Positions 1-64,000 of a stretch of DNA of 64,000 nucleotides are shown here, piece after piece (the stretch's first letter is position 1; the number at the start of each line of letters is the position of its first letter). The notes under the pieces were generated by a model that did no database searches, was not told the DNA's origin, and saw nothing but the letters and a program-made list of their open reading frames with translations. Where the stretch lies: contig OZ245365.1 in NCBI GenBank assembly GCA_965226495.1, positions 1,248,001 through 1,312,000 of the forward strand, given 5' to 3'. The translations under genes and the position numbers were made by a program. This DNA comes from Candidatus Marinacidobacterales bacterium. Its GTDB lineage: Bacteria > Acidobacteriota > Vicinamibacteria > Marinacidobacterales > DATDRI01.

Positions 1-405
1 TTCGCCTGACACATCCTTGTGGGCATAGTAGAGAGCGACTTAATTTCATATTCGAGAGTACTATAGAAGCTATTCCGGCACGACAAGACCAAAAAGTCTT
101 GACAGGAACAATGGGAAACAAATAGATACATTAGTGTGACTTACATCTAATCTGCAGTGGATACTCGATGAGCCGCTCCAAGCCAACTCAGGCCAAGCGC
201 CAGCTCCTGCGCAAGCGGGGGTGCCTGCACCCTCCCCAGCCTTCGGCGGAGCCGTGGAGCGGTCCGCGTCCCTTAGGATTCGGCGCGTTATCGTTCGAAG
301 CGGCCTGCGCGCTTGGATCGAGACCTGCTCTGGTTGGACGCCGCTCATCGACCCCAATCAAAACGCTCTGGCTACCTCCCGGCAGCCCTTCGAACAGGAG
401 TCGTC

Positions 406-1461
406 ATGAATATTCGCGCCGTTATCCTCTGCTCCGCACTTCTTCTTACCGCGCCTCTCTTCGCACGAGAAAAGACCGACGTGATCGTCATGAAGAATGG
501 GGACCGTCTGACGTGCCAGGTCAAGGAGCTCGACGCCGGTGTGCTCTACGTCAGCCTCGATTACGTGCTCGGCACGATTTCGGTTCAGTGGTCGGAAGTG
601 GCGCACTTGGAAAGCAATCAGTTGTTCATCGTCCAAACGGAGGACGGCTCGGTCTATGAGGGGACACTCTCCACCGTTGAAACGCCTGACGGCCGGCCGG
701 TCAAGATTCAGGTGGCGGAGAGTCCGGAGGAAAAAGTAGTCATCGACGGACCCCAGATCGTCCGGATGGACGAGACGTCCAAGAAATTCTGGCAACGATT
801 CAACGGCAGCCTGAACTCCGGGACCACTTACTCCAAAGGAAATCAGTCGACCCAGTACAATCTTAGCGCGCAGGTCGAGTATAAGCGAGAAGGCTGGGGC
901 GGTCAGGCTAGCTTCAACTCCACATTGTCCGCCAGCACCGGCGCGACTACCTCCACCCGAAACCAGATCGCTCTCGGCTCTCAGCGCCGCTTGCGCTGGA
1001 AAAACTACTTCTACTTTGGCCGCGGTGGTTTCCTGCAAAGCGTTGAGCAGGGAATCGACCTTCTAGCCAGCCTCAGTGGTGGCATCGGACATTACCTGAA
1101 GGATAACAACGCTGCGCGCATCGCGCTGCTAGGTGGCCTCACCGTTCAGAGGACGTATTATGAACGATCCGTCGTCCCCCTGGATCCGCAAAACATTCTG
1201 GCGGCTCTGATCGGTGCCGACCTCTACCTCTTCAAGTTCGACAAAACCAATCTGAGCGTCAGCGCCACCCTTTTGCCGGCCCTTTCCGAACCCGGTCGAG
1301 TCTTCTTCGGCACGAACGCCGCCTATTACATCAAGCTCTTCGGCAACCTGTCCTGGAATATCTCGTTCTATGGCAACTGGGATAACCGGCCGCCCGCGGG
1401 CTTGTCCGGAAGCGACTACGGCGCCAGCTCCGGGGTCGGCTACACTTTTGGTAATAATTGA
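406..1461 (+). CDS. DUF481/YdiY-like outer-membrane beta-barrel protein
   Basis: ATG 406 follows AGGAG (396-400). Signal peptide MNIRAVILCSALLLTAPLFA, then DVIVMKNGDRLTC, alternating beta-strand pattern and terminal GVGYTF. Confidence 0.75.
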   Translation: MNIRAVILCSALLLTAPLFAREKTDVIVMKNGDRLTCQVKELDAGVLYVSLDYVLGTISVQWSEVAHLESNQLFIVQTEDGSVYEGTLSTVETPDGRPVKIQVAESPEEKVVIDGPQIVRMDETSKKFWQRFNGSLNSGTTYSKGNQSTQYNLSAQVEYKREGWGGQASFNSTLSASTGATTSTRNQIALGSQRRLRWKNYFYFGRGGFLQSVEQGIDLLASLSGGIGHYLKDNNAARIALLGGLTVQRTYYERSVVPLDPQNILAALIGADLYLFKFDKTNLSVSATLLPALSEPGRVFFGTNAAYYIKLFGNLSWNISFYGNWDNRPPAGLSGSDYGASSGVGYTFGNN

Positions 1462-1561
1462 CCGGAGTATGGGGAGGCGCCGAGAGCGAGCCGAATGTGT
1501 TGGTGACTCGCTCGGGCCCTATTCCACGAGCTCGAAGTCGCCGGGCTTAACAGTCCGCCTT

Positions 1562-3222
1562 CTACGGCGTGTACCAGATCGGCGACGTGTAGGCGCGCTC
1601 TTGCGTTGAAACCGGAGCACCCTCGGGAATCGGAATACCGAACCGGAACGCGTCGTAGGTCGACCAGCGCGGGGTTGGAATCTCGATGACGCGGGCGTAG
1701 TAGACGGCCTTTTGAGACGCATCGAAGTCGGGATCGGTCCAGATGGCACTGAGGTCGGACGCTCCGATCGTATTGGTGAAATTTGCCGTGGCGGCGTCGA
1801 CGGTATTCCCGACCGCCGGCAGCTTCCCGTTCTTGCCCGGCTTGCGGTCGCCGGACCAGGCGACGTCGTAGACTTTTTCGTGGGTGTTCCCACCTCTGTC
1901 CATCCAACCCTTCACGATCTGGATGCGGTCCAGGTTGCCACCGATCGGGTCCTTGATGGCGTAGACCATGAAGCTCGGCGCTCCGCTACCCGCGCGCGCC
2001 AGCAGATCGCCGCCCATGGGTACTCTTCCTGGGCGGTAGCGAGAGAAGTGTGGCTGTCGGTCGAGCCGATCTGGCCGAATTTGTACGGGTTCGTGCCGAG
2101 GCGCGATTCGATCACCAGGCCACGCTTCAGTGCCTCGCGGGCGTACTCCCCGGCGAGCATGGCGTCGGTCTTGATCTCGGAGAGGTCGAGATTACCGACA
2201 TCCCACGTCTCGTAGTCCGCGAACTCGTCGTCGGGCGATAGGAAGGAGTGTGTCTCGCCGTCACCCTTGATCTGGGTCGTCTCGTAGAGCGGCTCCCAAC
2301 GGCGACGCTCGGTGACGTAATCCTCGTCGAACGCCCTCCCGTTCCACTGAGCGTCCATCGGGAACATGATGCCGTTGGAGAGATTGCCGTTGTGGGCGAT
2401 AGCGAGGACGTCGCCGCCGGTCTTATCTTCGAAGTTCGCCAGCCACTTCCACAGGTCGCGCGGATCGGGACTGCCTAACGGCGGATAGGTCGTGTAAGCA
2501 ACCATCTGCGAAGCCTTCGCGGCATCGTCACGATAGATGACGACCCGGTGCATGTTGCCGCCGTTGATCAGCGAGGTCCATTCGAAGCCGATGAAGGCGG
2601 TGAATTTTCCGGGATCGTTAAACTCCTCAGCCGCTGCGATGGTGTCGTCCCACGCCGACTTGTACATCAGGGTATCGGGTCCATACATCAGTGCTTCCGG
2701 GAAATCGCCCTGTGAGAACATGCCGATAAGCTCGAGCGCGACGCCGACCCCCTCGCCGGCCTGAATCCGGTTATACCAGTCCTGACCTAAAGGATCGGCC
2801 AGGATGTTCGGCTTGCCCGCGTACAGATCTGGAAAGAATCCCATGTTGTCGGAATGATCGGCGATGACCAGCCAGTCCAATGGGCGGGACAGCCTCACCG
2901 GCAGGCCGGCTGAAGCGACCACCTCGTCGCCGCGTGCGAATCGATACGCATCACGAAGGCCGAGCCGGTTCCCGAATGCCCCGGCGTCCATCGAGAGGGA
3001 AGTGTGAAGATGCGAGTCGCCCCAATACGGGCGGCTCGCGAACCTGCGCTTGGCGTAGGGGGAATAGGTCTTGCCCGAATAGGCGTTCGACAGTACCTTC
3101 TCTGCGTCGGGCGGCGCGGGCAATTGAGCCGACGTCGGGGTCGCGACCGCGGTAAGAGCAACTACGGTAAGAGCAACTACAACGAAGAGCCTGCTTAGCC
3201 TCTTCCTTACTTCAACCTCCAT
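1562..3222 (-). pseudogene. DUF3604 (PHP-like metallohydrolase) gene with an internal deletion and frameshift
   Basis: The N-part (3222 to ~2025) has GDSHLHT, DH, IAHNGN and GSTDSH. The C-part (VPMGGDL...[13 protein letters not shown]) is in another frame. About 97 aa present in the paralogue at 5433-7325 are missing at the junction (~2020-2030). Confidence 0.85.
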
Positions 3223-3253
3223 GGAGGAAGAACTGCTTCATCTATGCAGCCAA

Positions 3254-4204
3254 TTAGAAAGTGACCGAGCCAAAAATCTGGAGGTTCTGGCCTTCCACCG
3301 TCGCCTCCGCGCCAAATTCCTTAAAGTACTTCATGCCTACACTAACTCCCTTGGGAGGAAGAATAAAATTTACAGCAAATCCAAGCGCATGCACTTTATA
3401 ACGAACCTGACTCAGGATCGGATGTTCGCTGGAACCGCCATCGTCAGAGACTTGCCATTGGTTGTAGCCAACGAGACCGACCTGCATGAGCGTCTCTTCC
3501 TTCTGCAACGGAAGAAACATCATCAGGGAATAGTCGAGATTAAAGGCCGTTCCGGGAGTAATGCCGGTATCTTTGTTTTCAGTGTGGAATTCCAGGAGCT
3601 GGTAGGAGGAAAAGGTAAGAGCCTTATTCTTAGTTAAATAGAACGTATCGCCGAGCGTGAGAGCATGTCCCCAGTAACCGGCGCCTGAGTTCCCCGTGTT
3701 AGCCATGAAACCGTAACCAGTGTTGACAGCCCAGCGCTCTTTCTGCCAGCCCAATAGGAAAGGTTGAACCCAGGTCTCCGAATAACCGGCGAGCCCCAGG
3801 ACGGGTTGATCGGCTAAGGTGATCGAGGTGTTAGCAAACGGAAACGCTGCATTGAATGCCAGGGTTGCACCCAGAAGCTTCGTTTTGGTTACATAAAGAA
3901 AAACATTCATGTCAATGAAAACTGCCGAATCAAGCTCACTGTTGATGGTATCGCCTCCAGGACCCTTCAGCTTGTCAAAAGAGAAGTAATCAAAATAGTT
4001 CATGTACGTCAATCCTGGAGCCGGCAACATTCCAGAGTTTGTCGCGGCGAATCCCGGGACGTACAACGGCCTTGACTGCGCCAAGGCCGGCGTTGCCAGC
4101 AGTAAAAACGCAAGCAGTCCGAATAGCGCCTGGTTGACACTCGGAGATCGTCCAAGGTCGGCGTTGCTCAGCAGTGCATGCAGTCGAATATGCGCCGTTG
4201 ACAC
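3254..4204 (-). CDS. SphA / phenol MetA-degradation-family outer-membrane beta-barrel protein
   Basis: Signal-like LLAFLLLATPALA, motif YVPG..ATNSGMLPAPG, QVGLVGYNQWQVSDD, KYFKEFGAE and terminal F. The start codon is uncertain. Confidence 0.7.
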   Translation of the reverse strand: MSTAHIRLHALLSNADLGRSPSVNQALFGLLAFLLLATPALAQSRPLYVPGFAATNSGMLPAPGLTYMNYFDYFSFDKLKGPGGDTINSELDSAVFIDMNVFLYVTKTKLLGATLAFNAAFPFANTSITLADQPVLGLAGYSETWVQPFLLGWQKERWAVNTGYGFMANTGNSGAGYWGHALTLGDTFYLTKNKALTFSSYQLLEFHTENKDTGITPGTAFNLDYSLMMFLPLQKEETLMQVGLVGYNQWQVSDDGGSSEHPILSQVRYKVHALGFAVNFILPPKGVSVGMKYFKEFGAEATVEGQNLQIFGSVTF

Positions 4205-4206
4205 GA

Positions 4207-4297
4207 TTACCTAATTTAATGCTGAACATATGACACTTTCCTCCTGAGATCGCTTACCTAATTTAATGCTGAACATATGACACTTTCCTCCTGAGAT
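4207..4297. repeat. Exact 44-bp tandem direct repeat (4207-4250 and 4254-4297)
   Basis: ttacctaatttaatgctgaacatatgacactttcctcctgagat occurs twice, separated by cgc. On the minus strand each copy carries AGGAGG plus ATG. Confidence 0.95.
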
Positions 4298-4607
4298 ATA
4301 CATTCAACGACTACTGTTACCGAGCAATTGATTATACTACTGAAGAAAGACGAGTGAAGACTGGTTTTTTTTCGGGCTTCACGATTGGAAAAGTCTGTCA
4401 GAAGCTCGGCGTTCCAAGGCCGCCACGCCGCCACGTCTCGGTCTGGCCGCCTTTGAAAACTGTTTTGCTCGACGCGCGCGGTTTGCTATGCTTCGACTCC
4501 AGTGACCTCGGCCGCCGGAGCTCCCGTAAAGAAAGGGGGGTGACTTCACAGTCCAGAATCGAGCTGCGCCATCACTAGCAGGGTGGTTGACAAGGAACGA
4601 GACGAGG

Positions 4608-5269
4608 ATGACCGCGATGAATCTCAGAATGACTGCAATGTTATGCGCGCTCGGGACGATCGCGCTGTCCGTAACCGCCCCCACGGGTTTCCGGGCACAG
4701 GCGTCGGGTGTGGATCCGGCTGCAGTGGGAAACGCTGCGGCGGATGACCGAACTAGATCAGCAAGCTGCAACAGTTCAGCGTGCACACGGAGATGCACTC
4801 TTGAGGATTTGCTCGACACCGGCCAGCGGGTCGGTCTCGACGTCGCGGCGAGCGTGATTGTACGCCGGCCCAACAAGACTCATGCCGAACCCGTGGGCGA
4901 ACTGATTGATCAGGTGTTTTATTACGACGGCAAAACCCTGACGTTCTACCTTTGCGGTTCTGATCGAGGAGGTACGCTCTGCGTTTGTCGTCGGGAAGGC
5001 GGTGATCGGGGCGTCAGGTGCGATCACCTGGCTTTCAGCCGTCCGAACGTGGATTTTCAGGTCTGGGTGGCCGAAGGCGACCAGCCCTGCCATGCAAATA
5101 CGTCGTCACCGACGCGAGCACCGCGGAGTTGGTGAGCACGGTGACTGTCATGAGCGACTGGAACGTCGCTCCGGCGGTCACCGATGCTTTGTTCAGGTTC
5201 GTGCCGCCGGAGGGCGCTCAGCCCATTACGTTCATGCCACTCGATGAAACCAGCGCTTTCGGCCGCTGA
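4608..5269 (+). pseudogene. DUF2092-family periplasmic protein, degraded
   Basis: Family-like blocks RRPNK..., FYYDGKTLT, AFVVGKAVIG, GVRCDHLAFSRPNVDFQVWVAEG and LPCKYVVTD...DWNVAP...FVPPEGA lie in different frames. One frameshift is at ~5086 and an internal deletion is near 4950. Confidence 0.8.
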
Positions 5270-5432
5270 CACCCGTTGGAGGAAGAATGATGAAGACCAT
5301 CCTCACGGAGCAAGCGACAATGTATACGTCCTCAAGGTCACCGCCACATTCATCAGGCCGATTCGTCTGAAACAAACACTAGTGGAGGAACCCTTAATCG
5401 AAGTGCAGCATCGAGGAGCTTGGAGAACAGTC

Positions 5433-7325
5433 ATGACAAAAGCGGCAATCCTGCTGAAAAAACTGCGGCAGATTGTTATCGGCACGACGATCGCCGGTCT
5501 GAATTTATTGCCGGCAGCCGCAGCGAACCCGGAGCGCAATGTCTTTTTCGGCGACACCCACGCCCATTCGATGCTGTCGGGAGATGCGTTCGGATTCGGC
5601 AATCGCCTGATGCCGGAGAATGCCTACAAACTGGCGCGCGGTGATGAGGCAGACCATGTCGGCGGTTACAAGGTCAAACTCAAGGCGCCGCTCGATTTCT
5701 TCATGATCACCGATCATGCGGAGATGCTCGGCATTGCGCTGATCGCGTCGGACCCGAAAAGTGTCATGTACAACACGGACCTGGGGAAGGATCTCCGCGA
5801 TAAGGATCAGAAGGCTGGCAGCGCGCGGTTCGTTACCGCAATGGTGGCAGCATCTGAAAGCGGCGTCTTTCCAGAGGGCTATGCAGCTGATTCCACCAAG
5901 ACAGTTTGGAAAATGCTCGTCGACGTCGCGGACAAGTATTACAACCCGGGTAAATTCACGACCTTCGCTGCCTTCGAGTGGAGTTCGATGCCCGACGGCG
6001 CCAACCTGCACCGCAACGTGATCTTCCGCGACTCGAAAAAGGTACCGGACATTCCGTTTTCGGCGATGGATTCGGCGAAGCCGGAAGACCTGTGGACCTA
6101 CCTCGAAGCGGAACGCGAAAAAGGTAACGACAATCTGGCAATTCCGCATAACGGCAACCTTAGCAACGGGCGGATGTTCCGGCTCGTGGATTCCTGGGGC
6201 GCACCGATCACCGCGGAATATGCGGAACGAAGGATGAAGAACGAACCGCTGTTCGAGATCATGCAACTGAAGGGCGTGTCGGAAACTCACCCGAGTTTCG
6301 CACCCGAGGACGAGTTCGCCAGTTTTGAACTCCTGCCGGTCAACATGGACACCTGGCAGCGCGTCGAGCAGCAGCAGACTTCGTATATTCGCGAGGCCTA
6401 CAAATTCGGCCTGCGATTCCAGCAGACCATCGGCGCCAACCCGTTCAAGTATGGCCTGGAAGGTGGTGGTGATGATCATGGCTCGGCCCACACATGGGAG
6501 GAGTTTAACTATCACGGTGGCCACGCAGCGCTGGATACCACGCCTAGGAACCGGATGACCGGCACAATACCAATGCCCGGTGCCGCCAACAATCTCAATG
6601 CACAACTTAGCGCCGGTGGCATCACTGGGGTCTGGGCCGAAGAAAACACGCGCGACTCCATCTTCGATGCCATGCGCCGCAAGGAAACATTCGGCTCGTC
6701 CGGGGTTCGCATCCAACCGCGCTTTTTTGCAGGCTGGGACTATCCGGCCGACTTGGTGACGCACAAGGACTGGGTAAAGACGGCCTATGCGGGCGGGGTG
6801 CCGATGGGCGGTGATTTGAGTCTCAATCCGTCTGGCACGCCGAAGGCCAAGGGGCCGGTTTTCGCCGTGTCGGCGATCCGCGATCCGAACAGCGCGCCAT
6901 TGCAGCGCATTCAGATCATCAAGGGCTGGACCAAGGGCGGCGAGATGATGGAACAGGTCTACGATGTTGCCTGCTCGGACGGCGGCGAAGTCGATCCGAA
7001 AACCCACCGGTGCCCGGACAACGGCGCCACTGTCAATATCAAGACCTGCGAAATCTCTACCGACAAGGGCGATGCGCAGCTGGCCGCGACGTGGACCGAC
7101 CCGGATTTCGATATGACAGTGCCAGCGTTCTACTACGTTCGGGTTCTCGAAAATCCCGTGTGCCGCTGGAGCACCCGCGACGCGATTGCGGTCGGCATGA
7201 AACCGCTGGATGTGGTGCCGGCGACGATCCAGGAGCGCGTCTGGACCAGTCCGATCTGGTACACGCCGACGGGACCGGACGTGGCCCGCCGATCGCGGAA
7301 GTTTGAAGCTATCATTGAGCCCTAG
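5433..7325 (+). CDS. DUF3604 domain exported PHP-like metallohydrolase (intact)
   Basis: ATG 5433 follows GGAG. Signal peptide, then GDTHAHS, ITDHAE, FEWSS, NLHRNVIFR, IPHNGNLSNG, VPMGGDL and [13 protein letters not shown]. Confidence 0.9.
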   Translation: MTKAAILLKKLRQIVIGTTIAGLNLLPAAAANPERNVFFGDTHAHSMLSGDAFGFGNRLMPENAYKLARGDEADHVGGYKVKLKAPLDFFMITDHAEMLGIALIASDPKSVMYNTDLGKDLRDKDQKAGSARFVTAMVAASESGVFPEGYAADSTKTVWKMLVDVADKYYNPGKFTTFAAFEWSSMPDGANLHRNVIFRDSKKVPDIPFSAMDSAKPEDLWTYLEAEREKGNDNLAIPHNGNLSNGRMFRLVDSWGAPITAEYAERRMKNEPLFEIMQLKGVSETHPSFAPEDEFASFELLPVNMDTWQRVEQQQTSYIREAYKFGLRFQQTIGANPFKYGLEGGGDDHGSAHTWEEFNYHGGHAALDTTPRNRMTGTIPMPGAANNLNAQLSAGGITGVWAEENTRDSIFDAMRRKETFGSSGVRIQPRFFAGWDYPADLVTHKDWVKTAYAGGVPMGGDLSLNPSGTPKAKGPVFAVSAIRDPNSAPLQRIQIIKGWTKGGEMMEQVYDVACSDGGEVDPKTHRCPDNGATVNIKTCEISTDKGDAQLAATWTDPDFDMTVPAFYYVRVLENPVCRWSTRDAIAVGMKPLDVVPATIQERVWTSPIWYTPTGPDVARRSRKFEAIIEP

Positions 7326-7634
7326 CGGCAGATGGGGAGTGAGTAAGGCCCTGGCTCCTGGCGGATTCTGTAGCGCTTGATCCCGCTTCCCATTTCATAC
7401 CAGTCAACGGTGGTGGCACCCACTTCCGCCGCATGTGCAGACCACTCACTGAATGGTCGAAAACCGTGTCTCTGGATATAAGTATTCTCATCTTAGATGT
7501 CTATTGGCTCGGGTCTTGAGAGGCATCCTGTTCTTTGGATCCTTCTTGCTAACGACGACGCCGCGGCCTCGAATGTTGCCTTGGCGAGGCTCTGCGCCCC
7601 GTTCAGGTTTCTGGCAATGATCCGCCCTATTCCG

Positions 7635-9266
7635 CTACTTGCTCGATGGCGCCGGGGTCTTGGGCATGACCTGCATCGTGATGAATCCCTTACCCGTCGA
7701 GAAGTACACACGGCCGCCGTAGCCGGGCGTGATGAGCGAGCCGAAGGTCATCGGCTCGAAGAAGTCGGACTCGGCCAAGATCCGACCGGTGGCGGCGTCG
7801 CGCCAGACGACCTGCTCCTTGTAGTTGCCGGTGAACATGGCGTCCTGAATGGGTTCCAATTCCACATTGCGCTTCATGTTAGACACCACCAGGACCCGCT
7901 TGTCCTTCGGGCCGAACAGCGGCATGAAGGCGGTGGTCATGTCGTCCACCACGAAGACGGTTTCCATGTCCCCGGTGTCCGGGTCGAGCTTGATGCCCGC
8001 CAGCTTGCCGATGCCCATGTCCGCCGAGTAGATCATGTTGTTCTCGTGATCGGTCGTGGGCTTGGGCGGAGCGAAGCTCCACTCGCCGGGCTCTAGCGGC
8101 CCGAACGGGAAGATCACCTTCGTTCTCGTCGCGTCCTTCAGGTGCGCGGCGACGATGCTTGAGGCGACGGTCTCGCTGCCGAGGCCGTTGGTTTGCAGGA
8201 TCATCCACTCCCCCATCACCGCCGGCGCGTCGGCAGTGGACTGGCCCTTCTGCATCGGCTTGACGGCCCATGACGTGTCCTGGGAGAGCTTCTTCGCCGT
8301 CGGGTCCCAAAAGTAGCGCAGTGCCCCACTGTCCACGCCGACGTAGATCGCGATCCTGCCCTCGAACATCGTGATCGAGTGCGGCACGGTGGCCGGCTCC
8401 GGCAGCGAAAGGTGATCGAGGACTTCGAGCGTGTCGGGGTCGACGGCGACCAGATGCGACGGGGGCTGTTTGTGGCCCTCGAGCACGCCTTTGATGATGC
8501 CCATCGTGCCCTGGTAGCTGACGTCGTTGGGGAGGGTCTGGTTCTTCAGGATGAGCGTCCCGTCCGGCGCGATCGTCAGGTGCTTGAAGCCAGACTGAGA
8601 ACGCGGCGTGTCCCCGGACGGAAGGGAGTTCCGCTTGAGGATGAGGCCGGTGTCCGGATCGATCAGCGCGACGTTGTTCTCCCACGCGAAGGCGATCTTG
8701 CTGTTCGCCATGATGTTCAGGTTGATGGCGGAAAGCCAATTGCGCGAGGCGTTCGCGTTATCGAAGTAGGTGCGCCAGATCTCCTTGCCGGTGGTCGCGT
8801 CGGCCTTGGCGATAAACGGGCCCGGGGGCACCAGCCCCTTGAGCGGGGGATTGGCGCCGCCCCCGACGTAGAGCTCGCCGGGCTTGCGGTTGTTGATGTA
8901 GGCCGTGGCCTGGTAGTCGTCGGCGCTCCGCCAGGCGTATACCTGATTGGGACCGTCGAAGGAGCCGGTGAACGTCGCGCACGGGAAGACGCCGCTGCGC
9001 TCGCTGTCGGCGATTTCCGCACCGTTGAGCGACGAGTAGTAGCCGGGCGTCGGCAGCGCCTGGCTGCAGGCCAACTCCTGCTCGTAGAGACTGAGGTCGC
9101 CGGGCAGCGGGCCGTTCGCCGCGACCTCGTTCGGGGTCAGGCCGATCCGGTCGATGCGCTGCTCGATCTTCGGCTCAACGACCGTCCACAGCAGGCGGTA
9201 GGCGGCAACCGCAAGCAGAGCAACTAAAGCCAAGCCAGCCAGTTTCCAGTTCTTGGATCGACTCAC
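7635..9266 (-). CDS. Membrane-anchored hypothetical protein, probable beta-propeller; paralogue of 12194-13828
   Basis: 543 aa with an N-terminal hydrophobic anchor and PQQ-like repeats (DATTGKEIWR, DAATGRIL). Colinear with the paralogue. Confidence 0.75.
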   Translation of the reverse strand: MSRSKNWKLAGLALVALLAVAAYRLLWTVVEPKIEQRIDRIGLTPNEVAANGPLPGDLSLYEQELACSQALPTPGYYSSLNGAEIADSERSGVFPCATFTGSFDGPNQVYAWRSADDYQATAYINNRKPGELYVGGGANPPLKGLVPPGPFIAKADATTGKEIWRTYFDNANASRNWLSAINLNIMANSKIAFAWENNVALIDPDTGLILKRNSLPSGDTPRSQSGFKHLTIAPDGTLILKNQTLPNDVSYQGTMGIIKGVLEGHKQPPSHLVAVDPDTLEVLDHLSLPEPATVPHSITMFEGRIAIYVGVDSGALRYFWDPTAKKLSQDTSWAVKPMQKGQSTADAPAVMGEWMILQTNGLGSETVASSIVAAHLKDATRTKVIFPFGPLEPGEWSFAPPKPTTDHENNMIYSADMGIGKLAGIKLDPDTGDMETVFVVDDMTTAFMPLFGPKDKRVLVVSNMKRNVELEPIQDAMFTGNYKEQVVWRDAATGRILAESDFFEPMTFGSLITPGYGGRVYFSTGKGFITMQVMPKTPAPSSK

Positions 9267-9289
9267 GCTCCCCTTCTTTTTTCCAAAAG

Positions 9290-12142
9290 CTACTTGTTCA
9301 GCCCACTCGCCTCGAACTCAGCCTTGGTTGTGTACTCGCCGCGCGGGTAGTAGGCCCCCATCACGGCTTCTTCCGTTCCGGGCTTGGTTACGTTGTCGGG
9401 TCTCTCTGCCCAGCTCGGGTTGGTGGCCATGATGCGGAGCATCAACATGCCGAAGTCGGCGCGGTTCTTCGGGCCCCCAATTCCCTCGCCGCGGGGGCTC
9501 CATTCGATCCATGCCACGCCGTTTTCGAGCGTCGCGTTCTTCGGCCGGTCTTCACGGTGGCTGGACACGATCGTGTAGTTGCCGTCCTTGTCCAGTGGCA
9601 CCTGCATGTCGGTCAGGCTGTCCACGATGTGCCCGGACGGCGCGGCCTCGCAGCTGACGAGCGACCAGTACCGGGTCTGCGCCTCCGGCATCACCTCGAG
9701 ACCCCTGCCGCCCGCGCCGGCGTAGGTATTGGGGAAAGTCGGCATCTTGCCGCGCATCACGTAGACCGGGCCGAACTTGCGCGACAAGTTGATAAACAGG
9801 TACTGGGTCGTCGGATCCCCACCGCCGTCCATGGCAGCGTGATAGGGAATCGTGGCGCGCTCTTCCGCGGTCTTGAACGCGCCGACGATCGAGTACCGGA
9901 AGTTCCAGTACTTCTCCCACTTGGGAACTTTACGCGCGGGCGCGGTCGCCGGATCGAGCGCAGGATCGTTGTTCGGCGCGTGCACCAGCTTACTCCACTG
10001 CTCGGCGTTGACGGGCTGCTTGGTGGCCGCCATGGGTCGCCCGAACCGCTCGACCACTTCCGCCGCCGAGAGCTTTGTCCCGTCGGCCAGCGTTCCTTCA
10101 TAAGTCGGAAAACCGGTTTCGGCGGATGGCGATGACGCCGGGGCCCATCCCGCCCCGTCCCATCCCTGATCGGCGAGGTAGATGCGATTCACGAACTGAA
10201 GCTTTTCGCCTTTATCGCCTCCGTAAAGCGTGTTTCGCGCTCTCTGACTCGGATCGGCCGGGGGTTTCGCGGCTAGGATCCGCAGAGTGAATTCGCGCCG
10301 CTCGGCGAGCCGATTGGCGCCGACCCGGAACGGATTGGTGGAACCCGGATCCGGATCGATGTCCTTCCCGGCAACCGCTTCGCCGGTGGAAACGAACGTC
10401 TGACCGTTCCACGTGTAGAGCGCGAACTGGAAGTAGCGCGAGTGGGGATAAGTGTAGTGCAGCGTCAGGCTGGCGCCCGCCGGCATCGCCAGTTGGCCAA
10501 GAAAGTAGGTCGACTGTCCATCCGGCCAGAGATTCGGGTTCTGAATCGGCCTGGGGTACTCGAGGTGATTCCAGTAGACCCAGCCGCGCGGTCCGAAGAA
10601 CAGACCGTCGTGGCCGTATCGCGTGTCGGTGCGGACGATGTTTTCCACCGACTTGTCGCCGAAGCGTTTCACCCCGAGCGCGTTGAAGAACCGTACCGGC
10701 ACGATGGGCGGCGGGCTCCAACTTCCTTTGCCCAGTGGATACACAGACGGCGCGTCGGTCTTCGGCCAGTAGAGACGCATCACCACGAACATCGGACCAT
10801 CCGGCGCCGGCAGCCAGTTGGACTCCTTGTCCTTGCCCGGCGAGTCCTTCTGGATGTAGATGGAGAGCGAGCCGTCGGCGTTCTTCTTCAGCTCCGGAAG
10901 CATCGGCGAGTTGACGAGATAGCGGTTGATCGGGTTGTCAACCAGGAACTTGGTGTCATCGTGGTACATCGTGATGGACCAAAACGCGTTGACCGGAGGG
11001 AGATGTCCCGCGGGGAAGGTCATCTGGTAAGCATCCTTGCTGCCGTCGAGCGGGATGCCATTCGGGTCCTGCGTCGTGAAGGGATAGACGGCCTCGGCCT
11101 TGCTGTTGCCGTAGATGCCGAGCTTTGCAGCGGTAGCGCGGAGCGCCCAATTGCCGTTGTAGAACTCGCGGCTTCCTGCCGCCGAGCCGATCTGCCACCC
11201 GTTGACACGCGTGCCGATCGTCCCCGCGGTCTGCTCGATCTTCGCCAGGGCGGCTTTTGTTCCTGCCCCGAACGCCGCTTTCACTTCCGGCGAAGGCTCT
11301 TGGCCCCCGGCTGTCTTACCGTCGCCGATCCCGATCTTGGCGAATCGCTCGCGCAACGGCTTCTCCACCGCGGCGGTCCCCACTGGCGGGCAGAACTGCA
11401 GCAGAAAATCGAGATACTCGACCCAGCGCGTCGAGAACGCTTCCTTGGTGAACTTCGGCCAGTCGATCGCCGGCGCGGCGGGCGGCGCGGACTGGCCGAG
11501 AAACGCTGACAGCGGCTGCACCTTGTAGCCGGCCTGGATCTTCTTCACGTTGTCCATGTCGGCGGCGTTGAAGAGCTGCGTCCGATAGACGACAAGGGTG
11601 AGCTCAGTCTCGCTCCGGAAGACGTGGGCGATGCGGGCCGGCGTTGCCCCTTTCCAGTCCGGCCCCGCCACGAGGTAGCAACCGGCTCCGCTGCCGGTGG
11701 TGCGGCTGCCCATGTACCCGTAGTTGTTGGTGTACAGGTCCACGAGCTGTACATCGTAATAGCGCGCCTTGTCGATCTCAGGCATGCACAGCACGATTGG
11801 CTCGGCGCGCAGATCCAGTAGTAGCATGGAGTAAGGCGTGTCGCTGTTGGGTGTGCTGACGCCGGTGTCTTTGGGTGTGAACACGCGCGCCGCGTTCGAG
11901 ATCTGGTTGATCGGCGCCTTGAACTGTTTCGACGTAGGGTCGAGGAAGAAGCTGTGCATGACGCTGTAGCCGACGATCATGGGGAAACCGTAGAGGTAGG
12001 CTTCCTCCGCAATCGCCTGAAGCTCCTGCGTATCAGGTTTCTCCTGAGCCGCAGACGGTAGGGCTCCCACCGAGGCGACCAGCGCGATCGCGGTCGCTGC
12101 CCGTCTCAGCATCGTCCACTGTATGGGTCGTTCCTGTTTCAT
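9290..12142 (-). CDS. DUF1254/DUF1214 protein fused to a ~460-aa C-terminal domain of unknown function
   Basis: Signal peptide, then AEEAYLYGFP, TPNSDTPYS, PPVNAFWSITMY, NPINRY, NWLPAP and MRLYWP. The frame continues past the usual end (WSPPPI). Alternative start at 12181. Confidence 0.85.
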   Translation of the reverse strand: MKQERPIQWTMLRRAATAIALVASVGALPSAAQEKPDTQELQAIAEEAYLYGFPMIVGYSVMHSFFLDPTSKQFKAPINQISNAARVFTPKDTGVSTPNSDTPYSMLLLDLRAEPIVLCMPEIDKARYYDVQLVDLYTNNYGYMGSRTTGSGAGCYLVAGPDWKGATPARIAHVFRSETELTLVVYRTQLFNAADMDNVKKIQAGYKVQPLSAFLGQSAPPAAPAIDWPKFTKEAFSTRWVEYLDFLLQFCPPVGTAAVEKPLRERFAKIGIGDGKTAGGQEPSPEVKAAFGAGTKAALAKIEQTAGTIGTRVNGWQIGSAAGSREFYNGNWALRATAAKLGIYGNSKAEAVYPFTTQDPNGIPLDGSKDAYQMTFPAGHLPPVNAFWSITMYHDDTKFLVDNPINRYLVNSPMLPELKKNADGSLSIYIQKDSPGKDKESNWLPAPDGPMFVVMRLYWPKTDAPSVYPLGKGSWSPPPIVPVRFFNALGVKRFGDKSVENIVRTDTRYGHDGLFFGPRGWVYWNHLEYPRPIQNPNLWPDGQSTYFLGQLAMPAGASLTLHYTYPHSRYFQFALYTWNGQTFVSTGEAVAGKDIDPDPGSTNPFRVGANRLAERREFTLRILAAKPPADPSQRARNTLYGGDKGEKLQFVNRIYLADQGWDGAGWAPASSPSAETGFPTYEGTLADGTKLSAAEVVERFGRPMAATKQPVNAEQWSKLVHAPNNDPALDPATAPARKVPKWEKYWNFRYSIVGAFKTAEERATIPYHAAMDGGGDPTTQYLFINLSRKFGPVYVMRGKMPTFPNTYAGAGGRGLEVMPEAQTRYWSLVSCEAAPSGHIVDSLTDMQVPLDKDGNYTIVSSHREDRPKNATLENGVAWIEWSPRGEGIGGPKNRADFGMLMLRIMATNPSWAERPDNVTKPGTEEAVMGAYYPRGEYTTKAEFEASGLNK

Positions 12143-12193
12143 GGTCCTTCCTCCCAGCTCCCTCGTTTTGTTGGTCGACATGAGGTTCTCCCG

Positions 12194-13828
12194 CTACTTG
12201 CCGGATGGCGATGCCTTGGGCATGACCTGCAACACATAAAACCGCTGTCCTACCGCCGTCGGGAAGTAGACCCGGCCGCCGAAGCCTGGAGGAGTAAGCG
12301 AGTTGAGGGTCAGCGGCTCGAAGAAATCCGACTCGGCGAGGATCCGCCCGGTGGCGGCGTCACGCCAGGTGAGCTGCTCCTTGTAGTTTTCGGTGAAGAT
12401 GGCGGCCATCAACGGCTCCCTGGCTACGTTGAACTTCACCTTGGTAAGCAGTAGCACCCGCCGATCTTTTGGACCGATCAAGGGCTGGAAGGTGCTGGTC
12501 ACGGCATCGACGACGAACTCCACGTTCATCTCGCCCGTGGCCTGATCGAGCTTGATGCCCGCCACCTTGCCCAGGCCCATGTCGGCCGAGTAGACCATGT
12601 CGTTCTCGGGATCGGCACCCGCCTTGGGCGGAGCAAAGCTGAACTCGCCGGGCTTCAGCTCGCCGAACGGGAAGATGGTCTTCACTTTCTTTGCGTCGTT
12701 CCGGTGGACGGCTGTGATGCTAGAAGCGACCGTCTTACTGCCGGCGCCATTCAGCTGAAACGCGATCCACTCGCCGATCACACTCGGCGCCGTAGCGGTT
12801 GTCTGGCCCTTCTCAATGGGGTAAACCACCCACGACTCGTCCGCCGAAAGCTTCTTGGTCGCCGGATCCCAAAAGTAGCGCCGCGCGCTGGTGTTCATGC
12901 CGATGTAGATAGCAATCCTGTCCCCGAAAGTCGTGACGATGTGCGGCGAAGAGGCCGGCTCCGGCAACTGAAGCTCGTCGAGGACTTCCAGCGAGTCAGG
13001 ATGAACCGCCACCAGTACCGAGTTGGGCTGCTTCATTCCCTCCTGCACGCACTTGATGAGCCCGAGGGTCCCCTGGACCTTGCACTCGGGCGGCCGCGTC
13101 TGATCCTTGAGGATGAGTGTGCGATCGGGCGCAATGGTCAAGTGCTTGAAGTTCGCAGCCACCACGGGCGCCTCTCCAGTGGGCAGCGTGTTGTGCCTCA
13201 GGATCTCGCCGGTCTCGGCATCGAGGAGCACGATTTGGTTCGACCAGGCGAAAGGGATCCTGCCGTTGTCGAGGATGTTGAGGTTGTTGTTTCCCATCAT
13301 CCAGCCGGAGGCGTTGGCGTTGTCGAGGTAGGTGCGCCAGATTTGCTCGCCAGTGGTCGCATTGGCCTTGGCGACGAACGGCCCCGCGGGCAGGGGAGCT
13401 TCCTGGGTCGGAAACTCACCGCCGACGATGTACAGCTCGCCAGGCTTGCGGTTGTTGATGTAGGAGATGCCGGGGTAGGTGTCGGCACTGCCCCACGCGA
13501 ACACCTGGTTTGGGCCGTCGTAGGAGCCGGTGTACGTGGCACAAGGGAACAGGCCGCTGCGCTCGCTGTCGGAAATCTCCGCACCGTTGAGCGAAGAGTA
13601 GTAGCCCGGCGTAGGGATCTTCTGCTGGCAGGCCAGCTCTCTCGCATAAAGGCTAACGTCCCCCGGTAGCGGGCCTTGGGCGGCCTTTTCGTTTGATGTC
13701 AGTCCTATCTCGGCGATGCGTCGCTCGACCCTCGGTTCGATGGCCGTCCGCAACAGTTCGTAAGCGGCGATCGCGACAAGAGCTACGAGCACTGCGCCTA
13801 TCAGTTTGAAAGCCGTCGATTTCGTCAT
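12194..13828 (-). CDS. Membrane-anchored hypothetical protein, probable beta-propeller; paralogue of 7635-9266
   Basis: 544 aa. Shares PTPGYYSSLNGAEI, FKHLTIAPD, SFAPPK and WRDAATGRILAESDFFEP with the paralogue. Confidence 0.75.
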   Translation of the reverse strand: MTKSTAFKLIGAVLVALVAIAAYELLRTAIEPRVERRIAEIGLTSNEKAAQGPLPGDVSLYARELACQQKIPTPGYYSSLNGAEISDSERSGLFPCATYTGSYDGPNQVFAWGSADTYPGISYINNRKPGELYIVGGEFPTQEAPLPAGPFVAKANATTGEQIWRTYLDNANASGWMMGNNNLNILDNGRIPFAWSNQIVLLDAETGEILRHNTLPTGEAPVVAANFKHLTIAPDRTLILKDQTRPPECKVQGTLGLIKCVQEGMKQPNSVLVAVHPDSLEVLDELQLPEPASSPHIVTTFGDRIAIYIGMNTSARRYFWDPATKKLSADESWVVYPIEKGQTTATAPSVIGEWIAFQLNGAGSKTVASSITAVHRNDAKKVKTIFPFGELKPGEFSFAPPKAGADPENDMVYSADMGLGKVAGIKLDQATGEMNVEFVVDAVTSTFQPLIGPKDRRVLLLTKVKFNVAREPLMAAIFTENYKEQLTWRDAATGRILAESDFFEPLTLNSLTPPGFGGRVYFPTAVGQRFYVLQVMPKASPSGK

Positions 13829-13895
13829 TTCTCACATCCTATTGTCGTTATCGAGACACGGAAAGTAGACGAGTTTGATCTCTCACGTGGATATG

Positions 13896-14576
13896 CTAGC
13901 GAGTCGGCTCGCGAAAGCCCGAGTATTCGACCGCGACCTGCAAGTGCTTGGACGGCGCGGTGAGCGTGACATTGGCTGGGTAGGTCGTGCCATCGAGCAG
14001 CGATCCGAAATCGAACTGCAGCGTCATCGAGTTCTTTGGCTCGTCCAGATACGTGGCGACCGAGGCATTCGTGACAGTGTTTTTGGTCAGGTCCACGGTG
14101 AGGGTTAGGCTGTCTCCGGTGAGGATGTAGTCGTTGAACACGAGACCTACGGTGCGCCCGGGGTCGAGCAATTTGATCGAGATGGTTCCACGATCCACAC
14201 AACGCTGGATCAGTGTCGGGTCGGGCGGAACGTATTTGTGAAGCAACGCTACCGCGTCTTCGACGTAGTTCTGGAGCTTCTCGTTCTTGTCCTCGCCGGG
14301 AGGAAGAACCGGCACTTTTTGGACCTTGCCATCCAATCCGTAGTAGCACTTGTTCATGATCCGTGCTTTTTGCTTTCCTTTTTCGGTAACGGTGGTGGTT
14401 TCGACCCATTCCAACTTTTTGAGGGCCTCCGCGCTCGTCTGAAGCGTTTGCTTGACTGCCGCAACTCGCTCCTGTACGGCCGCGGGAACTTGTTGTGCTG
14501 AAATGGTTGAGGCAACCGAGAAGCCGAGATACACCGGCAGGAGATACAGTAGGAACTTACTTCGCTTGGAATTCAC
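13896..14576 (-). CDS. Exported hypothetical protein (LolA/LolB-like beta-sheet possible); paralogue of 14613-15326
   Basis: Signal peptide. CYYGLDGKVQK, KYVPPDP, GDSLTLT and LDGTTY match the neighbouring gene. Confidence 0.7.
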   Translation of the reverse strand: MNSKRSKFLLYLLPVYLGFSVASTISAQQVPAAVQERVAAVKQTLQTSAEALKKLEWVETTTVTEKGKQKARIMNKCYYGLDGKVQKVPVLPPGEDKNEKLQNYVEDAVALLHKYVPPDPTLIQRCVDRGTISIKLLDPGRTVGLVFNDYILTGDSLTLTVDLTKNTVTNASVATYLDEPKNSMTLQFDFGSLLDGTTYPANVTLTAPSKHLQVAVEYSGFREPTR

Positions 14577-14612
14577 TTTTTTTGTCCTTCCGTTTCGCGC
14601 GTGGCCCCGTCC

Positions 14613-15326
14613 CTACGGAGCCACCTTCTGGTAGTTGCTGTTCTCGATAGTAACCTCGAGTTTGCTTTCGGGAATCGTCATCACCGTCGATGCGGCGTAA
14701 TTCGTACCATCCGGTAGCGACTGGAAGCTCACCTGAAGCGTGACCTTGTTGTCGGCTTCGTCGAGCCAGGTGTCAACGCTGATCTGGCGCATCGACTTCG
14801 ACTCGACGTCAAGGGTGAGCGTCAGGGCGTCGCCGGTCTTCTCGTAGTCTGCGAATCGAAGGGCGGCGGCGCCGCCTCCGGGAGAGATCGTCACGTTGCC
14901 GGCGGCAATGACTGCCTGGAGCTTTTCCGGAGTGGGCGGGACATATTTCTGGACGAGGGCGGCGGAGGCCTCGAGCTCCTCCTTCATCTCGGCCGTCTTC
15001 TTTGCGATGATTTTCCCTCTGAGGCCGCGTTTCTTCTTCTGCTTCGGCGGATCGCTGAGCTCGGTCTTTTGCACCTTGCCATCCGGACCGTACCTGCAGG
15101 ATTCGATCTTGCTGTTTTTCACGTCACCCTTGACGCTGAGATCGGTCTTCTGAATCCACGAGTAGGCCTTGAGGGCCTGCTGGTTTCGCGCCGCCGCCTC
15201 TTTGGCTTCGGCCGCTTTCTGCTTGAGCTGATCGCTCATCGTTTGCATTGCGGCCGCCAGGCCGCCGAAAGCGATCAGGGATATCGACATAAGTGCCACA
15301 TACTTCAAGGGTCCCAAACGTTTCAT
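14613..15326 (-). CDS. Exported hypothetical protein; paralogue of 13896-14576
   Basis: ATG 15326 follows an AAGGAG-containing purine tract. Signal peptide, then CRYGPDGKVQK, KYVPPTP, GDALTLT and PDGTNY. Confidence 0.7.
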   Translation of the reverse strand: MKRLGPLKYVALMSISLIAFGGLAAAMQTMSDQLKQKAAEAKEAAARNQQALKAYSWIQKTDLSVKGDVKNSKIESCRYGPDGKVQKTELSDPPKQKKKRGLRGKIIAKKTAEMKEELEASAALVQKYVPPTPEKLQAVIAAGNVTISPGGGAAALRFADYEKTGDALTLTLDVESKSMRQISVDTWLDEADNKVTLQVSFQSLPDGTNYAASTVMTIPESKLEVTIENSNYQKVAP

Positions 15327-15458
15327 CTTCTTTCCTTTCTCCTTCAAATTGGAAGTGCTATTCCTCTCGCGTGATATTCGTGAGACGGACCATCGGCAGC
15401 CTAGCACTTCTCCAACACCTTCTTCACCATCTTCTCGACCTTCTTGAGCTCATTTCCT

Positions 15459-15830
15459 TCACTCCGGTCGCCGCGCCGCCCGAAGAATGGCTTCGCGCAA
15501 CACGACTCCGGGCTCTGCCTTGGGAATGTAGGCGACACCGGTGTCGAGCGCGCGCTCGCGGGTCTCCGCGGCGTCATGAGCGGTAATGAAGACAACCGGC
15601 ACTGGGGAGTCGGTTTTTCGAAGTTGTTCCTGGATATCGAAGCCGGACATGCCGCCGAGCTGAATATCCAAGATCAGACAGTCGAACGGCGGGCGGTGAA
15701 CGTCCCCGATAAAGGCTTCCGCAGAGGGGTAGGTGACGGCTCGCATATCCCACGCGCTCAGCAGGCGGCGGCTGTCATCGACCATATAACTGTCGTGAAG
15801 CTCATCGATCCCATCCAAGAAACGGTTCAT
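15459..15830 (-). pseudogene. Single-domain response regulator (FixJ/CheY-like), N-terminus eroded
   Basis: DCLILDIQLGGMSG, PVVFITAHD and YIPK are present. The helix after the acidic pocket is shortened (VDDSRRLL). Confidence 0.65.
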
Positions 15831-15862
15831 AGGATACGCCGTTTTTCGGCACGGTACCTTCC

Positions 15863-16111
15863 TCAATACCGGGTTTTGGCGACGACTAACATATCAATTC
15901 TGCGCGCTCGATCCTTTTCGGATCGCGAGGTGGACGAAATCGGTTTCTGGACGTCTGGAGACCACCGCATCTCGTGCTCGTGGACCTCACCGTGCGCGCC
16001 TATGACGAGGAAGAGAAGACGGGTGATTTTCTTGGCCGTCTCGTCCCCGGCAAGCAGGTGTAGGATCCCGTCGTGCCGCGGCGTAAGAGGCGCGACCGGT
16101 CCTTCGATCAC
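15863..16111 (-). pseudogene. LuxR-type HTH remnant
   Basis: LTPRHDGILHLLAGDETAKKITRLL, then with a frameshift ARTV-EVHEHEM, resembling LTPRQREVL..AKEIA..ARTVEFHKY. No receiver domain upstream. Confidence 0.5.
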
Positions 16112-16142
16112 TTCATCGACCGTGTTACTTTTGGTTACTTGG

Positions 16143-17973
16143 GACGTGAGAAAAATTCGGATTGCGGGGAGATGGGGATGGTTGGTCCACAGTTCTGACG
16201 ATCACGGCGATCGGGCCGGCATCCCGCGGATTCACGCCGTTATCGGCGCTGGAGTTTCGATGATGCCTTCTGACACGCTGAAACTCGCCCGGCTGCGTGT
16301 GCACAATCGCCGGTCGGGTGGCGCTCACGCCGGCACGGGCTCCGATACCAAGTTCGGCCTCCATCGGAGGCGAATCCACTGCTGGATATCGTAGGTGAGG
16401 GCGGCCCAGAGAGATTCGGTGCGCACTTTGGCGATTCCGCGCACGCTAAACTGCCGCAGGCCGAACTTGGCTTTGATCCAAAGATTCGGAAACTCGGCCA
16501 CCTGCGAGCGTGTCTTATAGATGGCCTTGGCTTCGTCGGTCTGCATCTTCTGCCGGAATGCGGCTATCTCCGGCAAGGGTTCGAGCCTTTCGATCGACCG
16601 ACCGCTCGACGCGCGAGGACAGCAGAACTCCTTGACCGAGCACGTGTCGCAATCTTTCGCCGAGGCCTTGTATCGATAGCGCATCATGCCATCGCGTTCG
16701 AACTTTGCGTCGTAGCGTAAACGCTTGCCCTGCGGGCATACGTACGTGTTGCTCGCCTCATCGTGCACAAAGCTCGATGCTTCGAAAGCCGAAATAATGC
16801 CGTAGCGCTGATAGGACTTGCGCCGATTGGCCTCTGCCGACTTGCCCCGGGGCTCAGGGCCGACGAGGTCGATGCCGCGCTTCGCCATCTCCACGATGTT
16901 GTGGCTACTGATGTAGCCCCCATCTACGACCACCTGATCGGGCGTGCGCTGCAGCGTCTGTTCGATCCGTTCCATCGCCGGCGTCAGCTGCTGATAATCG
17001 CTGCCGGCCTGCGTGGCATCGATGTCGACAATCAAGCCGTGCGCGGCATCCGTTAAGATCTGGACGTTGTAGCTGGGCGCGGAACCGCCCTCGGCTTGCT
17101 TCATCACCCGCGCGTCGGGGTCGGTCGTGCTCACGCGCTCCATGCGGCTTTTCGCCGCTTTCAGCTTGTCGAATTCCTTCAACGCTGATTCTAGCCGCTG
17201 GCGTCTCTCACGCTTGGCGCGTTGCTGCGCTGCCTGCATCTGCCGGCTCGATTCCTCCTCCGTCTGTGCCTCGAGGGCCTCGACCGCCTCACGCGCCTGC
17301 TCCAGATACGCCTCGACTCGAGGCTTACGGCGAAATCTATTCGACGATGCGTTCGCGCGCACCTTCGTCCCATCCTGCATGACCCGCTCGAGTGGGATCA
17401 ATCCTTCCGCACTCAGCAGCCCTAACGTTTGCACAAACAACTCGTGCAAGGCGTCCGCATGCGCGACCCGAAAGTCCGACAGCGTGTGCGCACTGATGCC
17501 TTCCATCCCCGTCAGCCATTGATACCCCGGCTCATGCTCGCACAGTCGCTCAATCGCGCGGGCCGAACTCTCTCCCCGGCTGTAGCTGTAGACCCAAAGG
17601 CTCACCAGAAGCTGCGGGTCAAACGCAGGCCGGCCTGCGGCACCGGCGACCGAGCGGACCTGCTCCCTATAGCGACTAAGATCCAGCTGCCCCACGAACT
17701 CCCAGATCGCACGCGCTGGGTGATCCCTGGGGATCAACCGCTCCACGTCGACCGTGCAGCATCTGCGCGCGATCGACCACCTTCAACCGAGCCTCTCCCG
17801 CCCGCTCGCACTCATCGCCGTCACCACCATCGCCAGGCACGGGCAAGCCCGGCAACGACGCTTGCTTATCGCCCACGCTTACCCCACTTCCTCCTACGAT
17901 TCGTCACGTATCCCATGACCGCAATCTTGCAACATAGCTGCAACGTGAGTAAAGCCCAATTTTTTCTCACGTC
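16143..17973 (-). mobile_element. IS1182-family insertion sequence
   Basis: Terminal inverted repeats (g)gacgtgagaaaaa at 16142/16143 and tttttctcacgtc(c) ending at 17973/17974. Flanked by direct repeat cttgg (16138-16142 and 17974-17978). Contains the transposase. Confidence 0.9.
16325..17876 (-). CDS. IS1182-family DDE transposase (frameshift at ~17760 separates the first ~40 aa)
   Basis: LIPRDHPAR, GRPAFDPQLL, SSARAIERLC, QDGTKVRANAS, STTDPDARVMK, YNVQ, VDGGY and YKTRSQVAE. The upstream ORF 17876-17676 supplies ...VVDRAQML in a different frame. Confidence 0.88.
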
Positions 17974-18051
17974 CTTGGTCTGGACCGAGTAACCGAAAGT
18001 AACACTTCCCCTTCGATTCCCTCTGCCGGAGGATTGGCGATGAGCCCTCAT

Positions 18052-20733
18052 TCATTCCGTTGGGACGAGCCGCTTCAGCTCTTCGAACCAATTCTGCACC
18101 AGCGTGATTTCAGTCGGCCGAAAGGGATCGACCGGCTCGACTATCAAGAAACGCCGTCCGTCGAGGGAAACGTCGTAGTTGGCGTTCAAGTCGCTAAAGT
18201 ATCTTCCCGCACTCGCTTTCTGGAAGAGCAACGAGGTGGCCCCCGGCCGGAACGTCGGCTGCGTTTCAACGGCAACAGCCATCATCCGGTTGCCGTTGCG
18301 ATAGAAAAGTTCTTTTCCATTCCTCGACCACACCGGCTCCGTCCCTCCTTCGGACGAAATCTGATGTTTCTCGGTGCCGTTCAAGGCCCGGACGTAAACC
18401 TCAGAGCGTCCCGTCTCGTCGGAAACGTAGGCCAACCATTCTCCATCGGGTGAGAACATGGCGTGTGTCTCCTCGAAGGGCGTCGCCTGAAAAGGAATCG
18501 GCTGCTTGTCGTCTTCGAGCTGCAGTATCCAGATGTCTCGCCCGGTTTCGAGACTTCGCTCGATATACGCTAACCGATTCCCGTCAAGAGACCAGGACGT
18601 GGGGAACTGAGTAAACCAGGACGTGAGGGACTGGGTCAGCTCGCTCTCGAGAAGTCGTTCCCTCCTGCCGCTCCCATCCATGAACAGGAGGTGGAGAGTA
18701 GGGGGGCGGCCGACGGCGTGAAAACCTATCGCGACGGCTCGGCCATCTGGACGCCACACCGGTATGAGGTTCTCGTTGTCGAAGCTCTGGCGCGTCAACG
18801 TGCCTCGCGCCAGGTCTAGAAGCCAAACGTGGTCGTTCGCCCCCTGAATTGCGACCGCAACCCGGCTGCCGTCCGGCGAAAGGCTTGGCTGGGTGTAACG
18901 TCTTGCCGGCGCGGGAAGCACTTCCGAAACACCTTTACGGTCGACCCAGGCCAGGTTCGAGTCCACGGACGTTTCGCCGCCACGAACGTAGACGAGCGAG
19001 CCATTTCTAGAAAAATCGAACTTCACGCCGTCTTCCCGCGTCCAGGTGATGTCGTCCACTACCCGTACGGCCGGTCCGGTCAGCTCCAGGGAGGAGAGAT
19101 CAAAAGGCGCTGCTAATATCGTCCCCTCACGTCCATAAACCAGATGACCGGACGGCGCGTAGCGAGCAAAAGGGGCGCCGTCGACGAGGACTTTGAAGCT
19201 TCCGGCGTCGAGTGACAAGACCGCTATCTTGGCCTCGGCGTTCGATTTTCCGGGGAGCTCGATCGAGAACAGCACATCGCGCTCGCCGGGGAGGAACGAG
19301 GGCAGCAAATGACCGGCTTCGTCGCGATCGGCGTCGGGCGTCGTCAAGACCTCGATCGGCCCACCGTTCGCTGCGACCCGTGCAAGGCCCCCGCCGGGTA
19401 TCGGTGCATAGATGATCGTGCCGTCCTGACTCCAGGCCCCGCCCTGACCATGCTCGGCGTCGGCGAGCACCTGCGGGTTTCCCCCCGCGACGGAAATCTT
19501 CTTCAACTTTTGTCCGCTGAAGAAGCCGACCCATTGCCCATCCGGTGAGAAGAATGGGCGGTGTGCCCCCTGAGTGCCGGCGAGCGCAACGGCCTCGGGC
19601 CGTTCCAGAGCCCGGACGTGAAGGAGAATCTCCCCATTCGTTTCCGCGGTGTACGCAACGTGAGTCCCGTCCGGCGAGATGGCGAGAATGGCAGCTCCGA
19701 CCTTGCCCGATTCGAGATACTCCGCGGGGGCGACCGGGATGGACGACCTCACGACGGGTCGGGAGTCCTCGTTCGCGGAACGAAATAAAAACCAGAACAA
19801 AGCTGCCGTCACCGAAGCACCCAGGAGCGCACCGAGGCCCAGAGTCGACATGCTCGAACGTGCCGGCGTTTTGTGGCGGCTCGTCTCGTCCTCGGGCAGC
19901 TCTATGAGCTCGATGCGAGCATCTCCAATATCACGGAGCCTCTGCCTTCGGTCCTTCGTGAGACATCTACGGATCATCCTTTGAACGGCCGCCGGTGTAT
20001 CGGAGGGAAGTTTCTCGAGCTCCGGCTCGGCCCGAACCACCGCGGCGAGAATGTCCGTTATGTTCTCGCCATCGAATGGCCGCTTTGCGTTCAGCGTTTC
20101 ATAGAGACAGCATCCGAACGCCCAGACATCGGTTCGTTTGTCGACGGGCTTGCCGCGTGCTTGCTCGGGCGACATGTAAGACGCCGTCCCCATGATGGCA
20201 CCGAGCGCGGTACCTCTGGTCAGTGTTGGAGACTGCGACGTTTCCGCGGAAACGTCGTCCTCGGGAAGGAAAGCCTTCGCGAGGCCGAAGTCGAGAATCT
20301 TGACATTGTTGTCCGGCGTGATCTTGATGTTCGCGGGCTTGAGATCGCGGTGGATGATGCCCTTCTCATGAGCTGCCTCGAGACCCTCGGCGATCTGTAT
20401 AAATAAAGGTAGCGCTTCGTCGACCGAAATCGGGCCGCGTGCGATCTGCTCCGCAAGCGTCTCACCTTCGACGAGCTCCATCACTAAGAATGGCTTGCCG
20501 GCGTCTTCTTCCAATCCATAAAGCGTCGCGATACCGGGATGATTCAGTGACGCGAGGAGCTTTGCTTCACGTTCAAAACGAGCGAGACGTTCTTTGTCTT
20601 GGGAGAGTGCTTCCGGAAGGACCTTGATCGCGACTTCACGACCGAGCTTGGTGTCGCGGGCGCGATACACCTCGCCCATCCCGCCGGCCCCGATAAGTTC
20701 GAGGACTTCGTAAGCGCCGAGTTTCTTGTTCAT
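18052..20733 (-). CDS. Hanks-type Ser/Thr kinase with TM helix and TolB-like (PD40) beta-propeller
   Basis: IGAGGMGEVY, VAIK, HRDLKPAN, DFG, GTASYMSPEQ, a TM segment and repeated SPDG motifs. Confidence 0.93.
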   Translation of the reverse strand: MNKKLGAYEVLELIGAGGMGEVYRARDTKLGREVAIKVLPEALSQDKERLARFEREAKLLASLNHPGIATLYGLEEDAGKPFLVMELVEGETLAEQIARGPISVDEALPLFIQIAEGLEAAHEKGIIHRDLKPANIKITPDNNVKILDFGLAKAFLPEDDVSAETSQSPTLTRGTALGAIMGTASYMSPEQARGKPVDKRTDVWAFGCCLYETLNAKRPFDGENITDILAAVVRAEPELEKLPSDTPAAVQRMIRRCLTKDRRQRLRDIGDARIELIELPEDETSRHKTPARSSMSTLGLGALLGASVTAALFWFLFRSANEDSRPVVRSSIPVAPAEYLESGKVGAAILAISPDGTHVAYTAETNGEILLHVRALERPEAVALAGTQGAHRPFFSPDGQWVGFFSGQKLKKISVAGGNPQVLADAEHGQGGAWSQDGTIIYAPIPGGGLARVAANGGPIEVLTTPDADRDEAGHLLPSFLPGERDVLFSIELPGKSNAEAKIAVLSLDAGSFKVLVDGAPFARYAPSGHLVYGREGTILAAPFDLSSLELTGPAVRVVDDITWTREDGVKFDFSRNGSLVYVRGGETSVDSNLAWVDRKGVSEVLPAPARRYTQPSLSPDGSRVAVAIQGANDHVWLLDLARGTLTRQSFDNENLIPVWRPDGRAVAIGFHAVGRPPTLHLLFMDGSGRRERLLESELTQSLTSWFTQFPTSWSLDGNRLAYIERSLETGRDIWILQLEDDKQPIPFQATPFEETHAMFSPDGEWLAYVSDETGRSEVYVRALNGTEKHQISSEGGTEPVWSRNGKELFYRNGNRMMAVAVETQPTFRPGATSLLFQKASAGRYFSDLNANYDVSLDGRRFLIVEPVDPFRPTEITLVQNWFEELKRLVPTE

Positions 20734-20760
20734 GGGCTCAGGCGGTTTCGGAGTATTGGA

Positions 20761-20796
20761 CCCCTCACCCCATCCCCGGAAACGGGGAGAGGGTGA
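20761..20796. repeat. Short intergenic hairpin of the CCCCTCACCC...GGGGAGAGGG type
   Basis: cccctcaccccatccccggaaacggggagagggtga, with stems tcaccc/gggtga and tcccc/gggga. A looser relative occurs at ~53571-53601. Confidence 0.4.
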
Positions 20797-20828
20797 CTTT
20801 CCCAGGCGCAAGTTCCACGATTATATAG

Positions 20829-20850
20829 CAACTTGGTCTAGACCGAGTTG
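20829..20850. repeat. Second copy of the REP-like palindrome core
   Basis: caacttggtctagaccgagttg matches the reconstructed IS target core acttggtctggaccgagt at 17 of 18 nt. Confidence 0.8.
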
Positions 20851-20874
20851 GAGGGTCTGCGAACATTTCCACAT

Positions 20875-22290
20875 TCAAGAGTCAAGCGCTTCCTTATTAA
20901 AGAAAGGCTCCACTTTCTCGGGTGGGGTTGGTTCGGTGAGAAGCGAGACAATGACGAGGGCGGTCACCGAAAGAGTGATGGCCGGGATGACGGCTTTCAC
21001 CGAGCCCGTGTAGAGGAGATTCCACAGCAGTGTCGTCGTCGTACCGGTGGCGATCGATGCGACCGCACCGGCACCTGTGGCTCGCCTCCAAAAAAACGTC
21101 GCGATCAGGGCTGGAGCGATCGATGTCCCCCATATCGTATACGCCAAGAGCGCAACGGATAAGAACCTATCCGATAGCGTCGACAAGAAATACGCCACTA
21201 GCCCCAGAAGGATTGTCGCCATTCTCAAGCGAACGACCAACATCTGGCCGGTCGCCTGCGGATTGAAAAATCTTTGGTAGATATCCCGCACCAAGGTCGT
21301 AGCCGGTACTAGCAAGCAGCTCGTTGCGGTCGACAAGACGATGGCCATCACGGTGGTGAGCATGAGAGCGCCGAGGCCCACCGGCAAGAAATCGCGGGCT
21401 GCGTAGGGGATGACCCGGCCGGGAATATCCATTTCGGGAATCAGCGAGGAGCCGACCCACGCGTTCAAGATGATCATCGCCTCCAAGAAGGTCACACCCA
21501 AGGCGGTCCAAAGCGCCGCCTTCTTCGCGACGAGCGCCGTTCGAGCCGAGAAAAATCTCTGGTAGAGATTCGCCTCGGCCAAGATGAGAAGGCCGGTGGG
21601 GAGCGACAAGCCGATGGCTTCTACGAATCCGATGGGACCGATGAGTTGGAAGTGCGACGGCTCCAGGACTTCGCGCATCCCTTCGATGCCGCCAGCTCGC
21701 ATGAACAACATGACGAATGTGATCGACATGCCGGCGATCATCGTGATGCCGGAGACGACACCGATGTGGGCAACGGAGACCATGCCTCCAAACGTCGTGT
21801 AGAGCACGATGAAGATCGCGGTCAAGACGACCGCCGGTTGGTAGGGAAGCTCAGGAAGGGCGAGGTTCAAGACGGCTCCCGCCGCCCGGAACTGATAAGA
21901 AAGGATCGTGCTGTAGGCCATGAGGAGCGCGAGAGTTCCGAAGAGTCGGGCAGTCAAGTTGTACCGGCGTTCTAGCAAGTCGGGAATCGTAATCTGCCGG
22001 AGCGCCCGTGCCCGGCCGGCTACCAGGCTCAGAAAAAAGATAGACATGATGGACGCGACCGGAAGAATCCAAGCCGCGAGGCCGACTTCGTACGTCTTTT
22101 CGGAGTTCCCGAAGAAGCTCCCGCTCCCGATCCAGGTCGCGATCATGGTGAAGGAGAGAACGAAGGTTCCCAGGCTTCGGCCGGCGACCGAGAAATCTTC
22201 TTGAGTGGAGACACCGCGGCTTCCACGCACGGCGACGAGGACGAGCAGAAGGAAGTAGCTGGCGATGGCCCAGAGGTAAACGTTGCTCAC
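20875..22290 (-). CDS. Sodium:solute symporter (SSS) family
   Basis: About 13 TM helices, DFSVAGRSLG, ATWIGSG, TIPDLLERRY and YQRFFSA. Confidence 0.92.
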   Translation of the reverse strand: MSNVYLWAIASYFLLLVLVAVRGSRGVSTQEDFSVAGRSLGTFVLSFTMIATWIGSGSFFGNSEKTYEVGLAAWILPVASIMSIFFLSLVAGRARALRQITIPDLLERRYNLTARLFGTLALLMAYSTILSYQFRAAGAVLNLALPELPYQPAVVLTAIFIVLYTTFGGMVSVAHIGVVSGITMIAGMSITFVMLFMRAGGIEGMREVLEPSHFQLIGPIGFVEAIGLSLPTGLLILAEANLYQRFFSARTALVAKKAALWTALGVTFLEAMIILNAWVGSSLIPEMDIPGRVIPYAARDFLPVGLGALMLTTVMAIVLSTATSCLLVPATTLVRDIYQRFFNPQATGQMLVVRLRMATILLGLVAYFLSTLSDRFLSVALLAYTIWGTSIAPALIATFFWRRATGAGAVASIATGTTTTLLWNLLYTGSVKAVIPAITLSVTALVIVSLLTEPTPPEKVEPFFNKEALDS

Positions 22291-22340
22291 GCGGTTGTTC
22301 CTAGCACAGCTCTTGAAGGAGTTTCCACTGACGTATCGGG

Positions 22341-24536
22341 CTAGCGAAAACTCCGGCCCAGAGAAAACACCAACCTAGCCGAGCCGTCGTCGCCCACCGC
22401 TATCACCGCCGCCACGAGCCCAACGCCGGTCTCCATCAGCAGGCCACCGCTATAGCTGCTCCGCATATCGGCGTCATCGAAATCGTCGAACGCGCTCCCG
22501 AACTCCGCCAGTCCCGTCACATAAACCGCTGCGCCGACGAAATCAGGAAGCCGAGAGATTTGCTTCAAGTAAGCCACGCTTCCGAGAAGGAATTTATCTC
22601 CGCGAAACTCATCGTTGTCATACGCGGTCAGCTGGAGCGGCCCGCCCAGCGTGAAGTCATAGAGGGTCGGGATCGGTCGATTGAATGAAGTCCCGCCGGC
22701 TGCGACGAAAGCGATGCGATGCGTCTTGGCAATCGGCCAGAAGACTGACCCCCTCGCTTCCGACGAGCCGAAATCGGTCGTTGCTGTAGGCGCGTCCCGG
22801 AACCACCGGGTGTTTGAAAGAATGCGAAGACCTCGCGTGGGGATGAGCGCGCGATCCTGCCCTTCATAGAGCCAGCGGAGCCGCACCCGCTCTTCCTTTC
22901 CCTGAACTTCCTGAAAGATGGGAGCTCCGACGCGGCGGTTGAAATTCACTTCTCCGATGTCGTAGCCGAGACGAATCTCATTGTCCAAGCCGAGGGCGAG
23001 CCCAATATCCGCGCCCGCGGAGGTCCGCACCGTCGTATAGGTCGCGACGAGCTCTTCCTCTTGAAAGAAGTTGTCGGAGGTTCGGAACAGCATTCCACGC
23101 GGGGCAACGAACACGCGAGTGTTCCCGAGCGGTCGATAGTACTCAGCCGCTAGGCCGAGTGTGGTACCTAGCGCTCCATCTATCCTTACTTCCGCGCCAT
23201 AGCGGCCGACGTCGTAGGCGGTGAACCTGGCCCCGAAATCGAAAAGAATCTCTTCGGCTTGATTCGAAAGCCCTAGCGAGAAGTTGAGGAAAGGTGGTCC
23301 ATGATCTTTCTCCTTGATCCGAACGAGGAGTCCTTTTTCTTCATCTTGTTGCGTCGTCTCGTAGCTCAGGCTCTCGTAACGGTTGGTCCCGGTCAGTGCG
23401 GTGAGGGCGAAATCAAGGTCGTCGGTCGCGAGTGGCGTTCCGATGAAATCCTGAAGCCGCCGGCTGATCGCCTCTCTGTCTTCGGGGCCGGCGCCGACCA
23501 CCTCGACGAACTCGGGTGTGAGATTGCGTGAACGTTCGCGCGCGCGTATCTCTTCGAGGTGCGCTTGCCAGTCTTCCTCGCTCAGTGCTAGCGTCATCAG
23601 CTCGGAGGCATGTTCGGCTGCGGCTGCGGCACCACGGTCGGCAATCGCGTCACTCTTTCGCCAGTCGGTGGAGCCGACACTTTGAAGATCCGGCCGGATG
23701 ATGATGTCCGCGTCGTTCAACCCGTGAGTGGCACCATGCTGGATCATCACCGTGAGGGATTGGGACGCTTGATCCAAAGCGGAGCGGAGCTGGTCGCGAT
23801 TCTTCAAGGCCTCGCCGACATCCACCGCGATCACGACATCGGCACCCATCGCTCGCACGATATCGCCCGGGACATTATTTAATAGCCCACCGTCGACCAA
23901 GAGCCGTCCTTGCCAGTCGACTGGCGCGAAGACGCCTGGAATCGCCATGGTGGCCCGCATCGCGAGGCCGAGAGAGCCATGGTCGAGCGTGACCAGCTCG
24001 CCCTCCTCCAAATCGGTCGCCATGCAACGAAAGGGAATGGGAAGCGCATCGAAGCTCGGAAGCGTCGAATAGGGTAAGGCGATCCGGCTTAGCATCAATC
24101 CGACGAAGTGCCCGGAGTCCAGGCTGCTCGGCAAGCTGAACCCATGGCGCAAGCCGAGCTCGAGCTTGACCTGATATTGCCGGCTGTCTTGCTTACGGCG
24201 AAACTCCTTGAGTGAATAGGGTGCCCCCCCGGAGAAGATGAGATCCCAATCGGCGTTGTGCAAGAGTTCTCGAATGTCCGCCGCGGTCATACCGCTGGCG
24301 TAGCTGCCTCCGATGAGCCCACCCATGCTCGTGCCCGCGATGTAGTCGACCGGGATGCGGTTCTCCTCGAGCCATTCTAGGACCCCGACGTGGGCGATGC
24401 CGCGAGCGCTGCCTCCTCCGAGAGCGAGCCCGACGCGCTTTCGTTCTGGGGGATCAGTCTGGGCGGTCGCGATCCCGCAGACAAATAGCAGTAGGGCTGA
24501 GACCGAGGCACGTTTCGTTGCGGTGAGAGCGGTCAT
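22341..24536 (-). CDS. Patatin-like phospholipase with POTRA-like and C-terminal beta-barrel domains (PlpD-like)
   Basis: Signal peptide, LGGGSARG, GTSMG nucleophile motif, DGG motif and barrel-type C-terminus FSLGRSF. Confidence 0.88.
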   Translation of the reverse strand: MTALTATKRASVSALLLFVCGIATAQTDPPERKRVGLALGGGSARGIAHVGVLEWLEENRIPVDYIAGTSMGGLIGGSYASGMTAADIRELLHNADWDLIFSGGAPYSLKEFRRKQDSRQYQVKLELGLRHGFSLPSSLDSGHFVGLMLSRIALPYSTLPSFDALPIPFRCMATDLEEGELVTLDHGSLGLAMRATMAIPGVFAPVDWQGRLLVDGGLLNNVPGDIVRAMGADVVIAVDVGEALKNRDQLRSALDQASQSLTVMIQHGATHGLNDADIIIRPDLQSVGSTDWRKSDAIADRGAAAAAEHASELMTLALSEEDWQAHLEEIRARERSRNLTPEFVEVVGAGPEDREAISRRLQDFIGTPLATDDLDFALTALTGTNRYESLSYETTQQDEEKGLLVRIKEKDHGPPFLNFSLGLSNQAEEILFDFGARFTAYDVGRYGAEVRIDGALGTTLGLAAEYYRPLGNTRVFVAPRGMLFRTSDNFFQEEELVATYTTVRTSAGADIGLALGLDNEIRLGYDIGEVNFNRRVGAPIFQEVQGKEERVRLRWLYEGQDRALIPTRGLRILSNTRWFRDAPTATTDFGSSEARGSVFWPIAKTHRIAFVAAGGTSFNRPIPTLYDFTLGGPLQLTAYDNDEFRGDKFLLGSVAYLKQISRLPDFVGAAVYVTGLAEFGSAFDDFDDADMRSSYSGGLLMETGVGLVAAVIAVGDDGSARLVFSLGRSFR

Positions 24537-24790
24537 GAGAGTGCGCCATACTACCTGGAACGTCTGAAAAAAACTAGGTGGCGTCCCAAAATGGTCCGAG
24601 CATTCCCTTTGTTTGCAGCAAGATAGGACCCCTAACAGGAGAGCGGCCCGCCGAAAATTTCCCTTAACCTATTGATAGATAGGGTCTTACGGGTGCGCGA
24701 AACTTGACAAACAGGCTACTTTCACTTAACTTATACATATAGGCCGAGTTAAGAAATCCTGAAAAAAACTGGGTGCTGGAGGTGTCCGCT

Positions 24791-26017
24791 ATGACGGAAA
24801 CGTTGACTTCGACTCTAACGCAAGACATAAGGGAGGTCGGATCGCCCGACGTCGAACTTTCCATCGAAGAGCTCGATCTCAAACTCGAGCGGATCGTGCG
24901 AGTGCACGAGGGCTCGGAGAGGCTTATTTGCGAATACCTGATCGCCATGCGCGAGCGACGCGGGTACGAGAAATTCGGGTTCGTCGACATTTATTACTAT
25001 GCGGAAGAGCGCTTCGGCTTCTCTCCGCGCAAGACTCGTTATCTTCTTCAGCTGGGTCAGAACCTCGAGAGACTTCCGCAGCTCAAGAAGGCACTAGAGG
25101 AAGGGAGGCTCGGTTGGACCAAGGCGAGCCGTGTCGCACGGGTCGCCACGAGCGAGGACGAAGCGATGTGGCTCGACTCGGCGCTTTCCCTATCGGTCCG
25201 CGAACTCGATCGGAAGATCGAGGGGGAAAGGGACGCGGCAGGGGTCAAGGTCCGAGCGTGGCTGACGCAAGATCAAGCGGTGGTGTTTGACCACGCCGTC
25301 GAGGTCTGCCGCCGCGTAGCGGGAGCCGATATTGATATCGCCCGCTGCATCGAGTTCATGGCCGCAGAGTTGATTGGGACATACGCACACCTAGGGCCGC
25401 AGCAAGAAGAAGACCGCGTCTCCGACTGCGTCGACGAGCAGCCCCCCATCTCGGACGAAGAGAGTGCGGCGGCGGAGGCGCGGATCTGCCCCGACAGCGA
25501 CGCGCTTCCCTCGCCGATCGCCGGGGGCTACGGCAAGACCTGGAGCGGCGTGTTGGAGAGGGACGACTATCGGTGCCAGTACCCTGACTGCAGTGCCCGC
25601 GCGCTTCTACAGGTGCACCACATCCGGTTCCGGAGCCGCAGCGGGCGAAAGGGTCGTGCCGAAAGCAACTCGCCCCCGAATCTGATCTCGGTCTGCGTTT
25701 TTCATCATCGCAGTATTCATGCCGCGACGATCGGCCTGAAGGGTCGGGCTCCCTCCGAGCTCGAGTGGCGTCGGCCGGCGCTGATGGAGAAGGCGCTGCA
25801 GCGCGGCTACGGCATGTGTGCCGAGGGCGGTTGTGGACTAGCTCGGGAGCCGGGTCCGGTGTACGTGGTCAAGGGGCGTGGACGGCGACCGGCTGCCGGC
25901 GTCAAAGTGCGGCGTCTCACGATTCAACTTCGCCGGACGCCGGTTTGGAAAACGTTTTCCAAAACCGAATCTGGGTTGAATGGTAACAGATGGCTTGCTA
26001 GCGGTGTTTTTGGATGA
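24791..26017 (+). CDS. HNH endonuclease with DUF222-like helical N-terminus
   Basis: ATG follows GGAGGT. LERLPQLKKALEEGRLGWTKA, then VLERDDYRCQYPDC...VHHI...NLISVCVFHHRSIH. The C-terminal tail is low-confidence and overlaps the convergent gene by 20 bp. Confidence 0.85.
   Translation: MTETLTSTLTQDIREVGSPDVELSIEELDLKLERIVRVHEGSERLICEYLIAMRERRGYEKFGFVDIYYYAEERFGFSPRKTRYLLQLGQNLERLPQLKKALEEGRLGWTKASRVARVATSEDEAMWLDSALSLSVRELDRKIEGERDAAGVKVRAWLTQDQAVVFDHAVEVCRRVAGADIDIARCIEFMAAELIGTYAHLGPQQEEDRVSDCVDEQPPISDEESAAAEARICPDSDALPSPIAGGYGKTWSGVLERDDYRCQYPDCSARALLQVHHIRFRSRSGRKGRAESNSPPNLISVCVFHHRSIHAATIGLKGRAPSELEWRRPALMEKALQRGYGMCAEGGCGLAREPGPVYVVKGRGRRPAAGVKVRRLTIQLRRTPVWKTFSKTESGLNGNRWLASGVFG
25944..25963. 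repeat. Perfect 20-bp palindrome TTTGGAAAACGTTTTCCAAA
   Basis: Read directly. Enclosed by a further attcaac (25922-25928) / gttgaat (25975-25981) inverted pair. Confidence 0.9.
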
Positions 26018-28694
26018 TCTCTTGATAGCGCGGGTGGTCGCGGAGCGGATCCCACGCAGGGTCGAGCTTGATCGAGCGGGCTGACCAGAAAGAGGGAACG
26101 GAGAGGAGTCGATCGATCTGCTCCAATGCCGCATCGCGTTCTCCCACCATCGTGCAGATACGCGCTAGATCATGGATCCGCGACGGCCCAAGGAATGCGT
26201 CCTTCGAAACCGGCATGAGCTCTACACCTCGTTTTCCGGCGGCGACCGCTTCTTCTTTGCGTCCAAGGCCGGCGTACGTGATGCCGAGAGAGGAGTGGAA
26301 ACGATGGTCTTCGGGACTTTGCCCTAGTCGCTCCTCGAGTATGACGCGAGCGTCTTCGAACGCGGCTCTTGCCTCTTCGGCACGGTCGAGCTCGCGCAGG
26401 CTGAGGGCCACGAGTAGCGCCTTCGGATAGGAATTGAGTTGGTCCTCGAACGCCGCGAGCGGTGTCGACCGCAGCCTGCTCAGCGCGTCGTCGAAGTTTC
26501 GCTCGAGAGTTTCCTGCAGAAACCACATAAAGACCGCGAATCGGTCATCTGCCTGGTACGGCATCTCCTCGAGTATCTGCCGCGCCTCGGCTGTTTCACC
26601 TCTCCAGCTCCAATAGTTACTCGCCCTCGCCCAGTACGAGACAGGCTGATCGGGGGCCAGGGTAAGAGCGACGCTCAAGATGCGATCCGCTTTTTCGTAC
26701 TCTCCTACCATCCAGTACGTCCCCCCGAGCAGTCCCGCTACGAGGCCGTTTCTCGGGTCGAGCTCGACCGCTTTTTCGAAATGGGTCACCGCGCCATCCC
26801 AGTCACCTCGTCGCCGGTAGACCGAAGCGACGAAAGCGGCCGCGAAGGCATCATTCGGGAGACCCTTGGCGGCGATAGAGAGCTCGCTAAGGGCGCGGTC
26901 CCAGGCTCTATCCACCATGTAGGCGTAGAGCCCGACACTTTGGTGTACCAATGGGAGATCCGGCTCGAGCTCACGAGCGCGGTCCAGAGCCGCTGTTGCG
27001 CGCTCCAGGCGCTCCTCGGAGCGGTCGAAGTCGCGCCAAATCCAAAGGTGTGTCGTAGCGAGACTGGCGTGGGCCTCAGCGAAGGTCGGGTCCAGCCTCA
27101 CCGCCCGCTCGAACATGCGCTCCGCGAGATCAAAGTCTTCCTTCGACGAAACAGCCCTACGAAACAAGTGGCTTCGGCCTCGCTGGTAAGCTTGAAGAGC
27201 CTCCATGTTCTCCGTGGGCTTCGACGTCAGCGCCTCCTGTTCCGGCGCCAACAGCGTGACGTTCATTTGTTGGATCACCTCTTGGGCGATTTCCGACTGA
27301 ACGTCAAAGAGATCATCGGTAACACGGTCGTAGACGCTGGACCATAGTTGCGTGTCATCGGAGACCTGGATCAGCTTGGGAGTCACTTTCACGCGTCCAG
27401 ACATGCTATCGGAGGAGCCTTTCTGCCAACGGACTGTCCCTTCCAATAAGTACTGAACGCCGAGCTCTTCTCCTATCTGACGAGTCGGTTTGTCCGTGTC
27501 CTTGTACTGGGAAGAGCTGTTACGCGAGATAACCCCGAGCCCGCTGACACCCGCTAGGCGACTCGTGATCTCTTCAGCCATGCCGTCGGCGAAGTACTCG
27601 TCTTCGGGTGGGCCCAGGTTTTCGAACGGCAGGACCGCGATCTTCTTCCTCTCCACGGCCGGCGCCTCCTCTTCTTGTGGAGGCGCGGGTGCCCGGTTGA
27701 GGAGAGCGTAGCCGACGATCAGGACCAACACAGCGGCAGCGGCAAGAGCGAACACTTTCTTCGTGGCCGCCGGCTTGGCCGCGGGTGCCACCGACGCCGA
27801 CTCGAGCCGACGGCGTATCGCCCTAAGATCCACGACCAGATCCTTCATTCCTTGGTAGCGGTTCGTCGGATCCTTCGCGAGACACTTTTCGATCAGACGC
27901 TGCAGATCCGTCGATGCTTCGGTCGAGACGTCTTGGCCCAGAGCCGGGAGAGGGGGAGCCGGCTTGCCCAAAATCGCGCTCATCGTGTCGGCCCCGGTGG
28001 CGCCGCGGAAGGGAGCCTGTCCGGCCGTCATCTCGTAGATGATGGTGCCTAGAGTAAAGATGTCGGTGCGGTGATCGACCTCGTGGCCTCGAGCTTGTTC
28101 GGGTGACATGTAGGAGATAGTCCCCATGACTTTACCTGGGTCGGTCCCGCCTTCGCGAAACGCGGTGGACGCTTGGCTGTCATCACCGCCCAGGGGCTCC
28201 ACCAACTTGGCCAGGCCAAAGTCGATGACCTTGGCGTGACCATCTTCGGTGAGCATGATGTTGGCGGGTTTGAGGTCGCGATGCACGATGCCTTTCGCAT
28301 GGGCGCGGGCAAGGCCTTCGGCGACCTCGGTGGCAAGCTCCAATGACCGAGCCAACGGTAGCCGCTCCCGAGCCAAGACGTCGCCGAGCTTGTCACCTTC
28401 GATGAGCTCCATCGCGATGAACGTCACGCCGTCTGCTTCGTCGATCTCATGGATCACCGCGATGTGAGGGTGGTGGAGCGACGCCGCGGCCTTAGCCTCC
28501 TGCACGAAGCGACGCCGGCGTTCGGCGTCAGAAACTAGCTCCGGCGGAAGTACTTTGATGGCGACTTCCCGATCGAGCTTGGTGTCCATCGCGCGGTACA
28601 CGATCCCCATGCCCCCGCGGCTGAGTTCCGCCAGGATCTTATAGTGCGAAAGCGTTGTGCCGATCACGTTTTTAGTTCGGGCGTCACCTAGCAT
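25998..28694 (-). CDS. Ser/Thr kinase with TM, TolB-N-like (AVLPFENL) and TPR domains
   Basis: RGGMGIVY, HRDLKPAN, DFG, YMSPEQ, KIAVLPFENLG..EYFADG, TPR repeats and DPAWDPLRDHPRY. The start may be GTG 28667. Confidence 0.93.
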   Translation of the reverse strand: MLGDARTKNVIGTTLSHYKILAELSRGGMGIVYRAMDTKLDREVAIKVLPPELVSDAERRRRFVQEAKAAASLHHPHIAVIHEIDEADGVTFIAMELIEGDKLGDVLARERLPLARSLELATEVAEGLARAHAKGIVHRDLKPANIMLTEDGHAKVIDFGLAKLVEPLGGDDSQASTAFREGGTDPGKVMGTISYMSPEQARGHEVDHRTDIFTLGTIIYEMTAGQAPFRGATGADTMSAILGKPAPPLPALGQDVSTEASTDLQRLIEKCLAKDPTNRYQGMKDLVVDLRAIRRRLESASVAPAAKPAATKKVFALAAAAVLVLIVGYALLNRAPAPPQEEEAPAVERKKIAVLPFENLGPPEDEYFADGMAEEITSRLAGVSGLGVISRNSSSQYKDTDKPTRQIGEELGVQYLLEGTVRWQKGSSDSMSGRVKVTPKLIQVSDDTQLWSSVYDRVTDDLFDVQSEIAQEVIQQMNVTLLAPEQEALTSKPTENMEALQAYQRGRSHLFRRAVSSKEDFDLAERMFERAVRLDPTFAEAHASLATTHLWIWRDFDRSEERLERATAALDRARELEPDLPLVHQSVGLYAYMVDRAWDRALSELSIAAKGLPNDAFAAAFVASVYRRRGDWDGAVTHFEKAVELDPRNGLVAGLLGGTYWMVGEYEKADRILSVALTLAPDQPVSYWARASNYWSWRGETAEARQILEEMPYQADDRFAVFMWFLQETLERNFDDALSRLRSTPLAAFEDQLNSYPKALLVALSLRELDRAEEARAAFEDARVILEERLGQSPEDHRFHSSLGITYAGLGRKEEAVAAGKRGVELMPVSKDAFLGPSRIHDLARICTMVGERDAALEQIDRLLSVPSFWSARSIKLDPAWDPLRDHPRYQEIIQKHR

Positions 28695-28794
28695 GGTTGC
28701 CGCTTTGAAACGAGGTCAGACGCCAGTACGACGATTCTACGGTGAGACAATCAGGGATTCAATGACCAGTCCCCACGCAGGTACCGTCGGACGG

Positions 28795-29421
28795 CTATTT
28801 CTGTACGCTCACATGGGGATTGTCGCGTTCGTAGAAGCGCAAGGGTTTCTTCGCCCACTGTCGCGCGTAGTCGACGCCGATACGGGTAGCGGTCACGATG
28901 CGTCGTTCGGGGATGGATCTCCCTCGCTCGAGGTAGAGCTCCTTGCCATCGACGAGATCCAGCCGGTCGAGGTTGCCGTCGATCCGGAGCGCCTGGGTGA
29001 GCTTGGCGGGTCCCGAGCAAAGGTCGGTGTCCTTCAAGCGGCTGCGCGCCACCTGGCCACCTCGATGGCGTCGCATGATCTCGATCCCATCCATGGGCTC
29101 GAGCGCCCGGATTAAGCAAGCCGTGGGTTGACCTTCCCGCTCAGCGACGACGTTCAAGAGCCAATGGATGCCGTAAGTGAAATAAACGTACGCGTGGCCA
29201 GCGTCGAGCCACATGGTTTCGGTGCGCTTGGTGCGCCGACCTCCGAAGCTGTGAGCTGCCCGGTCCGGAATGCCAAGATAGGCTTCGGTCTCGACGATGC
29301 GGCCCGAGAGCACCACACCGTTCCCGAGCCGGCGCACCAGCTTTCGTCCGAGGAGCGCGCGAGCCAGTGTCACCGGGTCCCGCCGGAAAAATCGACGTTT
29401 GAGAGGAATAGGGCGTCCCAT
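28795..29421 (-). CDS. mpg: DNA-3-methyladenine glycosylase (AAG/MPG family)
   Basis: GRIVETEAY, AYVYFTYGIHW, LIRALEP, CSGPAKLTQAL and RIGV. Confidence 0.95.
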   Translation of the reverse strand: MGRPIPLKRRFFRRDPVTLARALLGRKLVRRLGNGVVLSGRIVETEAYLGIPDRAAHSFGGRRTKRTETMWLDAGHAYVYFTYGIHWLLNVVAEREGQPTACLIRALEPMDGIEIMRRHRGGQVARSRLKDTDLCSGPAKLTQALRIDGNLDRLDLVDGKELYLERGRSIPERRIVTATRIGVDYARQWAKKPLRFYERDNPHVSVQK

Positions 29422-29519
29422 TGGGTAGAGTGATTCTATGGTGCGGCGGCCTCCGTCTCAAGATGAGCTGCGACTGCGCGGTCAAATTTGCTATAGTCTC
29501 TACCCTCGATCGAATAAGC

Positions 29520-30680
29520 ATGAGCACGGAACAGACATCTTTGGAGGGCGACCTCAGTGAAATCCCCCGATTACTCGGCAGCATCGGCAGGCCCGAAGGA
29601 CCGACTCTCCTCTGCCTCGGCGGCATCCACGGCAACGAGCCGGCGGGCTTTCTAGCCCTCCGTCGGTTCTTCCAACGAGTCGCGGCGCGGGACGGGTTTG
29701 GGGGTCGTGTCATCGGATTATCGGGGAACCGCGGTGCCCTGGCCAAGAATCGCCGTTTCGTCGATCAGGATCTAAACCGCATCTGGATCCCGCAACAGAT
29801 CACGAGCGAGAGCCCTGGTGCGGAGCAGGCCGAGCTACACGAGATTGCGCAGGAGATCCGGGCCGTTTTGGCGACCTGCACCGGTCGCGCTTACTTTCTG
29901 GACCTCCACACCACGTCGGGGCCCGGGCCGGCCTTCGCATTTCTCGAAGATACGCTCCCGAATCGCCAGTTTGCGTTCCAGTTCCCGGTACCCATCGTGT
30001 TGGGAGCCGAAGAAGAGCTCCCCGGCACACTCGTCCAGTATTTGTGTGATCTCGGCGTGACCACGCTCGGATTCGAAGCCGGACAGCACCGGGATCCGGC
30101 CTCGGTCGACAGAGCGGAAGCCGCGATCTGGATCGCGATGGAAGCAGCGGGAATCGTAGAGCCGGGCACTCGCCCCGAGGTCGCCGAAGCTCGTCGAACC
30201 CTGACCGAGTCGAGCCGGTCGCTTCCCCGCATGGTCGAGATGCGTTATCGAAAACCGGTCGATCCCGACGACCAGTTTCAAATGGCTCCCGGATTTGAAA
30301 GCTTTCAAACGATAGAGGAGGGGCAGCTCATGGCCCACGATCGCGAAGGTCCGATCAAGGCCGCGACCGGCGGTTTTCTCCTCATGCCGCGCTATCAAGA
30401 CCAGGGTCAAGACGGTTTTTTCATCGTGCGTCCGGTCCGCGCGTTTTGGGTCGCATTATCCGCAAAGCTCAGACAGTTAGGGTTCGAGCGATTCCTGCAC
30501 TGGCTGCCAGGGGTTCGACGACACGCCGACATTCGCGGAGCATTCGTTGTGGACCAAGGGACGGCCCGATGGCATGCGATGGAGCTTTTTCATCTCCTTG
30601 GTTTTCGCAGGCGTGGCGAGAAGGGTCGCTTCCTAATAATGTCTCGCCGAGCTCACGATGTAGGCGGAGGAAAGCGCTGA
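29520..30680 (+). CDS. Succinylglutamate desuccinylase/aspartoacylase family (M14-like)
   Basis: GGIHGNEPAG, DLNRIW, LDLHTTS and FEAGQH. Confidence 0.88.
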   Translation: MSTEQTSLEGDLSEIPRLLGSIGRPEGPTLLCLGGIHGNEPAGFLALRRFFQRVAARDGFGGRVIGLSGNRGALAKNRRFVDQDLNRIWIPQQITSESPGAEQAELHEIAQEIRAVLATCTGRAYFLDLHTTSGPGPAFAFLEDTLPNRQFAFQFPVPIVLGAEEELPGTLVQYLCDLGVTTLGFEAGQHRDPASVDRAEAAIWIAMEAAGIVEPGTRPEVAEARRTLTESSRSLPRMVEMRYRKPVDPDDQFQMAPGFESFQTIEEGQLMAHDREGPIKAATGGFLLMPRYQDQGQDGFFIVRPVRAFWVALSAKLRQLGFERFLHWLPGVRRHADIRGAFVVDQGTARWHAMELFHLLGFRRRGEKGRFLIMSRRAHDVGGGKR

Positions 30681-30685
30681 CCGTG

Positions 30686-31531
30686 CTATCCGCGGAGTGA
30701 GGAAATCTTCCGCTTGGGGTCCAAGGCGTCCCGCAGCCAGTCACCGAAAACGTTCGTCCCCAGAACCACCAGCATGATGGCAAGTCCCGGAAAGACCGCG
30801 AGGTGCCAAGCCACGGTCACGTAGGCCCGTCCGTCCGCGAGCATTCCGCCCCAGGAAGGGGTGGGCGGCTGAACTCCGATCCCCAAGAAACTGAGGCCCC
30901 CTTCGAAAATGATCATCATGCCGAAGTTGAGGGTAGCCATGACAACGATTGTGTTGAGGATGTTGGGGAGGATGTGCCGCAGCATCAATCGCAGAGGTCG
31001 GCATCCCGCGACGCGCGCCGCGTCGATAAACTCGCTCTGCTTGACGCTCAGTACTTCGCCCCGGACCATCCGGGCGTAGCCAGGCCAAATGCCAAGAGCA
31101 AGGACGATGACAACGCTCATCATGCTCGGGCCGAAGGCTCCAATGGCAGCAATGGCCATCAACATGAACGGCATCGCGAGCTGCATATCGGCGAATCTCA
31201 TAATCAACGTCTCTAACCAACCGCCGACAAATCCTGCTAGCAATCCCAACAACGTTCCAAAGGCAAGCCCGAGGAACACAGAAAAGAAGCCGACCAAAAG
31301 AGAGACTCTCGAGCCGTAGACCAAGCGGCTAAGCACATCCCGGCCCAAACTGTCAGTTCCCAAGAGATGGTCCGACACGCCTCCGTCCTCCCAGGCAGGC
31401 GGCAGCAAAGTACTCGCGAGATCCTGTCGGATGGGGTCATGACTCGTAACGAAAGGCGCACCGATCGCGGTCAGCGAGAACAGCAACAAGATGCCGCCGC
31501 TCAAGATCGGAAGCTTCCGGAGTGCGCCCAT
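30686..31531 (-). CDS. dppC: Peptide/nickel ABC transporter permease (DppC-like)
   Basis: HLLGTDSLGRD, EFIDAARVAG (EAA loop), RHILPN and PSWGGML. Confidence 0.93.
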   Translation of the reverse strand: MGALRKLPILSGGILLLFSLTAIGAPFVTSHDPIRQDLASTLLPPAWEDGGVSDHLLGTDSLGRDVLSRLVYGSRVSLLVGFFSVFLGLAFGTLLGLLAGFVGGWLETLIMRFADMQLAMPFMLMAIAAIGAFGPSMMSVVIVLALGIWPGYARMVRGEVLSVKQSEFIDAARVAGCRPLRLMLRHILPNILNTIVVMATLNFGMMIIFEGGLSFLGIGVQPPTPSWGGMLADGRAYVTVAWHLAVFPGLAIMLVVLGTNVFGDWLRDALDPKRKISSLRG

Positions 31532-31540
31532 CGTATCGAT

Positions 31541-32458
31541 TCAGTTGTGACTTATTCTCGGGTCGAGCCAAGAGTAGAAAATCTCGACCAGCAGATTGAC
31601 CGCGATGAATATGACGGACGCGACGACGACCACCGCCTGCACGACACGGAAGTCATTGGATGAGATGGCCTGTACGGCAAGACGACCCACACCCGGCCAC
31701 GCGAATATGGTTTCTGTGATGACCGCGCCACCTAACAAAGTAGCGAACAGCTGGCCCACGTAGGTCACGACCGGGATGAGGGCGTTTCTGAGAGCGTGCT
31801 TCAAGACCACGATCTGTTCCGGAAATCCTCTCGTGCGGGCTGCGCTGACGTATTCCTTTCCCAAGACATCGAGCATCGCCGAGCGCGTGAGACGCATCAC
31901 CGCGGCCATCCCGAAGGTCCCTAAGGTCACCGCCGGCAGTACCAGGTGCTCCAGACCTCCTCGCCCAGAAATGGGCAGCATCTTGAGCTTGACCCCGAAG
32001 ACGAGTATCGCCATGACACCCAGCCAGTAATTGGGCGCTGCCTGCCCGACCAACGCAATCATCTGTCCCGCTCGATCTACTAAGGATAAAGGTCTCGTCG
32101 CCGAGATGATTCCGACCGGTAACCCCACCAAAAGCATGAAGATCATGGATGCCACCGTCAGCTCGATCGTTGCCGGCAAGTGTTGAAGCACCAAACCCAT
32201 CGCCGGAACTCTTGCCTGAAGAGATTCGCCAAAATCTCCCCGAAGAATGTCGCCAAAGAAGGCCAGGTATTGAATGTAAAAGGGGCGGTCGAGTCCGAGC
32301 TCCTTCCTCAGTAGGTCGGCTTCTTCTCTGGTGGCCATGGGATCCAGCAGAAGCGCTACCGGATCGCCGAGAACGTTCGTTATGAGAAAAACGATGATCG
32401 TGATTCCCACGATCATCAGGAGGGAATGGAAGAACCGTCTCAGTATGAATGTCGGCAC
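31541..32458 (-). CDS. dppB: Peptide/nickel ABC transporter permease (DppB-like)
   Basis: LGLDRP, GDFGES, LPATIEL, KHALRNALIPVVT and ETIFAWPGVG. Confidence 0.93.
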   Translation of the reverse strand: MPTFILRRFFHSLLMIVGITIIVFLITNVLGDPVALLLDPMATREEADLLRKELGLDRPFYIQYLAFFGDILRGDFGESLQARVPAMGLVLQHLPATIELTVASMIFMLLVGLPVGIISATRPLSLVDRAGQMIALVGQAAPNYWLGVMAILVFGVKLKMLPISGRGGLEHLVLPAVTLGTFGMAAVMRLTRSAMLDVLGKEYVSAARTRGFPEQIVVLKHALRNALIPVVTYVGQLFATLLGGAVITETIFAWPGVGRLAVQAISSNDFRVVQAVVVVASVIFIAVNLLVEIFYSWLDPRISHN

Positions 32459-32464
32459 GCCTGG

Positions 32465-33976
32465 CTATTGCCTTACGCTGACCGTCCACAAATCCATCAT
32501 TTCATCACTGGGAGCTCGGAAGCCGACCACCTCCTTGGAAACGGCATAGATCCCCTTCACGTTGTAGAGGAACAGATAAATCGCATCCTCATGAACGATC
32601 TTACGGATTTCGTATGCCGCTTCACTTCTCTTGCCGGCATCCATCGTGGCCTTAGTTCTCTTGACGGTCTCCCACAGCGATTGGTCCGGATGGAAGGAAA
32701 GAAAAGAGCTCGGGTCCAGCTCGTTCAGAGAATGCGAGATATCCCAATCCCTCGAGGCCATCCCGATGAGGTAAATTCCCTCGAACTCACGACCGATGAG
32801 CTTACTGATGTAAGTGCCGCTCTCCATGACATGAACTTTAGTGTCGATGCCCGCCTTTCCGAGTTGGTCCGCGACCGCCAGGACCACTTGTCGGTCCATC
32901 GGGTAACGCCCGTTCGGAGTGTAGAGGTTCAGCGGAAACCCGTCCGAATAGCCGGCCTCGGTCAGAAGGGCTCGCGCTTTCTCGAGATCGTACGGGTAGG
33001 GTTCTAACAGTGGGCCACTGCGTTCGGCGATCCGTAGAGGGACGTGTGTTCCGAGAGGCGTACCCATCCCGCCGAGCACGCCCTCGACGATTGCCTCCTT
33101 GTCGACGGCGTAGTTGAGGGCCTGGCGTACTCGTTTGTCCCGGAGGGCGGCGACGTTGGTCGTATCCATAATGATATGCATCGCACGTAGACTCTCGATC
33201 GATTGGACATCTATATCGTCATCGTCTTCGAGCGTCGCCACCATGAAAGGTGGCACGTCGGTAATGATGTCCACGCCCCCGGTCTGCAGCTCAGCGACCC
33301 GGGTCCCCATTTCCGGAATGATTCGAAAGACCAGCGTCTCGACCTTTGGGGGAGGGAGATACCAGTCGGAAACTGCCGTCAGCGTCAAGCGATCGTTGGG
33401 TTCCCAGGAAACGAACTCGAAGGGTCCCGTCCCGACGGCATGATGTCGAACGCCTTGCTTTTCGTTTTCTTCGAAGGTCTCTTTCGAAACGATCCCCACG
33501 AAGGCTGCCAGCACATTGGGTAGGAGCGGATCCGGGATTTTCGTCTTGATGTCTATGGTGTGGCTGTCGATGACTTCTATGGTGTCGTAGCTGGCGAAAT
33601 AGGATCCAAAGTTCCACCTGTTACGCGGATCCAGTAGCCACTCGAGCGTGAACTTGACGTCGGTTGCGGTAAACGGATAACCGTTGTGGAACTTCACTCC
33701 CTGCCGAAGATGGAAACGCCAGGTCTTGTCGTCGAGTAACTCCCAGGAAACTGCCAGACGAGGGTTGATCTTACCGTCGGGGCCGAAGTGAACGAGACTG
33801 TCGTACACGTGCCGCTGCATCATGATGCCGGTCACGTTGAATGCCAGTAGCGGAGACAATCCCTTCATGTCGGTGGTCACAGCGACCGTCAGGGTGTTCT
33901 TGGGTTGTGGCGATCCACGCCAGAAAATCACGAGGGCAATGAGGATGAGGAGGGAAAGTGCGGCGAGTCGCTTCAT
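32465..33976 (-). CDS. dppA: ABC substrate-binding protein family 5 (DppA-like)
   Basis: LAVSWE, FHLRQGVKFHNG, GTGPF, RVRQALNYAVD and YPYDLEKA. Confidence 0.92.
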   Translation of the reverse strand: MKRLAALSLLILIALVIFWRGSPQPKNTLTVAVTTDMKGLSPLLAFNVTGIMMQRHVYDSLVHFGPDGKINPRLAVSWELLDDKTWRFHLRQGVKFHNGYPFTATDVKFTLEWLLDPRNRWNFGSYFASYDTIEVIDSHTIDIKTKIPDPLLPNVLAAFVGIVSKETFEENEKQGVRHHAVGTGPFEFVSWEPNDRLTLTAVSDWYLPPPKVETLVFRIIPEMGTRVAELQTGGVDIITDVPPFMVATLEDDDDIDVQSIESLRAMHIIMDTTNVAALRDKRVRQALNYAVDKEAIVEGVLGGMGTPLGTHVPLRIAERSGPLLEPYPYDLEKARALLTEAGYSDGFPLNLYTPNGRYPMDRQVVLAVADQLGKAGIDTKVHVMESGTYISKLIGREFEGIYLIGMASRDWDISHSLNELDPSSFLSFHPDQSLWETVKRTKATMDAGKRSEAAYEIRKIVHEDAIYLFLYNVKGIYAVSKEVVGFRAPSDEMMDLWTVSVRQ

Positions 33977-34022
33977 CGACACAAACCTCAACGGCGTCGT
34001 CGGAGCTCTCTAGAGACTCTTC

Positions 34023-34883
34023 TCAAGAATCGAACATCCTCCGAATCGTCTGAAACAGCTCGCTACCCTCGTCGCCCGTGGCGAGGGCAGTGACATCGTG
34101 TTCGCATCCTTCTAACAGCACGAGCTCCGCCTCTCCGCCTCTCTCCTTCAACGTCCGAACGAACTCCTTCGATGACTTCACCCGCCCTGCTTTCTCTTCG
34201 AGAGAGCCGACGCCGACGACCGTCTTGCGAGGGACCGTCTCGATATTCAAGATTGGGCTGGCCTCGCCCCGAAGCTCCGGGTCCGGAAGGTATTCGCGCA
34301 CCCAGGTCGGGACCCGGAGATCGTAGGACGTGCTGACCGGGGCACAGCCCTTGATCATGTCTGTCGGTAGAGACATCTGTTCGAGCCAGTCGGTTTTGAC
34401 GCTAACGAAGGCAGAAAGATTGGCTCCCGACGAATGGCCGCCCACATAGATTCGGTCAGGATCGCCCCCATGGGCGGCAATGTTCCGGAAAACCCAGGCC
34501 AACGCATGCCGTGCGTCATCATGCGCGTCGGGGTAACGAAAGCTGGGCGTGAGTCGATAGCCTGCTGCGACGGTCAGGATGTTGTGATGAACGAACGGCG
34601 AGGCAACGAAGCCGTATTCGGCGCGGTCGCCTTCCCGGAACCCACCACCATGAAAAAAGACGAAAACAGGCCATCCTGAAGATTTTTCTTTGGGGGCGTA
34701 TAGGTCGAGCCTCTGCTTGGGGTGGTCGCCATAGGGTATGTCCAGTTCATTCGGTACGGACTCCCGAATCGCGGTAGTTAGTTCATCCGCCTTCTCATAG
34801 AAAGCTTTCCAGTTGATGTGGAACTCTTCTGGGTGCGTAACGGTGTAATAGTTTGAGGAGCTCGACCCGTCGAAGTTTTTCAT
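34023..34883 (-). CDS. Alpha/beta hydrolase (arylformamidase/HSL-like)
   Basis: PYGDHPKQRLDLY, FFHGGG, GHSSG nucleophile motif and C-terminal catalytic His (CEH). Confidence 0.88.
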   Translation of the reverse strand: MKNFDGSSSSNYYTVTHPEEFHINWKAFYEKADELTTAIRESVPNELDIPYGDHPKQRLDLYAPKEKSSGWPVFVFFHGGGFREGDRAEYGFVASPFVHHNILTVAAGYRLTPSFRYPDAHDDARHALAWVFRNIAAHGGDPDRIYVGGHSSGANLSAFVSVKTDWLEQMSLPTDMIKGCAPVSTSYDLRVPTWVREYLPDPELRGEASPILNIETVPRKTVVGVGSLEEKAGRVKSSKEFVRTLKERGGEAELVLLEGCEHDVTALATGDEGSELFQTIRRMFDS

Positions 34884-34966
34884 GCCCGCGTACCTCCAAC
34901 ATTGGAATGTTGGGATTCTAAATGGCCTAGGGTTCCAGGGTCAACCGACAGGACCGGATCGAGAAT

Positions 34967-34994
34967 TTGACGGGAGAGACCCTGCTGGTACACT
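34967..34994 (+). promoter_or_regulatory. Putative sigma70 promoter
   Basis: TTGACG-16 nt-TACACT with TG before the -10, about 55 bp upstream of ATG 35051. Confidence 0.5.
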
Positions 34995-35050
34995 CTGGGC
35001 CGCCGGCGGGAATCCTGAATCCGACACGAAAGTTACGGGAGACGAAACCA

Positions 35051-35863
35051 ATGGGTAAGGAAAGTGGCTTCGAGACGATTCGTCTCGACCGAGACGAGCG
35101 TGGCGTAGCGACGATCACCATGGACCGGCCCGCCGACGGCAACCCGATGGACGAGGAGTCGATCCGCGAAATGACTCTCGTCGCCGAACGGCTCGGCGAA
35201 GACGACAGCGTGCGGGTCGTCGTCTTGACGGGGGAGGGAAACGTCTTCTGTGCCGGCGGCAAGCCGGCTTTTCTCGAGAAGCTCAGAAGCTTCAGCTTTG
35301 CGAAGAACATCAGCCTAGGCGGGCGGCTCGATCGTATGTACGCCACGCTCTCCGGGCTCCCCAAACCGCTAATTGGACGCATCAATGGTGACGCCATCGG
35401 GGGCGGAACAGGCCTAACCACGACCTGTGACATCGCCATCGCCGTCGAGGAAGCTCGGTTTGGATTCTCCGACGTTCGCGTCGGCATAGCACCCACCGTC
35501 GTCGCGCCATACTTCGTTCGAAAGGTCGGTCCCTCGTTCGCGCGCGCCGCCTTTATCAGCTGCGAGAAATTCTCCGCACGAAGAGCTAGCGAGATCGGGC
35601 TGGTTCATCGGGTAGCTCCCAAGGCCGACCTCGACGCGGTGGTGGAGGAAACGATCGATTCTTGTCTCATGGGAGGTCCGAGAGCAATGGCCGTTGCGAA
35701 GCGATTGCCGGACATCGTACAGCATGGCTCGGAGGCTCTGAGAAAGGAACTGGTCGAAATCGTGGCGAGACTGCGCGAGACGGATGAAGGCCGAGAGGGA
35801 CTGGCGGCGCTGATCGAGAAGCGAAAGCCCAGTTGGGTGGCAGGAGACAAAAGTGACGACTAG
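35051..35863 (+). CDS. Enoyl-CoA hydratase/isomerase family (methylglutaconyl-CoA hydratase-like)
   Basis: VVLTGEG..FCAG, PKPLIGRING.AIGGG, FGFSDVRVGIAP and EGREGLAALIEKRKPSW. Confidence 0.9.
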   Translation: MGKESGFETIRLDRDERGVATITMDRPADGNPMDEESIREMTLVAERLGEDDSVRVVVLTGEGNVFCAGGKPAFLEKLRSFSFAKNISLGGRLDRMYATLSGLPKPLIGRINGDAIGGGTGLTTTCDIAIAVEEARFGFSDVRVGIAPTVVAPYFVRKVGPSFARAAFISCEKFSARRASEIGLVHRVAPKADLDAVVEETIDSCLMGGPRAMAVAKRLPDIVQHGSEALRKELVEIVARLRETDEGREGLAALIEKRKPSWVAGDKSDD

Positions 35864-37556
35864 AAAACGTTTGTTCGAAGTGGTTCTGAAGGCTACGTTC
35901 GGTATCGCCGTATTGTCGGTTGTCGGTTGCGCCAGCCCTTCGGCCGACGCACCAGACCTCATCCTGCATTCGGGCAAGATCCTCACGGTGAATGACGGAT
36001 TCGAGATCGCGGAGGCACTCGCGATTGCCGACGGAAACATCGCCGCCGTCGGAACCGATGCGGAGATCCAGCCTCTGGCGGGGACGGACACGACGGTGTT
36101 TGATCTCGAAGGCAGAACCGTAATCCCCGGCATCGTCGATGCGCACTCCCACCAGGATGGCTACGGGATGCACATTTACCGCGCCGATCTTTCGAAGGTG
36201 GGTAGCGTCGCGGAGATGATGTCCGTCGTCGAAGCCAAAGTTAAACAAAGCCAGCCAGGAGAATGGATCACCAATTCCGGCTTCTGGAACGAGACCAAGC
36301 TCGAGGAGCGCCGTAACCCGACACGCTTCGACATCGATCCGATCTCTCCCGAAAACCCGGTATACCTAGGCCGCGGGCATCTGGGCATCATTAATACGAA
36401 GGCGATGGAAGCCCTGGGTATGGACGAAGACACGCCTAACCCTCCGGGCGGGACGATAGAACGGGATGAGCAAGGTCGTATCACCGGCCGTTTGTACGAG
36501 AGGGCCCTCGATCCGTTGGAAGAAGCCGTTCCCAAGCCGACTCATGAACAGAGGATGGGTGCCATTCTCCAAACGTACAAAGAAATGGCAGCGGCCGGCG
36601 CGACCAGTGTGCGTTCTGCAGGAAGTCCCATTGAAAGCATCGCCGCTTACGTCGAGCTCAACGATCGCGGTGAGCTGCCGCTTCGCACGGGTGTCACCGC
36701 CTACCTGAATCCCAATCAATCCGCTGAGCAGATCGAGGCGTGGCTCCAGCGACTACCCCCGGCTTCCCGGTCGGGCGACATGTTCCATGTCTGGGGAGTG
36801 AAGATGACTGCCGACGGTGGCTCGGATCTCGCGTACCTCCGCCGCGACTACGCGAATCGACCGGGATTTAGGGGCCAGTTGGGCGGATCGCTGGAAGACT
36901 TCACGACCGCGGTTTCTCTATGCAACCAATACGGGAGGAGAGTCGGGATTCACGCGCTCGGTGACGCGGCCATCGATTTTACCCTCGACGCCTACGAAGC
37001 GGCCGACGCGGAAGACTCGATAGTGGACAAGCGTTGGTCCATCGAGCACGGTTACCTCATTCAACCGGAGCAGTACCCGCGGATGAAGCGCCTCGGGCTC
37101 ATCATTCACCCACAGACCTGGCATCTCTATCACTTGAGAAGAAACTTCCTCGACAACTACGGACAAGAGTATGCCGATATGTCGCATCCTTACCGCGATC
37201 TGGTGGATCAGGGGATCCCCATCGCCGGCGGGATGGATTGGAGAGTCGCTCCGTACGATTACTTCTTCTTCATGTGGGTCGCCATCACGCGGAAGACGCT
37301 CGACGGAGAAGTGGTAGGTCCCGATCAAGCCCTGACCCGCGAGGAAGCGCTTCGCTTCCATACCGTCTGGGCCGCCTATTCGACTTTCGAGGAAGATCGG
37401 AAGGGTTCGCTCGAGCCCGGGAAATTCGCCGATCTTGCCGTGCTCGACAACGACTACCTCGGCGTCGAGGAGGACGAGATCAAAGACATCCGCCCTCTGC
37501 TCACCATGGTAGGGGGCCAAGTTGTTTTTCGAGATCCTGACTACACCTTCCCCTAA
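35853..37556 (+). CDS. Amidohydrolase 3 (YtcJ-like), probable lipoprotein
   Basis: Lipobox-like VVGC, PGIVDAHSH, IHALGD, IEHG and GSLEPGKFADLAVL. Confidence 0.9.
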   Translation: MTTRKRLFEVVLKATFGIAVLSVVGCASPSADAPDLILHSGKILTVNDGFEIAEALAIADGNIAAVGTDAEIQPLAGTDTTVFDLEGRTVIPGIVDAHSHQDGYGMHIYRADLSKVGSVAEMMSVVEAKVKQSQPGEWITNSGFWNETKLEERRNPTRFDIDPISPENPVYLGRGHLGIINTKAMEALGMDEDTPNPPGGTIERDEQGRITGRLYERALDPLEEAVPKPTHEQRMGAILQTYKEMAAAGATSVRSAGSPIESIAAYVELNDRGELPLRTGVTAYLNPNQSAEQIEAWLQRLPPASRSGDMFHVWGVKMTADGGSDLAYLRRDYANRPGFRGQLGGSLEDFTTAVSLCNQYGRRVGIHALGDAAIDFTLDAYEAADAEDSIVDKRWSIEHGYLIQPEQYPRMKRLGLIIHPQTWHLYHLRRNFLDNYGQEYADMSHPYRDLVDQGIPIAGGMDWRVAPYDYFFFMWVAITRKTLDGEVVGPDQALTREEALRFHTVWAAYSTFEEDRKGSLEPGKFADLAVLDNDYLGVEEDEIKDIRPLLTMVGGQVVFRDPDYTFP

Positions 37557-37568
37557 GGAGACAGACAG

Positions 37569-38063
37569 ATGCTGCTATCCGATACTCTGACCGCAGAGTT
37601 TGCCTTCGAGTCTGAAACGACGAAGAAGCTGATGGACCGGCTTCCCGAAGACAAGCTCTCTTGGACGCCCCACCAGAAGTCGATGACGCTCAGTCGGCTC
37701 GCGACCCACATTGCTCAGATCCCCGAATGGGGGGAGACCATCGTGCAGCACGAGAGCTTCGACATGGCCAGCGTCGATTACAAACCCCTCGAGCTCGGGA
37801 GTCGACAAGAGGTTTTAGATCTTCTCCAGAAGAACCTGGCGCAGTTTGCGGAGATCGTGAAGGGGAAGGACGACTCGTTGATGCTCGCGAAGTGGCAGCT
37901 CAAGCACGGCGACCATGTTGCCGTCGACGTACCGCGCATCGCGGCGCTTCGAGGTTTCGTTCTGAACCACACCATCCACCATCGCGGACAGCTATCGGTT
38001 TACCTCCGCCTGAACGACGTCCCCCTTCCTGCCATGTACGGGCCTTCCGCCGACGAATCCTAA
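37569..38063 (+). CDS. DinB/YfiT family protein
   Basis: WTPHQKSMTLSRLATHIA and NHTIHHRGQLSVYLR...P.MYGPSAD. Confidence 0.92.
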   Translation: MLLSDTLTAEFAFESETTKKLMDRLPEDKLSWTPHQKSMTLSRLATHIAQIPEWGETIVQHESFDMASVDYKPLELGSRQEVLDLLQKNLAQFAEIVKGKDDSLMLAKWQLKHGDHVAVDVPRIAALRGFVLNHTIHHRGQLSVYLRLNDVPLPAMYGPSADES

Positions 38064-39277
38064 TTCATGGGCGGTCCGACTGCGACAATAGGCTCGTTAG
38101 GCCGGAAATGCAGAGGGAACTTGGTCACCGGTCGCATGGGGTCCTTCAAGTCCACCAAGTAAGGAGCACGGTCCTTCTCTTTGACATCCCCGAGTTCGAA
38201 AACCACGGTGGAGGCGGCTAGGGCGGAGCCATCGGGTGAGGCCGCAATTCGCGTGCCATAAGGATGAGGCCAATCATCGAACTTCCCCGACATCCGCGCG
38301 ACCGTGGTAAGCCGTGGTGGGGCAGTGCCCATCGGTATTTCGGCGATAGAGAACATCATCCTGTCCCCTCGGAAGATCCAGAAGCCCGAAGATTTGGCGG
38401 GACTGAATACCGCCGCATAGAGGGTCTCGCCATCCGGCGACCAATCGAGATGTCCCAATACGTACTGTTCGACAGGGAGCTTCGGCACCAAGGTCTCTTG
38501 GAGTCCGGCCTCTGAGAAGATAAGGATGAGCGCCCCTGTCGGCCCGCCGCCGGCGACGGCCATTCGCTCCCCATTTCGATAGGGCGCCATGAAAGGGGAG
38601 AGCTCGTCGATCCCATGTTCCTCTAGTTCTCTCTTGGTCAGCTCGAAGAGTGGCAAGAGAGTGAGGTCCTCCAAATTCAGTTTTCCGAATTCTTCAGCCC
38701 GGAATACGCGTTTGCTCTTTGGATCGCTCGTCGGCTCGAATCGTGTTGCCCGGTAATAGACGGTGTCGCCAGCGTCGTAAAGCATGACGGTTTCCTCGGT
38801 TTCGCCGGACGTCACTTCGCCAGTGCGGAGATCGACTTTGTTCAGCGTTTCGCCGCCGAAGTAAAGGCTCCCTGCGATTTCCGGAATCGGTGATGCCGTT
38901 GCTATCGTAGCCGCGCCGCGCGGGAGCTCGATCCTCTCGCGCGGTTCAGGAGAGTTGAGAGGTAGTAGTAGTATCCCGCTCGTTGACAACACGATCACCC
39001 GCTCGCCGCCCGCCTCCCATTGTGCATCGATGACGCCCGCATCTTCGTCGGGTTCGGACACTAGAAAGATAGAACGCGTCGCTCCGCTGGCGCGATCCAA
39101 CAGCACGACACCAGACTCCTTCGCCGTCGGGTCGTAATAGGAGTAGAGCAGCTTAGAGCCGTCGGGACTCCACGAGGGTCGGGAGGGTAGGCAAGCGGAA
39201 ACGCACAGAATAAGTGCCAGAAGACTGACCACCGTGAATAATTCATTGCGATTTCCAATCTGATTGAGTCTTTCCAT
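38060..39277 (-). CDS. Lipoprotein with TolB-like beta-propeller
   Basis: AGGAGG RBS, lipobox VSAC, WSPDG twice and ASPDG. Confidence 0.75.
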   Translation of the reverse strand: MERLNQIGNRNELFTVVSLLALILCVSACLPSRPSWSPDGSKLLYSYYDPTAKESGVVLLDRASGATRSIFLVSEPDEDAGVIDAQWEAGGERVIVLSTSGILLLPLNSPEPRERIELPRGAATIATASPIPEIAGSLYFGGETLNKVDLRTGEVTSGETEETVMLYDAGDTVYYRATRFEPTSDPKSKRVFRAEEFGKLNLEDLTLLPLFELTKRELEEHGIDELSPFMAPYRNGERMAVAGGGPTGALILIFSEAGLQETLVPKLPVEQYVLGHLDWSPDGETLYAAVFSPAKSSGFWIFRGDRMMFSIAEIPMGTAPPRLTTVARMSGKFDDWPHPYGTRIAASPDGSALAASTVVFELGDVKEKDRAPYLVDLKDPMRPVTKFPLHFRPNEPIVAVGPPMN

Positions 39278-39307
39278 CTTCTTCGCCTCCTCTAGACGGG
39301 AAGAAGA

Positions 39308-39322
39308 GCAAGGACGGTGCCA
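39308..39322 (-). promoter_or_regulatory. sigma54 promoter P1 (drives 39277 lipoprotein)
   Basis: TGGCAC-CGTCC-TTGC on the minus strand, matching the -24/-12 consensus. Confidence 0.85.
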
Positions 39323-39376
39323 ACGCGCAGAGACTCATCGGTGGCAACATACCGTGGACAGAACGCCTCGTATCGC

Positions 39377-39408
39377 TTCGGATATCGAAACGGTGTTCGT
39401 GTATCGAA
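39377..39408. promoter_or_regulatory. Tandem upstream activator palindromes for P1
   Basis: TTCG gatat CGAA acggtg TTCG tgtat CGAA, 54 bp from P1. Confidence 0.8.
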
Positions 39409-39589
39409 ACACGCCCTAGCCTCACCAGCTCGCTAAGTCCTTGCTTCTAAACTGTCGATTCTGTTGAACTGTGTTTCCGCGACGGCATGAATCTGGCAGT
39501 TCACCAAGCAGGTTCCACCATGGCGTACGAGGCTTCACACCGCTTCACTCGGTGGTTTTCTGGCTGTAACATAGCTGCAGAGGTACCTC

Positions 39590-41167
39590 GTGGACGATTG
39601 GTCCCCTGAGACAACGCTCGATCCGAACAGCCCGCTGTCAGAGACTGGGACAGGACCGTCGCATCGACTTCTTGCTATCTACGAAGTAGGCCGATTGCTG
39701 TTGGAGCAGCGCGAGCCGCGCCAAATCATACTGACGATTCACAAAGCCCTCGTCGACCACCTCAAGCCCGATCATGCGTGCGTCCTGAGCGTCGGCGGGA
39801 ACGGCTCTCTGCACGCGGTGACGGCGCACGACCTGGATCTCGACAAACCCGAGGACGCCTGGCCTATCAGCCGGACCGCTTTGCGGCAAGCTCAAGAGAC
39901 GGGCCTCGCGCTTCTTGCGAAAGACGTTCTGCAAGATCCACAGTTCGGCGGCTCTCAGAGCGTCCACAAGTTCAGTATTGGGTCGGTCCTGTGTGTTCCG
40001 CTGGGAAAGGACCCGGTGCGCGGTCTGATTTATGCCGACCGCCGCAACAAGCGCGATGCGTTCACCCGGGAAGACCTCGAGTTTCTCACCGCCATCTCGG
40101 TCTACACCGGCCTAGTGCTGGAGCGCGCCGAGGAGTATCTCCGAACTTCGGAGGCGCTCAAACGTAGGGACGAACGGCTGGAGCTACTCGAAAGGGAGAT
40201 TCTCCGTTATGAGATCGTGGGAAAGTCGCCTCGCCTACTAGAGTCGTATGACCACTTGCGTCGATTAGCAGGGGCCGGCGCGCGGGTTCTGCTTAGGGGA
40301 GAAACAGGCACTGGCAAGGAGCTCTTCGCCCGTGCCTACGCCGCCGCCACCGAGCGAGGGAAGCCTTACGTGCCAGTTCCCATCCCGGCCCTTGCCCCTA
40401 ATCTCGTCGAGTCGGAGCTCTTCGGGCACGTAAAAGGGGCTTTCACTGAGGCCTCTCGCGACAAAAAAGGTTATCTCGAGGTCGCGCACGGCGGGGTCTT
40501 GTTTTTGGACGAGATCGGCGATATCGAACCGGCGACCCAGGTGAAACTGCTTCGCTTTCTGGACTCCGGGGAGCTTCACCGGGTCGGAGACACCGACCCA
40601 CGACACGTCGACACGCTCGTTGTCTCGGCTACGAATCGCAATTTGGAAAAGCTCGTAGAAGAAGGACGTTTTCGTTCCGATCTCCTGGCGCGCCTGGGAC
40701 ACCCGATCGAGATCCCACCTTTGCGCGAGCGCACCGGGGACATCCCGATTTTGGTGAACCACTTCAATGAAGTTTACTGCCGGGGACCGAAGCGGAAGAC
40801 CTTTGCGCCGGAGAGTATGGAGCTGATGAAGCGTTACCCCTGGGAGTTCAACGTACGCCAGCTTCAGCAGGTCGTGGAGCATGTGGTGTGTCTCGTCGAT
40901 CGCGAGACCATACTCCCCGAAGACTTGCCCGATTTCGTCCGCCTCGGCGCGGAACTGCCAGGGCCCACCTCGGGTGGGCTCGGGAGCGGAGATCGCGGCT
41001 CTCGGCCCTTGAAAGACGTCATCGACGAGGCGGAACGCGCGCATATCACACAGACCCTCGAGCTCACCGGCGGCAATAAACGCAAAGCGATCAAGCTCCT
41101 CGGCATATCCTCGGAAACCTTTTATAATAGGCTCGAGGAGTTCGGCCTTCACAAGAAAAAGTCCTAA
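39590..41167 (+). CDS. sigma54-dependent enhancer-binding protein, GAF-AAA+-Fis HTH
   Basis: GAF region (ISRT...SVLCVPL...GLIYAD...FTREDLEFL), GETGTGKE, ESELFGHVKGAFTEA, LFLDEIG, SATNRNL and C-terminal HTH GGNKRKAIKLLGIS. Confidence 0.93.
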   Translation: MDDWSPETTLDPNSPLSETGTGPSHRLLAIYEVGRLLLEQREPRQIILTIHKALVDHLKPDHACVLSVGGNGSLHAVTAHDLDLDKPEDAWPISRTALRQAQETGLALLAKDVLQDPQFGGSQSVHKFSIGSVLCVPLGKDPVRGLIYADRRNKRDAFTREDLEFLTAISVYTGLVLERAEEYLRTSEALKRRDERLELLEREILRYEIVGKSPRLLESYDHLRRLAGAGARVLLRGETGTGKELFARAYAAATERGKPYVPVPIPALAPNLVESELFGHVKGAFTEASRDKKGYLEVAHGGVLFLDEIGDIEPATQVKLLRFLDSGELHRVGDTDPRHVDTLVVSATNRNLEKLVEEGRFRSDLLARLGHPIEIPPLRERTGDIPILVNHFNEVYCRGPKRKTFAPESMELMKRYPWEFNVRQLQQVVEHVVCLVDRETILPEDLPDFVRLGAELPGPTSGGLGSGDRGSRPLKDVIDEAERAHITQTLELTGGNKRKAIKLLGISSETFYNRLEEFGLHKKKS

Positions 41168-42297
41168 CGCGGAACCGAGAGCCGCATCCGCGCGATGCCC
41201 CCAGCATGATCTGATGGCCATCGGCCCGATGACGTAAGATCCCTCACCTCCTCGCCCACCACGACTGCCTGGATGGGGCCGATTGGCGGACCATGTCCGT
41301 TGGCGGTGTTTCGGGCCCAAATCAGATCGATCCGCCGATTCAGTTGCGGCTCCGGATTGTCGAGTAGCTCGGCGTGACAACAGGTGTCGCCTGGCCTGGC
41401 CCGCCCTCTTTTCGCCGCCCATGCGTCGACGTAGCCCGCCCAGGCGAACTGCAGGTAAGGTGGCACGATGTCGTCGACAACCGGATCGTCTGGATCCGAG
41501 TTGAAGTCCCCGACGACGATCACTGGGTCGTCCGCTGCCGCCAGGATGCCGAGGAGTTCCTGCGCCTGTAGCGCCTGAAAAGCGAGGGCCGGTCCCTGAA
41601 AATCCACCTCCAAATGCGTGTTGACGAAGTGGTATTTCCGTCCACGAACCCACGCGTCGACCGACGTGAAACCCCGCAGGAACTCGAGCTCGGCTCCGGC
41701 TATGGAGACGGGAACGTTGAAAGTGTAGTTTTGCGACATGGCGTTCGCAGTCCCGACGTCTCCGCGAACGAGGATCACGTCCCGATCGGTCACTCGCCCA
41801 TCGAAGAACAGCGGAATCCCATTCGAATCGAATCCATCAAACCCAGGCAGCTCAACATCGACATTCTGAACGAGTGACGCGACGCGGTAATCCAAACCCC
41901 GACGGTCGAGAGCCGCGAGCAGGAGATCCAGATAGTCGAATTCAACATCCACCGCAGGGGTGGCGTTCAAATCACCCGGAAACTGCGTCCGGATCAAGAA
42001 GGCCTCCTGAAGTCCGATGAGCTCGGGCCTTTTTCTCGCGATCTCGTCCGCAATGGCCTCCATCCGCTCGGGTGGATTGCTCTGGCGTATGATTTTGAGG
42101 ATTTCGGCGACTTTAATAGAGAGATCGAACGGTGACTGCGCTTCCAGAACGCGGAAGACGTCGGCCCCAAAGTAGAGGTTGCGCGTCATCACTTTGACGC
42201 TTCCAGAACGGCGGTTCACGCCGTCGTGCCCCAGAACGAGCGGCGTCGTCAGAAGTACGAGAACAAAGGACATCCAGCGAGTCATTCTCCGTGTCAT
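41164..42297 (-). CDS. Secreted endonuclease/exonuclease/phosphatase (EEP) family hydrolase
   Basis: AAGGAG RBS, signal peptide, MTRNLY, GLQE, NTHLE, GDFNS, RIDLI and SDH. Confidence 0.9.
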   Translation of the reverse strand: MTRRMTRWMSFVLVLLTTPLVLGHDGVNRRSGSVKVMTRNLYFGADVFRVLEAQSPFDLSIKVAEILKIIRQSNPPERMEAIADEIARKRPELIGLQEAFLIRTQFPGDLNATPAVDVEFDYLDLLLAALDRRGLDYRVASLVQNVDVELPGFDGFDSNGIPLFFDGRVTDRDVILVRGDVGTANAMSQNYTFNVPVSIAGAELEFLRGFTSVDAWVRGRKYHFVNTHLEVDFQGPALAFQALQAQELLGILAAADDPVIVVGDFNSDPDDPVVDDIVPPYLQFAWAGYVDAWAAKRGRARPGDTCCHAELLDNPEPQLNRRIDLIWARNTANGHGPPIGPIQAVVVGEEVRDLTSSGRWPSDHAGGIARMRLSVPR

Positions 42298-42433
42298 TCG
42301 ATAGCTCCTTTCGCGCAGGTAGGGCATGGAGTCGAAGAATCCGTGACATCCACGGCTGTGGATTGGCAGCTGTCTCGACCCGCTAGGGGCATCCTTCGAC
42401 TCCATGCCTTTCTTTCCTGGCGTGCTAGGTACA

Positions 42434-42448
42434 GCAAATGCGATGCCA
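42434..42448 (-). promoter_or_regulatory. sigma54 promoter P2 (drives EEP hydrolase)
   Basis: TGGCAT-CGCAT-TTGC on the minus strand. Confidence 0.85.
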
Positions 42449-42502
42449 ACAGGGAGGCGTGAACCAGGCAGTGTTTATGCGCAGCTAGTGATACGGGAGT
42501 AG

Positions 42503-42533
42503 TTCAGATTTCGAACGCGTTTCGATTTACGGA
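42503..42533. promoter_or_regulatory. Tandem upstream activator palindromes for P2
   Basis: Minus strand TCCG taaat CGAA acgcg TTCG aaatc TGAA, 54 bp from P2. Confidence 0.72.
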
Positions 42534-42549
42534 GAGGTTCTACGCGGTC

Positions 42550-44697
42550 TCAAAAACGGAAGCGCAACTTTCCTACGATGAGCCTAGTGAGGATGTCGCC
42601 AAAGACGTGTTGTTGGATCTCTGAATTCATCAGATTGGTGATCTCTATGATGGTGCTCAGCTTCCCGTCCTCCCACCGGATTCCGAATCCGGCGTTGACG
42701 AGCGTGTAGGCGTCGCTAGGCCCGTGAAAGCGAGCGTCCAAGACGTCCTGCCAAAACGACCAAAACGCATCGTCGGCGAAGTTCACCGATACGTTGCCGA
42801 AGTATCGGCCATAGTTAAAGCTGAAGCCAGCGTTGAAACGGTGCGTCGGTGGCAGGTTGAGCTCGCTGAGATCGAATCCCGTCGGCTCCGGCTCGTCTTG
42901 CCACGAATAGTTCGCAAAAACGCCGAAGAATGGGTTGATGCTCGTATCAACGGAAAGCTCTATCCCCTTGTCCCGAACGCGCTCAAGATTCCGAAACGAG
43001 AGCTCGGCGGGAAGCCCCAAGCCGGCCCGGTCTAGCTCGTCCAAAACGCTCGGTGGCAGCGGCCAACCTGGGGGTGGGTTCGTGCTGTCGTAGGTGTCGG
43101 TTTGAGTGAATTGGATGATGTCGTCGATTTCGTTGATATAGAAGGCCGCGCTGACGATGGTGCGGCCCTCGATGACCCCGGTGTAACCGAGCTCATAAGA
43201 GGTAAGGGATTCCTCTCGTAGCGCTGCGTTTCCGACGGCGGCAACGGGAAAAACGAACGGATCCCCGGGGAGCGATGGGACGATCGATTCGAGGTCTACC
43301 GCGTCTAAGATGACCGTATCCAGAAAGTTGTTCACCAAGGATGGTGCGCGGAAGGCGCGGTTGAAGGAGATACGGAACGTTTGGTCCGGGTTGGGTTTCA
43401 CCATGAAACTGGTTCGTGGTGAAAAAACAACGTCTTCCAATACATCGAACTTATCGATACGTCCGCCCACCACCCAGCGAAAATGCTCGGAGAGGAAGAT
43501 CTCGTCTTGGATATAGAGCCCAACCTCGTCGCGGTTGTCCCTAACGGGTGCCAGGGAGATATCGAACCTGTTGTGACGCACGTTCCCCCCGTATGACAGC
43601 AAATGCTTGCCTCCGATTACATTCAAGTTTCCGAGCTCGATGTCGTAGGTCTGGTTCTTGAAAGTGAAATTGATGGGTTGGCCATCGGCGCCGATGGCAA
43701 GAAGCGCAGGTGCCTCGCTATCGGTGATGTTGGTGAAAAATCTCAGACTGAAATCGCCGCGCTGATACCGGACCGTTCCGTAGGCGAGAAAAGTCTCTGG
43801 CTTGATCGCGAAGGGACCGAGGCCGGAGTGAACGATTCCTCCGGTGCCCGCGTAGCCGCCCGCGAAGACGAACTTTTGCGGCCGGCTCAGATCTTGCCGA
43901 TCGCTAGGAAAGTCGTAATCGAAACGGACATCGAACTGGGGCTGCCTTGTCCCCTGGTTAGCGTACGGCGGATAGGGGGTTTGGAATTCGTTGGGAATCG
44001 TGCCGGTGGGGCGAGGGAGGGCGTGCTGGGCGTAGATCCCAGCCGAGATCTTGAATGCGAGCCGCTCGCTGACTGCCTGTCCATAGGTGCCATTCAAGGC
44101 GAACAGATTTCCGCTATCCTGCTCGTTCCCTTCGACAGAACGGTCGAACCCTCCGAAGTCGATCGCCAGGGTAGTACCCAACATTTCTCGAGGAGGCTTG
44201 GTGATGACGTTGACGACGCCAGTCATTGCGTTGGCTCCCCAAACTGCGGAAGCAGGCCCGCGGATGATTTCAATCTGTTTGATCTCGTCGGTGTTGATGG
44301 GAAGCAGGTCCCAGAAAACGAAACCAAAGAAATCCTGGTAGATGGTTCGTCCGTCGAGCAAGGCGAGCTGCGATGTGACGAGGGTCGAGGTCGAGGCGCG
44401 GCTCCTGAGATTGATGTCGCGAGCCGACATCTGAATCACGTTGAGGCCGGGGACGACGCGCAGGAGATCGCCGTAGTTTTGCGCCGGAGAGCTCTCAATG
44501 ACACGATAAGGCAAGACGCTCACGGTGGCGGGCGCATTGACGAGCTCCTCCTGAAGCTTGGAGACGCTCACCACGATCACTTCCTGGTAGGGGGGAAGGT
44601 CCTCCTTATCCTGTTCCTGGTCTTGTCCGTCCTCAGTGAGCGGAAAAGGAAGCGACAGGAAGGTGGCGAGCAGGGGGGTTACACACCAGACCAACAT
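42550..44697 (-). CDS. TonB-dependent receptor
   Basis: Signal peptide, TonB box EVIVVS, plug motif IEIIRGPASAVWGANAMTGVVNVITK, RAFRAPS and terminal F. Confidence 0.93.
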   Translation of the reverse strand: MLVWCVTPLLATFLSLPFPLTEDGQDQEQDKEDLPPYQEVIVVSVSKLQEELVNAPATVSVLPYRVIESSPAQNYGDLLRVVPGLNVIQMSARDINLRSRASTSTLVTSQLALLDGRTIYQDFFGFVFWDLLPINTDEIKQIEIIRGPASAVWGANAMTGVVNVITKPPREMLGTTLAIDFGGFDRSVEGNEQDSGNLFALNGTYGQAVSERLAFKISAGIYAQHALPRPTGTIPNEFQTPYPPYANQGTRQPQFDVRFDYDFPSDRQDLSRPQKFVFAGGYAGTGGIVHSGLGPFAIKPETFLAYGTVRYQRGDFSLRFFTNITDSEAPALLAIGADGQPINFTFKNQTYDIELGNLNVIGGKHLLSYGGNVRHNRFDISLAPVRDNRDEVGLYIQDEIFLSEHFRWVVGGRIDKFDVLEDVVFSPRTSFMVKPNPDQTFRISFNRAFRAPSLVNNFLDTVILDAVDLESIVPSLPGDPFVFPVAAVGNAALREESLTSYELGYTGVIEGRTIVSAAFYINEIDDIIQFTQTDTYDSTNPPPGWPLPPSVLDELDRAGLGLPAELSFRNLERVRDKGIELSVDTSINPFFGVFANYSWQDEPEPTGFDLSELNLPPTHRFNAGFSFNYGRYFGNVSVNFADDAFWSFWQDVLDARFHGPSDAYTLVNAGFGIRWEDGKLSTIIEITNLMNSEIQQHVFGDILTRLIVGKLRFRF

Positions 44698-44833
44698 AGG
44701 CAGTTTTCGTTGCTACGGAAGCTACTCGGTCCCGGCCTCGGAGTCAATCCGGTGAAAAGGGAGAGTTTCCCGTCTGATAAGACGGTCGCTGCGCAACGCA
44801 AGACGCCGCAGCAGACCGCGGGGAAGGCCGTTT

Positions 44834-44862
44834 TTGACACCACGAAACGTCCCTACTATTCT
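44834..44862 (+). promoter_or_regulatory. Putative sigma70 promoter of the kinase-TonB gene
   Basis: TTGACA-17 nt-TATTCT, about 60 bp upstream of ATG 44925. Confidence 0.65.
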
Positions 44863-44924
44863 CTAAGGTGGGCGGCACCTTGCACCCCAGTTAACATTCC
44901 AACCTCTGCCTTCTGGGAGATTTG

Positions 44925-46607
44925 ATGTCCGGCAATGAGGAGCTTGCACTCGGCGACATCCTCGATGGCAAGTACATCATCGAGGAGCTCATCGGTCGGG
45001 GAGGTATGGGCGCTGTTTATCGTGCCCGGCACGTGGAGCTCGGTTCGCCGCGAGCCATCAAGATCATGCGCCGAGAGCTCGCCCAAGACGCTTCCTTCGT
45101 CCGGCGCTTTCGGAACGAGCCGCTCCTTGCCGAGGGAGTGCGACACCCGAACGTCGTGTCGGTCTACGACTTTTCTACTCTTGACGACGGCACCTCCTAC
45201 ATCGTCTGGGAGTACGTCGAGGGAAACACACTAGCGCAGCTTCTCACCAAGGGAAACGTCTTCACCAGTTCCGAAGTAGTGAATTTCGTCGAACAGGTGG
45301 CCGACGGACTGTCGGCAGTGCACGAAAAGGGCATCCTTCATCGAGACGTGTCGCCGGACAACATCATGATCTGCACCGATGCTAGAGGTAGCAGCAACGT
45401 CAAGCTTCTCGACTTCGGAGTGGCCAAAGGCGGAGGGATCCCTGGAGAAACTCCAGCCGATGCCAGCATGTTATTTGGCAAGATCGGCTATGCCTCCCCG
45501 GAGCAGATGGGTCTTCTCCAAGACGACGAGCTCCTCGACGGTCGTACCGACGTCTTCTCACTTGCCGCCGTCGCATATACGATGCTCACGGGTGAATCGC
45601 CGTTTCGCACCGCGAGTTTGCAAGTCTTCGTCCACGATCTGATCATCGCTCCAGAGTCAGAGATCAAGGCCCGTTATCTCGAGAGTTTGCCCGAACCCTG
45701 GCGGGCGCCGCTCTCACGAGCCTTGGCCCGCGACCGTGAGGCGCGACCAGCGACCACCAACGCGTTCGCCGAGGAGATAAAGAAGGCGGCGAAGGCAATG
45801 GGCTCGGAGGGGAGTAGCATCCAGCAACCGGAAGCGGGAGCACCGCGATGGCGGGGTGTGCTCTTCGCGTCGGCCGTTGCCGCAGCCATAGTCGCGATTG
45901 CGGTCGCGGTGACGACGACGACGCGCGACGTGATCCGAACTCCTGTGAAGATCGGTGAGCCTTCCGCAAAGGGGCGACAGGCTTTTCCTGACGAGACTGT
46001 TGGTCTCGCGGAGCCAGCCATCGCCGAGTTGCCACAGAGGGAAGAGGTTGCGACCGAACTCGCTCCGGAGCCTTCGCGTTCGGTTGTCGCGCCGATCGAG
46101 ACAGAGCCCTCCCGGGAAAGAGAGGACGCGCAAGCCGGCCCGGTGCAAATCGCTGTACCAATGGAGGACGAGAGAAACCGGGTAGAAGAAGCTGGAGTGG
46201 ACTCCACTCCCGGCGAGCCGCCCGCCGCGGAGCCGAAGCATCCCAACCCGATCGATGACAAGATGGCCGAGGGCCCGAGCGAGCGTCCTCAACCCCCCGC
46301 TCCGGCACCGCCGGGGCCGCAACCGAAGACGGCGACAACCGTGATACAGCCACGGCTTGTATTCCAGAAGGAGCCGGTCTACACAGACATGGCGAAGAGG
46401 CTCAGAATCCAGGGCGACGTCATCTTGAAGGCCATGATCACTTCACAGGGGAACGTCACGGATATCGAGGTCGTCCGTTCCCTTCCTCACCTGGATGGGG
46501 CGGCGATCGAGGCGGCTCGCCAATGGAAGTACGAGCCCGCCCTGAGGGACGGCGTCGCCGTGCCGTACAAGATGGATCTGAAGGTAACGTTCCGCTTCAC
46601 GCCCTGA
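44925..46607 (+). CDS. Ser/Thr kinase - TM - Pro/Glu-rich linker - TonB C-terminal domain fusion
   Basis: IGRGGMGAVY, AIK, HRDVSPDN, DFG and YASPEQ. One TM (VLFASAVAAAIVAIAVAV), a Pro-rich linker, then EPVYTDMAKRLRIQGDVIL...G.V.DIEVV...AAIEAARQWKYEPA. Confidence 0.92.
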   Translation: MSGNEELALGDILDGKYIIEELIGRGGMGAVYRARHVELGSPRAIKIMRRELAQDASFVRRFRNEPLLAEGVRHPNVVSVYDFSTLDDGTSYIVWEYVEGNTLAQLLTKGNVFTSSEVVNFVEQVADGLSAVHEKGILHRDVSPDNIMICTDARGSSNVKLLDFGVAKGGGIPGETPADASMLFGKIGYASPEQMGLLQDDELLDGRTDVFSLAAVAYTMLTGESPFRTASLQVFVHDLIIAPESEIKARYLESLPEPWRAPLSRALARDREARPATTNAFAEEIKKAAKAMGSEGSSIQQPEAGAPRWRGVLFASAVAAAIVAIAVAVTTTTRDVIRTPVKIGEPSAKGRQAFPDETVGLAEPAIAELPQREEVATELAPEPSRSVVAPIETEPSREREDAQAGPVQIAVPMEDERNRVEEAGVDSTPGEPPAAEPKHPNPIDDKMAEGPSERPQPPAPAPPGPQPKTATTVIQPRLVFQKEPVYTDMAKRLRIQGDVILKAMITSQGNVTDIEVVRSLPHLDGAAIEAARQWKYEPALRDGVAVPYKMDLKVTFRFTP

Positions 46608-46628
46608 CATCCTCTTTACCAAGAATAC

Positions 46629-46659
46629 CTCGAGAATCGAAACCCGTTCGGAGTTCGAA
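46629..46659. promoter_or_regulatory. Tandem upstream activator palindromes for P3
   Basis: CTCG agaat CGAA acccg TTCG gagtt CGAA, 53 bp from P3. Confidence 0.8.
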
Positions 46660-46712
46660 ACGCATTTGTCCCACGAGCATTCCGAAGAGCCTTCTTTTTC
46701 GGCCTTTTCGAT

Positions 46713-46727
46713 TGGCATCGAACTTGC
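46713..46727 (+). promoter_or_regulatory. sigma54 promoter P3 (drives small membrane protein)
   Basis: TGGCAT-CGAAC-TTGC. Confidence 0.85.
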
Positions 46728-46742
46728 TCTTCGAGTCGATCC

Positions 46743-47015
46743 ATGAACGCACAGAACGTCTCCGTTGAAGTCACACGTCCCCGAGACCGACGTGGATTCT
46801 TGAACGCGAGGATGGTCCGAGGGCTTTCGTTCTTCACGGCGAGCATGTGCATTCTAGTTGCGGTGGTGGCGAGCCTTCTCGCCATATGGAAGTTCACAGG
46901 AACGGACGTGCTTTGGCGGACGGTAGCGACCTGCGCGGTGGTCGCGGGTGGCGCCATGACGTTTTCGTGGATTAATATTATCTTCGGGGATAATCCAACC
47001 GCCGATCCTTCCTAA
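46743..47015 (+). CDS. Small two-TM membrane protein of unknown function
   Basis: 90 aa with two hydrophobic segments separated by WKFTGTDVLWR. Lies directly after P3. Confidence 0.65.
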   Translation: MNAQNVSVEVTRPRDRRGFLNARMVRGLSFFTASMCILVAVVASLLAIWKFTGTDVLWRTVATCAVVAGGAMTFSWINIIFGDNPTADPS

Positions 47016-47022
47016 CTTAGGT

Positions 47023-47053
47023 TTCGAAAATCGGAAACCGTTCGGAACTCGAA
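47023..47053. promoter_or_regulatory. Tandem upstream activator palindromes for P4
   Basis: TTCG aaaat CGGA aaccg TTCG gaact CGAA, 54 bp from P4. Confidence 0.8.
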
Positions 47054-47107
47054 ACGCGTTTCTGTCCGCTAGATGGGCTAACCGCCCTCTTTCTCAGCTT
47101 TCTAGAG

Positions 47108-47122
47108 TGGCATCGAACTTGC
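47108..47122 (+). promoter_or_regulatory. sigma54 promoter P4 (drives TRAP-T operon)
   Basis: TGGCAT-CGAAC-TTGC, identical to P3. Confidence 0.85.
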
Positions 47123-47169
47123 TAACTCGAGTCGTAGCCGCCCGCACAAGGCTGCAAAGGAGGGTTCCA

Positions 47170-48222
47170 ATGGCTTACGTGTTTCATTGCCGATCACTCC
47201 GCATCCTTTTGGTCTCCCTAGTTCTCATGGTCGCTGCCACCGGCTGCTCCATGAAGAAGTACGCGATCAACAAGGTCGGTGACAGTCTCGCTTCCGGCGG
47301 CTCGGTTTACGAGAGCGACGACGACCTCGAGCTGGTTGGTGACGCGTTCCCGTTCTCACTCAAGCTGGTGGAGAGCCTGCTGGCGGAGTCGCCGCGTCAT
47401 CGGGGATTGCTGCTCGCCGCTTCCAAAGGGTTTACATCCTACTCCTACATCTTCGTGCATGGCGAAGCCGATGTCGTCGCCGTGGAGGATCTAGCCAGGG
47501 CCACGGAGCTTCGCGCGCGGGCCCGAAATCTTTATCTACGAGCTTATCGCTACGGAATTCGTGGCCTCGAGCTTTCCTACCCGGGTATCGGTTTCGCACT
47601 CACGTCGGATCCCGAACTGCCGCCGGAGCCCTTCGTCGCGCGCGCGATGCGGGACCTTGAGCTTTCGGAGCTAGAAATCGATCAACTCCCTATTTTCCTC
47701 GATCCCGAACAGGCGGTCTCTCGCATCACCGATAAGAAGAACGTGCCCCTGCTCTATTGGACGGGGGCGGCGCTGGGGTTGGCGATCTCTGTCTCCCGCA
47801 ACGATCCCGCGATGCTTGCGCGCTTGCCTGAGGTCGACGCCCTCGTCGGACAGGCGATGCGGCTAGACGAGAGTTGGGACGAGGGAGCGCTCCACGAGTT
47901 CGAAGTGATCTTCGCACGCGCTAGGCCCGGGGCGTTGGATTTCGAAGGGATGGACGTCCACTTCCGCCGCGCCCTCGAGCTATCGAACGGGGCGCGCGCG
48001 GGCCTTTTCGTTTCTTACGCGGAGGCCGTGGCCATACCCAACCAGGATCGCTCTCAGTTCGAGACGCTTCTCGAAAGCGCATTCGCTATCGATCCCGACA
48101 AGCACAAGGACAATCGCTTAGTAAACCTCGTCGCTCAGCGACGAGCGCGCTGGCTGCTATCAAGGGTCGACGATCTGATTCTTCCCGTCGAATCGATGGG
48201 GTCGGAAGGAGAGAGCCAATGA
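47170..48222 (+). CDS. tatT: TRAP transporter TatT component lipoprotein
   Basis: AAGGAGG RBS, lipobox ATGC, DDLELVGDAFPFSLKLVESLL, RARNLYLRA, VPLLYW and NLVAQRRARWLL. Adjacent to dctP and dctQM. Confidence 0.88.
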   Translation: MAYVFHCRSLRILLVSLVLMVAATGCSMKKYAINKVGDSLASGGSVYESDDDLELVGDAFPFSLKLVESLLAESPRHRGLLLAASKGFTSYSYIFVHGEADVVAVEDLARATELRARARNLYLRAYRYGIRGLELSYPGIGFALTSDPELPPEPFVARAMRDLELSELEIDQLPIFLDPEQAVSRITDKKNVPLLYWTGAALGLAISVSRNDPAMLARLPEVDALVGQAMRLDESWDEGALHEFEVIFARARPGALDFEGMDVHFRRALELSNGARAGLFVSYAEAVAIPNQDRSQFETLLESAFAIDPDKHKDNRLVNLVAQRRARWLLSRVDDLILPVESMGSEGESQ

Positions 48223-49283
48223 GGTACTCCATGTATGCGGTTCGAGCACTGGTTTGTCTAGTCCTACTTGGGTCGGCCCGGCCGGCTCTTTCCCAAAAAA
48301 TACGTATCAATTTGGGGACGGTGGCACCCGAGGGATCGATCTGGCACGAGATCCTTCTCGACGTGCGCCAGCAATGGGAGCAAATCTCCGGAGGCGAAGT
48401 CACGCTCCGTATCTATCCTAGCGGCATTCAGGGTGACGAAAGCGAGATGCTTCGAAAGGTTCGTATCGGCCAGCTCCACGCGGTCGCACTTTCTGGTGCG
48501 GGGCTTTCTCGCATCGACTCGAGTGTCTCTTGCCTTCAGGTCCCAATGCTCATCGAAACCTACGAAGAGCTCGACTACGTGGTCGAACGAGTGACGCCCA
48601 CGCTGGAAACGAAGCTTGCCGAGAAAGGCTTCGTCGTTTTGCATTGGGGCGACGTTGGGTGGGTGCACTTTTTCACCAAGAAGCCGGCGAGGACGCTCGA
48701 CGACATCCGTGAGATGAAGCTCTTCACCTCTGCCGGTGATCCGGAGACAGAGAAGCTCTACAAGGAGTTCGGCTTCCGACCGATTCCGCTCGCCCTGACC
48801 GATCTTCTCCCAGCGCTGCAAACCGGCATGATCGACGCAATAGACGTGCCTCCGCTGTTCGCGCTGCTCCAGCAGACGTTCGCTCTTGCGAGCCACATGA
48901 CGCCGGTGAAATGGGCTCCGCTGACCGCGGCGACCGTGATAAGCGAGAGGGCGTGGCAGGGAATACCGGCCGCGTGGCGTGAAGAGATGATCCTGGCTGC
49001 GCGCGCCGCCGCCGAGAAACGGCGCGACGAGATTCGGCGAATGGGTGAACGTGCCATCGACGAGATGCAAAGGAGGGGTTTGAAGGTCGTCGAGCTCGAT
49101 GAGGCGGCGCTCGTTTCCTGGCATCGGGAAGCCGAGCAGGCTTATCCCCGTCTCCGCGGAACGATGGTTCCGGAAGACCTCTTCGACCAAGTGACGCGCC
49201 TCAGCAGTGAGTTCAAAAAACGGCGGGGGACGGCCGATCAGGTCAACGGAGTGGAACGCGATCCGGCGCGTACGCGGCCATGA
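48219..49283 (+). CDS. dctP: TRAP substrate-binding protein DctP (TatP-type)
   Basis: LGTVAPEGSIW, GIQGDESEMLRKVRIGQL, WGDVGWVHFF and ALQTGMIDA. Confidence 0.92.
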   Translation: MRYSMYAVRALVCLVLLGSARPALSQKIRINLGTVAPEGSIWHEILLDVRQQWEQISGGEVTLRIYPSGIQGDESEMLRKVRIGQLHAVALSGAGLSRIDSSVSCLQVPMLIETYEELDYVVERVTPTLETKLAEKGFVVLHWGDVGWVHFFTKKPARTLDDIREMKLFTSAGDPETEKLYKEFGFRPIPLALTDLLPALQTGMIDAIDVPPLFALLQQTFALASHMTPVKWAPLTAATVISERAWQGIPAAWREEMILAARAAAEKRRDEIRRMGERAIDEMQRRGLKVVELDEAALVSWHREAEQAYPRLRGTMVPEDLFDQVTRLSSEFKKRRGTADQVNGVERDPARTRP

Positions 49284-51127
49284 GTGGTGTGCAAGCTACC
49301 GTAGTCCCTATCTGCGGGGAAACGACGTTACCGAAAGTACGCGCTTTCCGAATCGAAGACTCTCTATCGATCGGCGTACTGGCTCTGATGGTATTGATTC
49401 CCCTCATTGAGGTGGCGGGTCGTGAGCTCGCGGGGAGAGGTTTGCCGGGAGCCATCCCGATTGTCCAGCATCTGACGCTTTGGATTGCGTTTCTAGGAGC
49501 GGGGCTTGCGGCCCGCTCCGATCGGCTCCTCGCTCTTTCGACGGCGGACGTCCTCCCCCAACGCTGGCGCCGGCCGGTTCGGATCTTTACTTCGGCGGTC
49601 GGTGTCGCGGTGTCGGCGTCTCTTCTCTTGGCAAGCCTCGATCTCATTCGGGTCGAGCTGGCGGCGGGTGAGAGGGTAGCGTTCGGAGTACCGGTATGGT
49701 TCGCACTCGCCGTCATGCCCATCGGCTTCGCCTTGATCGCGGGCCGATTGATCTGGCACGCGTCCGATCGTGCATGGGGAAGAGTCCTGGTCGCGTCGGG
49801 GCTCTTGGTTCCCGCCGTCCTCGGGCAGTTTGCGGGTCTACAGGACGCGGGGCTGCTCGGTCCCGGAGTCTTGCTTCTACTCGTCGCGACGGCCCTGGGG
49901 CTTCCTATCTTTGCGGTTCTCGGAGGCGCGGCACTGCTCTTGTTTTGGACATCGGGAATTCCTGTGGCTGCGGTCCCGGTCGAGACCTATCGTTTGACCG
50001 CGCAGCCCATGTTGCCTGCGATTCCTCTATTTACGCTCGCGGGCTACTTACTCGCGGAGGGAGGTGCGAGTCGCCGGCTGCTTCGCAGTTTTACCGCCAT
50101 CGTCGGTTGGATGCCGGGAGGCCTCGCCATCGTGACCACTTTGGTTCTCGCATTCTTCACGCCTCTCACCGGTGCATCGGGGGTCACCATTCTTTCGATG
50201 GGAGGTCTCCTGCTGCCGATGCTAGTGAAGGCCCGGTATCCGGAGAAATCCTCGGTGGGTTTGGTTACGGTTTCTGGATCGATTGGTCTCCTCTTTGCAC
50301 CGAGTCTGCCCGTCATCCTATACGGCGTTTACTCGAATACGCCGATCGACGAGCTATTCATCGGTGGGTTGATGCCCGGGCTGTTGCTCGTGGTGCTGAT
50401 TGCTGGATGGGGTGCGAGCCGCGGCTTCCTTGCCGGGGCCCAACGGAGCTCCTTCGATAAACGCGAAGCTCTCGCGGCCCTGTGGGAGGCAAAGTGGGAG
50501 TTCCTTCTTCCTGTCGTCATCCTCGTGGGCATCTTCGGTGGGTTCGCTACGATTGTAGAAGCAGCCGCCCTTACCGTGCTCTACGCCTTCGTTGTGGAGT
50601 GCGTCGTCTACAAAGACATCCGGATCGGGCGCGATCTCGCTTCGATAGCCGTAGAGAGCGCTACCCTCGTTGGCGGGTTCCTCATCATTCTGGGTACGGC
50701 ACTCGGCTTCACCAACTATCTGATTCACGCCGAAGTACCGATCCGCGCGCTCCATTGGGTACAGACTTACATCGAATCACCGCTCGTCTTCTTGTTGACG
50801 CTCAACGTGTTTCTGCTCATCGTCGGAGCGCTGATGGACATCTATTCGGCGATCTTCGTTATTGTTCCGCTCATCGCTCCGATGGGGATCGCTTACGGCA
50901 TTCACCCGGTGCATCTCGGTATCGTCTTCCTCGCCAACATGGAGCTGGGCTACTTGATGCCGCCCATGGGAGAGAACCTGTTTCTTTCCTCTTATCGGTT
51001 CAAGCAGTCGCTCACTCGGGTCTATCTATCTACAGGCCCGTATGTTCTCATTTTGCTGGCGGCGGTCTTGCTGATTACTTATGTTCCCGCTTTCACCTTG
51101 TGGCCGCTCGAGCTGCTCGGACGGTGA
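49280..51127 (+). CDS. dctM: TRAP transporter fused DctQ-DctM permease
   Basis: N-terminal 4-TM DctQ part, then AIPLFTLAG, TGASGVTI, GSIGLLFAPSLP and ELGYLMPPMG.NLF. Confidence 0.92.
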   Translation: MSGVQATVVPICGETTLPKVRAFRIEDSLSIGVLALMVLIPLIEVAGRELAGRGLPGAIPIVQHLTLWIAFLGAGLAARSDRLLALSTADVLPQRWRRPVRIFTSAVGVAVSASLLLASLDLIRVELAAGERVAFGVPVWFALAVMPIGFALIAGRLIWHASDRAWGRVLVASGLLVPAVLGQFAGLQDAGLLGPGVLLLLVATALGLPIFAVLGGAALLLFWTSGIPVAAVPVETYRLTAQPMLPAIPLFTLAGYLLAEGGASRRLLRSFTAIVGWMPGGLAIVTTLVLAFFTPLTGASGVTILSMGGLLLPMLVKARYPEKSSVGLVTVSGSIGLLFAPSLPVILYGVYSNTPIDELFIGGLMPGLLLVVLIAGWGASRGFLAGAQRSSFDKREALAALWEAKWEFLLPVVILVGIFGGFATIVEAAALTVLYAFVVECVVYKDIRIGRDLASIAVESATLVGGFLIILGTALGFTNYLIHAEVPIRALHWVQTYIESPLVFLLTLNVFLLIVGALMDIYSAIFVIVPLIAPMGIAYGIHPVHLGIVFLANMELGYLMPPMGENLFLSSYRFKQSLTRVYLSTGPYVLILLAAVLLITYVPAFTLWPLELLGR

Positions 51128-51222
51128 GCGAGGTCTCTTGCCCGCCATACGCGCCGCCCGCATGCCGGTGGCGACGGCGCTTCGAGAGCTCTAGTCGCGC
51201 AAACGAAAGGGGCAGACCCCCC

Positions 51223-51735
51223 TCAGGGTCCGTTCCAAGGAGTCGTTCTCGGAATCCATCGCGGCACGTGCTGCTTGTAGCTCTCGTAGTCTTCACCGAA
51301 CCTTCGAACCAGACCAGGTTCTTCCGAAACGATGAAATAGACGTAATTAATGATGAAAAAGACGACCGCGAGCTCGGCGATGGCGAGAGAGCCCAGAAAA
51401 ACGGCTTCCCCGAGAAGAATCGTGATGACGCCGGTGATCATGGGGTTTCTTACGAATCGATAGGGTCCCTCGACTACGAGCTTCTGTGTCGGATCCCGGG
51501 GGGCCAACGTGCCCTCTCCGACGACCGCGAAAAGCCGCACCGTCTTCACAAGGAGCCACAACCCAGTTCCGATCAGCAGAACTCCCACTCCACGCGACGC
51601 GAAATAAATTGGTACCGAGAAGGGCCAGCGAGTATCGATCTCGTCCAGGAATACGACGATGAGACTCGGCACCACCACGAGGACCATGAAAGGCAGAGCC
51701 AGGACGGAGGCAAGAACTCGCAGATGGGGGACCAA
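51223..51735 (-). CDS. Isoprenylcysteine carboxylmethyltransferase/PEMT family membrane protein
   Basis: GEGTLAP, LVVEGPYRFVRNPM and EEPGL..RFGEDY..Y...VPRWIP. Confidence 0.88.
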   Translation of the reverse strand: MVPHLRVLASVLALPFMVLVVVPSLIVVFLDEIDTRWPFSVPIYFASRGVGVLLIGTGLWLLVKTVRLFAVVGEGTLAPRDPTQKLVVEGPYRFVRNPMITGVITILLGEAVFLGSLAIAELAVVFFIINYVYFIVSEEPGLVRRFGEDYESYKQHVPRWIPRTTPWNGP

Positions 51736-51736
51736 T

Positions 51737-53560
51737 CTATGTCGTGGGCTTCTGGTTGTACCAGAACACCAAAATGAACTCGAAGACGTCGTCCGGGTAG
51801 TCGTCCGGTAAAGCAGCGAGAGCCGCCTGACGAAGAGCCCGCGCCGCCGCTTCGTCTAGTGTCGAGTTATTGGAGCCCTTCTTGACTCGAACCTCAAGGA
51901 TCTGTCCGCGGCGGTTGATCGAAGCTTCGACCGAGGCGTGGCCTACAGTGTGCGTATCCGAACCGGGAACCTTCCACCGCCGTTGCACTTCTGTGACCAT
52001 TTGGTGGACCCAGGGTTGGAGGTCGGCCCCCTTAGCATCGTAGTAGATGCTGTTGGACAGACGAACCGCTGGCCCGTAGGCGTTGAGATCTGTAAGGAAC
52101 GCCTTCGCCATCTGGCGTTCCGCGGCCGCCGTCGCGACGGTCACGACGCGCTCACCGATTTCCCGCGCTTCGTCCACGCGGTTCAATCGCAACAAGAGCT
52201 CACCAGTGTTGACTAAATAGATCACGTTCTGCGGTTCGAGCTCCACCGATCGTTGAGCGATACCGATAGCCTCTTCCAAATTTTCCCCTCGACGCACGTA
52301 CTCGTACGCGAGCTGGCCGTACCCCGGTCCAAATAAGGGATTGATGTCGATGGCCCGCTTCAAGGAGCTTTCGGCTCTTGCCCACGCGTCCGTATCTTCT
52401 ACGTTCTCCGTTGCGAGTACAGCGTAGTAGTAATGAGAAATATAGCTCCCGGTACCCAACGCCACTGCGTCCTCGAACCAGCGTTTGGCGAGCTCCCGTT
52501 TGTCGCGCCGGAACTCCAAATAACCCATGCTCTCATGCGCCAGGGCATTTTTCGGATCCAGCCGCAGGGCCTCTTCCAGAAGGGCTTGGGCTTCATACGG
52601 GCGGTTGCTGGCCACCAAGAAGCTTCCCCGCACCGCAGCAGAATCCGCTGGTGAAAGCTCTCTCGCGGAGTATGCCTTGTCGTCGATCTCTGCCGGGGCA
52701 TCCATTCGAGGGCCCCGCCCCATCTTGCTCGAGCTCACGTAACCCTCGAGTTTTTCTTGGAGCTCGTCGAGATCGCCGAAGGATCGTCTAGCCGCCTCGA
52801 CCGAATCCACGTCTGCCTGCACCAGTCGTAGGTACGCGGACAAGGCGGGCCTGGTCCTCGCGTTCTCGTCGCCGAGCAAGAGATAGTGGATGAGTGCCCC
52901 TGATTGCGCGTAGAAGATGGAGACCCTATCGGGATCGGTGTCGTGTGGGTTCTCCTTCATCCCGATGAGCTCCTCGAGCGGCAGCATTCTGTTGCGTTCG
53001 AAGATCTTTCGGCCGATGGGGATGCCCATATCGACGGTCTTGCCCTGAATCCGCGTGCGTTCCCAGACCTCGGCCAATCCTTCGTTCATCCACATCGGGA
53101 TTTTCTCCTCGTTCAAACTCGCGAGGAGATGAAAGTATTCGTGGTAGATCAGTCGGTAGCGTTCGTTGGCTCGTCCATCCAACCGAAGCACGACGAAGTG
53201 TTTATCGAAGCCTCTTTGGAAGACTCCAGCCGGCCGCTGGCCTTTCCGTTCCCAGTATTGGGGAAGGAGTTCTTTCAGTCCATCCTGGTCTTTGGTGGCA
53301 AGGACAACGATGGGGGAACCATCGTCCCTGGCTTTGGGAAGGGCAGTCAGGAAGACGGCACGAATCCGCTCGAGGTCGCCCGCGGTGCGGCGAGCCATTT
53401 TTTCGCCGGCGTTGCTGACAACGGTGAAGTGAGGGCTACGGACCTCGATCCAGGTATCTTGTTTGTCGGCTGCCCCGCCCGAGGGGTCGGGGACCGACAG
53501 TTCCAGCGTTACGGTCGCGAGGAGTGAGAAAAATAGCGCTCTCGCGGGGGTGGCTATCAT
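51737..53560 (-). CDS. Exported zincin-like (DUF1570-like, HEYFH) + TPR + TonB/TolA C-terminal domain protein
   Basis: WIEVRSPHF, IYHEYFH, WMNEGLAE, FYAQS.ALIHYL and TPRs. C-terminus VQRRWKVP...INRRGQI...GSNNSTLDEAAARAL. Confidence 0.8.
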   Translation of the reverse strand: MIATPARALFFSLLATVTLELSVPDPSGGAADKQDTWIEVRSPHFTVVSNAGEKMARRTAGDLERIRAVFLTALPKARDDGSPIVVLATKDQDGLKELLPQYWERKGQRPAGVFQRGFDKHFVVLRLDGRANERYRLIYHEYFHLLASLNEEKIPMWMNEGLAEVWERTRIQGKTVDMGIPIGRKIFERNRMLPLEELIGMKENPHDTDPDRVSIFYAQSGALIHYLLLGDENARTRPALSAYLRLVQADVDSVEAARRSFGDLDELQEKLEGYVSSSKMGRGPRMDAPAEIDDKAYSARELSPADSAAVRGSFLVASNRPYEAQALLEEALRLDPKNALAHESMGYLEFRRDKRELAKRWFEDAVALGTGSYISHYYYAVLATENVEDTDAWARAESSLKRAIDINPLFGPGYGQLAYEYVRRGENLEEAIGIAQRSVELEPQNVIYLVNTGELLLRLNRVDEAREIGERVVTVATAAAERQMAKAFLTDLNAYGPAVRLSNSIYYDAKGADLQPWVHQMVTEVQRRWKVPGSDTHTVGHASVEASINRRGQILEVRVKKGSNNSTLDEAAARALRQAALAALPDDYPDDVFEFILVFWYNQKPTT

Positions 53561-53770
53561 GAGATTAATGCTCCTACCCGCTTTCCCCTGGGGGAGGGGA
53601 GAATAAGACCGTCTTTATACCCCTCCGCCCTCTCGGTTGTCAAGAAGCCGGGCCCGTCAAGTGATAGAGGGTGTCGATGTGAGATGCTGCCTAGTTCAGC
53701 TGACAGGTCCTTCGCAGAAACCGTGGCGATCGCTTTGACGAACTCTGCCCCGCCCGGGTAGTCTAGTATC

Positions 53771-54724
53771 GTGAAGAGGCTCCTTCTCATGACTCTGGTC
53801 CTGCCGCTCTTTATGGGCGTGCAAAATCAATCCCCCGCGGTCGACGAGCCAGTCACTTCTCCGGAAGAAGATGTGTTTGCCATCCGTACTGCCCTGGTGA
53901 CGGTCACCAACGAGAACGGATTTCCCCTGACCGGATTGGTGGCCAATGACTTCGAGGTGTTGGAGGTGGAAGTCTCGCGCGATATCGTCGAGGTCCTCGG
54001 AGACGAGGACGGACGGGAGATTTTCTTGCTTGTCGATACGAGCGCGGCCTTTCAGGGGGAGATCCCTTCGTTGCGAAAAGGGCTCCAGGCATTCGCTGCG
54101 GCGCTCCGGGAGCCTCACGAGATCATGTTGGTGGAATTCGGTGGGCGGCCCAAGCACCTGGCCGGGCCAACGAGCGACCGCTACCAGCTAGACCGAGCGG
54201 CAAGGAAGGTCATCGCTCGTAGCGAAGGCGCTTACCTGGCGGATGCGATCGCCGACGTTACCAGCGGGATTACCGCCGCCAAGCAAGTCGAGACCGAACC
54301 GCCAATGATTGTCATCGTGGCTTCTCTCTCATCGGACTTCTCGTCACGACGATTCAATGAAGCCTACGATCTCGCCGTTCAATCGAGAGCCGAGTTCTAT
54401 GTCGTGCGGTACGATCGTGGGTTCCGAGGCTCCTTCAATTCTGAACGAGTGGAGGATGTTTTGCGGGGTCTTTGTGAACGAAGTGGCGGCGCATTCACCA
54501 GGGTCCTGGCTGCCGGTGCGTTGGAGAAGACGCTCGGCGCACTGGCAACGCAGCTATTGCAGCCCCGATATCGAATATCTTTCTTGACCGAAGTCGAACC
54601 ACAAACCTTGATGGAAGACCTGAACATCACCGTTTTCCGAGAACACGCCAGGACACTTCTCATTCAGTTGCTCCCGTACGAGAGGCGCGTTACCGTCTCC
54701 CAACCTACTCAAGAAGGCCAATAA
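53771..54724 (+). CDS. Exported VWA-domain protein (acidobacterial VWFA-like)
   Basis: Signal peptide, VTVTNENG.PLTGL...DFEVLE, LLVDTS, LADAI and LCERSGG. Confidence 0.78.
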   Translation: MKRLLLMTLVLPLFMGVQNQSPAVDEPVTSPEEDVFAIRTALVTVTNENGFPLTGLVANDFEVLEVEVSRDIVEVLGDEDGREIFLLVDTSAAFQGEIPSLRKGLQAFAAALREPHEIMLVEFGGRPKHLAGPTSDRYQLDRAARKVIARSEGAYLADAIADVTSGITAAKQVETEPPMIVIVASLSSDFSSRRFNEAYDLAVQSRAEFYVVRYDRGFRGSFNSERVEDVLRGLCERSGGAFTRVLAAGALEKTLGALATQLLQPRYRISFLTEVEPQTLMEDLNITVFREHARTLLIQLLPYERRVTVSQPTQEGQ

Positions 54725-54737
54725 TCGTACTCTCTAA

Positions 54738-55682
54738 GTGAATATCATGAGAACACCCACGTTGTTTATCTTGACCTCCGTGTTGCTCCTTGGCCTCGCG
54801 AATCAAAGAGCTTATTCTCAAGACGCGTTCGCCATTCGCACCGCGCTGGTGTCGGTGACCGACTCGAGTGGCGCCCGCATCGAAGAGCTTGCCGAGGACG
54901 ACTTCAAGCTCGTCGAGCGCGGTGTCGAGCGAGACATCACGGCAGTGATGGATGAGGAAAAAGGCGCCGAGCTCTATCTCTTGGTCGACACCAGCGTGGC
55001 TATGCGGCGCTACGTCCAGCAGCTGAGGACCGGCGTCAAGCAATTCATCGACGCCATTGGCAGCCGTTTCGAGGTCACCCTCTATGAGGTCGGAATGAGG
55101 CCGAGAAAGCTGGCCGGGCCTACCAACGACCGAGCTGCTCTTTCGAGCGCGGTGTCGAAGCTCGTGGCCCAGGCGGGTGAGGGGGCTTACGTTCTAGATG
55201 CGATCTCTGAGACCAGCAAGGAGATACGCGACACCGAGCGCGAAGAAGATATACCGCCGGTCATCGTCGTGATCTTCACCGCCTCCGGCCCCGAACTATC
55301 ACACACTAGCGATCGGGCCGCCGAGAACGCGGGCAAGCGGTCTGGTGCGGTGTACCATGTCGTTATTTATGACGCGAGCGGCCAGGGAGGCAACCCTTCA
55401 CAACGCGCGAAGGTCGATAACGTTCTGGATGACTTGAGCAGAGAGACCGGCGGATCGCTGAAGCGGATCTTGTCTGCCAACGCGATCGGTAACGCTCTGA
55501 CGCGTGTCGCGGAAGAAGAGTTGCAGCCGGCGTACCGGGTATCATTCCTGACGGAGCTTTCTCCGGAGACAAAGCCCGAGGACCTGGAGATCTCCGTCGA
55601 CAGGTCCGGCGCGGAGGTGGAGCTCAGAAAGCTCCTTCCGGGAGAAAAGCGGGTGGACGCCAAGCCGCCCACAAGCCCCTGA
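54738..55682 (+). CDS. Exported VWA-domain protein, tandem paralogue
   Basis: Shares FAIRTALV, LLVDTS, LAGPT, EGAY, ETGG and YR.SFLTE with the upstream gene. Confidence 0.78.
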   Translation: MNIMRTPTLFILTSVLLLGLANQRAYSQDAFAIRTALVSVTDSSGARIEELAEDDFKLVERGVERDITAVMDEEKGAELYLLVDTSVAMRRYVQQLRTGVKQFIDAIGSRFEVTLYEVGMRPRKLAGPTNDRAALSSAVSKLVAQAGEGAYVLDAISETSKEIRDTEREEDIPPVIVVIFTASGPELSHTSDRAAENAGKRSGAVYHVVIYDASGQGGNPSQRAKVDNVLDDLSRETGGSLKRILSANAIGNALTRVAEEELQPAYRVSFLTELSPETKPEDLEISVDRSGAEVELRKLLPGEKRVDAKPPTSP

Positions 55683-55710
55683 ACGAGCTACTTCATAGGG
55701 CCGACAGTCC

Positions 55711-57174
55711 TCATCTCAGGCCCTCAGACCGGTCCGCCGGAACGCCGTAATCCTTCAGGATGTCTCCGTTCTCCAACTCGACCTGCTGCCGGTCGAGAAC
55801 AATGAGCCCGTCTCGATCGTCCTTGAAGACGACGAACGGATTGTCCGCACCGGCCTCCACGAACCGGATCAGCTCGGCTAGATTGTTCACCTTCTTGTCG
55901 TCTACCTCGATGATTCGCCGGTCCCCAACACGCTGGTAACCCACGTTCACGTCGGAGGGGAGAACGTGGTCCAGGATTACGACTTGCTCTTCTTCCGAGC
56001 TCCGGTACTCGTGACGAAAGGCAAGGAGGCGTTGGGGTGCGTCGTTTTGCCACTGCTTACCCCAGGCCTTGAGGTGATTAAGGGTCAATCCACTGAACAC
56101 CAGCCCGCCGTAGATGTAGTAGGCCGGCGGGGCCTCGTGGCCAGCCGGAACGAGCCTCTGATGGTTCATGGGTTGGTCTAGCGTCACGGAAACTTGAAGG
56201 GATTCCCCTTCACGCAGGATCCCGACACGGATCTCGTCACCCATTTGGTGAAGGCGAACAAAGTGGTTCAAGGGAGCACGTTCACCGCCCCGCATCACGA
56301 TGGTGCCGTCGTCGTCCAAGGGCAGGTCGTTCATCGTAAGCACCACATCCCGCGCACGAAGGTGGCCGTCGGCAGGCATACCGGGCACGACCGATGCGAT
56401 GATCACGCCAGACTGGGTCGCTTCGAGACCGCACATCTTACGGAGTCCGCCGTTCTTCAGAGGCTGCCAGCGAATCCCGAGCGAGGGGATGCCCTCGAAG
56501 TGGCCGTCTTCAACATCGGTTAGGAACTGCCTCACGATGGGCATGGGCACGATATGGCCGAGGTCTCCGTTCATCTGCGACTGCATCGCAACTCCCATAA
56601 CTTGCCCATCGACCACCGCCGCCCCGCCGCTGTTTCCCTTGCGTATCGCACCGTTCAACTTGACGGCTTGTAGAGCGGTATTGCTGTGGGCGTAGGTTTG
56701 TTCCTCGATCGCGGTCACGGCTCCGCGCGTGGCGCTCAGCGAGTCCTCTCCTCCTGGAAATCCATAGATCACCACGTCTTCACCTAGTCCCGGAAGCTCT
56801 CCGAAGGGAAGTGGAGTGATGCCCTCGAAAAAGGATGGTGTCTTGACCGTCAAAAGAGCGAGATCGGCCTCGTGCGATACGAACAAGACCCGCGCAACAT
56901 GCTTTTCCTCTCGCCCGTTGAGCCGCACTTGAAGAAAAGTTTGGTCGGCTACCACATGGGCGTTAGTCAGAATGCGGTGGCCTTCGATGACGAAACCCGA
57001 GCCGGTCGACTGACCGGGAAAGTAAGAATCCCAGGGACTGAAATAGTCCGGCTCGCTCTTGACAACGTAGACCTTGACCACAGAGGCGCGGACGTCGACG
57101 CCGTTCGCGAGAACTGGCAGAACGCCTAGCGCCCATAGAAATATCGACAGATGAATTAATGCACACGTCTTCAT
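55711..57174 (-). CDS. Trypsin-like serine protease with PDZ domains (Deg/HtrA, Deg2-like)
   Basis: GSGFVI, LTNAHVV, DLALL, GNSGG and YYIYGGLVF. Confidence 0.9.
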   Translation of the reverse strand: MKTCALIHLSIFLWALGVLPVLANGVDVRASVVKVYVVKSEPDYFSPWDSYFPGQSTGSGFVIEGHRILTNAHVVADQTFLQVRLNGREEKHVARVLFVSHEADLALLTVKTPSFFEGITPLPFGELPGLGEDVVIYGFPGGEDSLSATRGAVTAIEEQTYAHSNTALQAVKLNGAIRKGNSGGAAVVDGQVMGVAMQSQMNGDLGHIVPMPIVRQFLTDVEDGHFEGIPSLGIRWQPLKNGGLRKMCGLEATQSGVIIASVVPGMPADGHLRARDVVLTMNDLPLDDDGTIVMRGGERAPLNHFVRLHQMGDEIRVGILREGESLQVSVTLDQPMNHQRLVPAGHEAPPAYYIYGGLVFSGLTLNHLKAWGKQWQNDAPQRLLAFRHEYRSSEEEQVVILDHVLPSDVNVGYQRVGDRRIIEVDDKKVNNLAELIRFVEAGADNPFVVFKDDRDGLIVLDRQQVELENGDILKDYGVPADRSEGLR

Positions 57175-57207
57175 TTGTATGACTCCTGCCTCGGGCCCCT
57201 AGAAGGG

Positions 57208-57438
57208 CTAGGAGGATTGGCGGCGCTGGGCGGGAAGGTCCGATGCCATGCGGGCACCAACCATCGCCACCACTATCGCAACCAAGGCGAACAGCAGGAA
57301 TCCAGGGAAGACGAGCGGCAACAGGGTCTCCGGGGCCGGATAGAACAAGAGCAGAAGAAACGCGGCAGCCGTACCGGAAACCAAGCCGTTGGCCATCTGG
57401 ATACACGTCAACCAGGCGGTTCGAAGGATGGCAAGCAT
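57208..57438 (-). CDS. Small two-TM hypothetical membrane protein
   Basis: AAGGGAG RBS, 76 aa with two hydrophobic segments, co-directional with the protease gene. Confidence 0.5.
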   Translation of the reverse strand: MLAILRTAWLTCIQMANGLVSGTAAAFLLLLFYPAPETLLPLVFPGFLLFALVAIVVAMVGARMASDLPAQRRQSS

Positions 57439-57560
57439 TGAAACTCCCTTATTAAGTGCCTGGGGGAGGCAGGGAAATTATGAGAAGAAGATTAGCAGAA
57501 TCGACTACGGTTGGTCAAATGGGTCGACCCATTCATGCAAAAGGGAGTCGGTATGCCACG

Positions 57561-57601
57561 AAAAAAACCCCGCCGGCCCGGCAAGCCGGACAGGCGGGGT
57601 C
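57561..57601 (-). terminator. Intrinsic terminator after csp
   Basis: Minus-strand hairpin ACCCCGCC...GGCGGGGT followed by a T run. Confidence 0.8.
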
Positions 57602-57625
57602 TCGATACTAAAGAGGGTCAGTCAG

Positions 57626-57826
57626 TTAGACAGGTTTTACGTTCGAAGCCTGGGGGCCTTTCGGGCCCTGCGTCACCTCGAACTCGACCTTTTGACCTTC
57701 TTGGAGCGAACGGAAACCGTCGCCCGCGATCGCTGAAAAATGGACAAACACGTCGGGACCGTCTTCACGCTGGATGAAGCCGAAACCCTTGCTGTCGTTG
57801 AACCACTTTACGGAACCAGTTGCCAT
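57626..57826 (-). CDS. cspA: Cold-shock protein
   Basis: [23 protein letters not shown] and [10 protein letters not shown]. Confidence 0.97.
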
Positions 57827-57985
57827 GCCGGGTCTACCTCCTTTCCTTCAAGATTCTCCCAACTGTGGTCGGGGTAAGGTGTAGACTCTGCAATGGCAAA
57901 ACAAAAAAGCCACGGGGATTTTGGTTCTTCCCGTGGCTCGTCTTTCGTTTCCTAAGCAAGAGAACAACTACACTTTACGGGACCG

Positions 57986-58014
57986 AGTATAGCATCGGCC
58001 GGTCGAAAACGCTA
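57986..58014 (-). promoter_or_regulatory. Putative sigma70 promoter of csp
   Basis: TAGCGT-17 nt-TATACT with extended TG. Implies a ~150-nt leader. Confidence 0.55.
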
Positions 58015-58070
58015 GTGCAAGTCAAGCCCCCCCCAGTCGAGGGATGGCCGGCCGGCGGTGGAGTGGACTG

Positions 58071-59009
58071 ATGGGGACGTTTCGTATCCTGAGCTTGGAC
58101 GGCGGAGGGGTCCGCGGCCTTCTATCTGCCGTCCTGCTCGAGCAGCTCGACTCTCGTGTTCCCGGATGGCGCGACAAAGTCGATCTGCTCGCAGGTACTT
58201 CCACCGGTGGCATCATCGCTCTCGGCCTTGGGAAAGGGTTGAGCCCAACCGAGCTCCGCGACTTCTACTACTACAAATCTCCCGAGATATTCGGAGATTC
58301 CTTTTGGGATGATTTGCGTGACTTGGGAGGGATTACCGGGGCGGAGTACAGCCTTAGGAGCCTCCGAAAGAACCTGGAAGCCATCTTCGGGAAGACAAGA
58401 TTGCAGGACCTCAGGACGCGGGTGTTGATCTCCTCGTTCGATCTCGATAACGAAGATAAGGACCCGATGAAACGGCGTTGGAAGCCCAAGTTCTTCCACA
58501 ATTACCCGGGCCAGGACAGCGATGGCGGCCGTCGCGCCTCGGACGTCGCCCTTTACACGAGTGCTGCGCCGACCTATTTCCCGTCCGTCGACGGATACAT
58601 CGACGGGGGTGTCGTCGCGAACAACCCGAGCATGGCCGCCGTGGCTCAAACTCAGGACAAGCGCGCGCGTATTCCGGGGCGCCCGTCGATCGATGAGATC
58701 GTCTTGCTCTCTGTCGGGACCGGCGAAGTGCTCTCCTTCGTGCCTGGCAAGCGTCATGACTGGGGTTTCGCCCAATGGGCCCAACCCTTAGTGAAGCTGA
58801 TGCTCGATGGCACGCTGGGCGTCCCCGACTACCAGTGCAAGCAGATACTGGGAAAGCAATATCAGCGCCTGAACTATACTTTCCCCCCGGGTCAAGAGAT
58901 CGAGCTCGACGAATATCAGGAGAGAGACCGGCTGGTAGATATCGGCGAGAACCAGATGGGGTCGGATCTCACCAAGACGGTCCGCTGGCTCAGAACCAAC
59001 TGGATGTAG
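58071..59009 (+). CDS. Patatin-like phospholipase (cytoplasmic)
   Basis: ILSLDGGGVRG, GTSTG, SAAPTYFP and DGGVVANNP. Confidence 0.92.
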   Translation: MGTFRILSLDGGGVRGLLSAVLLEQLDSRVPGWRDKVDLLAGTSTGGIIALGLGKGLSPTELRDFYYYKSPEIFGDSFWDDLRDLGGITGAEYSLRSLRKNLEAIFGKTRLQDLRTRVLISSFDLDNEDKDPMKRRWKPKFFHNYPGQDSDGGRRASDVALYTSAAPTYFPSVDGYIDGGVVANNPSMAAVAQTQDKRARIPGRPSIDEIVLLSVGTGEVLSFVPGKRHDWGFAQWAQPLVKLMLDGTLGVPDYQCKQILGKQYQRLNYTFPPGQEIELDEYQERDRLVDIGENQMGSDLTKTVRWLRTNWM

Positions 59010-59138
59010 CTTCGTAGGTTATTCGACGCCCCATCCGATCCCCGCGCCTGAGGTAAGCTGGGGGCTCGCCCGGTCTGCAGATGGATGCATCGCTATGCGG
59101 CCTCGCTTAGGTGAACGAGTAACGGGAGAATCGAAGAG

Positions 59139-59873
59139 ATGACCGAAGTCAGCGAAAAGCTCGAGGCGCTTGTTGAGAGGGATCGCGACCACGATTGTGA
59201 GGGTATAGGCCCGGCGAAGGTTTGCGTCAAGGTCGTGGGAGTTGCCGACCTGCCCACCCGGTTCGGACAATTTCGGATCGTAGCGTTCTGGAACAACCGA
59301 GACGCTAAAGAGCATGTCGCCATCGTGCGAGGTAACATCCTCGGCTCCGAGGACGTTCCCACGCGGCTTCACTCGGAGTGCGTGACCGGTGACGTCGTCG
59401 GCTCACTCCGCTGCGACTGCCGGGATCAATTAGAAATTGCCTTACGGAAGATTGGCACCTACGAAAAGGGGCTCATTCTTTACTTGCGCCAGGAGGGCAG
59501 AGGCATCGGCCTCATCAACAAAGTGCGCGCCTACGCGCTTCAAGACGAGGGGCTCGACACCGTCGACGCCAATGAGGCGCTCGGATTCCGGGATGACGAA
59601 CGCGACTATGCGATCGCGGCCCACATGATCCACAGTCTGAACGTGAAGTCCATACACCTCATGACCAACAACCCTCGCAAGATCGAACAGCTCACCCAGC
59701 ATGGCGTCAAGGTCAGCCAGCGTTTACCTCACGTCATACCCCCCAATGAGCACAACCGCTTCTACCTGGAGACCAAGGCGAATCGCTCGGGTCACTGGAT
59801 CGATTTTGCCGGCAAACCGCATCTGATGGAACAGAGTGATCCCGTCGTCGTCGAGGGAATGGCCGAGGAGTGA
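59139..59873 (+). CDS. ribA: GTP cyclohydrolase II
   Basis: RLHSECVTGD..GSLRCDC, YLRQEGRGIGL.NK..AY.LQD, DERDY and LMTNNPRK. Confidence 0.96.
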   Translation: MTEVSEKLEALVERDRDHDCEGIGPAKVCVKVVGVADLPTRFGQFRIVAFWNNRDAKEHVAIVRGNILGSEDVPTRLHSECVTGDVVGSLRCDCRDQLEIALRKIGTYEKGLILYLRQEGRGIGLINKVRAYALQDEGLDTVDANEALGFRDDERDYAIAAHMIHSLNVKSIHLMTNNPRKIEQLTQHGVKVSQRLPHVIPPNEHNRFYLETKANRSGHWIDFAGKPHLMEQSDPVVVEGMAEE

Positions 59874-60024
59874 GTGGGTTCCTAGTTTCTAGATCCGGTC
59901 CAGGGGATTTGGTGCTGATAGTTCCATCTCCCCTGAAACAAATGAAGTTTCGCGGGCGGAGTGGATATGCTATTTTCCTGGGCCAGGCCGTGAAGCAGTT
60001 TACTCCAACACCCTGAGGGCCCTC

Positions 60025-61026
60025 GTGTCACCTCTCAAGATTGGCGATCTAACCTCTCAGCCCGGGCGGACATTAAGAGGATGGCTCCAGGTCGGAACGA
60101 GACCGGCCGGAGCACCTCTAGAGATTCCGTTTTTCCTCATCCAAGGTGCCAAGGAAGGCCCCGTACTGCTCGTGGACGCGTGTAATCACGGGAGCGAGTA
60201 CGAAGGACCACCCGCCGTCATCAAGCTGGCTCGGTCTCTGGATCCCACGAAGCTTCGAGGCACCGTGATCGCGGTCCCCGTCGTAAACCTGCCCTCGTTT
60301 GAAGAGGGTAGACGGGAATCATCGATCGACGGTGTCAACATCAACCGCATTTGGCCGGGTGATGAAACTCGAACCATCTCCTACCAGCTCGCCTTCCACT
60401 ATTTTCGGGAGGTTGTAGAAAAGGCGAACTACGTCGTGACTCATCACAGCGGAGGGAGGGACCTCCAGCATCCTCCCCTGGTGGCGTTCCAGGACGATGG
60501 GGACGAGCTGGGAAAAAAGTCCCGGGAGCTCGCGCGCGCCTTCGGCACGAAATACCTGACTCGCTGGACCCCCTTCGATGGGGCCCTGGTCAAGGAGACG
60601 TGGAAGCGAGGCATCGTCACCCTCAACCCGGAAGCAGGGGGAGTCGATCGAAGCAAGAAGACTTTTTGGGGAAACGTCGATGCCCTCGTGAACGGTACCC
60701 TGGGTGTCATGAAACAGCTGGACATGCTCGACGGCAAGCCCAAATTGCCGACCAAGCAGATCGTCACCCGCACCGTTGCCGAGCCACCACTCTCCTATGT
60801 TCGACTCAAGGCGGGTGGGCTCTTTGTTCCCGAAGTCGAAATCGAAGATTCGGTCAAGAAGGGCACCGTTCTGGGGCGTCTCACCGATCTCTTTGGTGAC
60901 GACGTTCAAGTGATCGAGGCACCCATGGACGCACTCGTCCTAGGCCTTCACTACGACTGCCTCAGCTTCCCCGGAGAGTTCGCTACCATCCTAGGGGAGT
61001 ACGAGGAAACGATAGAGAACGCTTGA
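60025..61026 (+). CDS. Succinylglutamate desuccinylase/aspartoacylase family (M14)
   Basis: NHGSEYEG, VPVVN, NINRIWPG, HHSGG, PEAG and a biotinyl-like C-terminal tail. Confidence 0.88.
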   Translation: MSPLKIGDLTSQPGRTLRGWLQVGTRPAGAPLEIPFFLIQGAKEGPVLLVDACNHGSEYEGPPAVIKLARSLDPTKLRGTVIAVPVVNLPSFEEGRRESSIDGVNINRIWPGDETRTISYQLAFHYFREVVEKANYVVTHHSGGRDLQHPPLVAFQDDGDELGKKSRELARAFGTKYLTRWTPFDGALVKETWKRGIVTLNPEAGGVDRSKKTFWGNVDALVNGTLGVMKQLDMLDGKPKLPTKQIVTRTVAEPPLSYVRLKAGGLFVPEVEIEDSVKKGTVLGRLTDLFGDDVQVIEAPMDALVLGLHYDCLSFPGEFATILGEYEETIENA

Positions 61027-61074
61027 TCCGTTTCCACGGGTGAGGACGTCGCCCTGACCGCGGATGACCCCGCC

Positions 61075-62526
61075 ATGATCTATATCGTTGGCATCGCTCT
61101 ATACCTCGTTTTCCTGATCGGCATCGGAGTCTACAAGAGTCGCGCCGTCAAGACGCAAGACGACTTCATGGTGGCCAGCCGAAGCGTTTCGGCCTTATTC
61201 CTGGCCAGCACACTCATCTGTACTTCGGTGGGTTCCGGCATCTTGTTCGGCGGTGCGGGCCGCGCCTTTCGAGACGGCTTCTCCGCGATGTGGATGAACC
61301 TAGGTGGCTGGGCAGGCATGTTGGGAGTTTATTTCTTGGCCCACCGCGTTCAGCGGATAAAACAGTACACCGCTCCCGACATCCTCGAAATGCGATACAC
61401 CGCGACGGCCCGACTACTGGGTACCGGTGCCGTGATCATGGCCTACCTGACCATCGCGAGCTATCAGTTCAGAGGGGGAGGTCGTCTTCTGCACGTCCTG
61501 ACCGGGCTCGACCCCATTTACGGGCAAGTCATCACCTGCGTCTTGGCAGCGCTTTATACCGGCCTCGCCGGAATGCTTTCCATCGTCGCGCTCGACATCT
61601 TCAACGGAGTTTTGATCGCAGGTACCGCGTTGATTGCAGTCCCCTTCGTGCTGAAGGCGGCGGGCGGTTGGGGCTCGATGCAGACAACGCTGCCCGAGTC
61701 CCACTTCTACGCGTTCGGGTCCCTGGGGCTGCTCTCCACCCTCGGCTTGTTCTTTCCCTTGTTTCTCCAGATCGTCGGGGACAGCGGCATGTACCAAAAA
61801 CTCATGTCCGCGAAGGACCCCGACTCGGCACGGCGGGGCGTACTGGGGATGCTGGCGGGGGTGATTCCGATCCAGACGGCTTTGGCCGCCATCGGCGTGA
61901 TCGGGGCCGCCATCTACTGGAGCGATCCCGCTTTCGTCGGTTCGGGCGGTGGCTTCGACGCTGCAGCGACGGAGACTATCGTGCTTCAGGTGGGGCGCTT
62001 CGACTTGCCGGTCGTGCTTGGTGTCGCTCTCCTCTGTGCCGCCGCCGCTATCATTTTTTCGACCGCCAACACGATGCTGATGATCCCCTCGACGAACCTA
62101 ACGCGGGATGTCTATCAGAGGTTCGTGAACCCGCAGGCGAGCCAGCGGCGGATGGTTCTCGTGCAGCGGCTGATCATCGTCGTGCTCGCGGTCATCTCTT
62201 TCTCGATCGCGTCTTTTTTCGACAGCATCCTGGATATGGCTCTTTACGCCTATACGATGGTGGGTGCCGCGGTCACCCCGGCACTCCTGGCGGCTTTCCT
62301 TTGGCGACGGGTGACGGCTTTGGGGGGCACGGTATCGATCGCGGCGGGTATGACGGTAACCATGGGTTACGCCGTGCTCAATGCGTTCGGGGTCACGAAC
62401 ATGGGATACAGCTACATCATTTATCCAGCGGTGACCGCGTCGGTCGTTTGTCTGGTGGCGGTGAGTCTAGCAACGTCTCCCTCACCGGAAGAGAAGTGGC
62501 GTCCCTTCTGGCCAGATAAGGAATGA
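61075..62526 (+). CDS. Sodium:solute symporter (SSS) family
   Basis: TQDDFMVASR, TAPDILEMRY, YQFRGGG and RDVYQRFVNP. Paralogue of 20875-22290. Confidence 0.92.
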   Translation: MIYIVGIALYLVFLIGIGVYKSRAVKTQDDFMVASRSVSALFLASTLICTSVGSGILFGGAGRAFRDGFSAMWMNLGGWAGMLGVYFLAHRVQRIKQYTAPDILEMRYTATARLLGTGAVIMAYLTIASYQFRGGGRLLHVLTGLDPIYGQVITCVLAALYTGLAGMLSIVALDIFNGVLIAGTALIAVPFVLKAAGGWGSMQTTLPESHFYAFGSLGLLSTLGLFFPLFLQIVGDSGMYQKLMSAKDPDSARRGVLGMLAGVIPIQTALAAIGVIGAAIYWSDPAFVGSGGGFDAAATETIVLQVGRFDLPVVLGVALLCAAAAIIFSTANTMLMIPSTNLTRDVYQRFVNPQASQRRMVLVQRLIIVVLAVISFSIASFFDSILDMALYAYTMVGAAVTPALLAAFLWRRVTALGGTVSIAAGMTVTMGYAVLNAFGVTNMGYSYIIYPAVTASVVCLVAVSLATSPSPEEKWRPFWPDKE

Positions 62527-62530
62527 GTCT

Positions 62531-64000
62531 CTACGCGGCGCTCAGCGCATAGAGCAAGTCGGCATAGCACTTTTCGATTCCTGGCAGTCCGACCACGGCA
62601 GACGGCGAGGAGGCCGACGAAGGCTTCGGGTCGACCAACATGTACTCGTTCGGCGCGTGCAGGTTGCCACCGTGTCCCAGTCCCACCAAGATGAGAGGTA
62701 GGTCGAGTCTTTCGGTGAACTGATAGAACGGCGCATTTGCTCCGAAACGAGGCCACACCGCAGGAGTGATGCCGTATTTGTTATAGACCGAGATCGCTTT
62801 TTGCACGAGGGGAGCTTCGACCGTCGTCTGCGACGGCGGGTACGAGGCGAGGGTTCTGATCTCGATGTCCTCGAAGCCGCTATCATCGAGGTGTTGACGG
62901 ATCATCTTCAAGGCGGTCTCCGGACGTTGATTCGGCACGAGCATCGAATCGATCTTGGCCACCGCTCGGCTGGGCAAGATGCAGTTGGCGCCCGGGCCTA
63001 CGTAGCCGGAGGAGATACCGTCGATGTTGAGCGTGGTGTCGAAGAGAAACTGCGTGAACGTATCTTTGCCCCGGCTCCCTCCGATCCATCTCTTCACGCC
63101 CAAGTCGGTGTACTGAGTAAACTCGCCATTTGGGCCGAAGAATCCCTCCAGTTGAGGACTGTTGATCAGGCGCTGTTGCTCTGCATTGGGAGGCTGGATC
63201 GAGTCACTATAGCCAGGGACGGTAATGGTGTTCCCGTCGGGTGACGTCAGAGTCGAGAGCGCTTGTACGAGTCGCCAGGCAGGGGAGTCGACAATCGATT
63301 TGAACCAACCGCCGATGTCATCCACGGTGGGGCCGCCCTGAGCGCTACCGGTCGCTTCGAGCTCGAGGTAGAGCCATCCTTTCATCCCCAAACTCAACGT
63401 GGCGGCGCCTTCTGCGTTTTGGGAATTATGAGGGCAAATGACACCGACCGCTTCACGCAACCGCTCTCCGTAACGATCGATTACCTGCGCATAGCTACGG
63501 GAACCGATCTCCTCCTCGCCTTCGGCAGCGATCATTAGATTGATGGGAAGATTGCCCTCCGCCGCGATAATGGATTCCACCGCGTTCAAGAAGGCGCGCT
63601 CCGGTCCTTTCTGGTTCGCCGCTCCCCGCGCCATGATCGCCGTGCCGAGCTCCTCCATTTCGACGAGCTCGCCGGCAAAAGGAGCGACCCGCCATTTATC
63701 GTCTACCGCGGGGACGACGTCATACATCATGTAAACGGCCAGCGTGGTCTCCGCACCGGCGTCGTAATAGCCCCAGACACCAGGATGCCCGGTGGTCGGC
63801 ACCAGCTCGGCTTCCTTGAATCCCAGCCGCCGGAAATCATTACGGACCATCGTTGCCATTTCCTCGATCCCAGTGCCGTGGGCACTGTCCGAGGGTTGTC
63901 GTAACCAGCGGCGGACGTGCTCCAGATGAGCGTCTCGATGCTGGTCGATGTACTCATAAACGGCAGGATGGTTTCCTTCGTACGCCGAAATCTCCGACGC
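62531..64000 (-). CDS. M20/M25/M40 family metallo-dipeptidase (5' end outside the window)
   Basis: The frame is open to the window edge (...YIDQHRDAHLEHVRRWLRQPS). ARGAANQKG, EGEEEIGS and HAPNEY are present. Confidence 0.9.
   Translation of the reverse strand, partial: ASEISAYEGNHPAVYEYIDQHRDAHLEHVRRWLRQPSDSAHGTGIEEMATMVRNDFRRLGFKEAELVPTTGHPGVWGYYDAGAETTLAVYMMYDVVPAVDDKWRVAPFAGELVEMEELGTAIMARGAANQKGPERAFLNAVESIIAAEGNLPINLMIAAEGEEEIGSRSYAQVIDRYGERLREAVGVICPHNSQNAEGAATLSLGMKGWLYLELEATGSAQGGPTVDDIGGWFKSIVDSPAWRLVQALSTLTSPDGNTITVPGYSDSIQPPNAEQQRLINSPQLEGFFGPNGEFTQYTDLGVKRWIGGSRGKDTFTQFLFDTTLNIDGISSGYVGPGANCILPSRAVAKIDSMLVPNQRPETALKMIRQHLDDSGFEDIEIRTLASYPPSQTTVEAPLVQKAISVYNKYGITPAVWPRFGANAPFYQFTERLDLPLILVGLGHGGNLHAPNEYMLVDPKPSSASSPSAVVGLPGIEKCYADLLYALSAA

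Follow-up and report, generated by a model that had tools for sequence, protein, structure and literature searches.

Genes and predicted promoters of the module

The window, by which we mean the whole analyzed stretch of 64,000 nucleotides, contains a module of 13 kb in which the gene of a sigma-54 activator lies together with those of its putative targets, a TonB-dependent receptor, and a protein kinase. Pfam searches and sequence reading upheld the initial annotation in its gene calls for the activator, the lipoprotein, the EEP protein, the 90-aa protein, and the TRAP operon. The genes are arranged as follows:

38060–39277 (−): candidate target 1, a lipoprotein (405 aa; weak match to the PD40 beta-propeller repeat, 24 bits)
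39590–41167 (+): enhancer-binding protein (GAF + Sigma54_activat + HTH_8, from Pfam domains and motifs)
41164–42405 (−): candidate target 2, a secreted EEP-family (endonuclease/exonuclease/phosphatase) protein (Exo_endo_phos 51.9 bits; signal-peptide-like stretch)
42550–44697 (−): TonB-dependent outer-membrane receptor (Plug + barrel by Pfam), without a sigma-54 box of its own
44834–44862 (+): sigma-70-like match TTGACA-N17-TATTCT ahead of the kinase gene, a consensus match only (3 in the region versus 3.4 expected)
44922–46607 (+): Hanks-type Ser/Thr kinase (Pkinase 148 bits, residues 19–283) with a C-terminal TonB_C domain (73 bits, residues 484–558)
46743–47015 (+): candidate target 3, a 90-aa protein with two hydrophobic stretches, by sequence reading
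47170–51127 (+): candidate target 4, an operon for a TRAP transporter with an associated TPR protein (TatT 47170–48222, DctP 48219–49283, fused DctQM 49280–51127)

The lipoprotein starts with a signal peptide that carries a VSAC lipobox, and a truncated homolog is found downstream of an enhancer site (UAS) and promoter in the relative L105. In L102, an ortholog of the EEP protein stands behind a strict promoter box, and 52 bp upstream of the box there is a weaker site. A sequence search of the window EEP protein against solved structures gave nothing usable, and the Atlas returned generic EEP clusters only, among which a cluster of sphingomyelin phosphodiesterase ranked 30th. The 90-aa protein belongs to no Pfam family and has homologs of 62–68% identity in L102, L103, and L106. 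The transporter genes are well supported by Pfam (TAtT 251 bits, DctP 155.8, DctM 242.2, DctQ 63.5), TatT matches Tp0956 at 1.2e-30, and neighboring genes share 4 bp at each of the two junctions, which identifies the three as a TPAT operon. TatT homologs bind long-chain fatty acids. The module is absent from both same-genus genomes examined, and no signature of an island was seen, as the GC content is 0.545–0.629 per 1-kb bin over 30–58 kb (genome 0.59) with no step at the module edges.

The strict sigma-54 pattern TGGCAY-N5-TTGC occurs five times in the window, compared with 0.11 ± 0.31 expected occurrences, and none of 100 shuffles reached five. The four boxes of the initial annotation were all recovered at their positions, and a fifth, absent from that annotation, was added:

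38244–38258 (−): fifth strict box, sigma-54-like, located in the 3′ end of the ORF for the lipoprotein
39308–39322 (−): P1 −24/−12 box TGGCACCGTCCTTGC, followed by GAGGAGG and the ATG at 39277
42434–42448 (−): P2 −24/−12 box TGGCATCGCATTTGC, from the pattern scan
46713–46727 (+): P3 −24/−12 box TGGCATCGAACTTGC, with an ATG merely 15 nt 3′ of it, so that a very short leader is predicted
47108–47122 (+): P4 −24/−12 box TGGCATCGAACTTGC, identical to P3, from the pattern scan

All boxes of P1–P4 extend to TTGCT, ORFs start 15–47 nt downstream, and the GG and GC elements are spaced by 10 nt within TGGCAY-N5-TTGCW, as is expected of sigma-54 promoters. The genome encodes RpoN (Sigma54_DBD, 216 bits), and its 6.34 Mb contain 46 strict boxes, five of which lie within these 9 kb. 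No tandem palindrome site was found within 130 bp of the fifth box. This box is also kept in a remnant of the lipoprotein gene in the same-genus genome G001.

Tandem palindromes upstream of the promoters

Eight exact copies of the palindrome TTCG-N5-CGAA are present in the window, compared with an expectation of 2.99, and a single one of 100 shuffles attained this number. Four of the eight copies fall in the claimed enhancers. The composite pattern was defined as TTCG-N5-CGAA-N(5/6)-TTCG-N5-CGAA, and the four sites, given without strand, are:

39377–39408: UAS1, 0 mismatches, spacer 6, 54 bp from P1, 38.8 bits
42503–42533: UAS2, 2 mismatches, spacer 5, 54 bp from P2, 31.6 bits
46629–46659: UAS3, 1 mismatch, spacer 5, 53 bp from P3, 32.9 bits
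47023–47053: UAS4, 1 mismatch, spacer 5, 54 bp from P4, 38.9 bits

It had been proposed that two palindromes precede each promoter. A tandem pair is indeed seen at all four, but the pair is exact at UAS1 alone, and the others deviate by one or two mismatches. The distances of 54, 54, 53, and 54 bp between the proximal palindrome and the T of TGGCA (P1–P4) were reproduced, and each of the promoters has two dyad-symmetric sites within about 150 bp upstream, as is typical of a UAS. By eye, no IHF-like site, bend, or consistent T-tracts were seen between enhancers and promoters. UAS1 is located between the divergent lipoprotein and activator genes, and UAS2 directly past the stop of the receptor gene.

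When the genome was scanned for the composite site at ≤1 mismatch with spacers of 4–7, four matches were obtained, three of them in this locus; the fourth, at 1582923, is 11 kb away from the nearest strict box. The motif is not common far from sigma-54 boxes in this genome; an equal frequency there would have spoken against the initial annotation. The view of that annotation that chance hardly explains the geometry agrees with the accumulation of 5 of the 46 genomic strict boxes and three of the four composite sites at this one place. A matrix was trained on this window only, so that the scores of its own four sites (31.6–38.9 bits) are circular and the other scores constitute the test: the next best site in the genome reached 21.4 bits, and the maximum in the reversed genome was 20.1. 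Further regulon members were not indicated by this matrix scan, as no tandem site above 21.4 bits exists elsewhere in the genome.

Co-inheritance with the activator gene and proposed mechanism

Five related genomes that were scanned as a whole, together about 36 Mb, contain exactly three sites at ≤1 mismatch, and all are near the activator ortholog, two within about 200 bp and one about 600 bp off, whereas controls with reversed patterns gave 0 and 2 matches. With the window-trained matrix, 10 matches of ≥18 bits were obtained in the 276 kb of 14 orthologous loci, distributed over seven of these loci. The 79 control loci around other activators, 1.27 Mb in total, gave two matches, neither of them above 19.9 bits. 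A site is present within 1.5 kb of the activator gene in 17 of 31 orthologous loci, versus three matches in the 1.27 Mb of control loci, an enrichment that is, like the phasing statistics described below, overstated because related genomes are not independent. In the other 14 of the 31 loci, some of which are short contigs or apparently frameshifted, no site was detected at this distance of up to 1.5 kb when ≤2 mismatches were allowed. Conservation extends beyond the positions of the search pattern: among 76 symmetrized half-sites, 45 carry a G ahead of TTCG and 65 a purine behind it. L127, L129, and L132 have a third palindrome. The genes that site and box precede in relatives are an EEP gene, TatT, DctP, those of lipoproteins, or that of the activator, which leaves the activator as the only partner that is constant. 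What is observed are the elements, their uniqueness within the genome, and their co-inheritance with the activator gene, and such co-conservation of a site with a regulator gene across genomes, together with rarity elsewhere, is what characterizes a UAS.

The initial annotation had read the locus as one in which the activator encoded at 39590 acts via the tandem palindromes on four units, and this reading withstood every sequence-level test that was run. A self-contained sigma-54 regulon, in which the local activator would bind the enhancer and drive the four units, is hence what we consider likely. It is improbable that the boxes are real but the palindromes are bound by another protein, be it another activator or a repressor, with the local activator acting elsewhere. 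Such a protein could be supplied by one of the about 20 strong Sigma54_activat matches of the genome, and the 14 orthologous loci without a detectable site would also be compatible with it, but the confinement of the sites in five whole genomes to about 600 bp around the activator ortholog and the essentially site-free 79 loci of other activators argue for the local protein, and a scan of 13 ORFs of the locus revealed no further DNA-binding domain.

The local activator is a member of a distinct clade of GAF-AAA+-HTH enhancer-binding proteins. When 401 genomes of one bacterial class, which most likely belongs to Acidobacteriota, were sampled, this clade was found in 29 of them. Its AAA+ domain (PF00158, 180.6 bits; cut-off 20.2) contains the Walker A motif GETGTGKE at residue 237 and the Walker B motif DEIG at residue 307, the Fis-type HTH_8 (36.4 bits, residues 479–518) has a helix that is kept across orthologs, and the GAF domain is preceded by an N-terminal tail ExTLDPxxPL with a conserved threonine. 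Binding and activation, as well as the signal and the substrate, are inferred. Dimers of the activator would bind the two adjacent 13–15 bp palindromes (consensus (G)TTCG-R-N3-Y-CGAA(C), centers 18–20 bp apart) and would assemble an ATPase ring at about −81 to −112. By looping, the ring would contact the sigma-54 holoenzyme at the TGGCAY-N5-TTGCT promoter on the same helix face and may thereby switch on the lipoprotein, the secreted EEP phosphoesterase, the small membrane protein, and the TatT-DctP-DctQM transporter. Presumably, the GAF domain or the conserved N-terminal tail senses the signal. Autoregulation of the activator in the window was considered and rejected, as there is just a poor box CGGCATGAATCTGGC at 39483 (+) with two mismatches, at a distance of 74 bp to UAS1; in the relatives L104 and L103, the activator ortholog does have strict boxes in front of it.

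HupR-like proteins regulate without engaging sigma-54, and the activator could in principle have taken the same path, since its sigma-54-contact loop is GAFTEA and not GAFTGA, both in the window and in all 13 orthologs that are readable there. We regard this as very improbable, as the activator family always adjoins good −24/−12 boxes and two other activators of the same genome have GAYTDA and GAFTDA loops. One recent survey treats GAFTGA as invariant, according to the available part of its text (PMC12316311), but activators of Desulfovibrio vulgaris include GAFTDA, GAYTDA, and GAFSEA, and these variations are said, in passages of PMC4641369, to maintain transcription activation; two of the three have assigned regulons in that organism, according to the same passages (PMC4641369). 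A full-text search for GAFTEA gave no relevant paper, and with the acidic fifth-residue variants in the passages of PMC4641369, the loop was dropped as a novelty.

The activation by looping that we favor is also in agreement with the distances between site and promoter. In 17 loci, the gaps fall into classes of 41–44, 52–54, 63–65, and 75 bp, for which the best period is 10.7 bp (R = 0.90; 0 of 20,000 random draws match, subject to the non-independence of the genomes). This helical phasing of the gap is observed, and the periodicity fits activation from one helix face. An exception is L103, in which a strict box is 233 bp away from the site, outside the phasing series. It is extremely improbable that the four enhancer–promoter units are copies of a duplicated promoter cassette and that their geometry results from copying rather than from functional constraint: P3 and P4, 395 bp apart, do have identical 15-nt boxes, a few like bases thereafter, and similar enhancers, but their spacers differ, the 53–54 bp spacers of all four units have no evident shared sequence and keep the length alone, and the same length classes return in distant relatives with unrelated spacer sequences.

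Known systems and a possible trans-envelope relay

The locus confirms textbook enhancer logic and does not alter it, and the regulon is of a fairly standard kind. NifA uses the UAS TGT-N10-ACA at nif promoters and NtrC tandem sites at glnAp2, with dyad sites at about −100 to −150 and looping activation that has a face-of-helix requirement. The window activator has the same architecture of a GAF or receiver domain with AAA+ and Fis-type HTH, but its sequence motif is different and there are no nitrogen genes among the targets. With 271.2 bits relative to the TIGR01817 equivalog cut-off of 528.85, it is not NifA, and all other named equivalogs also score it below their cut-offs. Also similar are the one-component local regulons of Desulfovibrio vulgaris, reconstructed by comparative genomics, in which, as far as the consulted sections of PMC4641369 describe them, the activator adjoins its targets, a palindrome is kept upstream of sigma-54 promoters, and the largest promoter fraction lies within 100 nt of the closest binding site. 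The module differs from what these sections report by its phylum, the tandem TTCG-N5-CGAA motif, the cargo, and the presence of four promoters in one 13 kb module. A full-text search for TTCG-N5-CGAA yielded no paper, and similar motifs may be contained in the supplementary tables of PMC4641369, PMC6615313, and PMC12316311; among the papers listed by a literature search, no published sigma-54 activator regulon of this kind was found for Acidobacteriota. As in described TPATs (Treponema pallidum Tp0956/Tp0957 and Enhygromyxa salina TatT, in the parts of PMC5812351 and PMC11713862 that were accessible), TatT, DctP, and fused DctQM are encoded in one operon, but the operon in the window has a predicted sigma-54 promoter and enhancer, and those parts of the two papers contain nothing on TPAT regulation. 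The locus would offer an initial point of access to the regulation of a TatT-type TRAP transporter, and it provides an unstudied sigma-54 activator clade with a specific DNA motif, a set of candidate targets, and a rule for the spacing.

Another aspect is the neighborhood of receptor, kinase, and activator genes, a synteny shared by the window, L102, L103, and L104; on the kinase of L102, TonB_C was not detected. The three proteins might form a trans-envelope relay of a kind not yet described, which would start at the receptor, run via the TonB_C kinase, and have the activator as its output, an idea that we consider rather doubtful and put forward tentatively. The ligand-loaded receptor would expose its TonB box, and the neighboring Hanks kinase could sense this through its periplasmic TonB_C domain. 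The cytoplasmic kinase domain might then phosphorylate the activator, for which the invariant threonine in the ExTLDPxxPL tail is a possible position, and the activator would turn on the enhancer-dependent regulon, including the TatT-type, possibly fatty-acid, importer and the secreted phosphoesterase.

In the FecA-FecR-FecI system, a TonB-dependent receptor is encoded beside a membrane-spanning signaling protein and a dedicated transcription activator, and similarly the receptor gene here adjoins those of a kinase with TonB_C and of an activator. Unlike FecA, the window receptor has only Plug and barrel by Pfam and lacks an N-terminal signaling domain, no sigma-70-family/ECF sigma or anti-sigma domain was found among the 13 scanned ORFs of the locus, and the proposed relay would employ a Hanks kinase with periplasmic TonB_C and a sigma-54 activator as output. 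If the relay were true, the window would supply its readable output in the form of the enhancer motif and four promoters, and these four promoters with one motif would be ready-made reporters for the question of TonB-domain kinase and receptor signaling. A literature search for the pairing of TonB_C with Pkinase found no paper. The genome encodes four such fusions, including the window kinase, and in 9 of the 14 twenty-kb loci, the activator has a Ser/Thr kinase gene at a distance of up to about 5 kb, compared with a genome background of about one kinase per 60 kb.

Promoter boxes and tandem palindromes

The initial annotation had described a local sigma-54 regulon in which four promoters are each preceded by a pair of palindromes at a nearly constant distance, and the sequence evidence supports this model as far as such evidence reaches; we regard the finding as real. 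The promoters lie in a module of about 13 kb, whose gene domains were assigned by Pfam and NCBIfam searches.

Genes of the module
38060-39277 (-), 405-aa lipoprotein gene, weak PD40 match, VSAC lipobox
39590-41167 (+), activator: GAF, Sigma54_activat (180.6 bits), AAA_lid_14 and HTH_8
41164-42405 (-), Exo_endo_phos (EEP) protein, signal-peptide-like stretch
42550-44697 (-), TonB-dependent receptor
44922-46607 (+), protein kinase domain fused to TonB_C
46743-47015 (+), 90-aa protein with two hydrophobic stretches
47170-51127 (+), TatT, DctP and fused DctQ-DctM

A pattern search of the window recovered the four claimed boxes at 39322(-), 42448(-), 46713(+) and 47108(+), here P1-P4, and TGGCAY-N5-TTGC matched five times in total, versus 0.11 +/- 0.31 times in shuffled sequence (0/100 shuffles reached five). 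All four boxes extend to TTGCT, have their GG and GC elements 10 nt apart as in sigma-54 promoters, and lie just upstream of a gene, with the box ending 15-47 nt ahead of the ORF start; in three cases, a purine-rich ribosome-binding stretch lies in between. Upstream of each box, TTCG-N5-CGAA is followed after 5 or 6 bases by a second TTCG-N5-CGAA, and the distances from the proximal palindrome to TGGCA (54, 54, 53 and 54 bp for P1, P2, P3 and P4) agree with those originally given.

Tandem palindromes upstream of the boxes
39377-39408, P1, perfect, spacer 6
42503-42533, P2, two mismatches
46629-46659, P3, one mismatch
47023-47053, P4, one mismatch

The tandem arrangement is thus present at all four promoters but perfect only at P1, and the earlier observation is right, though with palindromes that are less perfect than claimed. 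The window is part of a single contig of 6,337,479 bp with 59% GC, which contains 46 strict boxes, five of them inside this 9 kb. A genome-wide search for the composite site, i.e., both palindromes with their spacer, showed that sites with at most one mismatch and spacers of 4-7 are rare: there are four, three of them at this locus and the fourth at 1582923, where the closest strict box is 11 kb away. At two mismatches, the background is 5-9 sites per spacer genome-wide, and the P2 site is among these. With a position matrix trained on the window's eight palindromes, the four window sites scored 31.6-38.9 bits, which is circular for these sites, and no further strong regulon member was found in the rest of the genome, where scores stayed at or below 21.4 bits (maximum in the reversed genome, 20.1).

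The spacing is informative as well. When the gap was measured from the site to the best GG-N10-GC box at most 130 bp away, chosen regardless of distance, the 17 loci analyzed gave 41, 43 and 44 bp, 52, 53 and 54 (four times) bp, 63, 64 (five times) and 65 bp, and 75 bp for a weak site. The best period was 10.7 bp (R = 0.90), equalled in 0/20,000 random draws, although the true significance is below this computed value because of the common ancestry of the related genomes. The spacer sequence itself is not conserved, even between P3 and P4 with their identical boxes. A requirement for one face of the helix is established for short-range enhancers, such as those of NifA, and the phasing observed here fits an activator that would need one helix face relative to the holoenzyme. 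In Desulfovibrio vulgaris, the largest share of sigma-54 promoters is reported to lie at most 100 nt from the closest activator site (PMC4641369).

Some further elements were seen. A fifth strict sigma-54-like box, not in the initial annotation and without an upstream enhancer, is located at 38244-38258(-) within the 3'-terminal part of the lipoprotein ORF; a transcript starting there would run antisense to DinB-family and amidohydrolase genes, and the box is conserved in a lipoprotein-gene remnant of the same-genus genome G001. Intragenic sigma-54 binding is reported to be widespread in E. coli (PMC4591121). Between the P3 palindromes and P3, directly 3' of the kinase gene, a terminator-like hairpin with a T-run (46682-46702(+)), a consensus match only, would shield P3 from read-through. 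Outside the window, two further strict boxes at 5466500(-) and 5467944(-) of the genome contig each have a different, conserved dyad about 50 bp upstream, ACGTAA-N5-TTACGT with flanks, and probably represent the local regulon of a different activator.

The activator and the palindrome motif in relatives

The activator remained under the cut-off of every named NCBIfam equivalog (271 versus 529 for the NifA model), and the solved structures closest to it by sequence are NtrC-family, ZraR and NifA activators. The genome encodes rpoN and has about 20 strong Sigma54_activat matches, and the regulon belongs to a well-known kind of system. Of 401 genomes sampled from the class, 29 had an orthologue of the activator with 56-72% identity (by family label, f2 11/19, f5 16/59 and f8 1/1), and none was found in the seven further members of the window's own family, among which G007 is unpublished. 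The sigma-54-contacting loop at 40418-40435(+) reads GAFTEA in place of the canonical GAFTGA, as it does in all 13 orthologues readable there, and two other activators of the same genome have GAYTDA and GAFTDA. In one survey, GAFTGA is called invariant and used as a filter (PMC12316311), and surveys that filter on the exact motif would therefore miss this clade. Since acidic variants (GAFTDA, GAYTDA and GAFSEA) are already listed among activators said to keep activation ability (PMC4641369), we do not treat GAFTEA as new.

The motif accompanies the activator gene. Fourteen long loci, comprising 20-kb stretches around 13 orthologues and the Acidobacteriota MAG locus L001 (275,660 bases), contained 10 tandem matches of at least 18 bits to the window-trained matrix, distributed over seven loci, and 79 control loci around non-orthologous sigma-54 activators (1,266,900 bases) contained two, the best with 19.9 bits. 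In the whole genomes of five relatives (about 36 Mb), exactly three sites were found with at most one mismatch and spacers of 5 and 6, and all of them adjoin the orthologue, at distances of up to about 200 bp in two cases and about 600 bp in the third; reversed-pattern scans of these genomes gave 0 and 2 matches. With at most two mismatches and spacers of 5-7, a site occurs no more than 1.5 kb from the activator gene in 17/31 loci (132,618 bases), or 16/30 if L001 and L124, which have an identical site, are one genome, and the same criteria yielded three matches in 1.27 Mb of control loci and 24 in the 6.34 Mb of the own genome, including this locus. No site was found within 1.5 kb in 14/31 orthologous loci, several of them represented by short contigs or showing an activator gene that is split.

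Bases outside the search pattern are non-random, with G before TTCG in 45/76 and a purine after TTCG in 65/76 symmetrised half-sites, which brings the unit nearer to GTTCG-R-N3-Y-CGAAC. In three relatives, three consecutive palindromes are arranged in register (L127, 3029-3078; L129, 980-1029; L132, 1435-1484), which would be enough room for three dimers. The genes behind site and box vary by lineage: an EEP gene in L102, TatT in L105 together with a truncated homologue of the window lipoprotein, DctP in L106, a conserved lipoprotein of about 160 aa in six loci, and the activator's own gene in L104 and, at 233 bp, in L103. The sole constant neighbour of the site is the activator gene.

In L105 (genome G022), the lipoprotein homologue is reduced to 67 aa (7937-8140(-)) and adjoins a Mutator-family transposase gene (6592-7887(-)); its strict box and the divergent TatT promoter use one enhancer, with gaps of 42 and 43 bp.

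Probable mechanism and possible input signal and function

It is quite probable from these sequence data that dimers of the activator occupy the tandem palindromes, two as a rule and three where a third site exists. The bound activator would then assemble its ATPase ring and act on the sigma-54 holoenzyme to switch on P1-P4. The input could be a ligand present in the cytoplasm and sensed by the GAF domain. A more speculative and rather unlikely alternative is phosphorylation by the TonB-domain kinase, which would report receptor occupancy. The activator clade has a common N-terminal tail preceding the GAF domain, ExT(L/I)DPxxP(L/I), with an invariant threonine (window 39590-39660(+), residues 1-20; complete in 11/12 orthologues readable there), and this tail is a possible phospho-acceptor of the neighbouring kinase. 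Receptor, kinase and activator genes occur together in L102, L103 and L104, with TonB_C not detected on the L102 kinase, and in 9/14 long loci the activator has a Ser/Thr kinase gene no further than about 5 kb away, the genome background being about 100 kinase genes, or about one per 60 kb. Four kinase-TonB_C fusions, judging from matches in one open frame, appear to exist in the genome (the others near 681-683, 3730-3733 and 6052-6054 kb of the contig), and only the one in the window adjoins a TonB-dependent receptor, of which the genome has only 10 with a Plug domain. The receptor and kinase genes are without a sigma-54 box, and a TTGACA-N17-TATTCT match lies upstream of the kinase gene. A connection with the kinase-receptor pair, if there is one, would add somewhat to the moderate interest of the regulon.

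With respect to function, the gene content suggests that a compound from outside the cell is taken up and processed. The window TatT matches Treponema pallidum Tp0956 (1.2e-30). As TatT homologues are reported to bind long-chain fatty acids (PMC11713862) and aliphatic ligands have been proposed as TPAT cargo (PMC5812351), the scavenging of lipids or fatty acids is a reasonable guess by analogy.

Presence of the module within the genus

The 13 kb module (38058-51122) is absent from both same-genus genomes examined, G001 and G002 (compared as L140 and L141), and is an insertion/deletion difference inside the genus; no GC-content step was found at its edges. In G002, the flanks, which extend to 38057 and resume at 51123, match with 82-90% nucleotide identity, and the slot is filled by a four-gene MacAB-like efflux set (HlyD-ABC-FtsX-FtsX). 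G001 is without everything from about 38628 to 53856 and retains the last ~570 bp of the lipoprotein gene, fifth box included, at 96% identity versus about 88-89% in the flanks. Just outside the module, 51737-53560(-) encodes a TPR-repeat protein that has a TonB domain at its C-terminus and is kept in G002 with 84% identity.

Follow-up and report, generated by a model that had tools for sequence, protein, structure and literature searches.

Genes and domain architecture of the locus

The window analyzed here, a 64,000-nt stretch of Candidatus Marinacidobacterales bacterium (GCA_965226495.1, contig OZ245365.1, positions 1,248,001-1,312,000 of the forward strand), covers 1.248-1.312 Mb of a 6.3-Mb genome, and 45 of its ORFs were scanned for domain families. 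The source genome is denoted G000, and other G-numbers denote the relatives compared with it. The locus holds a TonB-dependent receptor gene and, divergent from it across 224 nt, a gene for a Hanks-type kinase fused to a TonB C-terminal domain (TonB_C); two genes separate the latter from a gene for a sigma54 activator.

The receptor gene (42550..44697, minus strand) encodes a 715-aa protein in which a Plug domain at residues 53-161 (PF07715; 57.6 bits, cut-off 23.9) is followed by a TonB_dep_Rec barrel (PF00593; 122.1 bits, cut-off 27). A motif near the mature N-terminus assigned as the TonB box, EVIVVS at residues 39-44 (codons at 44566..44583, minus strand), forms a column block that is conserved across an alignment of 20 relatives, V43 being invariant. 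The domain search gave no STN match for the receptor, which agrees with its initial annotation as a receptor with a TonB box but no signaling extension; the only STN match of the genome lies at 3.53 Mb. The same annotation had noted that ECF/anti-sigma and ExbBD genes were absent, and no ECF sigma, FecR, ExbB or ExbD family match was found among the 45 window ORFs. Genome-wide, four FecR matches are located at 0.32, 1.63, 3.34, and 5.16 Mb, and ExbB/ExbD matches at 2.35, 2.42, and 4.78 Mb, outside the window.

The kinase gene (44922..46607, plus strand; likely start ATG 44925) specifies, in order, a Pkinase domain at residues 19-283 (PF00069, 148 bits, 4.4e-43), a single hydrophobic stretch at approximately residues 312-334, a Pro-rich linker of 148 aa (residues 336-483; 18.2% Pro, 13.5% Glu), and a TonB_C domain at residues 484-558 (2.8e-20), so that every part of the kinase-TonB fusion originally described was detected. 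Residues K47, HRD140-142, DFG164-166, and PE193-194 are invariant, and S192 nearly so, in a 32-sequence alignment; with the catalytic Lys, HRD, DFG, and (A/S)PE motifs of Hanks-type enzymes all in place, the kinase domain is intact and looks active. Its best NCBIfam match is PknB_PASTA_kin, at 226 bits, below the cut-off of 450. The TonB_C domain scores 73 bits with PF03544 (cut-off 24.6) and 56.7 bits with TIGR01352 (cut-off 27.1); its best relatives among solved structures are TonB C-domains (E 5e-8 to 1e-6), including the receptor-complex chains 2gsk_B and 2grx_C, and it shares 48% identity, over 81 ungapped residues, with the C-domain of the genome's exbBD-linked TonB. Judged by these matches, the domain looks genuine. 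The sigma70-type promoter attributed to the kinase gene was located at 44834..44862 (plus strand) as TTGACA-17-TATTCT, the sole such match within 42300-47250, and is retained upstream of the kinase in 6/6 genomes.

The activator gene (39590..41167, plus strand) encodes a bacterial enhancer-binding protein with matches to GAF, Sigma54_activat (PF00158, 180.6 bits), and HTH_8 (PF02954, 36.4 bits); the AAA+ region shows visible GETGTGKE and DEIG (Walker) motifs. The domain search found neither a receiver nor an FHA domain, upholding its description as a receiver-less GAF activator. Its loop reads GAFTEA instead of GAFTGA, as in 16 of 17 aligned relatives (GSFTEA in one), and the family has a conserved N-terminal motif, E-x-T-L-D-P, in a Thr-containing tail outside the GAF fold. 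The protein falls below every named equivalog cut-off, with 271.2 bits against 528.85 for nifA (TIGR01817) and 236.5 against 476 for NorR; it is thus not assigned to the NifA equivalog.

A local sigma54 regulon surrounds the receptor-kinase pair

A search for TGGCAC-N5-TTGCW, with at least 10 of 11 positions matching, returned 156 sites genome-wide (on average 1.6 per 64 kb), five of which are located within 38243-47123 (~9 kb). Four of these five are placed ahead of genes and have TCGAAAC repeats in common, 50-90 nt further upstream. Of the genome's 1099 sigma54-like sites, only 4 have two or more such heptads upstream: three local ones and a fourth inside an ORF.

The first promoter, an 11/11 match (TGGCAC-N5-TTGCT, 39307..39322, minus strand), precedes a gene for a TolB/PD40-like beta-propeller protein (38060..39277, minus strand) with a weak PD40 match and atlas feature matches to TolB-family/PD40 clusters at 0.95. 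The predicted upstream activator site is a pair of TCGAAAC-type heptads located 63-90 nt before the promoter (39385..39412, no strand assigned). Orthologues of the PD40-like gene in G008 and G022 adjoin TAtT and an activator paralogue. The second, TGGCAT-N5-TTGCT (42433..42448, minus strand), precedes an endonuclease/exonuclease/phosphatase (EEP) family gene (41164..42405, minus strand) whose product has an N-terminal hydrophobic segment and is a presumed secreted phosphoesterase; a predicted activator site (TCGAAACGC then TCGAAAT; 42506..42525, minus strand) lies ~60-90 nt upstream. The EEP orthologue in G010 occupies the same position and is preceded by an equivalent sigma54 site.

On the other side of the kinase gene, a predicted activator site with two TCGAAAC heptads (46637..46663, plus strand) and a TGGCAT-N5-TTGCT element (46713..46728, plus strand) precede a gene for a membrane protein of 90 aa that has two hydrophobic stretches (46743..47015, plus strand), orthologues of which adjoin the cluster in G010 and G030 and whose family occurs at 57 loci elsewhere. 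The fourth promoter (47108..47123, plus strand), letter-for-letter the same as the element at 46713, follows a predicted activator site of the form GTTTCGA ... TCGGAAAC ... TCGAAACGC (47022..47057, plus strand) and precedes an operon for TAtT (a TPR component), DctP, and DctQ-DctM of a TRAP transporter (47171..51127, plus strand). The listed TAtT ORF starts at 47107, but translation probably begins at the ATG at 47171, which is preceded by GGAGG.

The genome also encodes the cognate sigma factor (rpoN at 2.40 Mb), and the same design of promoter plus repeats was observed before orthologous genes in G010, G022, G008, and G018. The sigma54 regulon around the receptor-kinase pair, within which the initial annotation had placed both genes, is real and local.

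Conservation of the gene cluster and evolution of the kinase

Within the order, 6 of 55 genomes have an orthologue of the TonB_C-type kinase (five whole, and that of G008 in two pieces). The receptor is divergent from, and adjacent to, the kinase in all six, and the GAF activator belongs to the same cluster in five; the linkage across genomes on which the initial reading depended was thus observed. It spans four genera and two gene orders, namely activator/EEP/receptor/kinase in G000 and G010, and a receptor divergent from a kinase-activator pair in G024, G030, and G022. The kinase-linked receptors are 60-65% identical to one another, versus 56-58% for a second group found in other gene neighborhoods, and the receptor at 42550..44697 is a specialized paralogue of a widespread receptor.

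In a maximum-likelihood tree of 60 kinase domains, 18 TonB_C forms fall within one 20-row group (SH-aLRT 93), itself nested in a 52-row clade (SH-aLRT 100) that otherwise consists of PEGA forms. A single change between TonB_C and PEGA suffices to explain the tree, and 0 of 500 label shuffles required as few. In the PEGA-kinase relative G070, activator and kinase genes are adjacent, with no receptor match in 16 kb. The input domain of the kinase co-varies with its neighbor: TonB_C forms have a receptor beside them, and the PEGA relative in G070 lacks one.

Several relatives carry damaged-looking copies. The kinase and TonB_C parts are in different frames in G010, the receptor is divided between two ORFs in G022, and in G008 the kinase is split by a prophage and the receptor again occupies two ORFs; part of this apparent damage may reflect misassembly. 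The locus itself is carried by contigs from four runs of four studies, with the kinase and activator genes free of indels.

Comparison with known signaling systems

A review of FecA-FecR-FecI-type cell-surface signaling deals with TonB-dependent transducers (PMC9249621, as far as its available parts go). The present locus resembles that type in pairing a TonB-dependent receptor with an inner-membrane protein that crosses its membrane once and extends through the periplasm, and in its presumed output, the transcription of uptake genes. It differs in that the receptor has no STN extension such as a transducer carries, in that no FecR-type anti-sigma or ECF sigma gene is adjacent or elsewhere in the 64-kb window, and in that the inner-membrane protein combines a Hanks kinase and a TonB_C domain and the output is a sigma54 activator. 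A feedback loop is typical of Fec-type systems; no such loop is evident here, since no sigma54 site precedes the receptor gene in G000.

Like the PknB/Stk1 PASTA kinases, the fusion protein has its kinase domain in the cytoplasm, spans the membrane once, and carries a sensor domain on the outside. In contrast to the PASTA repeats of those enzymes, its sensor would be a TonB_C domain held by a long disordered tether, and the presumed ligand a segment of an outer-membrane receptor rather than a cell-wall fragment. The activator shares the GAF-AAA+-HTH layout of NifA and NorR and likewise has sigma54 promoters with upstream sites in its vicinity, but departs from them in its GAFTEA loop, its T-L-D-P tail, its recurrent Hanks-kinase neighborhood, and its sub-cut-off equivalog scores. 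A parallel in routing is offered by PahS-PahP-PahK/PahR of Cycloclasticus, described in the available part of PMC10570129 as a periplasmic shuttle protein, a histidine kinase, and a response regulator: it too is a non-ECF route, carrying a nutrient signal from an outer-membrane receptor to an inner-membrane kinase across the periplasm. Compared with what that part describes, periplasmic reach and a Ser/Thr kinase are combined here in one polypeptide, with TonB_C as the contact domain.

Proposed mechanism and alternative readings

The receptor, the kinase-TonB_C fusion, and the activator constitute a real, conserved, and unstudied module, a putative variant of cell-surface signaling not characterized before; a literature search found no paper on a receptor/kinase-TonB/sigma54-activator circuit. 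Since the receptor adjoins a TonB_C kinase across relatives, we propose a way of signaling receptor occupancy that has gone unstudied, and the presence of this kinase beside both receptor and activator points to such a route for reporting the receptor's catch to the cell. The locus would then be a trans-envelope sensing module feeding a small local sigma54 regulon, and we regard the whole chain as plausible, if somewhat short of probable.

In other TonB-dependent receptors, ligand binding is established to expose the TonB box. The ligand-bound receptor would do the same here, and the TonB_C domain of the kinase may dock on the exposed box by strand addition, by analogy with TonB. Docking would alter the clustering or conformation of the kinase and raise its autophosphorylation; the kinase would in turn phosphorylate the activator, with the conserved N-terminal Thr of the T-L-D-P motif (T9) as a candidate site, and the activator would induce the genes for uptake through the periplasm and inner membrane. 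The kinase gene would be expressed constitutively from its sigma70 promoter, and receptor transport would still be powered by an ordinary TonB-ExbB-ExbD encoded elsewhere. Taken to its full extent, with the exposed TonB box as the signal, TonB_C re-used as the sensor of a eukaryote-like Ser/Thr kinase, and sigma54 output through a phosphorylated GAF activator without STN, this would amount to a third trans-envelope route beside anti-sigma/ECF and two-component signaling, a claim that we advance tentatively, with the balance tilted against it.

The step from kinase to activator allows a different reading, in which receptor and TonB_C kinase do form a genuine sensing pair but the activator is not a kinase substrate: it would sense a small molecule, such as a compound imported by the receptor or the TRAP transporter, through its GAF domain, and the kinase would act elsewhere or fine-tune the response. 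Direct ligand sensing usually resides in a GAF domain, and the activator's is intact and conserved. Across 401 genomes of the class, 31 contain activator orthologues, at 34 places in all, mostly without a TonB_C kinase (present in 6), and G018 has kept the activator, DctP, and DctQM after loss of the kinase, together with no more of the receptor than its C-terminal 105 residues. Hanks kinases typically have many substrates, and the genome has ~100 of them. Against this reading, the activator gene directly follows the kinase gene on the same strand in G024, G030, G022, and G070, the two stay paired even where the kinase sensor domain has been exchanged, and the activator family has kept its Thr-containing tail. 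A Hanks kinase domain is also present at 21 of the 34 activator loci (fetched stretches of at most 19 kb), where about 1/4 would be expected by our estimate from the kinase matches in 6.3 Mb; 13 loci show no kinase, and 6 of these are contigs shorter than 10 kb. We consider an activator independent of the kinase to be doubtful, yet a serious contender.

What the TonB_C domain contacts allows a second reading. The genome has 18 TonB_C matches versus 10 Plug matches, and no receptor was seen among 26 proteins scanned in the neighborhoods of its three other kinase-TonB_C proteins (Pkinase-PEGA-TonB_C), so the presence of TonB_C in a kinase does not by itself imply a dedicated receptor. The domain could serve membrane kinases of Acidobacteriota generally for docking in the periplasm or at the outer membrane, binding any TonB box, peptidoglycan, or another partner, and the receptor could merely share an uptake island. 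This is unlikely, given that the receptor stays adjacent and divergent in 6/6 genomes despite the rearrangement of other genes, that the TonB_C label and the receptor neighbor appear together on the kinase tree, and that the kinase-linked receptors form an identity group of their own.

The fusion might instead be a dedicated TonB paralogue that energizes or gates transport by the neighboring receptor, with the kinase regulating that activity from inside the cell or reporting what state the Ton motor is in, and not sensing ligand occupancy. Its membrane anchor, Pro-rich spacer, and TonB_C domain are those of TonB and of HasB of Serratia marcescens, a known receptor-adjacent TonB paralogue that, in the available portions of PMC3602595 and PMC9008036, is likewise tied to one particular receptor, and its C-domain is close to that of the genome's own TonB. 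Unlike TonB, however, the fusion gene has no exbB or exbD near it, and in place of a short cytoplasmic N-terminus the protein has ~310 residues forming a kinase that, by its motifs, appears catalytically intact. Weaker evidence comes from the membrane span, which is Ala/Val-rich with no polar residue before its closing Thr run, where the genome's TonB has Ser/Thr/Gln. A role of this kind is improbable. Chance adjacency of three functionally unrelated genes, for which one could cite the abundance of Hanks kinases (105 matches in 6.3 Mb, two further ones in the window), is close to refuted by synteny and extremely improbable, because the genome has only 10 Plug-domain matches and the linkage recurs in six genomes of four genera.

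We prefer the sensing-module reading. All descriptive claims of the initial annotation were borne out, and its interpretation was supported in part, by linkage across genomes, by the co-variation of input domain and neighbor, and by the local sigma54 regulon; it was weakened in one part, the strict dependence of the activator on the kinase.

Significance

To our knowledge, essentially one design by which Gram-negative bacteria read the occupancy of an outer-membrane receptor is known in detail, that of STN domain, anti-sigma, and ECF sigma. The locus described here offers a compact case, with one receptor, one kinase, one activator, and four promoters with a clear common upstream motif, and it comes with natural controls in the PEGA-domain relatives without a receptor and in a lineage that deleted the receptor-kinase pair. 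If the proposed mechanism is true, any ordinary TonB-dependent receptor could serve as a sensor, because the kinase would read a TonB box that is already exposed. It would tie together three large systems that have been studied separately, namely TonB-dependent transport, Hanks-type kinases, and sigma54 activators, and it would provide the first concrete input for one of the ~100 orphan Ser/Thr kinases of this acidobacterial genome.

Gene content of the cluster

Domain and promoter scans confirmed the locus described in the initial annotation, namely a TonB-dependent receptor lacking an STN domain, a fusion of a Hanks kinase with a TonB C-terminal domain (TonB_C), and a receiver-less activator, all in a sigma54 setting. 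The 525-aa activator (39590–41167, + strand) combines GAF, sigma54-interaction AAA+, and HTH_8 domains, with no receiver match in the domain scan, and is followed on the opposite strand by the gene for a 413-aa protein of the endonuclease/exonuclease/phosphatase (EEP) family with a hydrophobic N-terminal segment (41164–42405, − strand). The 715-aa receptor (42550–44697, − strand), one of only 10 Plug-domain matches in this genome (G000), consists of a Plug from residue 53 and a barrel domain; it carries a TonB-box-like EVIVVS at residues 39–44 and gave no STN match in the domain scan. Divergent from it, across 224 nt, lies the gene for the 561-aa fusion (44922–46607, + strand), with a protein kinase domain at residues 19–283 and TonB_C at 484–558. 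Families of ECF sigma factors, FecR, and ExbB/ExbD had no match among the 45 window ORFs scanned.

The kinase residues K47, HRD140–142, DFG164–166, and PE193–194 do not vary across 32 aligned relatives. A single hydrophobic span (~312–334) is followed by a 148-residue stretch containing 18% Pro and 13.5% Glu, and the TonB_C part scores above curated Pfam and NCBIfam cut-offs. Its nearest matches among solved structures are C-domains of TonB, some of them chains in receptor complexes, and it shares 48% identity over 81 ungapped residues with the corresponding domain of the genome's own TonB, the gene for which lies at 4.78 Mb with exbB and two exbD genes. An argument from the missing TonB histidine in the membrane span of the fusion was dropped because the span of the genome's own TonB also lacks it. 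Complex prediction for TonB_C (residues 468–561, 14-row alignment) and receptor residues 30–170 (19 rows), run without controls, gave a score of 0.01 (mark, 0.32) and bears on docking in neither direction.

All genes at the locus are whole, and contigs from four public runs in four studies carry it with the kinase and activator genes free of indels. Among 24 runs listed, no RNA run appears. At 42751, the receptor gene of the window has nine in-frame bases (an extra WSF) that contigs of all four runs lack, and one run has an additional base in a C6 homopolymer directly ahead of the TonB-box codons (44589). Public databases name these kinase proteins either "TonB family protein" or "serine/threonine-protein kinase". 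The naming of the best-matching homologues points to an organism of the class Vicinamibacteria (Acidobacteriota).

Promoter architecture and the predicted regulon

The kinase gene is preceded by a sigma70-type promoter, TTGACA-17-TATTCT (44834–44862), which is the only match of this type in 42300–47250 and is kept in all six genomes with the TonB_C form. A sigma54-like site (8/11 positions) just upstream of the kinase start was rejected as a promoter, since the five other genomes do not share it. Another sigma54-like site, within the first kinase codons and facing the receptor, occurs in two relatives only (G022 and G008) and has no upstream repeats.

The genome encodes rpoN and contains 156 sites that agree with TGGCAC-N5-TTGCW in at least 10 of 11 positions, or ~1.6 per 64 kb, and five of these fall within 38243–47123. 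Four of the five lie 14–47 nt ahead of likely gene starts: those of a TolB/PD40-like gene (39307–39322, − strand), the EEP gene (42433–42448, − strand), a 90-aa membrane protein (46713–46728, + strand), and the TAtT-DctP-DctQM TRAP operon (47108–47123, + strand). Each of these four promoters has TCGAAAC-type repeats (heptads) 50–90 nt upstream, and all three occurrences of the exact word TCGAAACGC in the 64 kb are at such an upstream place. Across the whole genome, a single heptad within 160 nt upstream was found for 40 of 1099 looser sigma54-like sites, about the background estimated from heptad density; two or more heptads were found for only four of the 1099, three of them at this locus. 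The remaining site, at 3.267 Mb, falls within a 372-aa ORF, probably by chance. The local sigma54 promoters and their shared heptads thus make it most likely that the activator controls a small regulon lying around the receptor-kinase pair. In relatives, sigma54 promoters with similar upstream repeats precede the EEP gene (G010) and the activator gene itself (G022), as well as genes for the PD40-like, TAtT, and small membrane proteins.

The fifth local element (38243–38258, − strand; 10/11, with a perfect TGGCAC-N5-TTGC) lies inside the PD40-like ORF, in its 3′ part, with no heptads upstream and no obvious gene downstream, and would read antisense into a convergent DinB-family gene. The small-ORF and TAtT promoter regions form a 40-nt direct repeat (46689–46728 and 47084–47123; 83% identity) with identical −24/−12 elements 395 nt apart, suggesting a local promoter duplication. 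The two-span 90-aa protein itself belongs to a widespread family, found at 57 loci in a scan of genome contigs, mostly from Acidobacteriota with a few from Verrucomicrobiota. Other cluster genes occur at only four of these loci, and by their gene content these four had already been covered by the genome search.

Conservation and decay of the cluster in related genomes

True relatives of the kinase, with 43–61% identity in the kinase domain (30–42% for the many paralogues), are whole in five of 55 genomes of the order and in two pieces in a sixth (G008). The kinase was matched in at least seven of 401 genomes in the class sample, a floor count because a stricter first look was applied, and in four of 401 in the phylum sample, where the two matches outside the class are ~1200-aa frames with 43–44% identity. 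The initial annotation had proposed conserved linkage of receptor, kinase, and activator as a test, and such linkage was observed: the receptor adjoins the kinase divergently in all six genomes with the TonB_C form, and the activator is in the cluster in five of the six. Two gene orders occur, one with activator, EEP gene, receptor, and kinase (G000 and G010) and one with the receptor divergent from a kinase-activator pair on one strand (G024, G030, and G022).

Kinase-linked receptors are 60–65% identical among themselves. A second receptor group (56–58% identity) occupies other neighborhoods in ten additional genomes of the order, with oxoacid:ferredoxin oxidoreductase genes in three of four loci examined, joined in two of these by genes for an Mrp/ApbC-like NTPase and RelA/SpoT. 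With the receptor alone as query, 107 pattern matches in genome contigs yielded no confirmed locus.

Several copies in relatives are damaged. The kinase and TonB_C parts are in different frames in G010, the receptor is in two ORFs in G022, and G008 has both a receptor in two ORFs and a kinase split by a prophage of ~53 kb; assembly errors may account for some of these breaks. The G008 kinase pieces lie in two fetched neighborhoods (L026:9810–10427 and L027:9419–10534), with residues ~147–167 encoded on either side of the insertion, and the prophage has an integrase beside the C-terminal kinase piece, a terminase, a DUF4055 portal-like protein, and a ParB-methylase. In G018, the kinase is gone and the receptor is reduced to its last 105 residues, abutting the activator gene (neighborhood L109:8612–8917), while the activator, DctP, and DctQM are kept, the latter two with their sigma54 sites; its small membrane protein gene has an in-frame stop. 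Elsewhere in the window, a DUF3604 gene is apparently split into two ORFs (1562–3222, − strand; profile positions 4–346 and 441–591) next to an intact paralogue (5184–7325).

Distribution and ancestry of the kinase fusion

In a profile search of 1.84 billion representatives, which measures this orthologous family and not other kinase-TonB_C designs, only seven clusters with kinase plus TonB_C scored >700 bits, five of them matching as one end-to-end stretch. So few high-scoring clusters show that the orthologous family is small. TonB_C was detected by local HMM in eight of the best 150 matches; second stretches in other matches proved not to be TonB_C. A scan of metagenomes with 32 aligned kinase sequences, whose patterns are generic kinase motifs, returned 79 loci among the matches listed, all at paralogue level (30–42% identity). 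A word-based search with the TonB_C region alone gave five matches, a number that is no gauge of the spread of the fusion.

Three further kinase fusions in this genome have the layout Pkinase-TM-PEGA x2-TonB_C (neighborhoods L019, L020, and L021 at 6.05, 0.68, and 3.73 Mb), and no TonB-dependent receptor was found near any of them; one is followed by a gene for an FHA-RDD protein. A few kb from the cluster, a 607-aa TPR protein ending in a TonB_2/TonB_C-like domain (51737–53560, − strand) is another noncanonical carrier of a TonB-type C-domain.

A FastTree phylogeny of 162 kinase domains, drawn from this genome (90), from database homologues (51), and from fetched loci (21), places the TonB_C forms in a group of 20 rows (support 96), itself part of a clade of 52 rows (support 100). 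IQ-TREE analysis of a 60-row neighborhood gathered the 18 TonB_C-labeled rows into a single group (SH-aLRT 93) embedded among kinases with PEGA domains; a single label change was needed, and none of 500 shuffles equaled that, in a count leaving out 19 rows with neither label. The comparison of genomic context covers two non-TonB_C members: in G070 a PEGA kinase adjoins the activator, with no receptor match in 16 kb, and in G056 neither activator nor receptor was found in 14 kb. On this reading, a kinase already paired with the activator family would have exchanged its PEGA domain for TonB_C once, with the receptor neighbor accompanying the exchange.

With an E-value of 4e-43 or better, orthologues of the activator GAF region are present at 34 places, spread over 31 of the 401 class genomes. 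A Hanks kinase domain is encoded within the fetched stretch at 21 of the 34; six of the 13 loci lacking one are contigs shorter than 10 kb. As these relatives are not independent, the counts are descriptive. In one family (f5), the kinases form a separate Pkinase-PEGA clade (10 rows, support 100); ~2 kb and two unnamed genes separate them from the activator. The sigma54-contact loop of the activator reads GAFTEA rather than GAFTGA (residues 283–288; 40436–40453), as in 16 of 17 aligned family members, the remaining one having GSFTEA. Ahead of the GAF fold, an N-terminal tail with E-x-T-L-D-P (residues 7–12; 39608–39625) is kept across the family, and its Thr could be a candidate phosphosite.

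A candidate variant of cell-surface signaling

The module is real, conserved, and unstudied. Full-text literature, with subscription journals outside the scope, yielded no paper on a kinase-TonB_C protein or such a circuit, and the passages of 10.1101/2022.03.11.484041 with TonB and Pkinase concern other things. That the receptor and the TonB_C kinase form a functional pair is reasonably probable. The complete route, in which the receptor would act on the kinase through TonB_C and the kinase on the activator, is a tentative proposal, still somewhat doubtful: the activator family has a far wider distribution than the TonB_C kinase, G018 retains the activator, DctP, and DctQM but no kinase, the three other kinase-TonB_C proteins of this genome have no receptor nearby, and copies in relatives are often damaged. 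Alternatively, the GAF domain of the activator may be the true sensor.

The module resembles Fec-type cell-surface signaling in outline, but both defining features of that system, the STN domain and the anti-sigma/ECF pair, are absent. The fusion has the periplasmic half of TonB; its cytoplasmic half, however, is a kinase that appears active from its sequence, and it is not encoded with exbBD. Like HasB, the fusion is found beside one receptor, and it resembles PASTA kinases in layout only. The module is classed as a new variant of cell-surface signaling, and, in a bolder reading of the receptor-kinase pair, the TonB box itself may be the signal.
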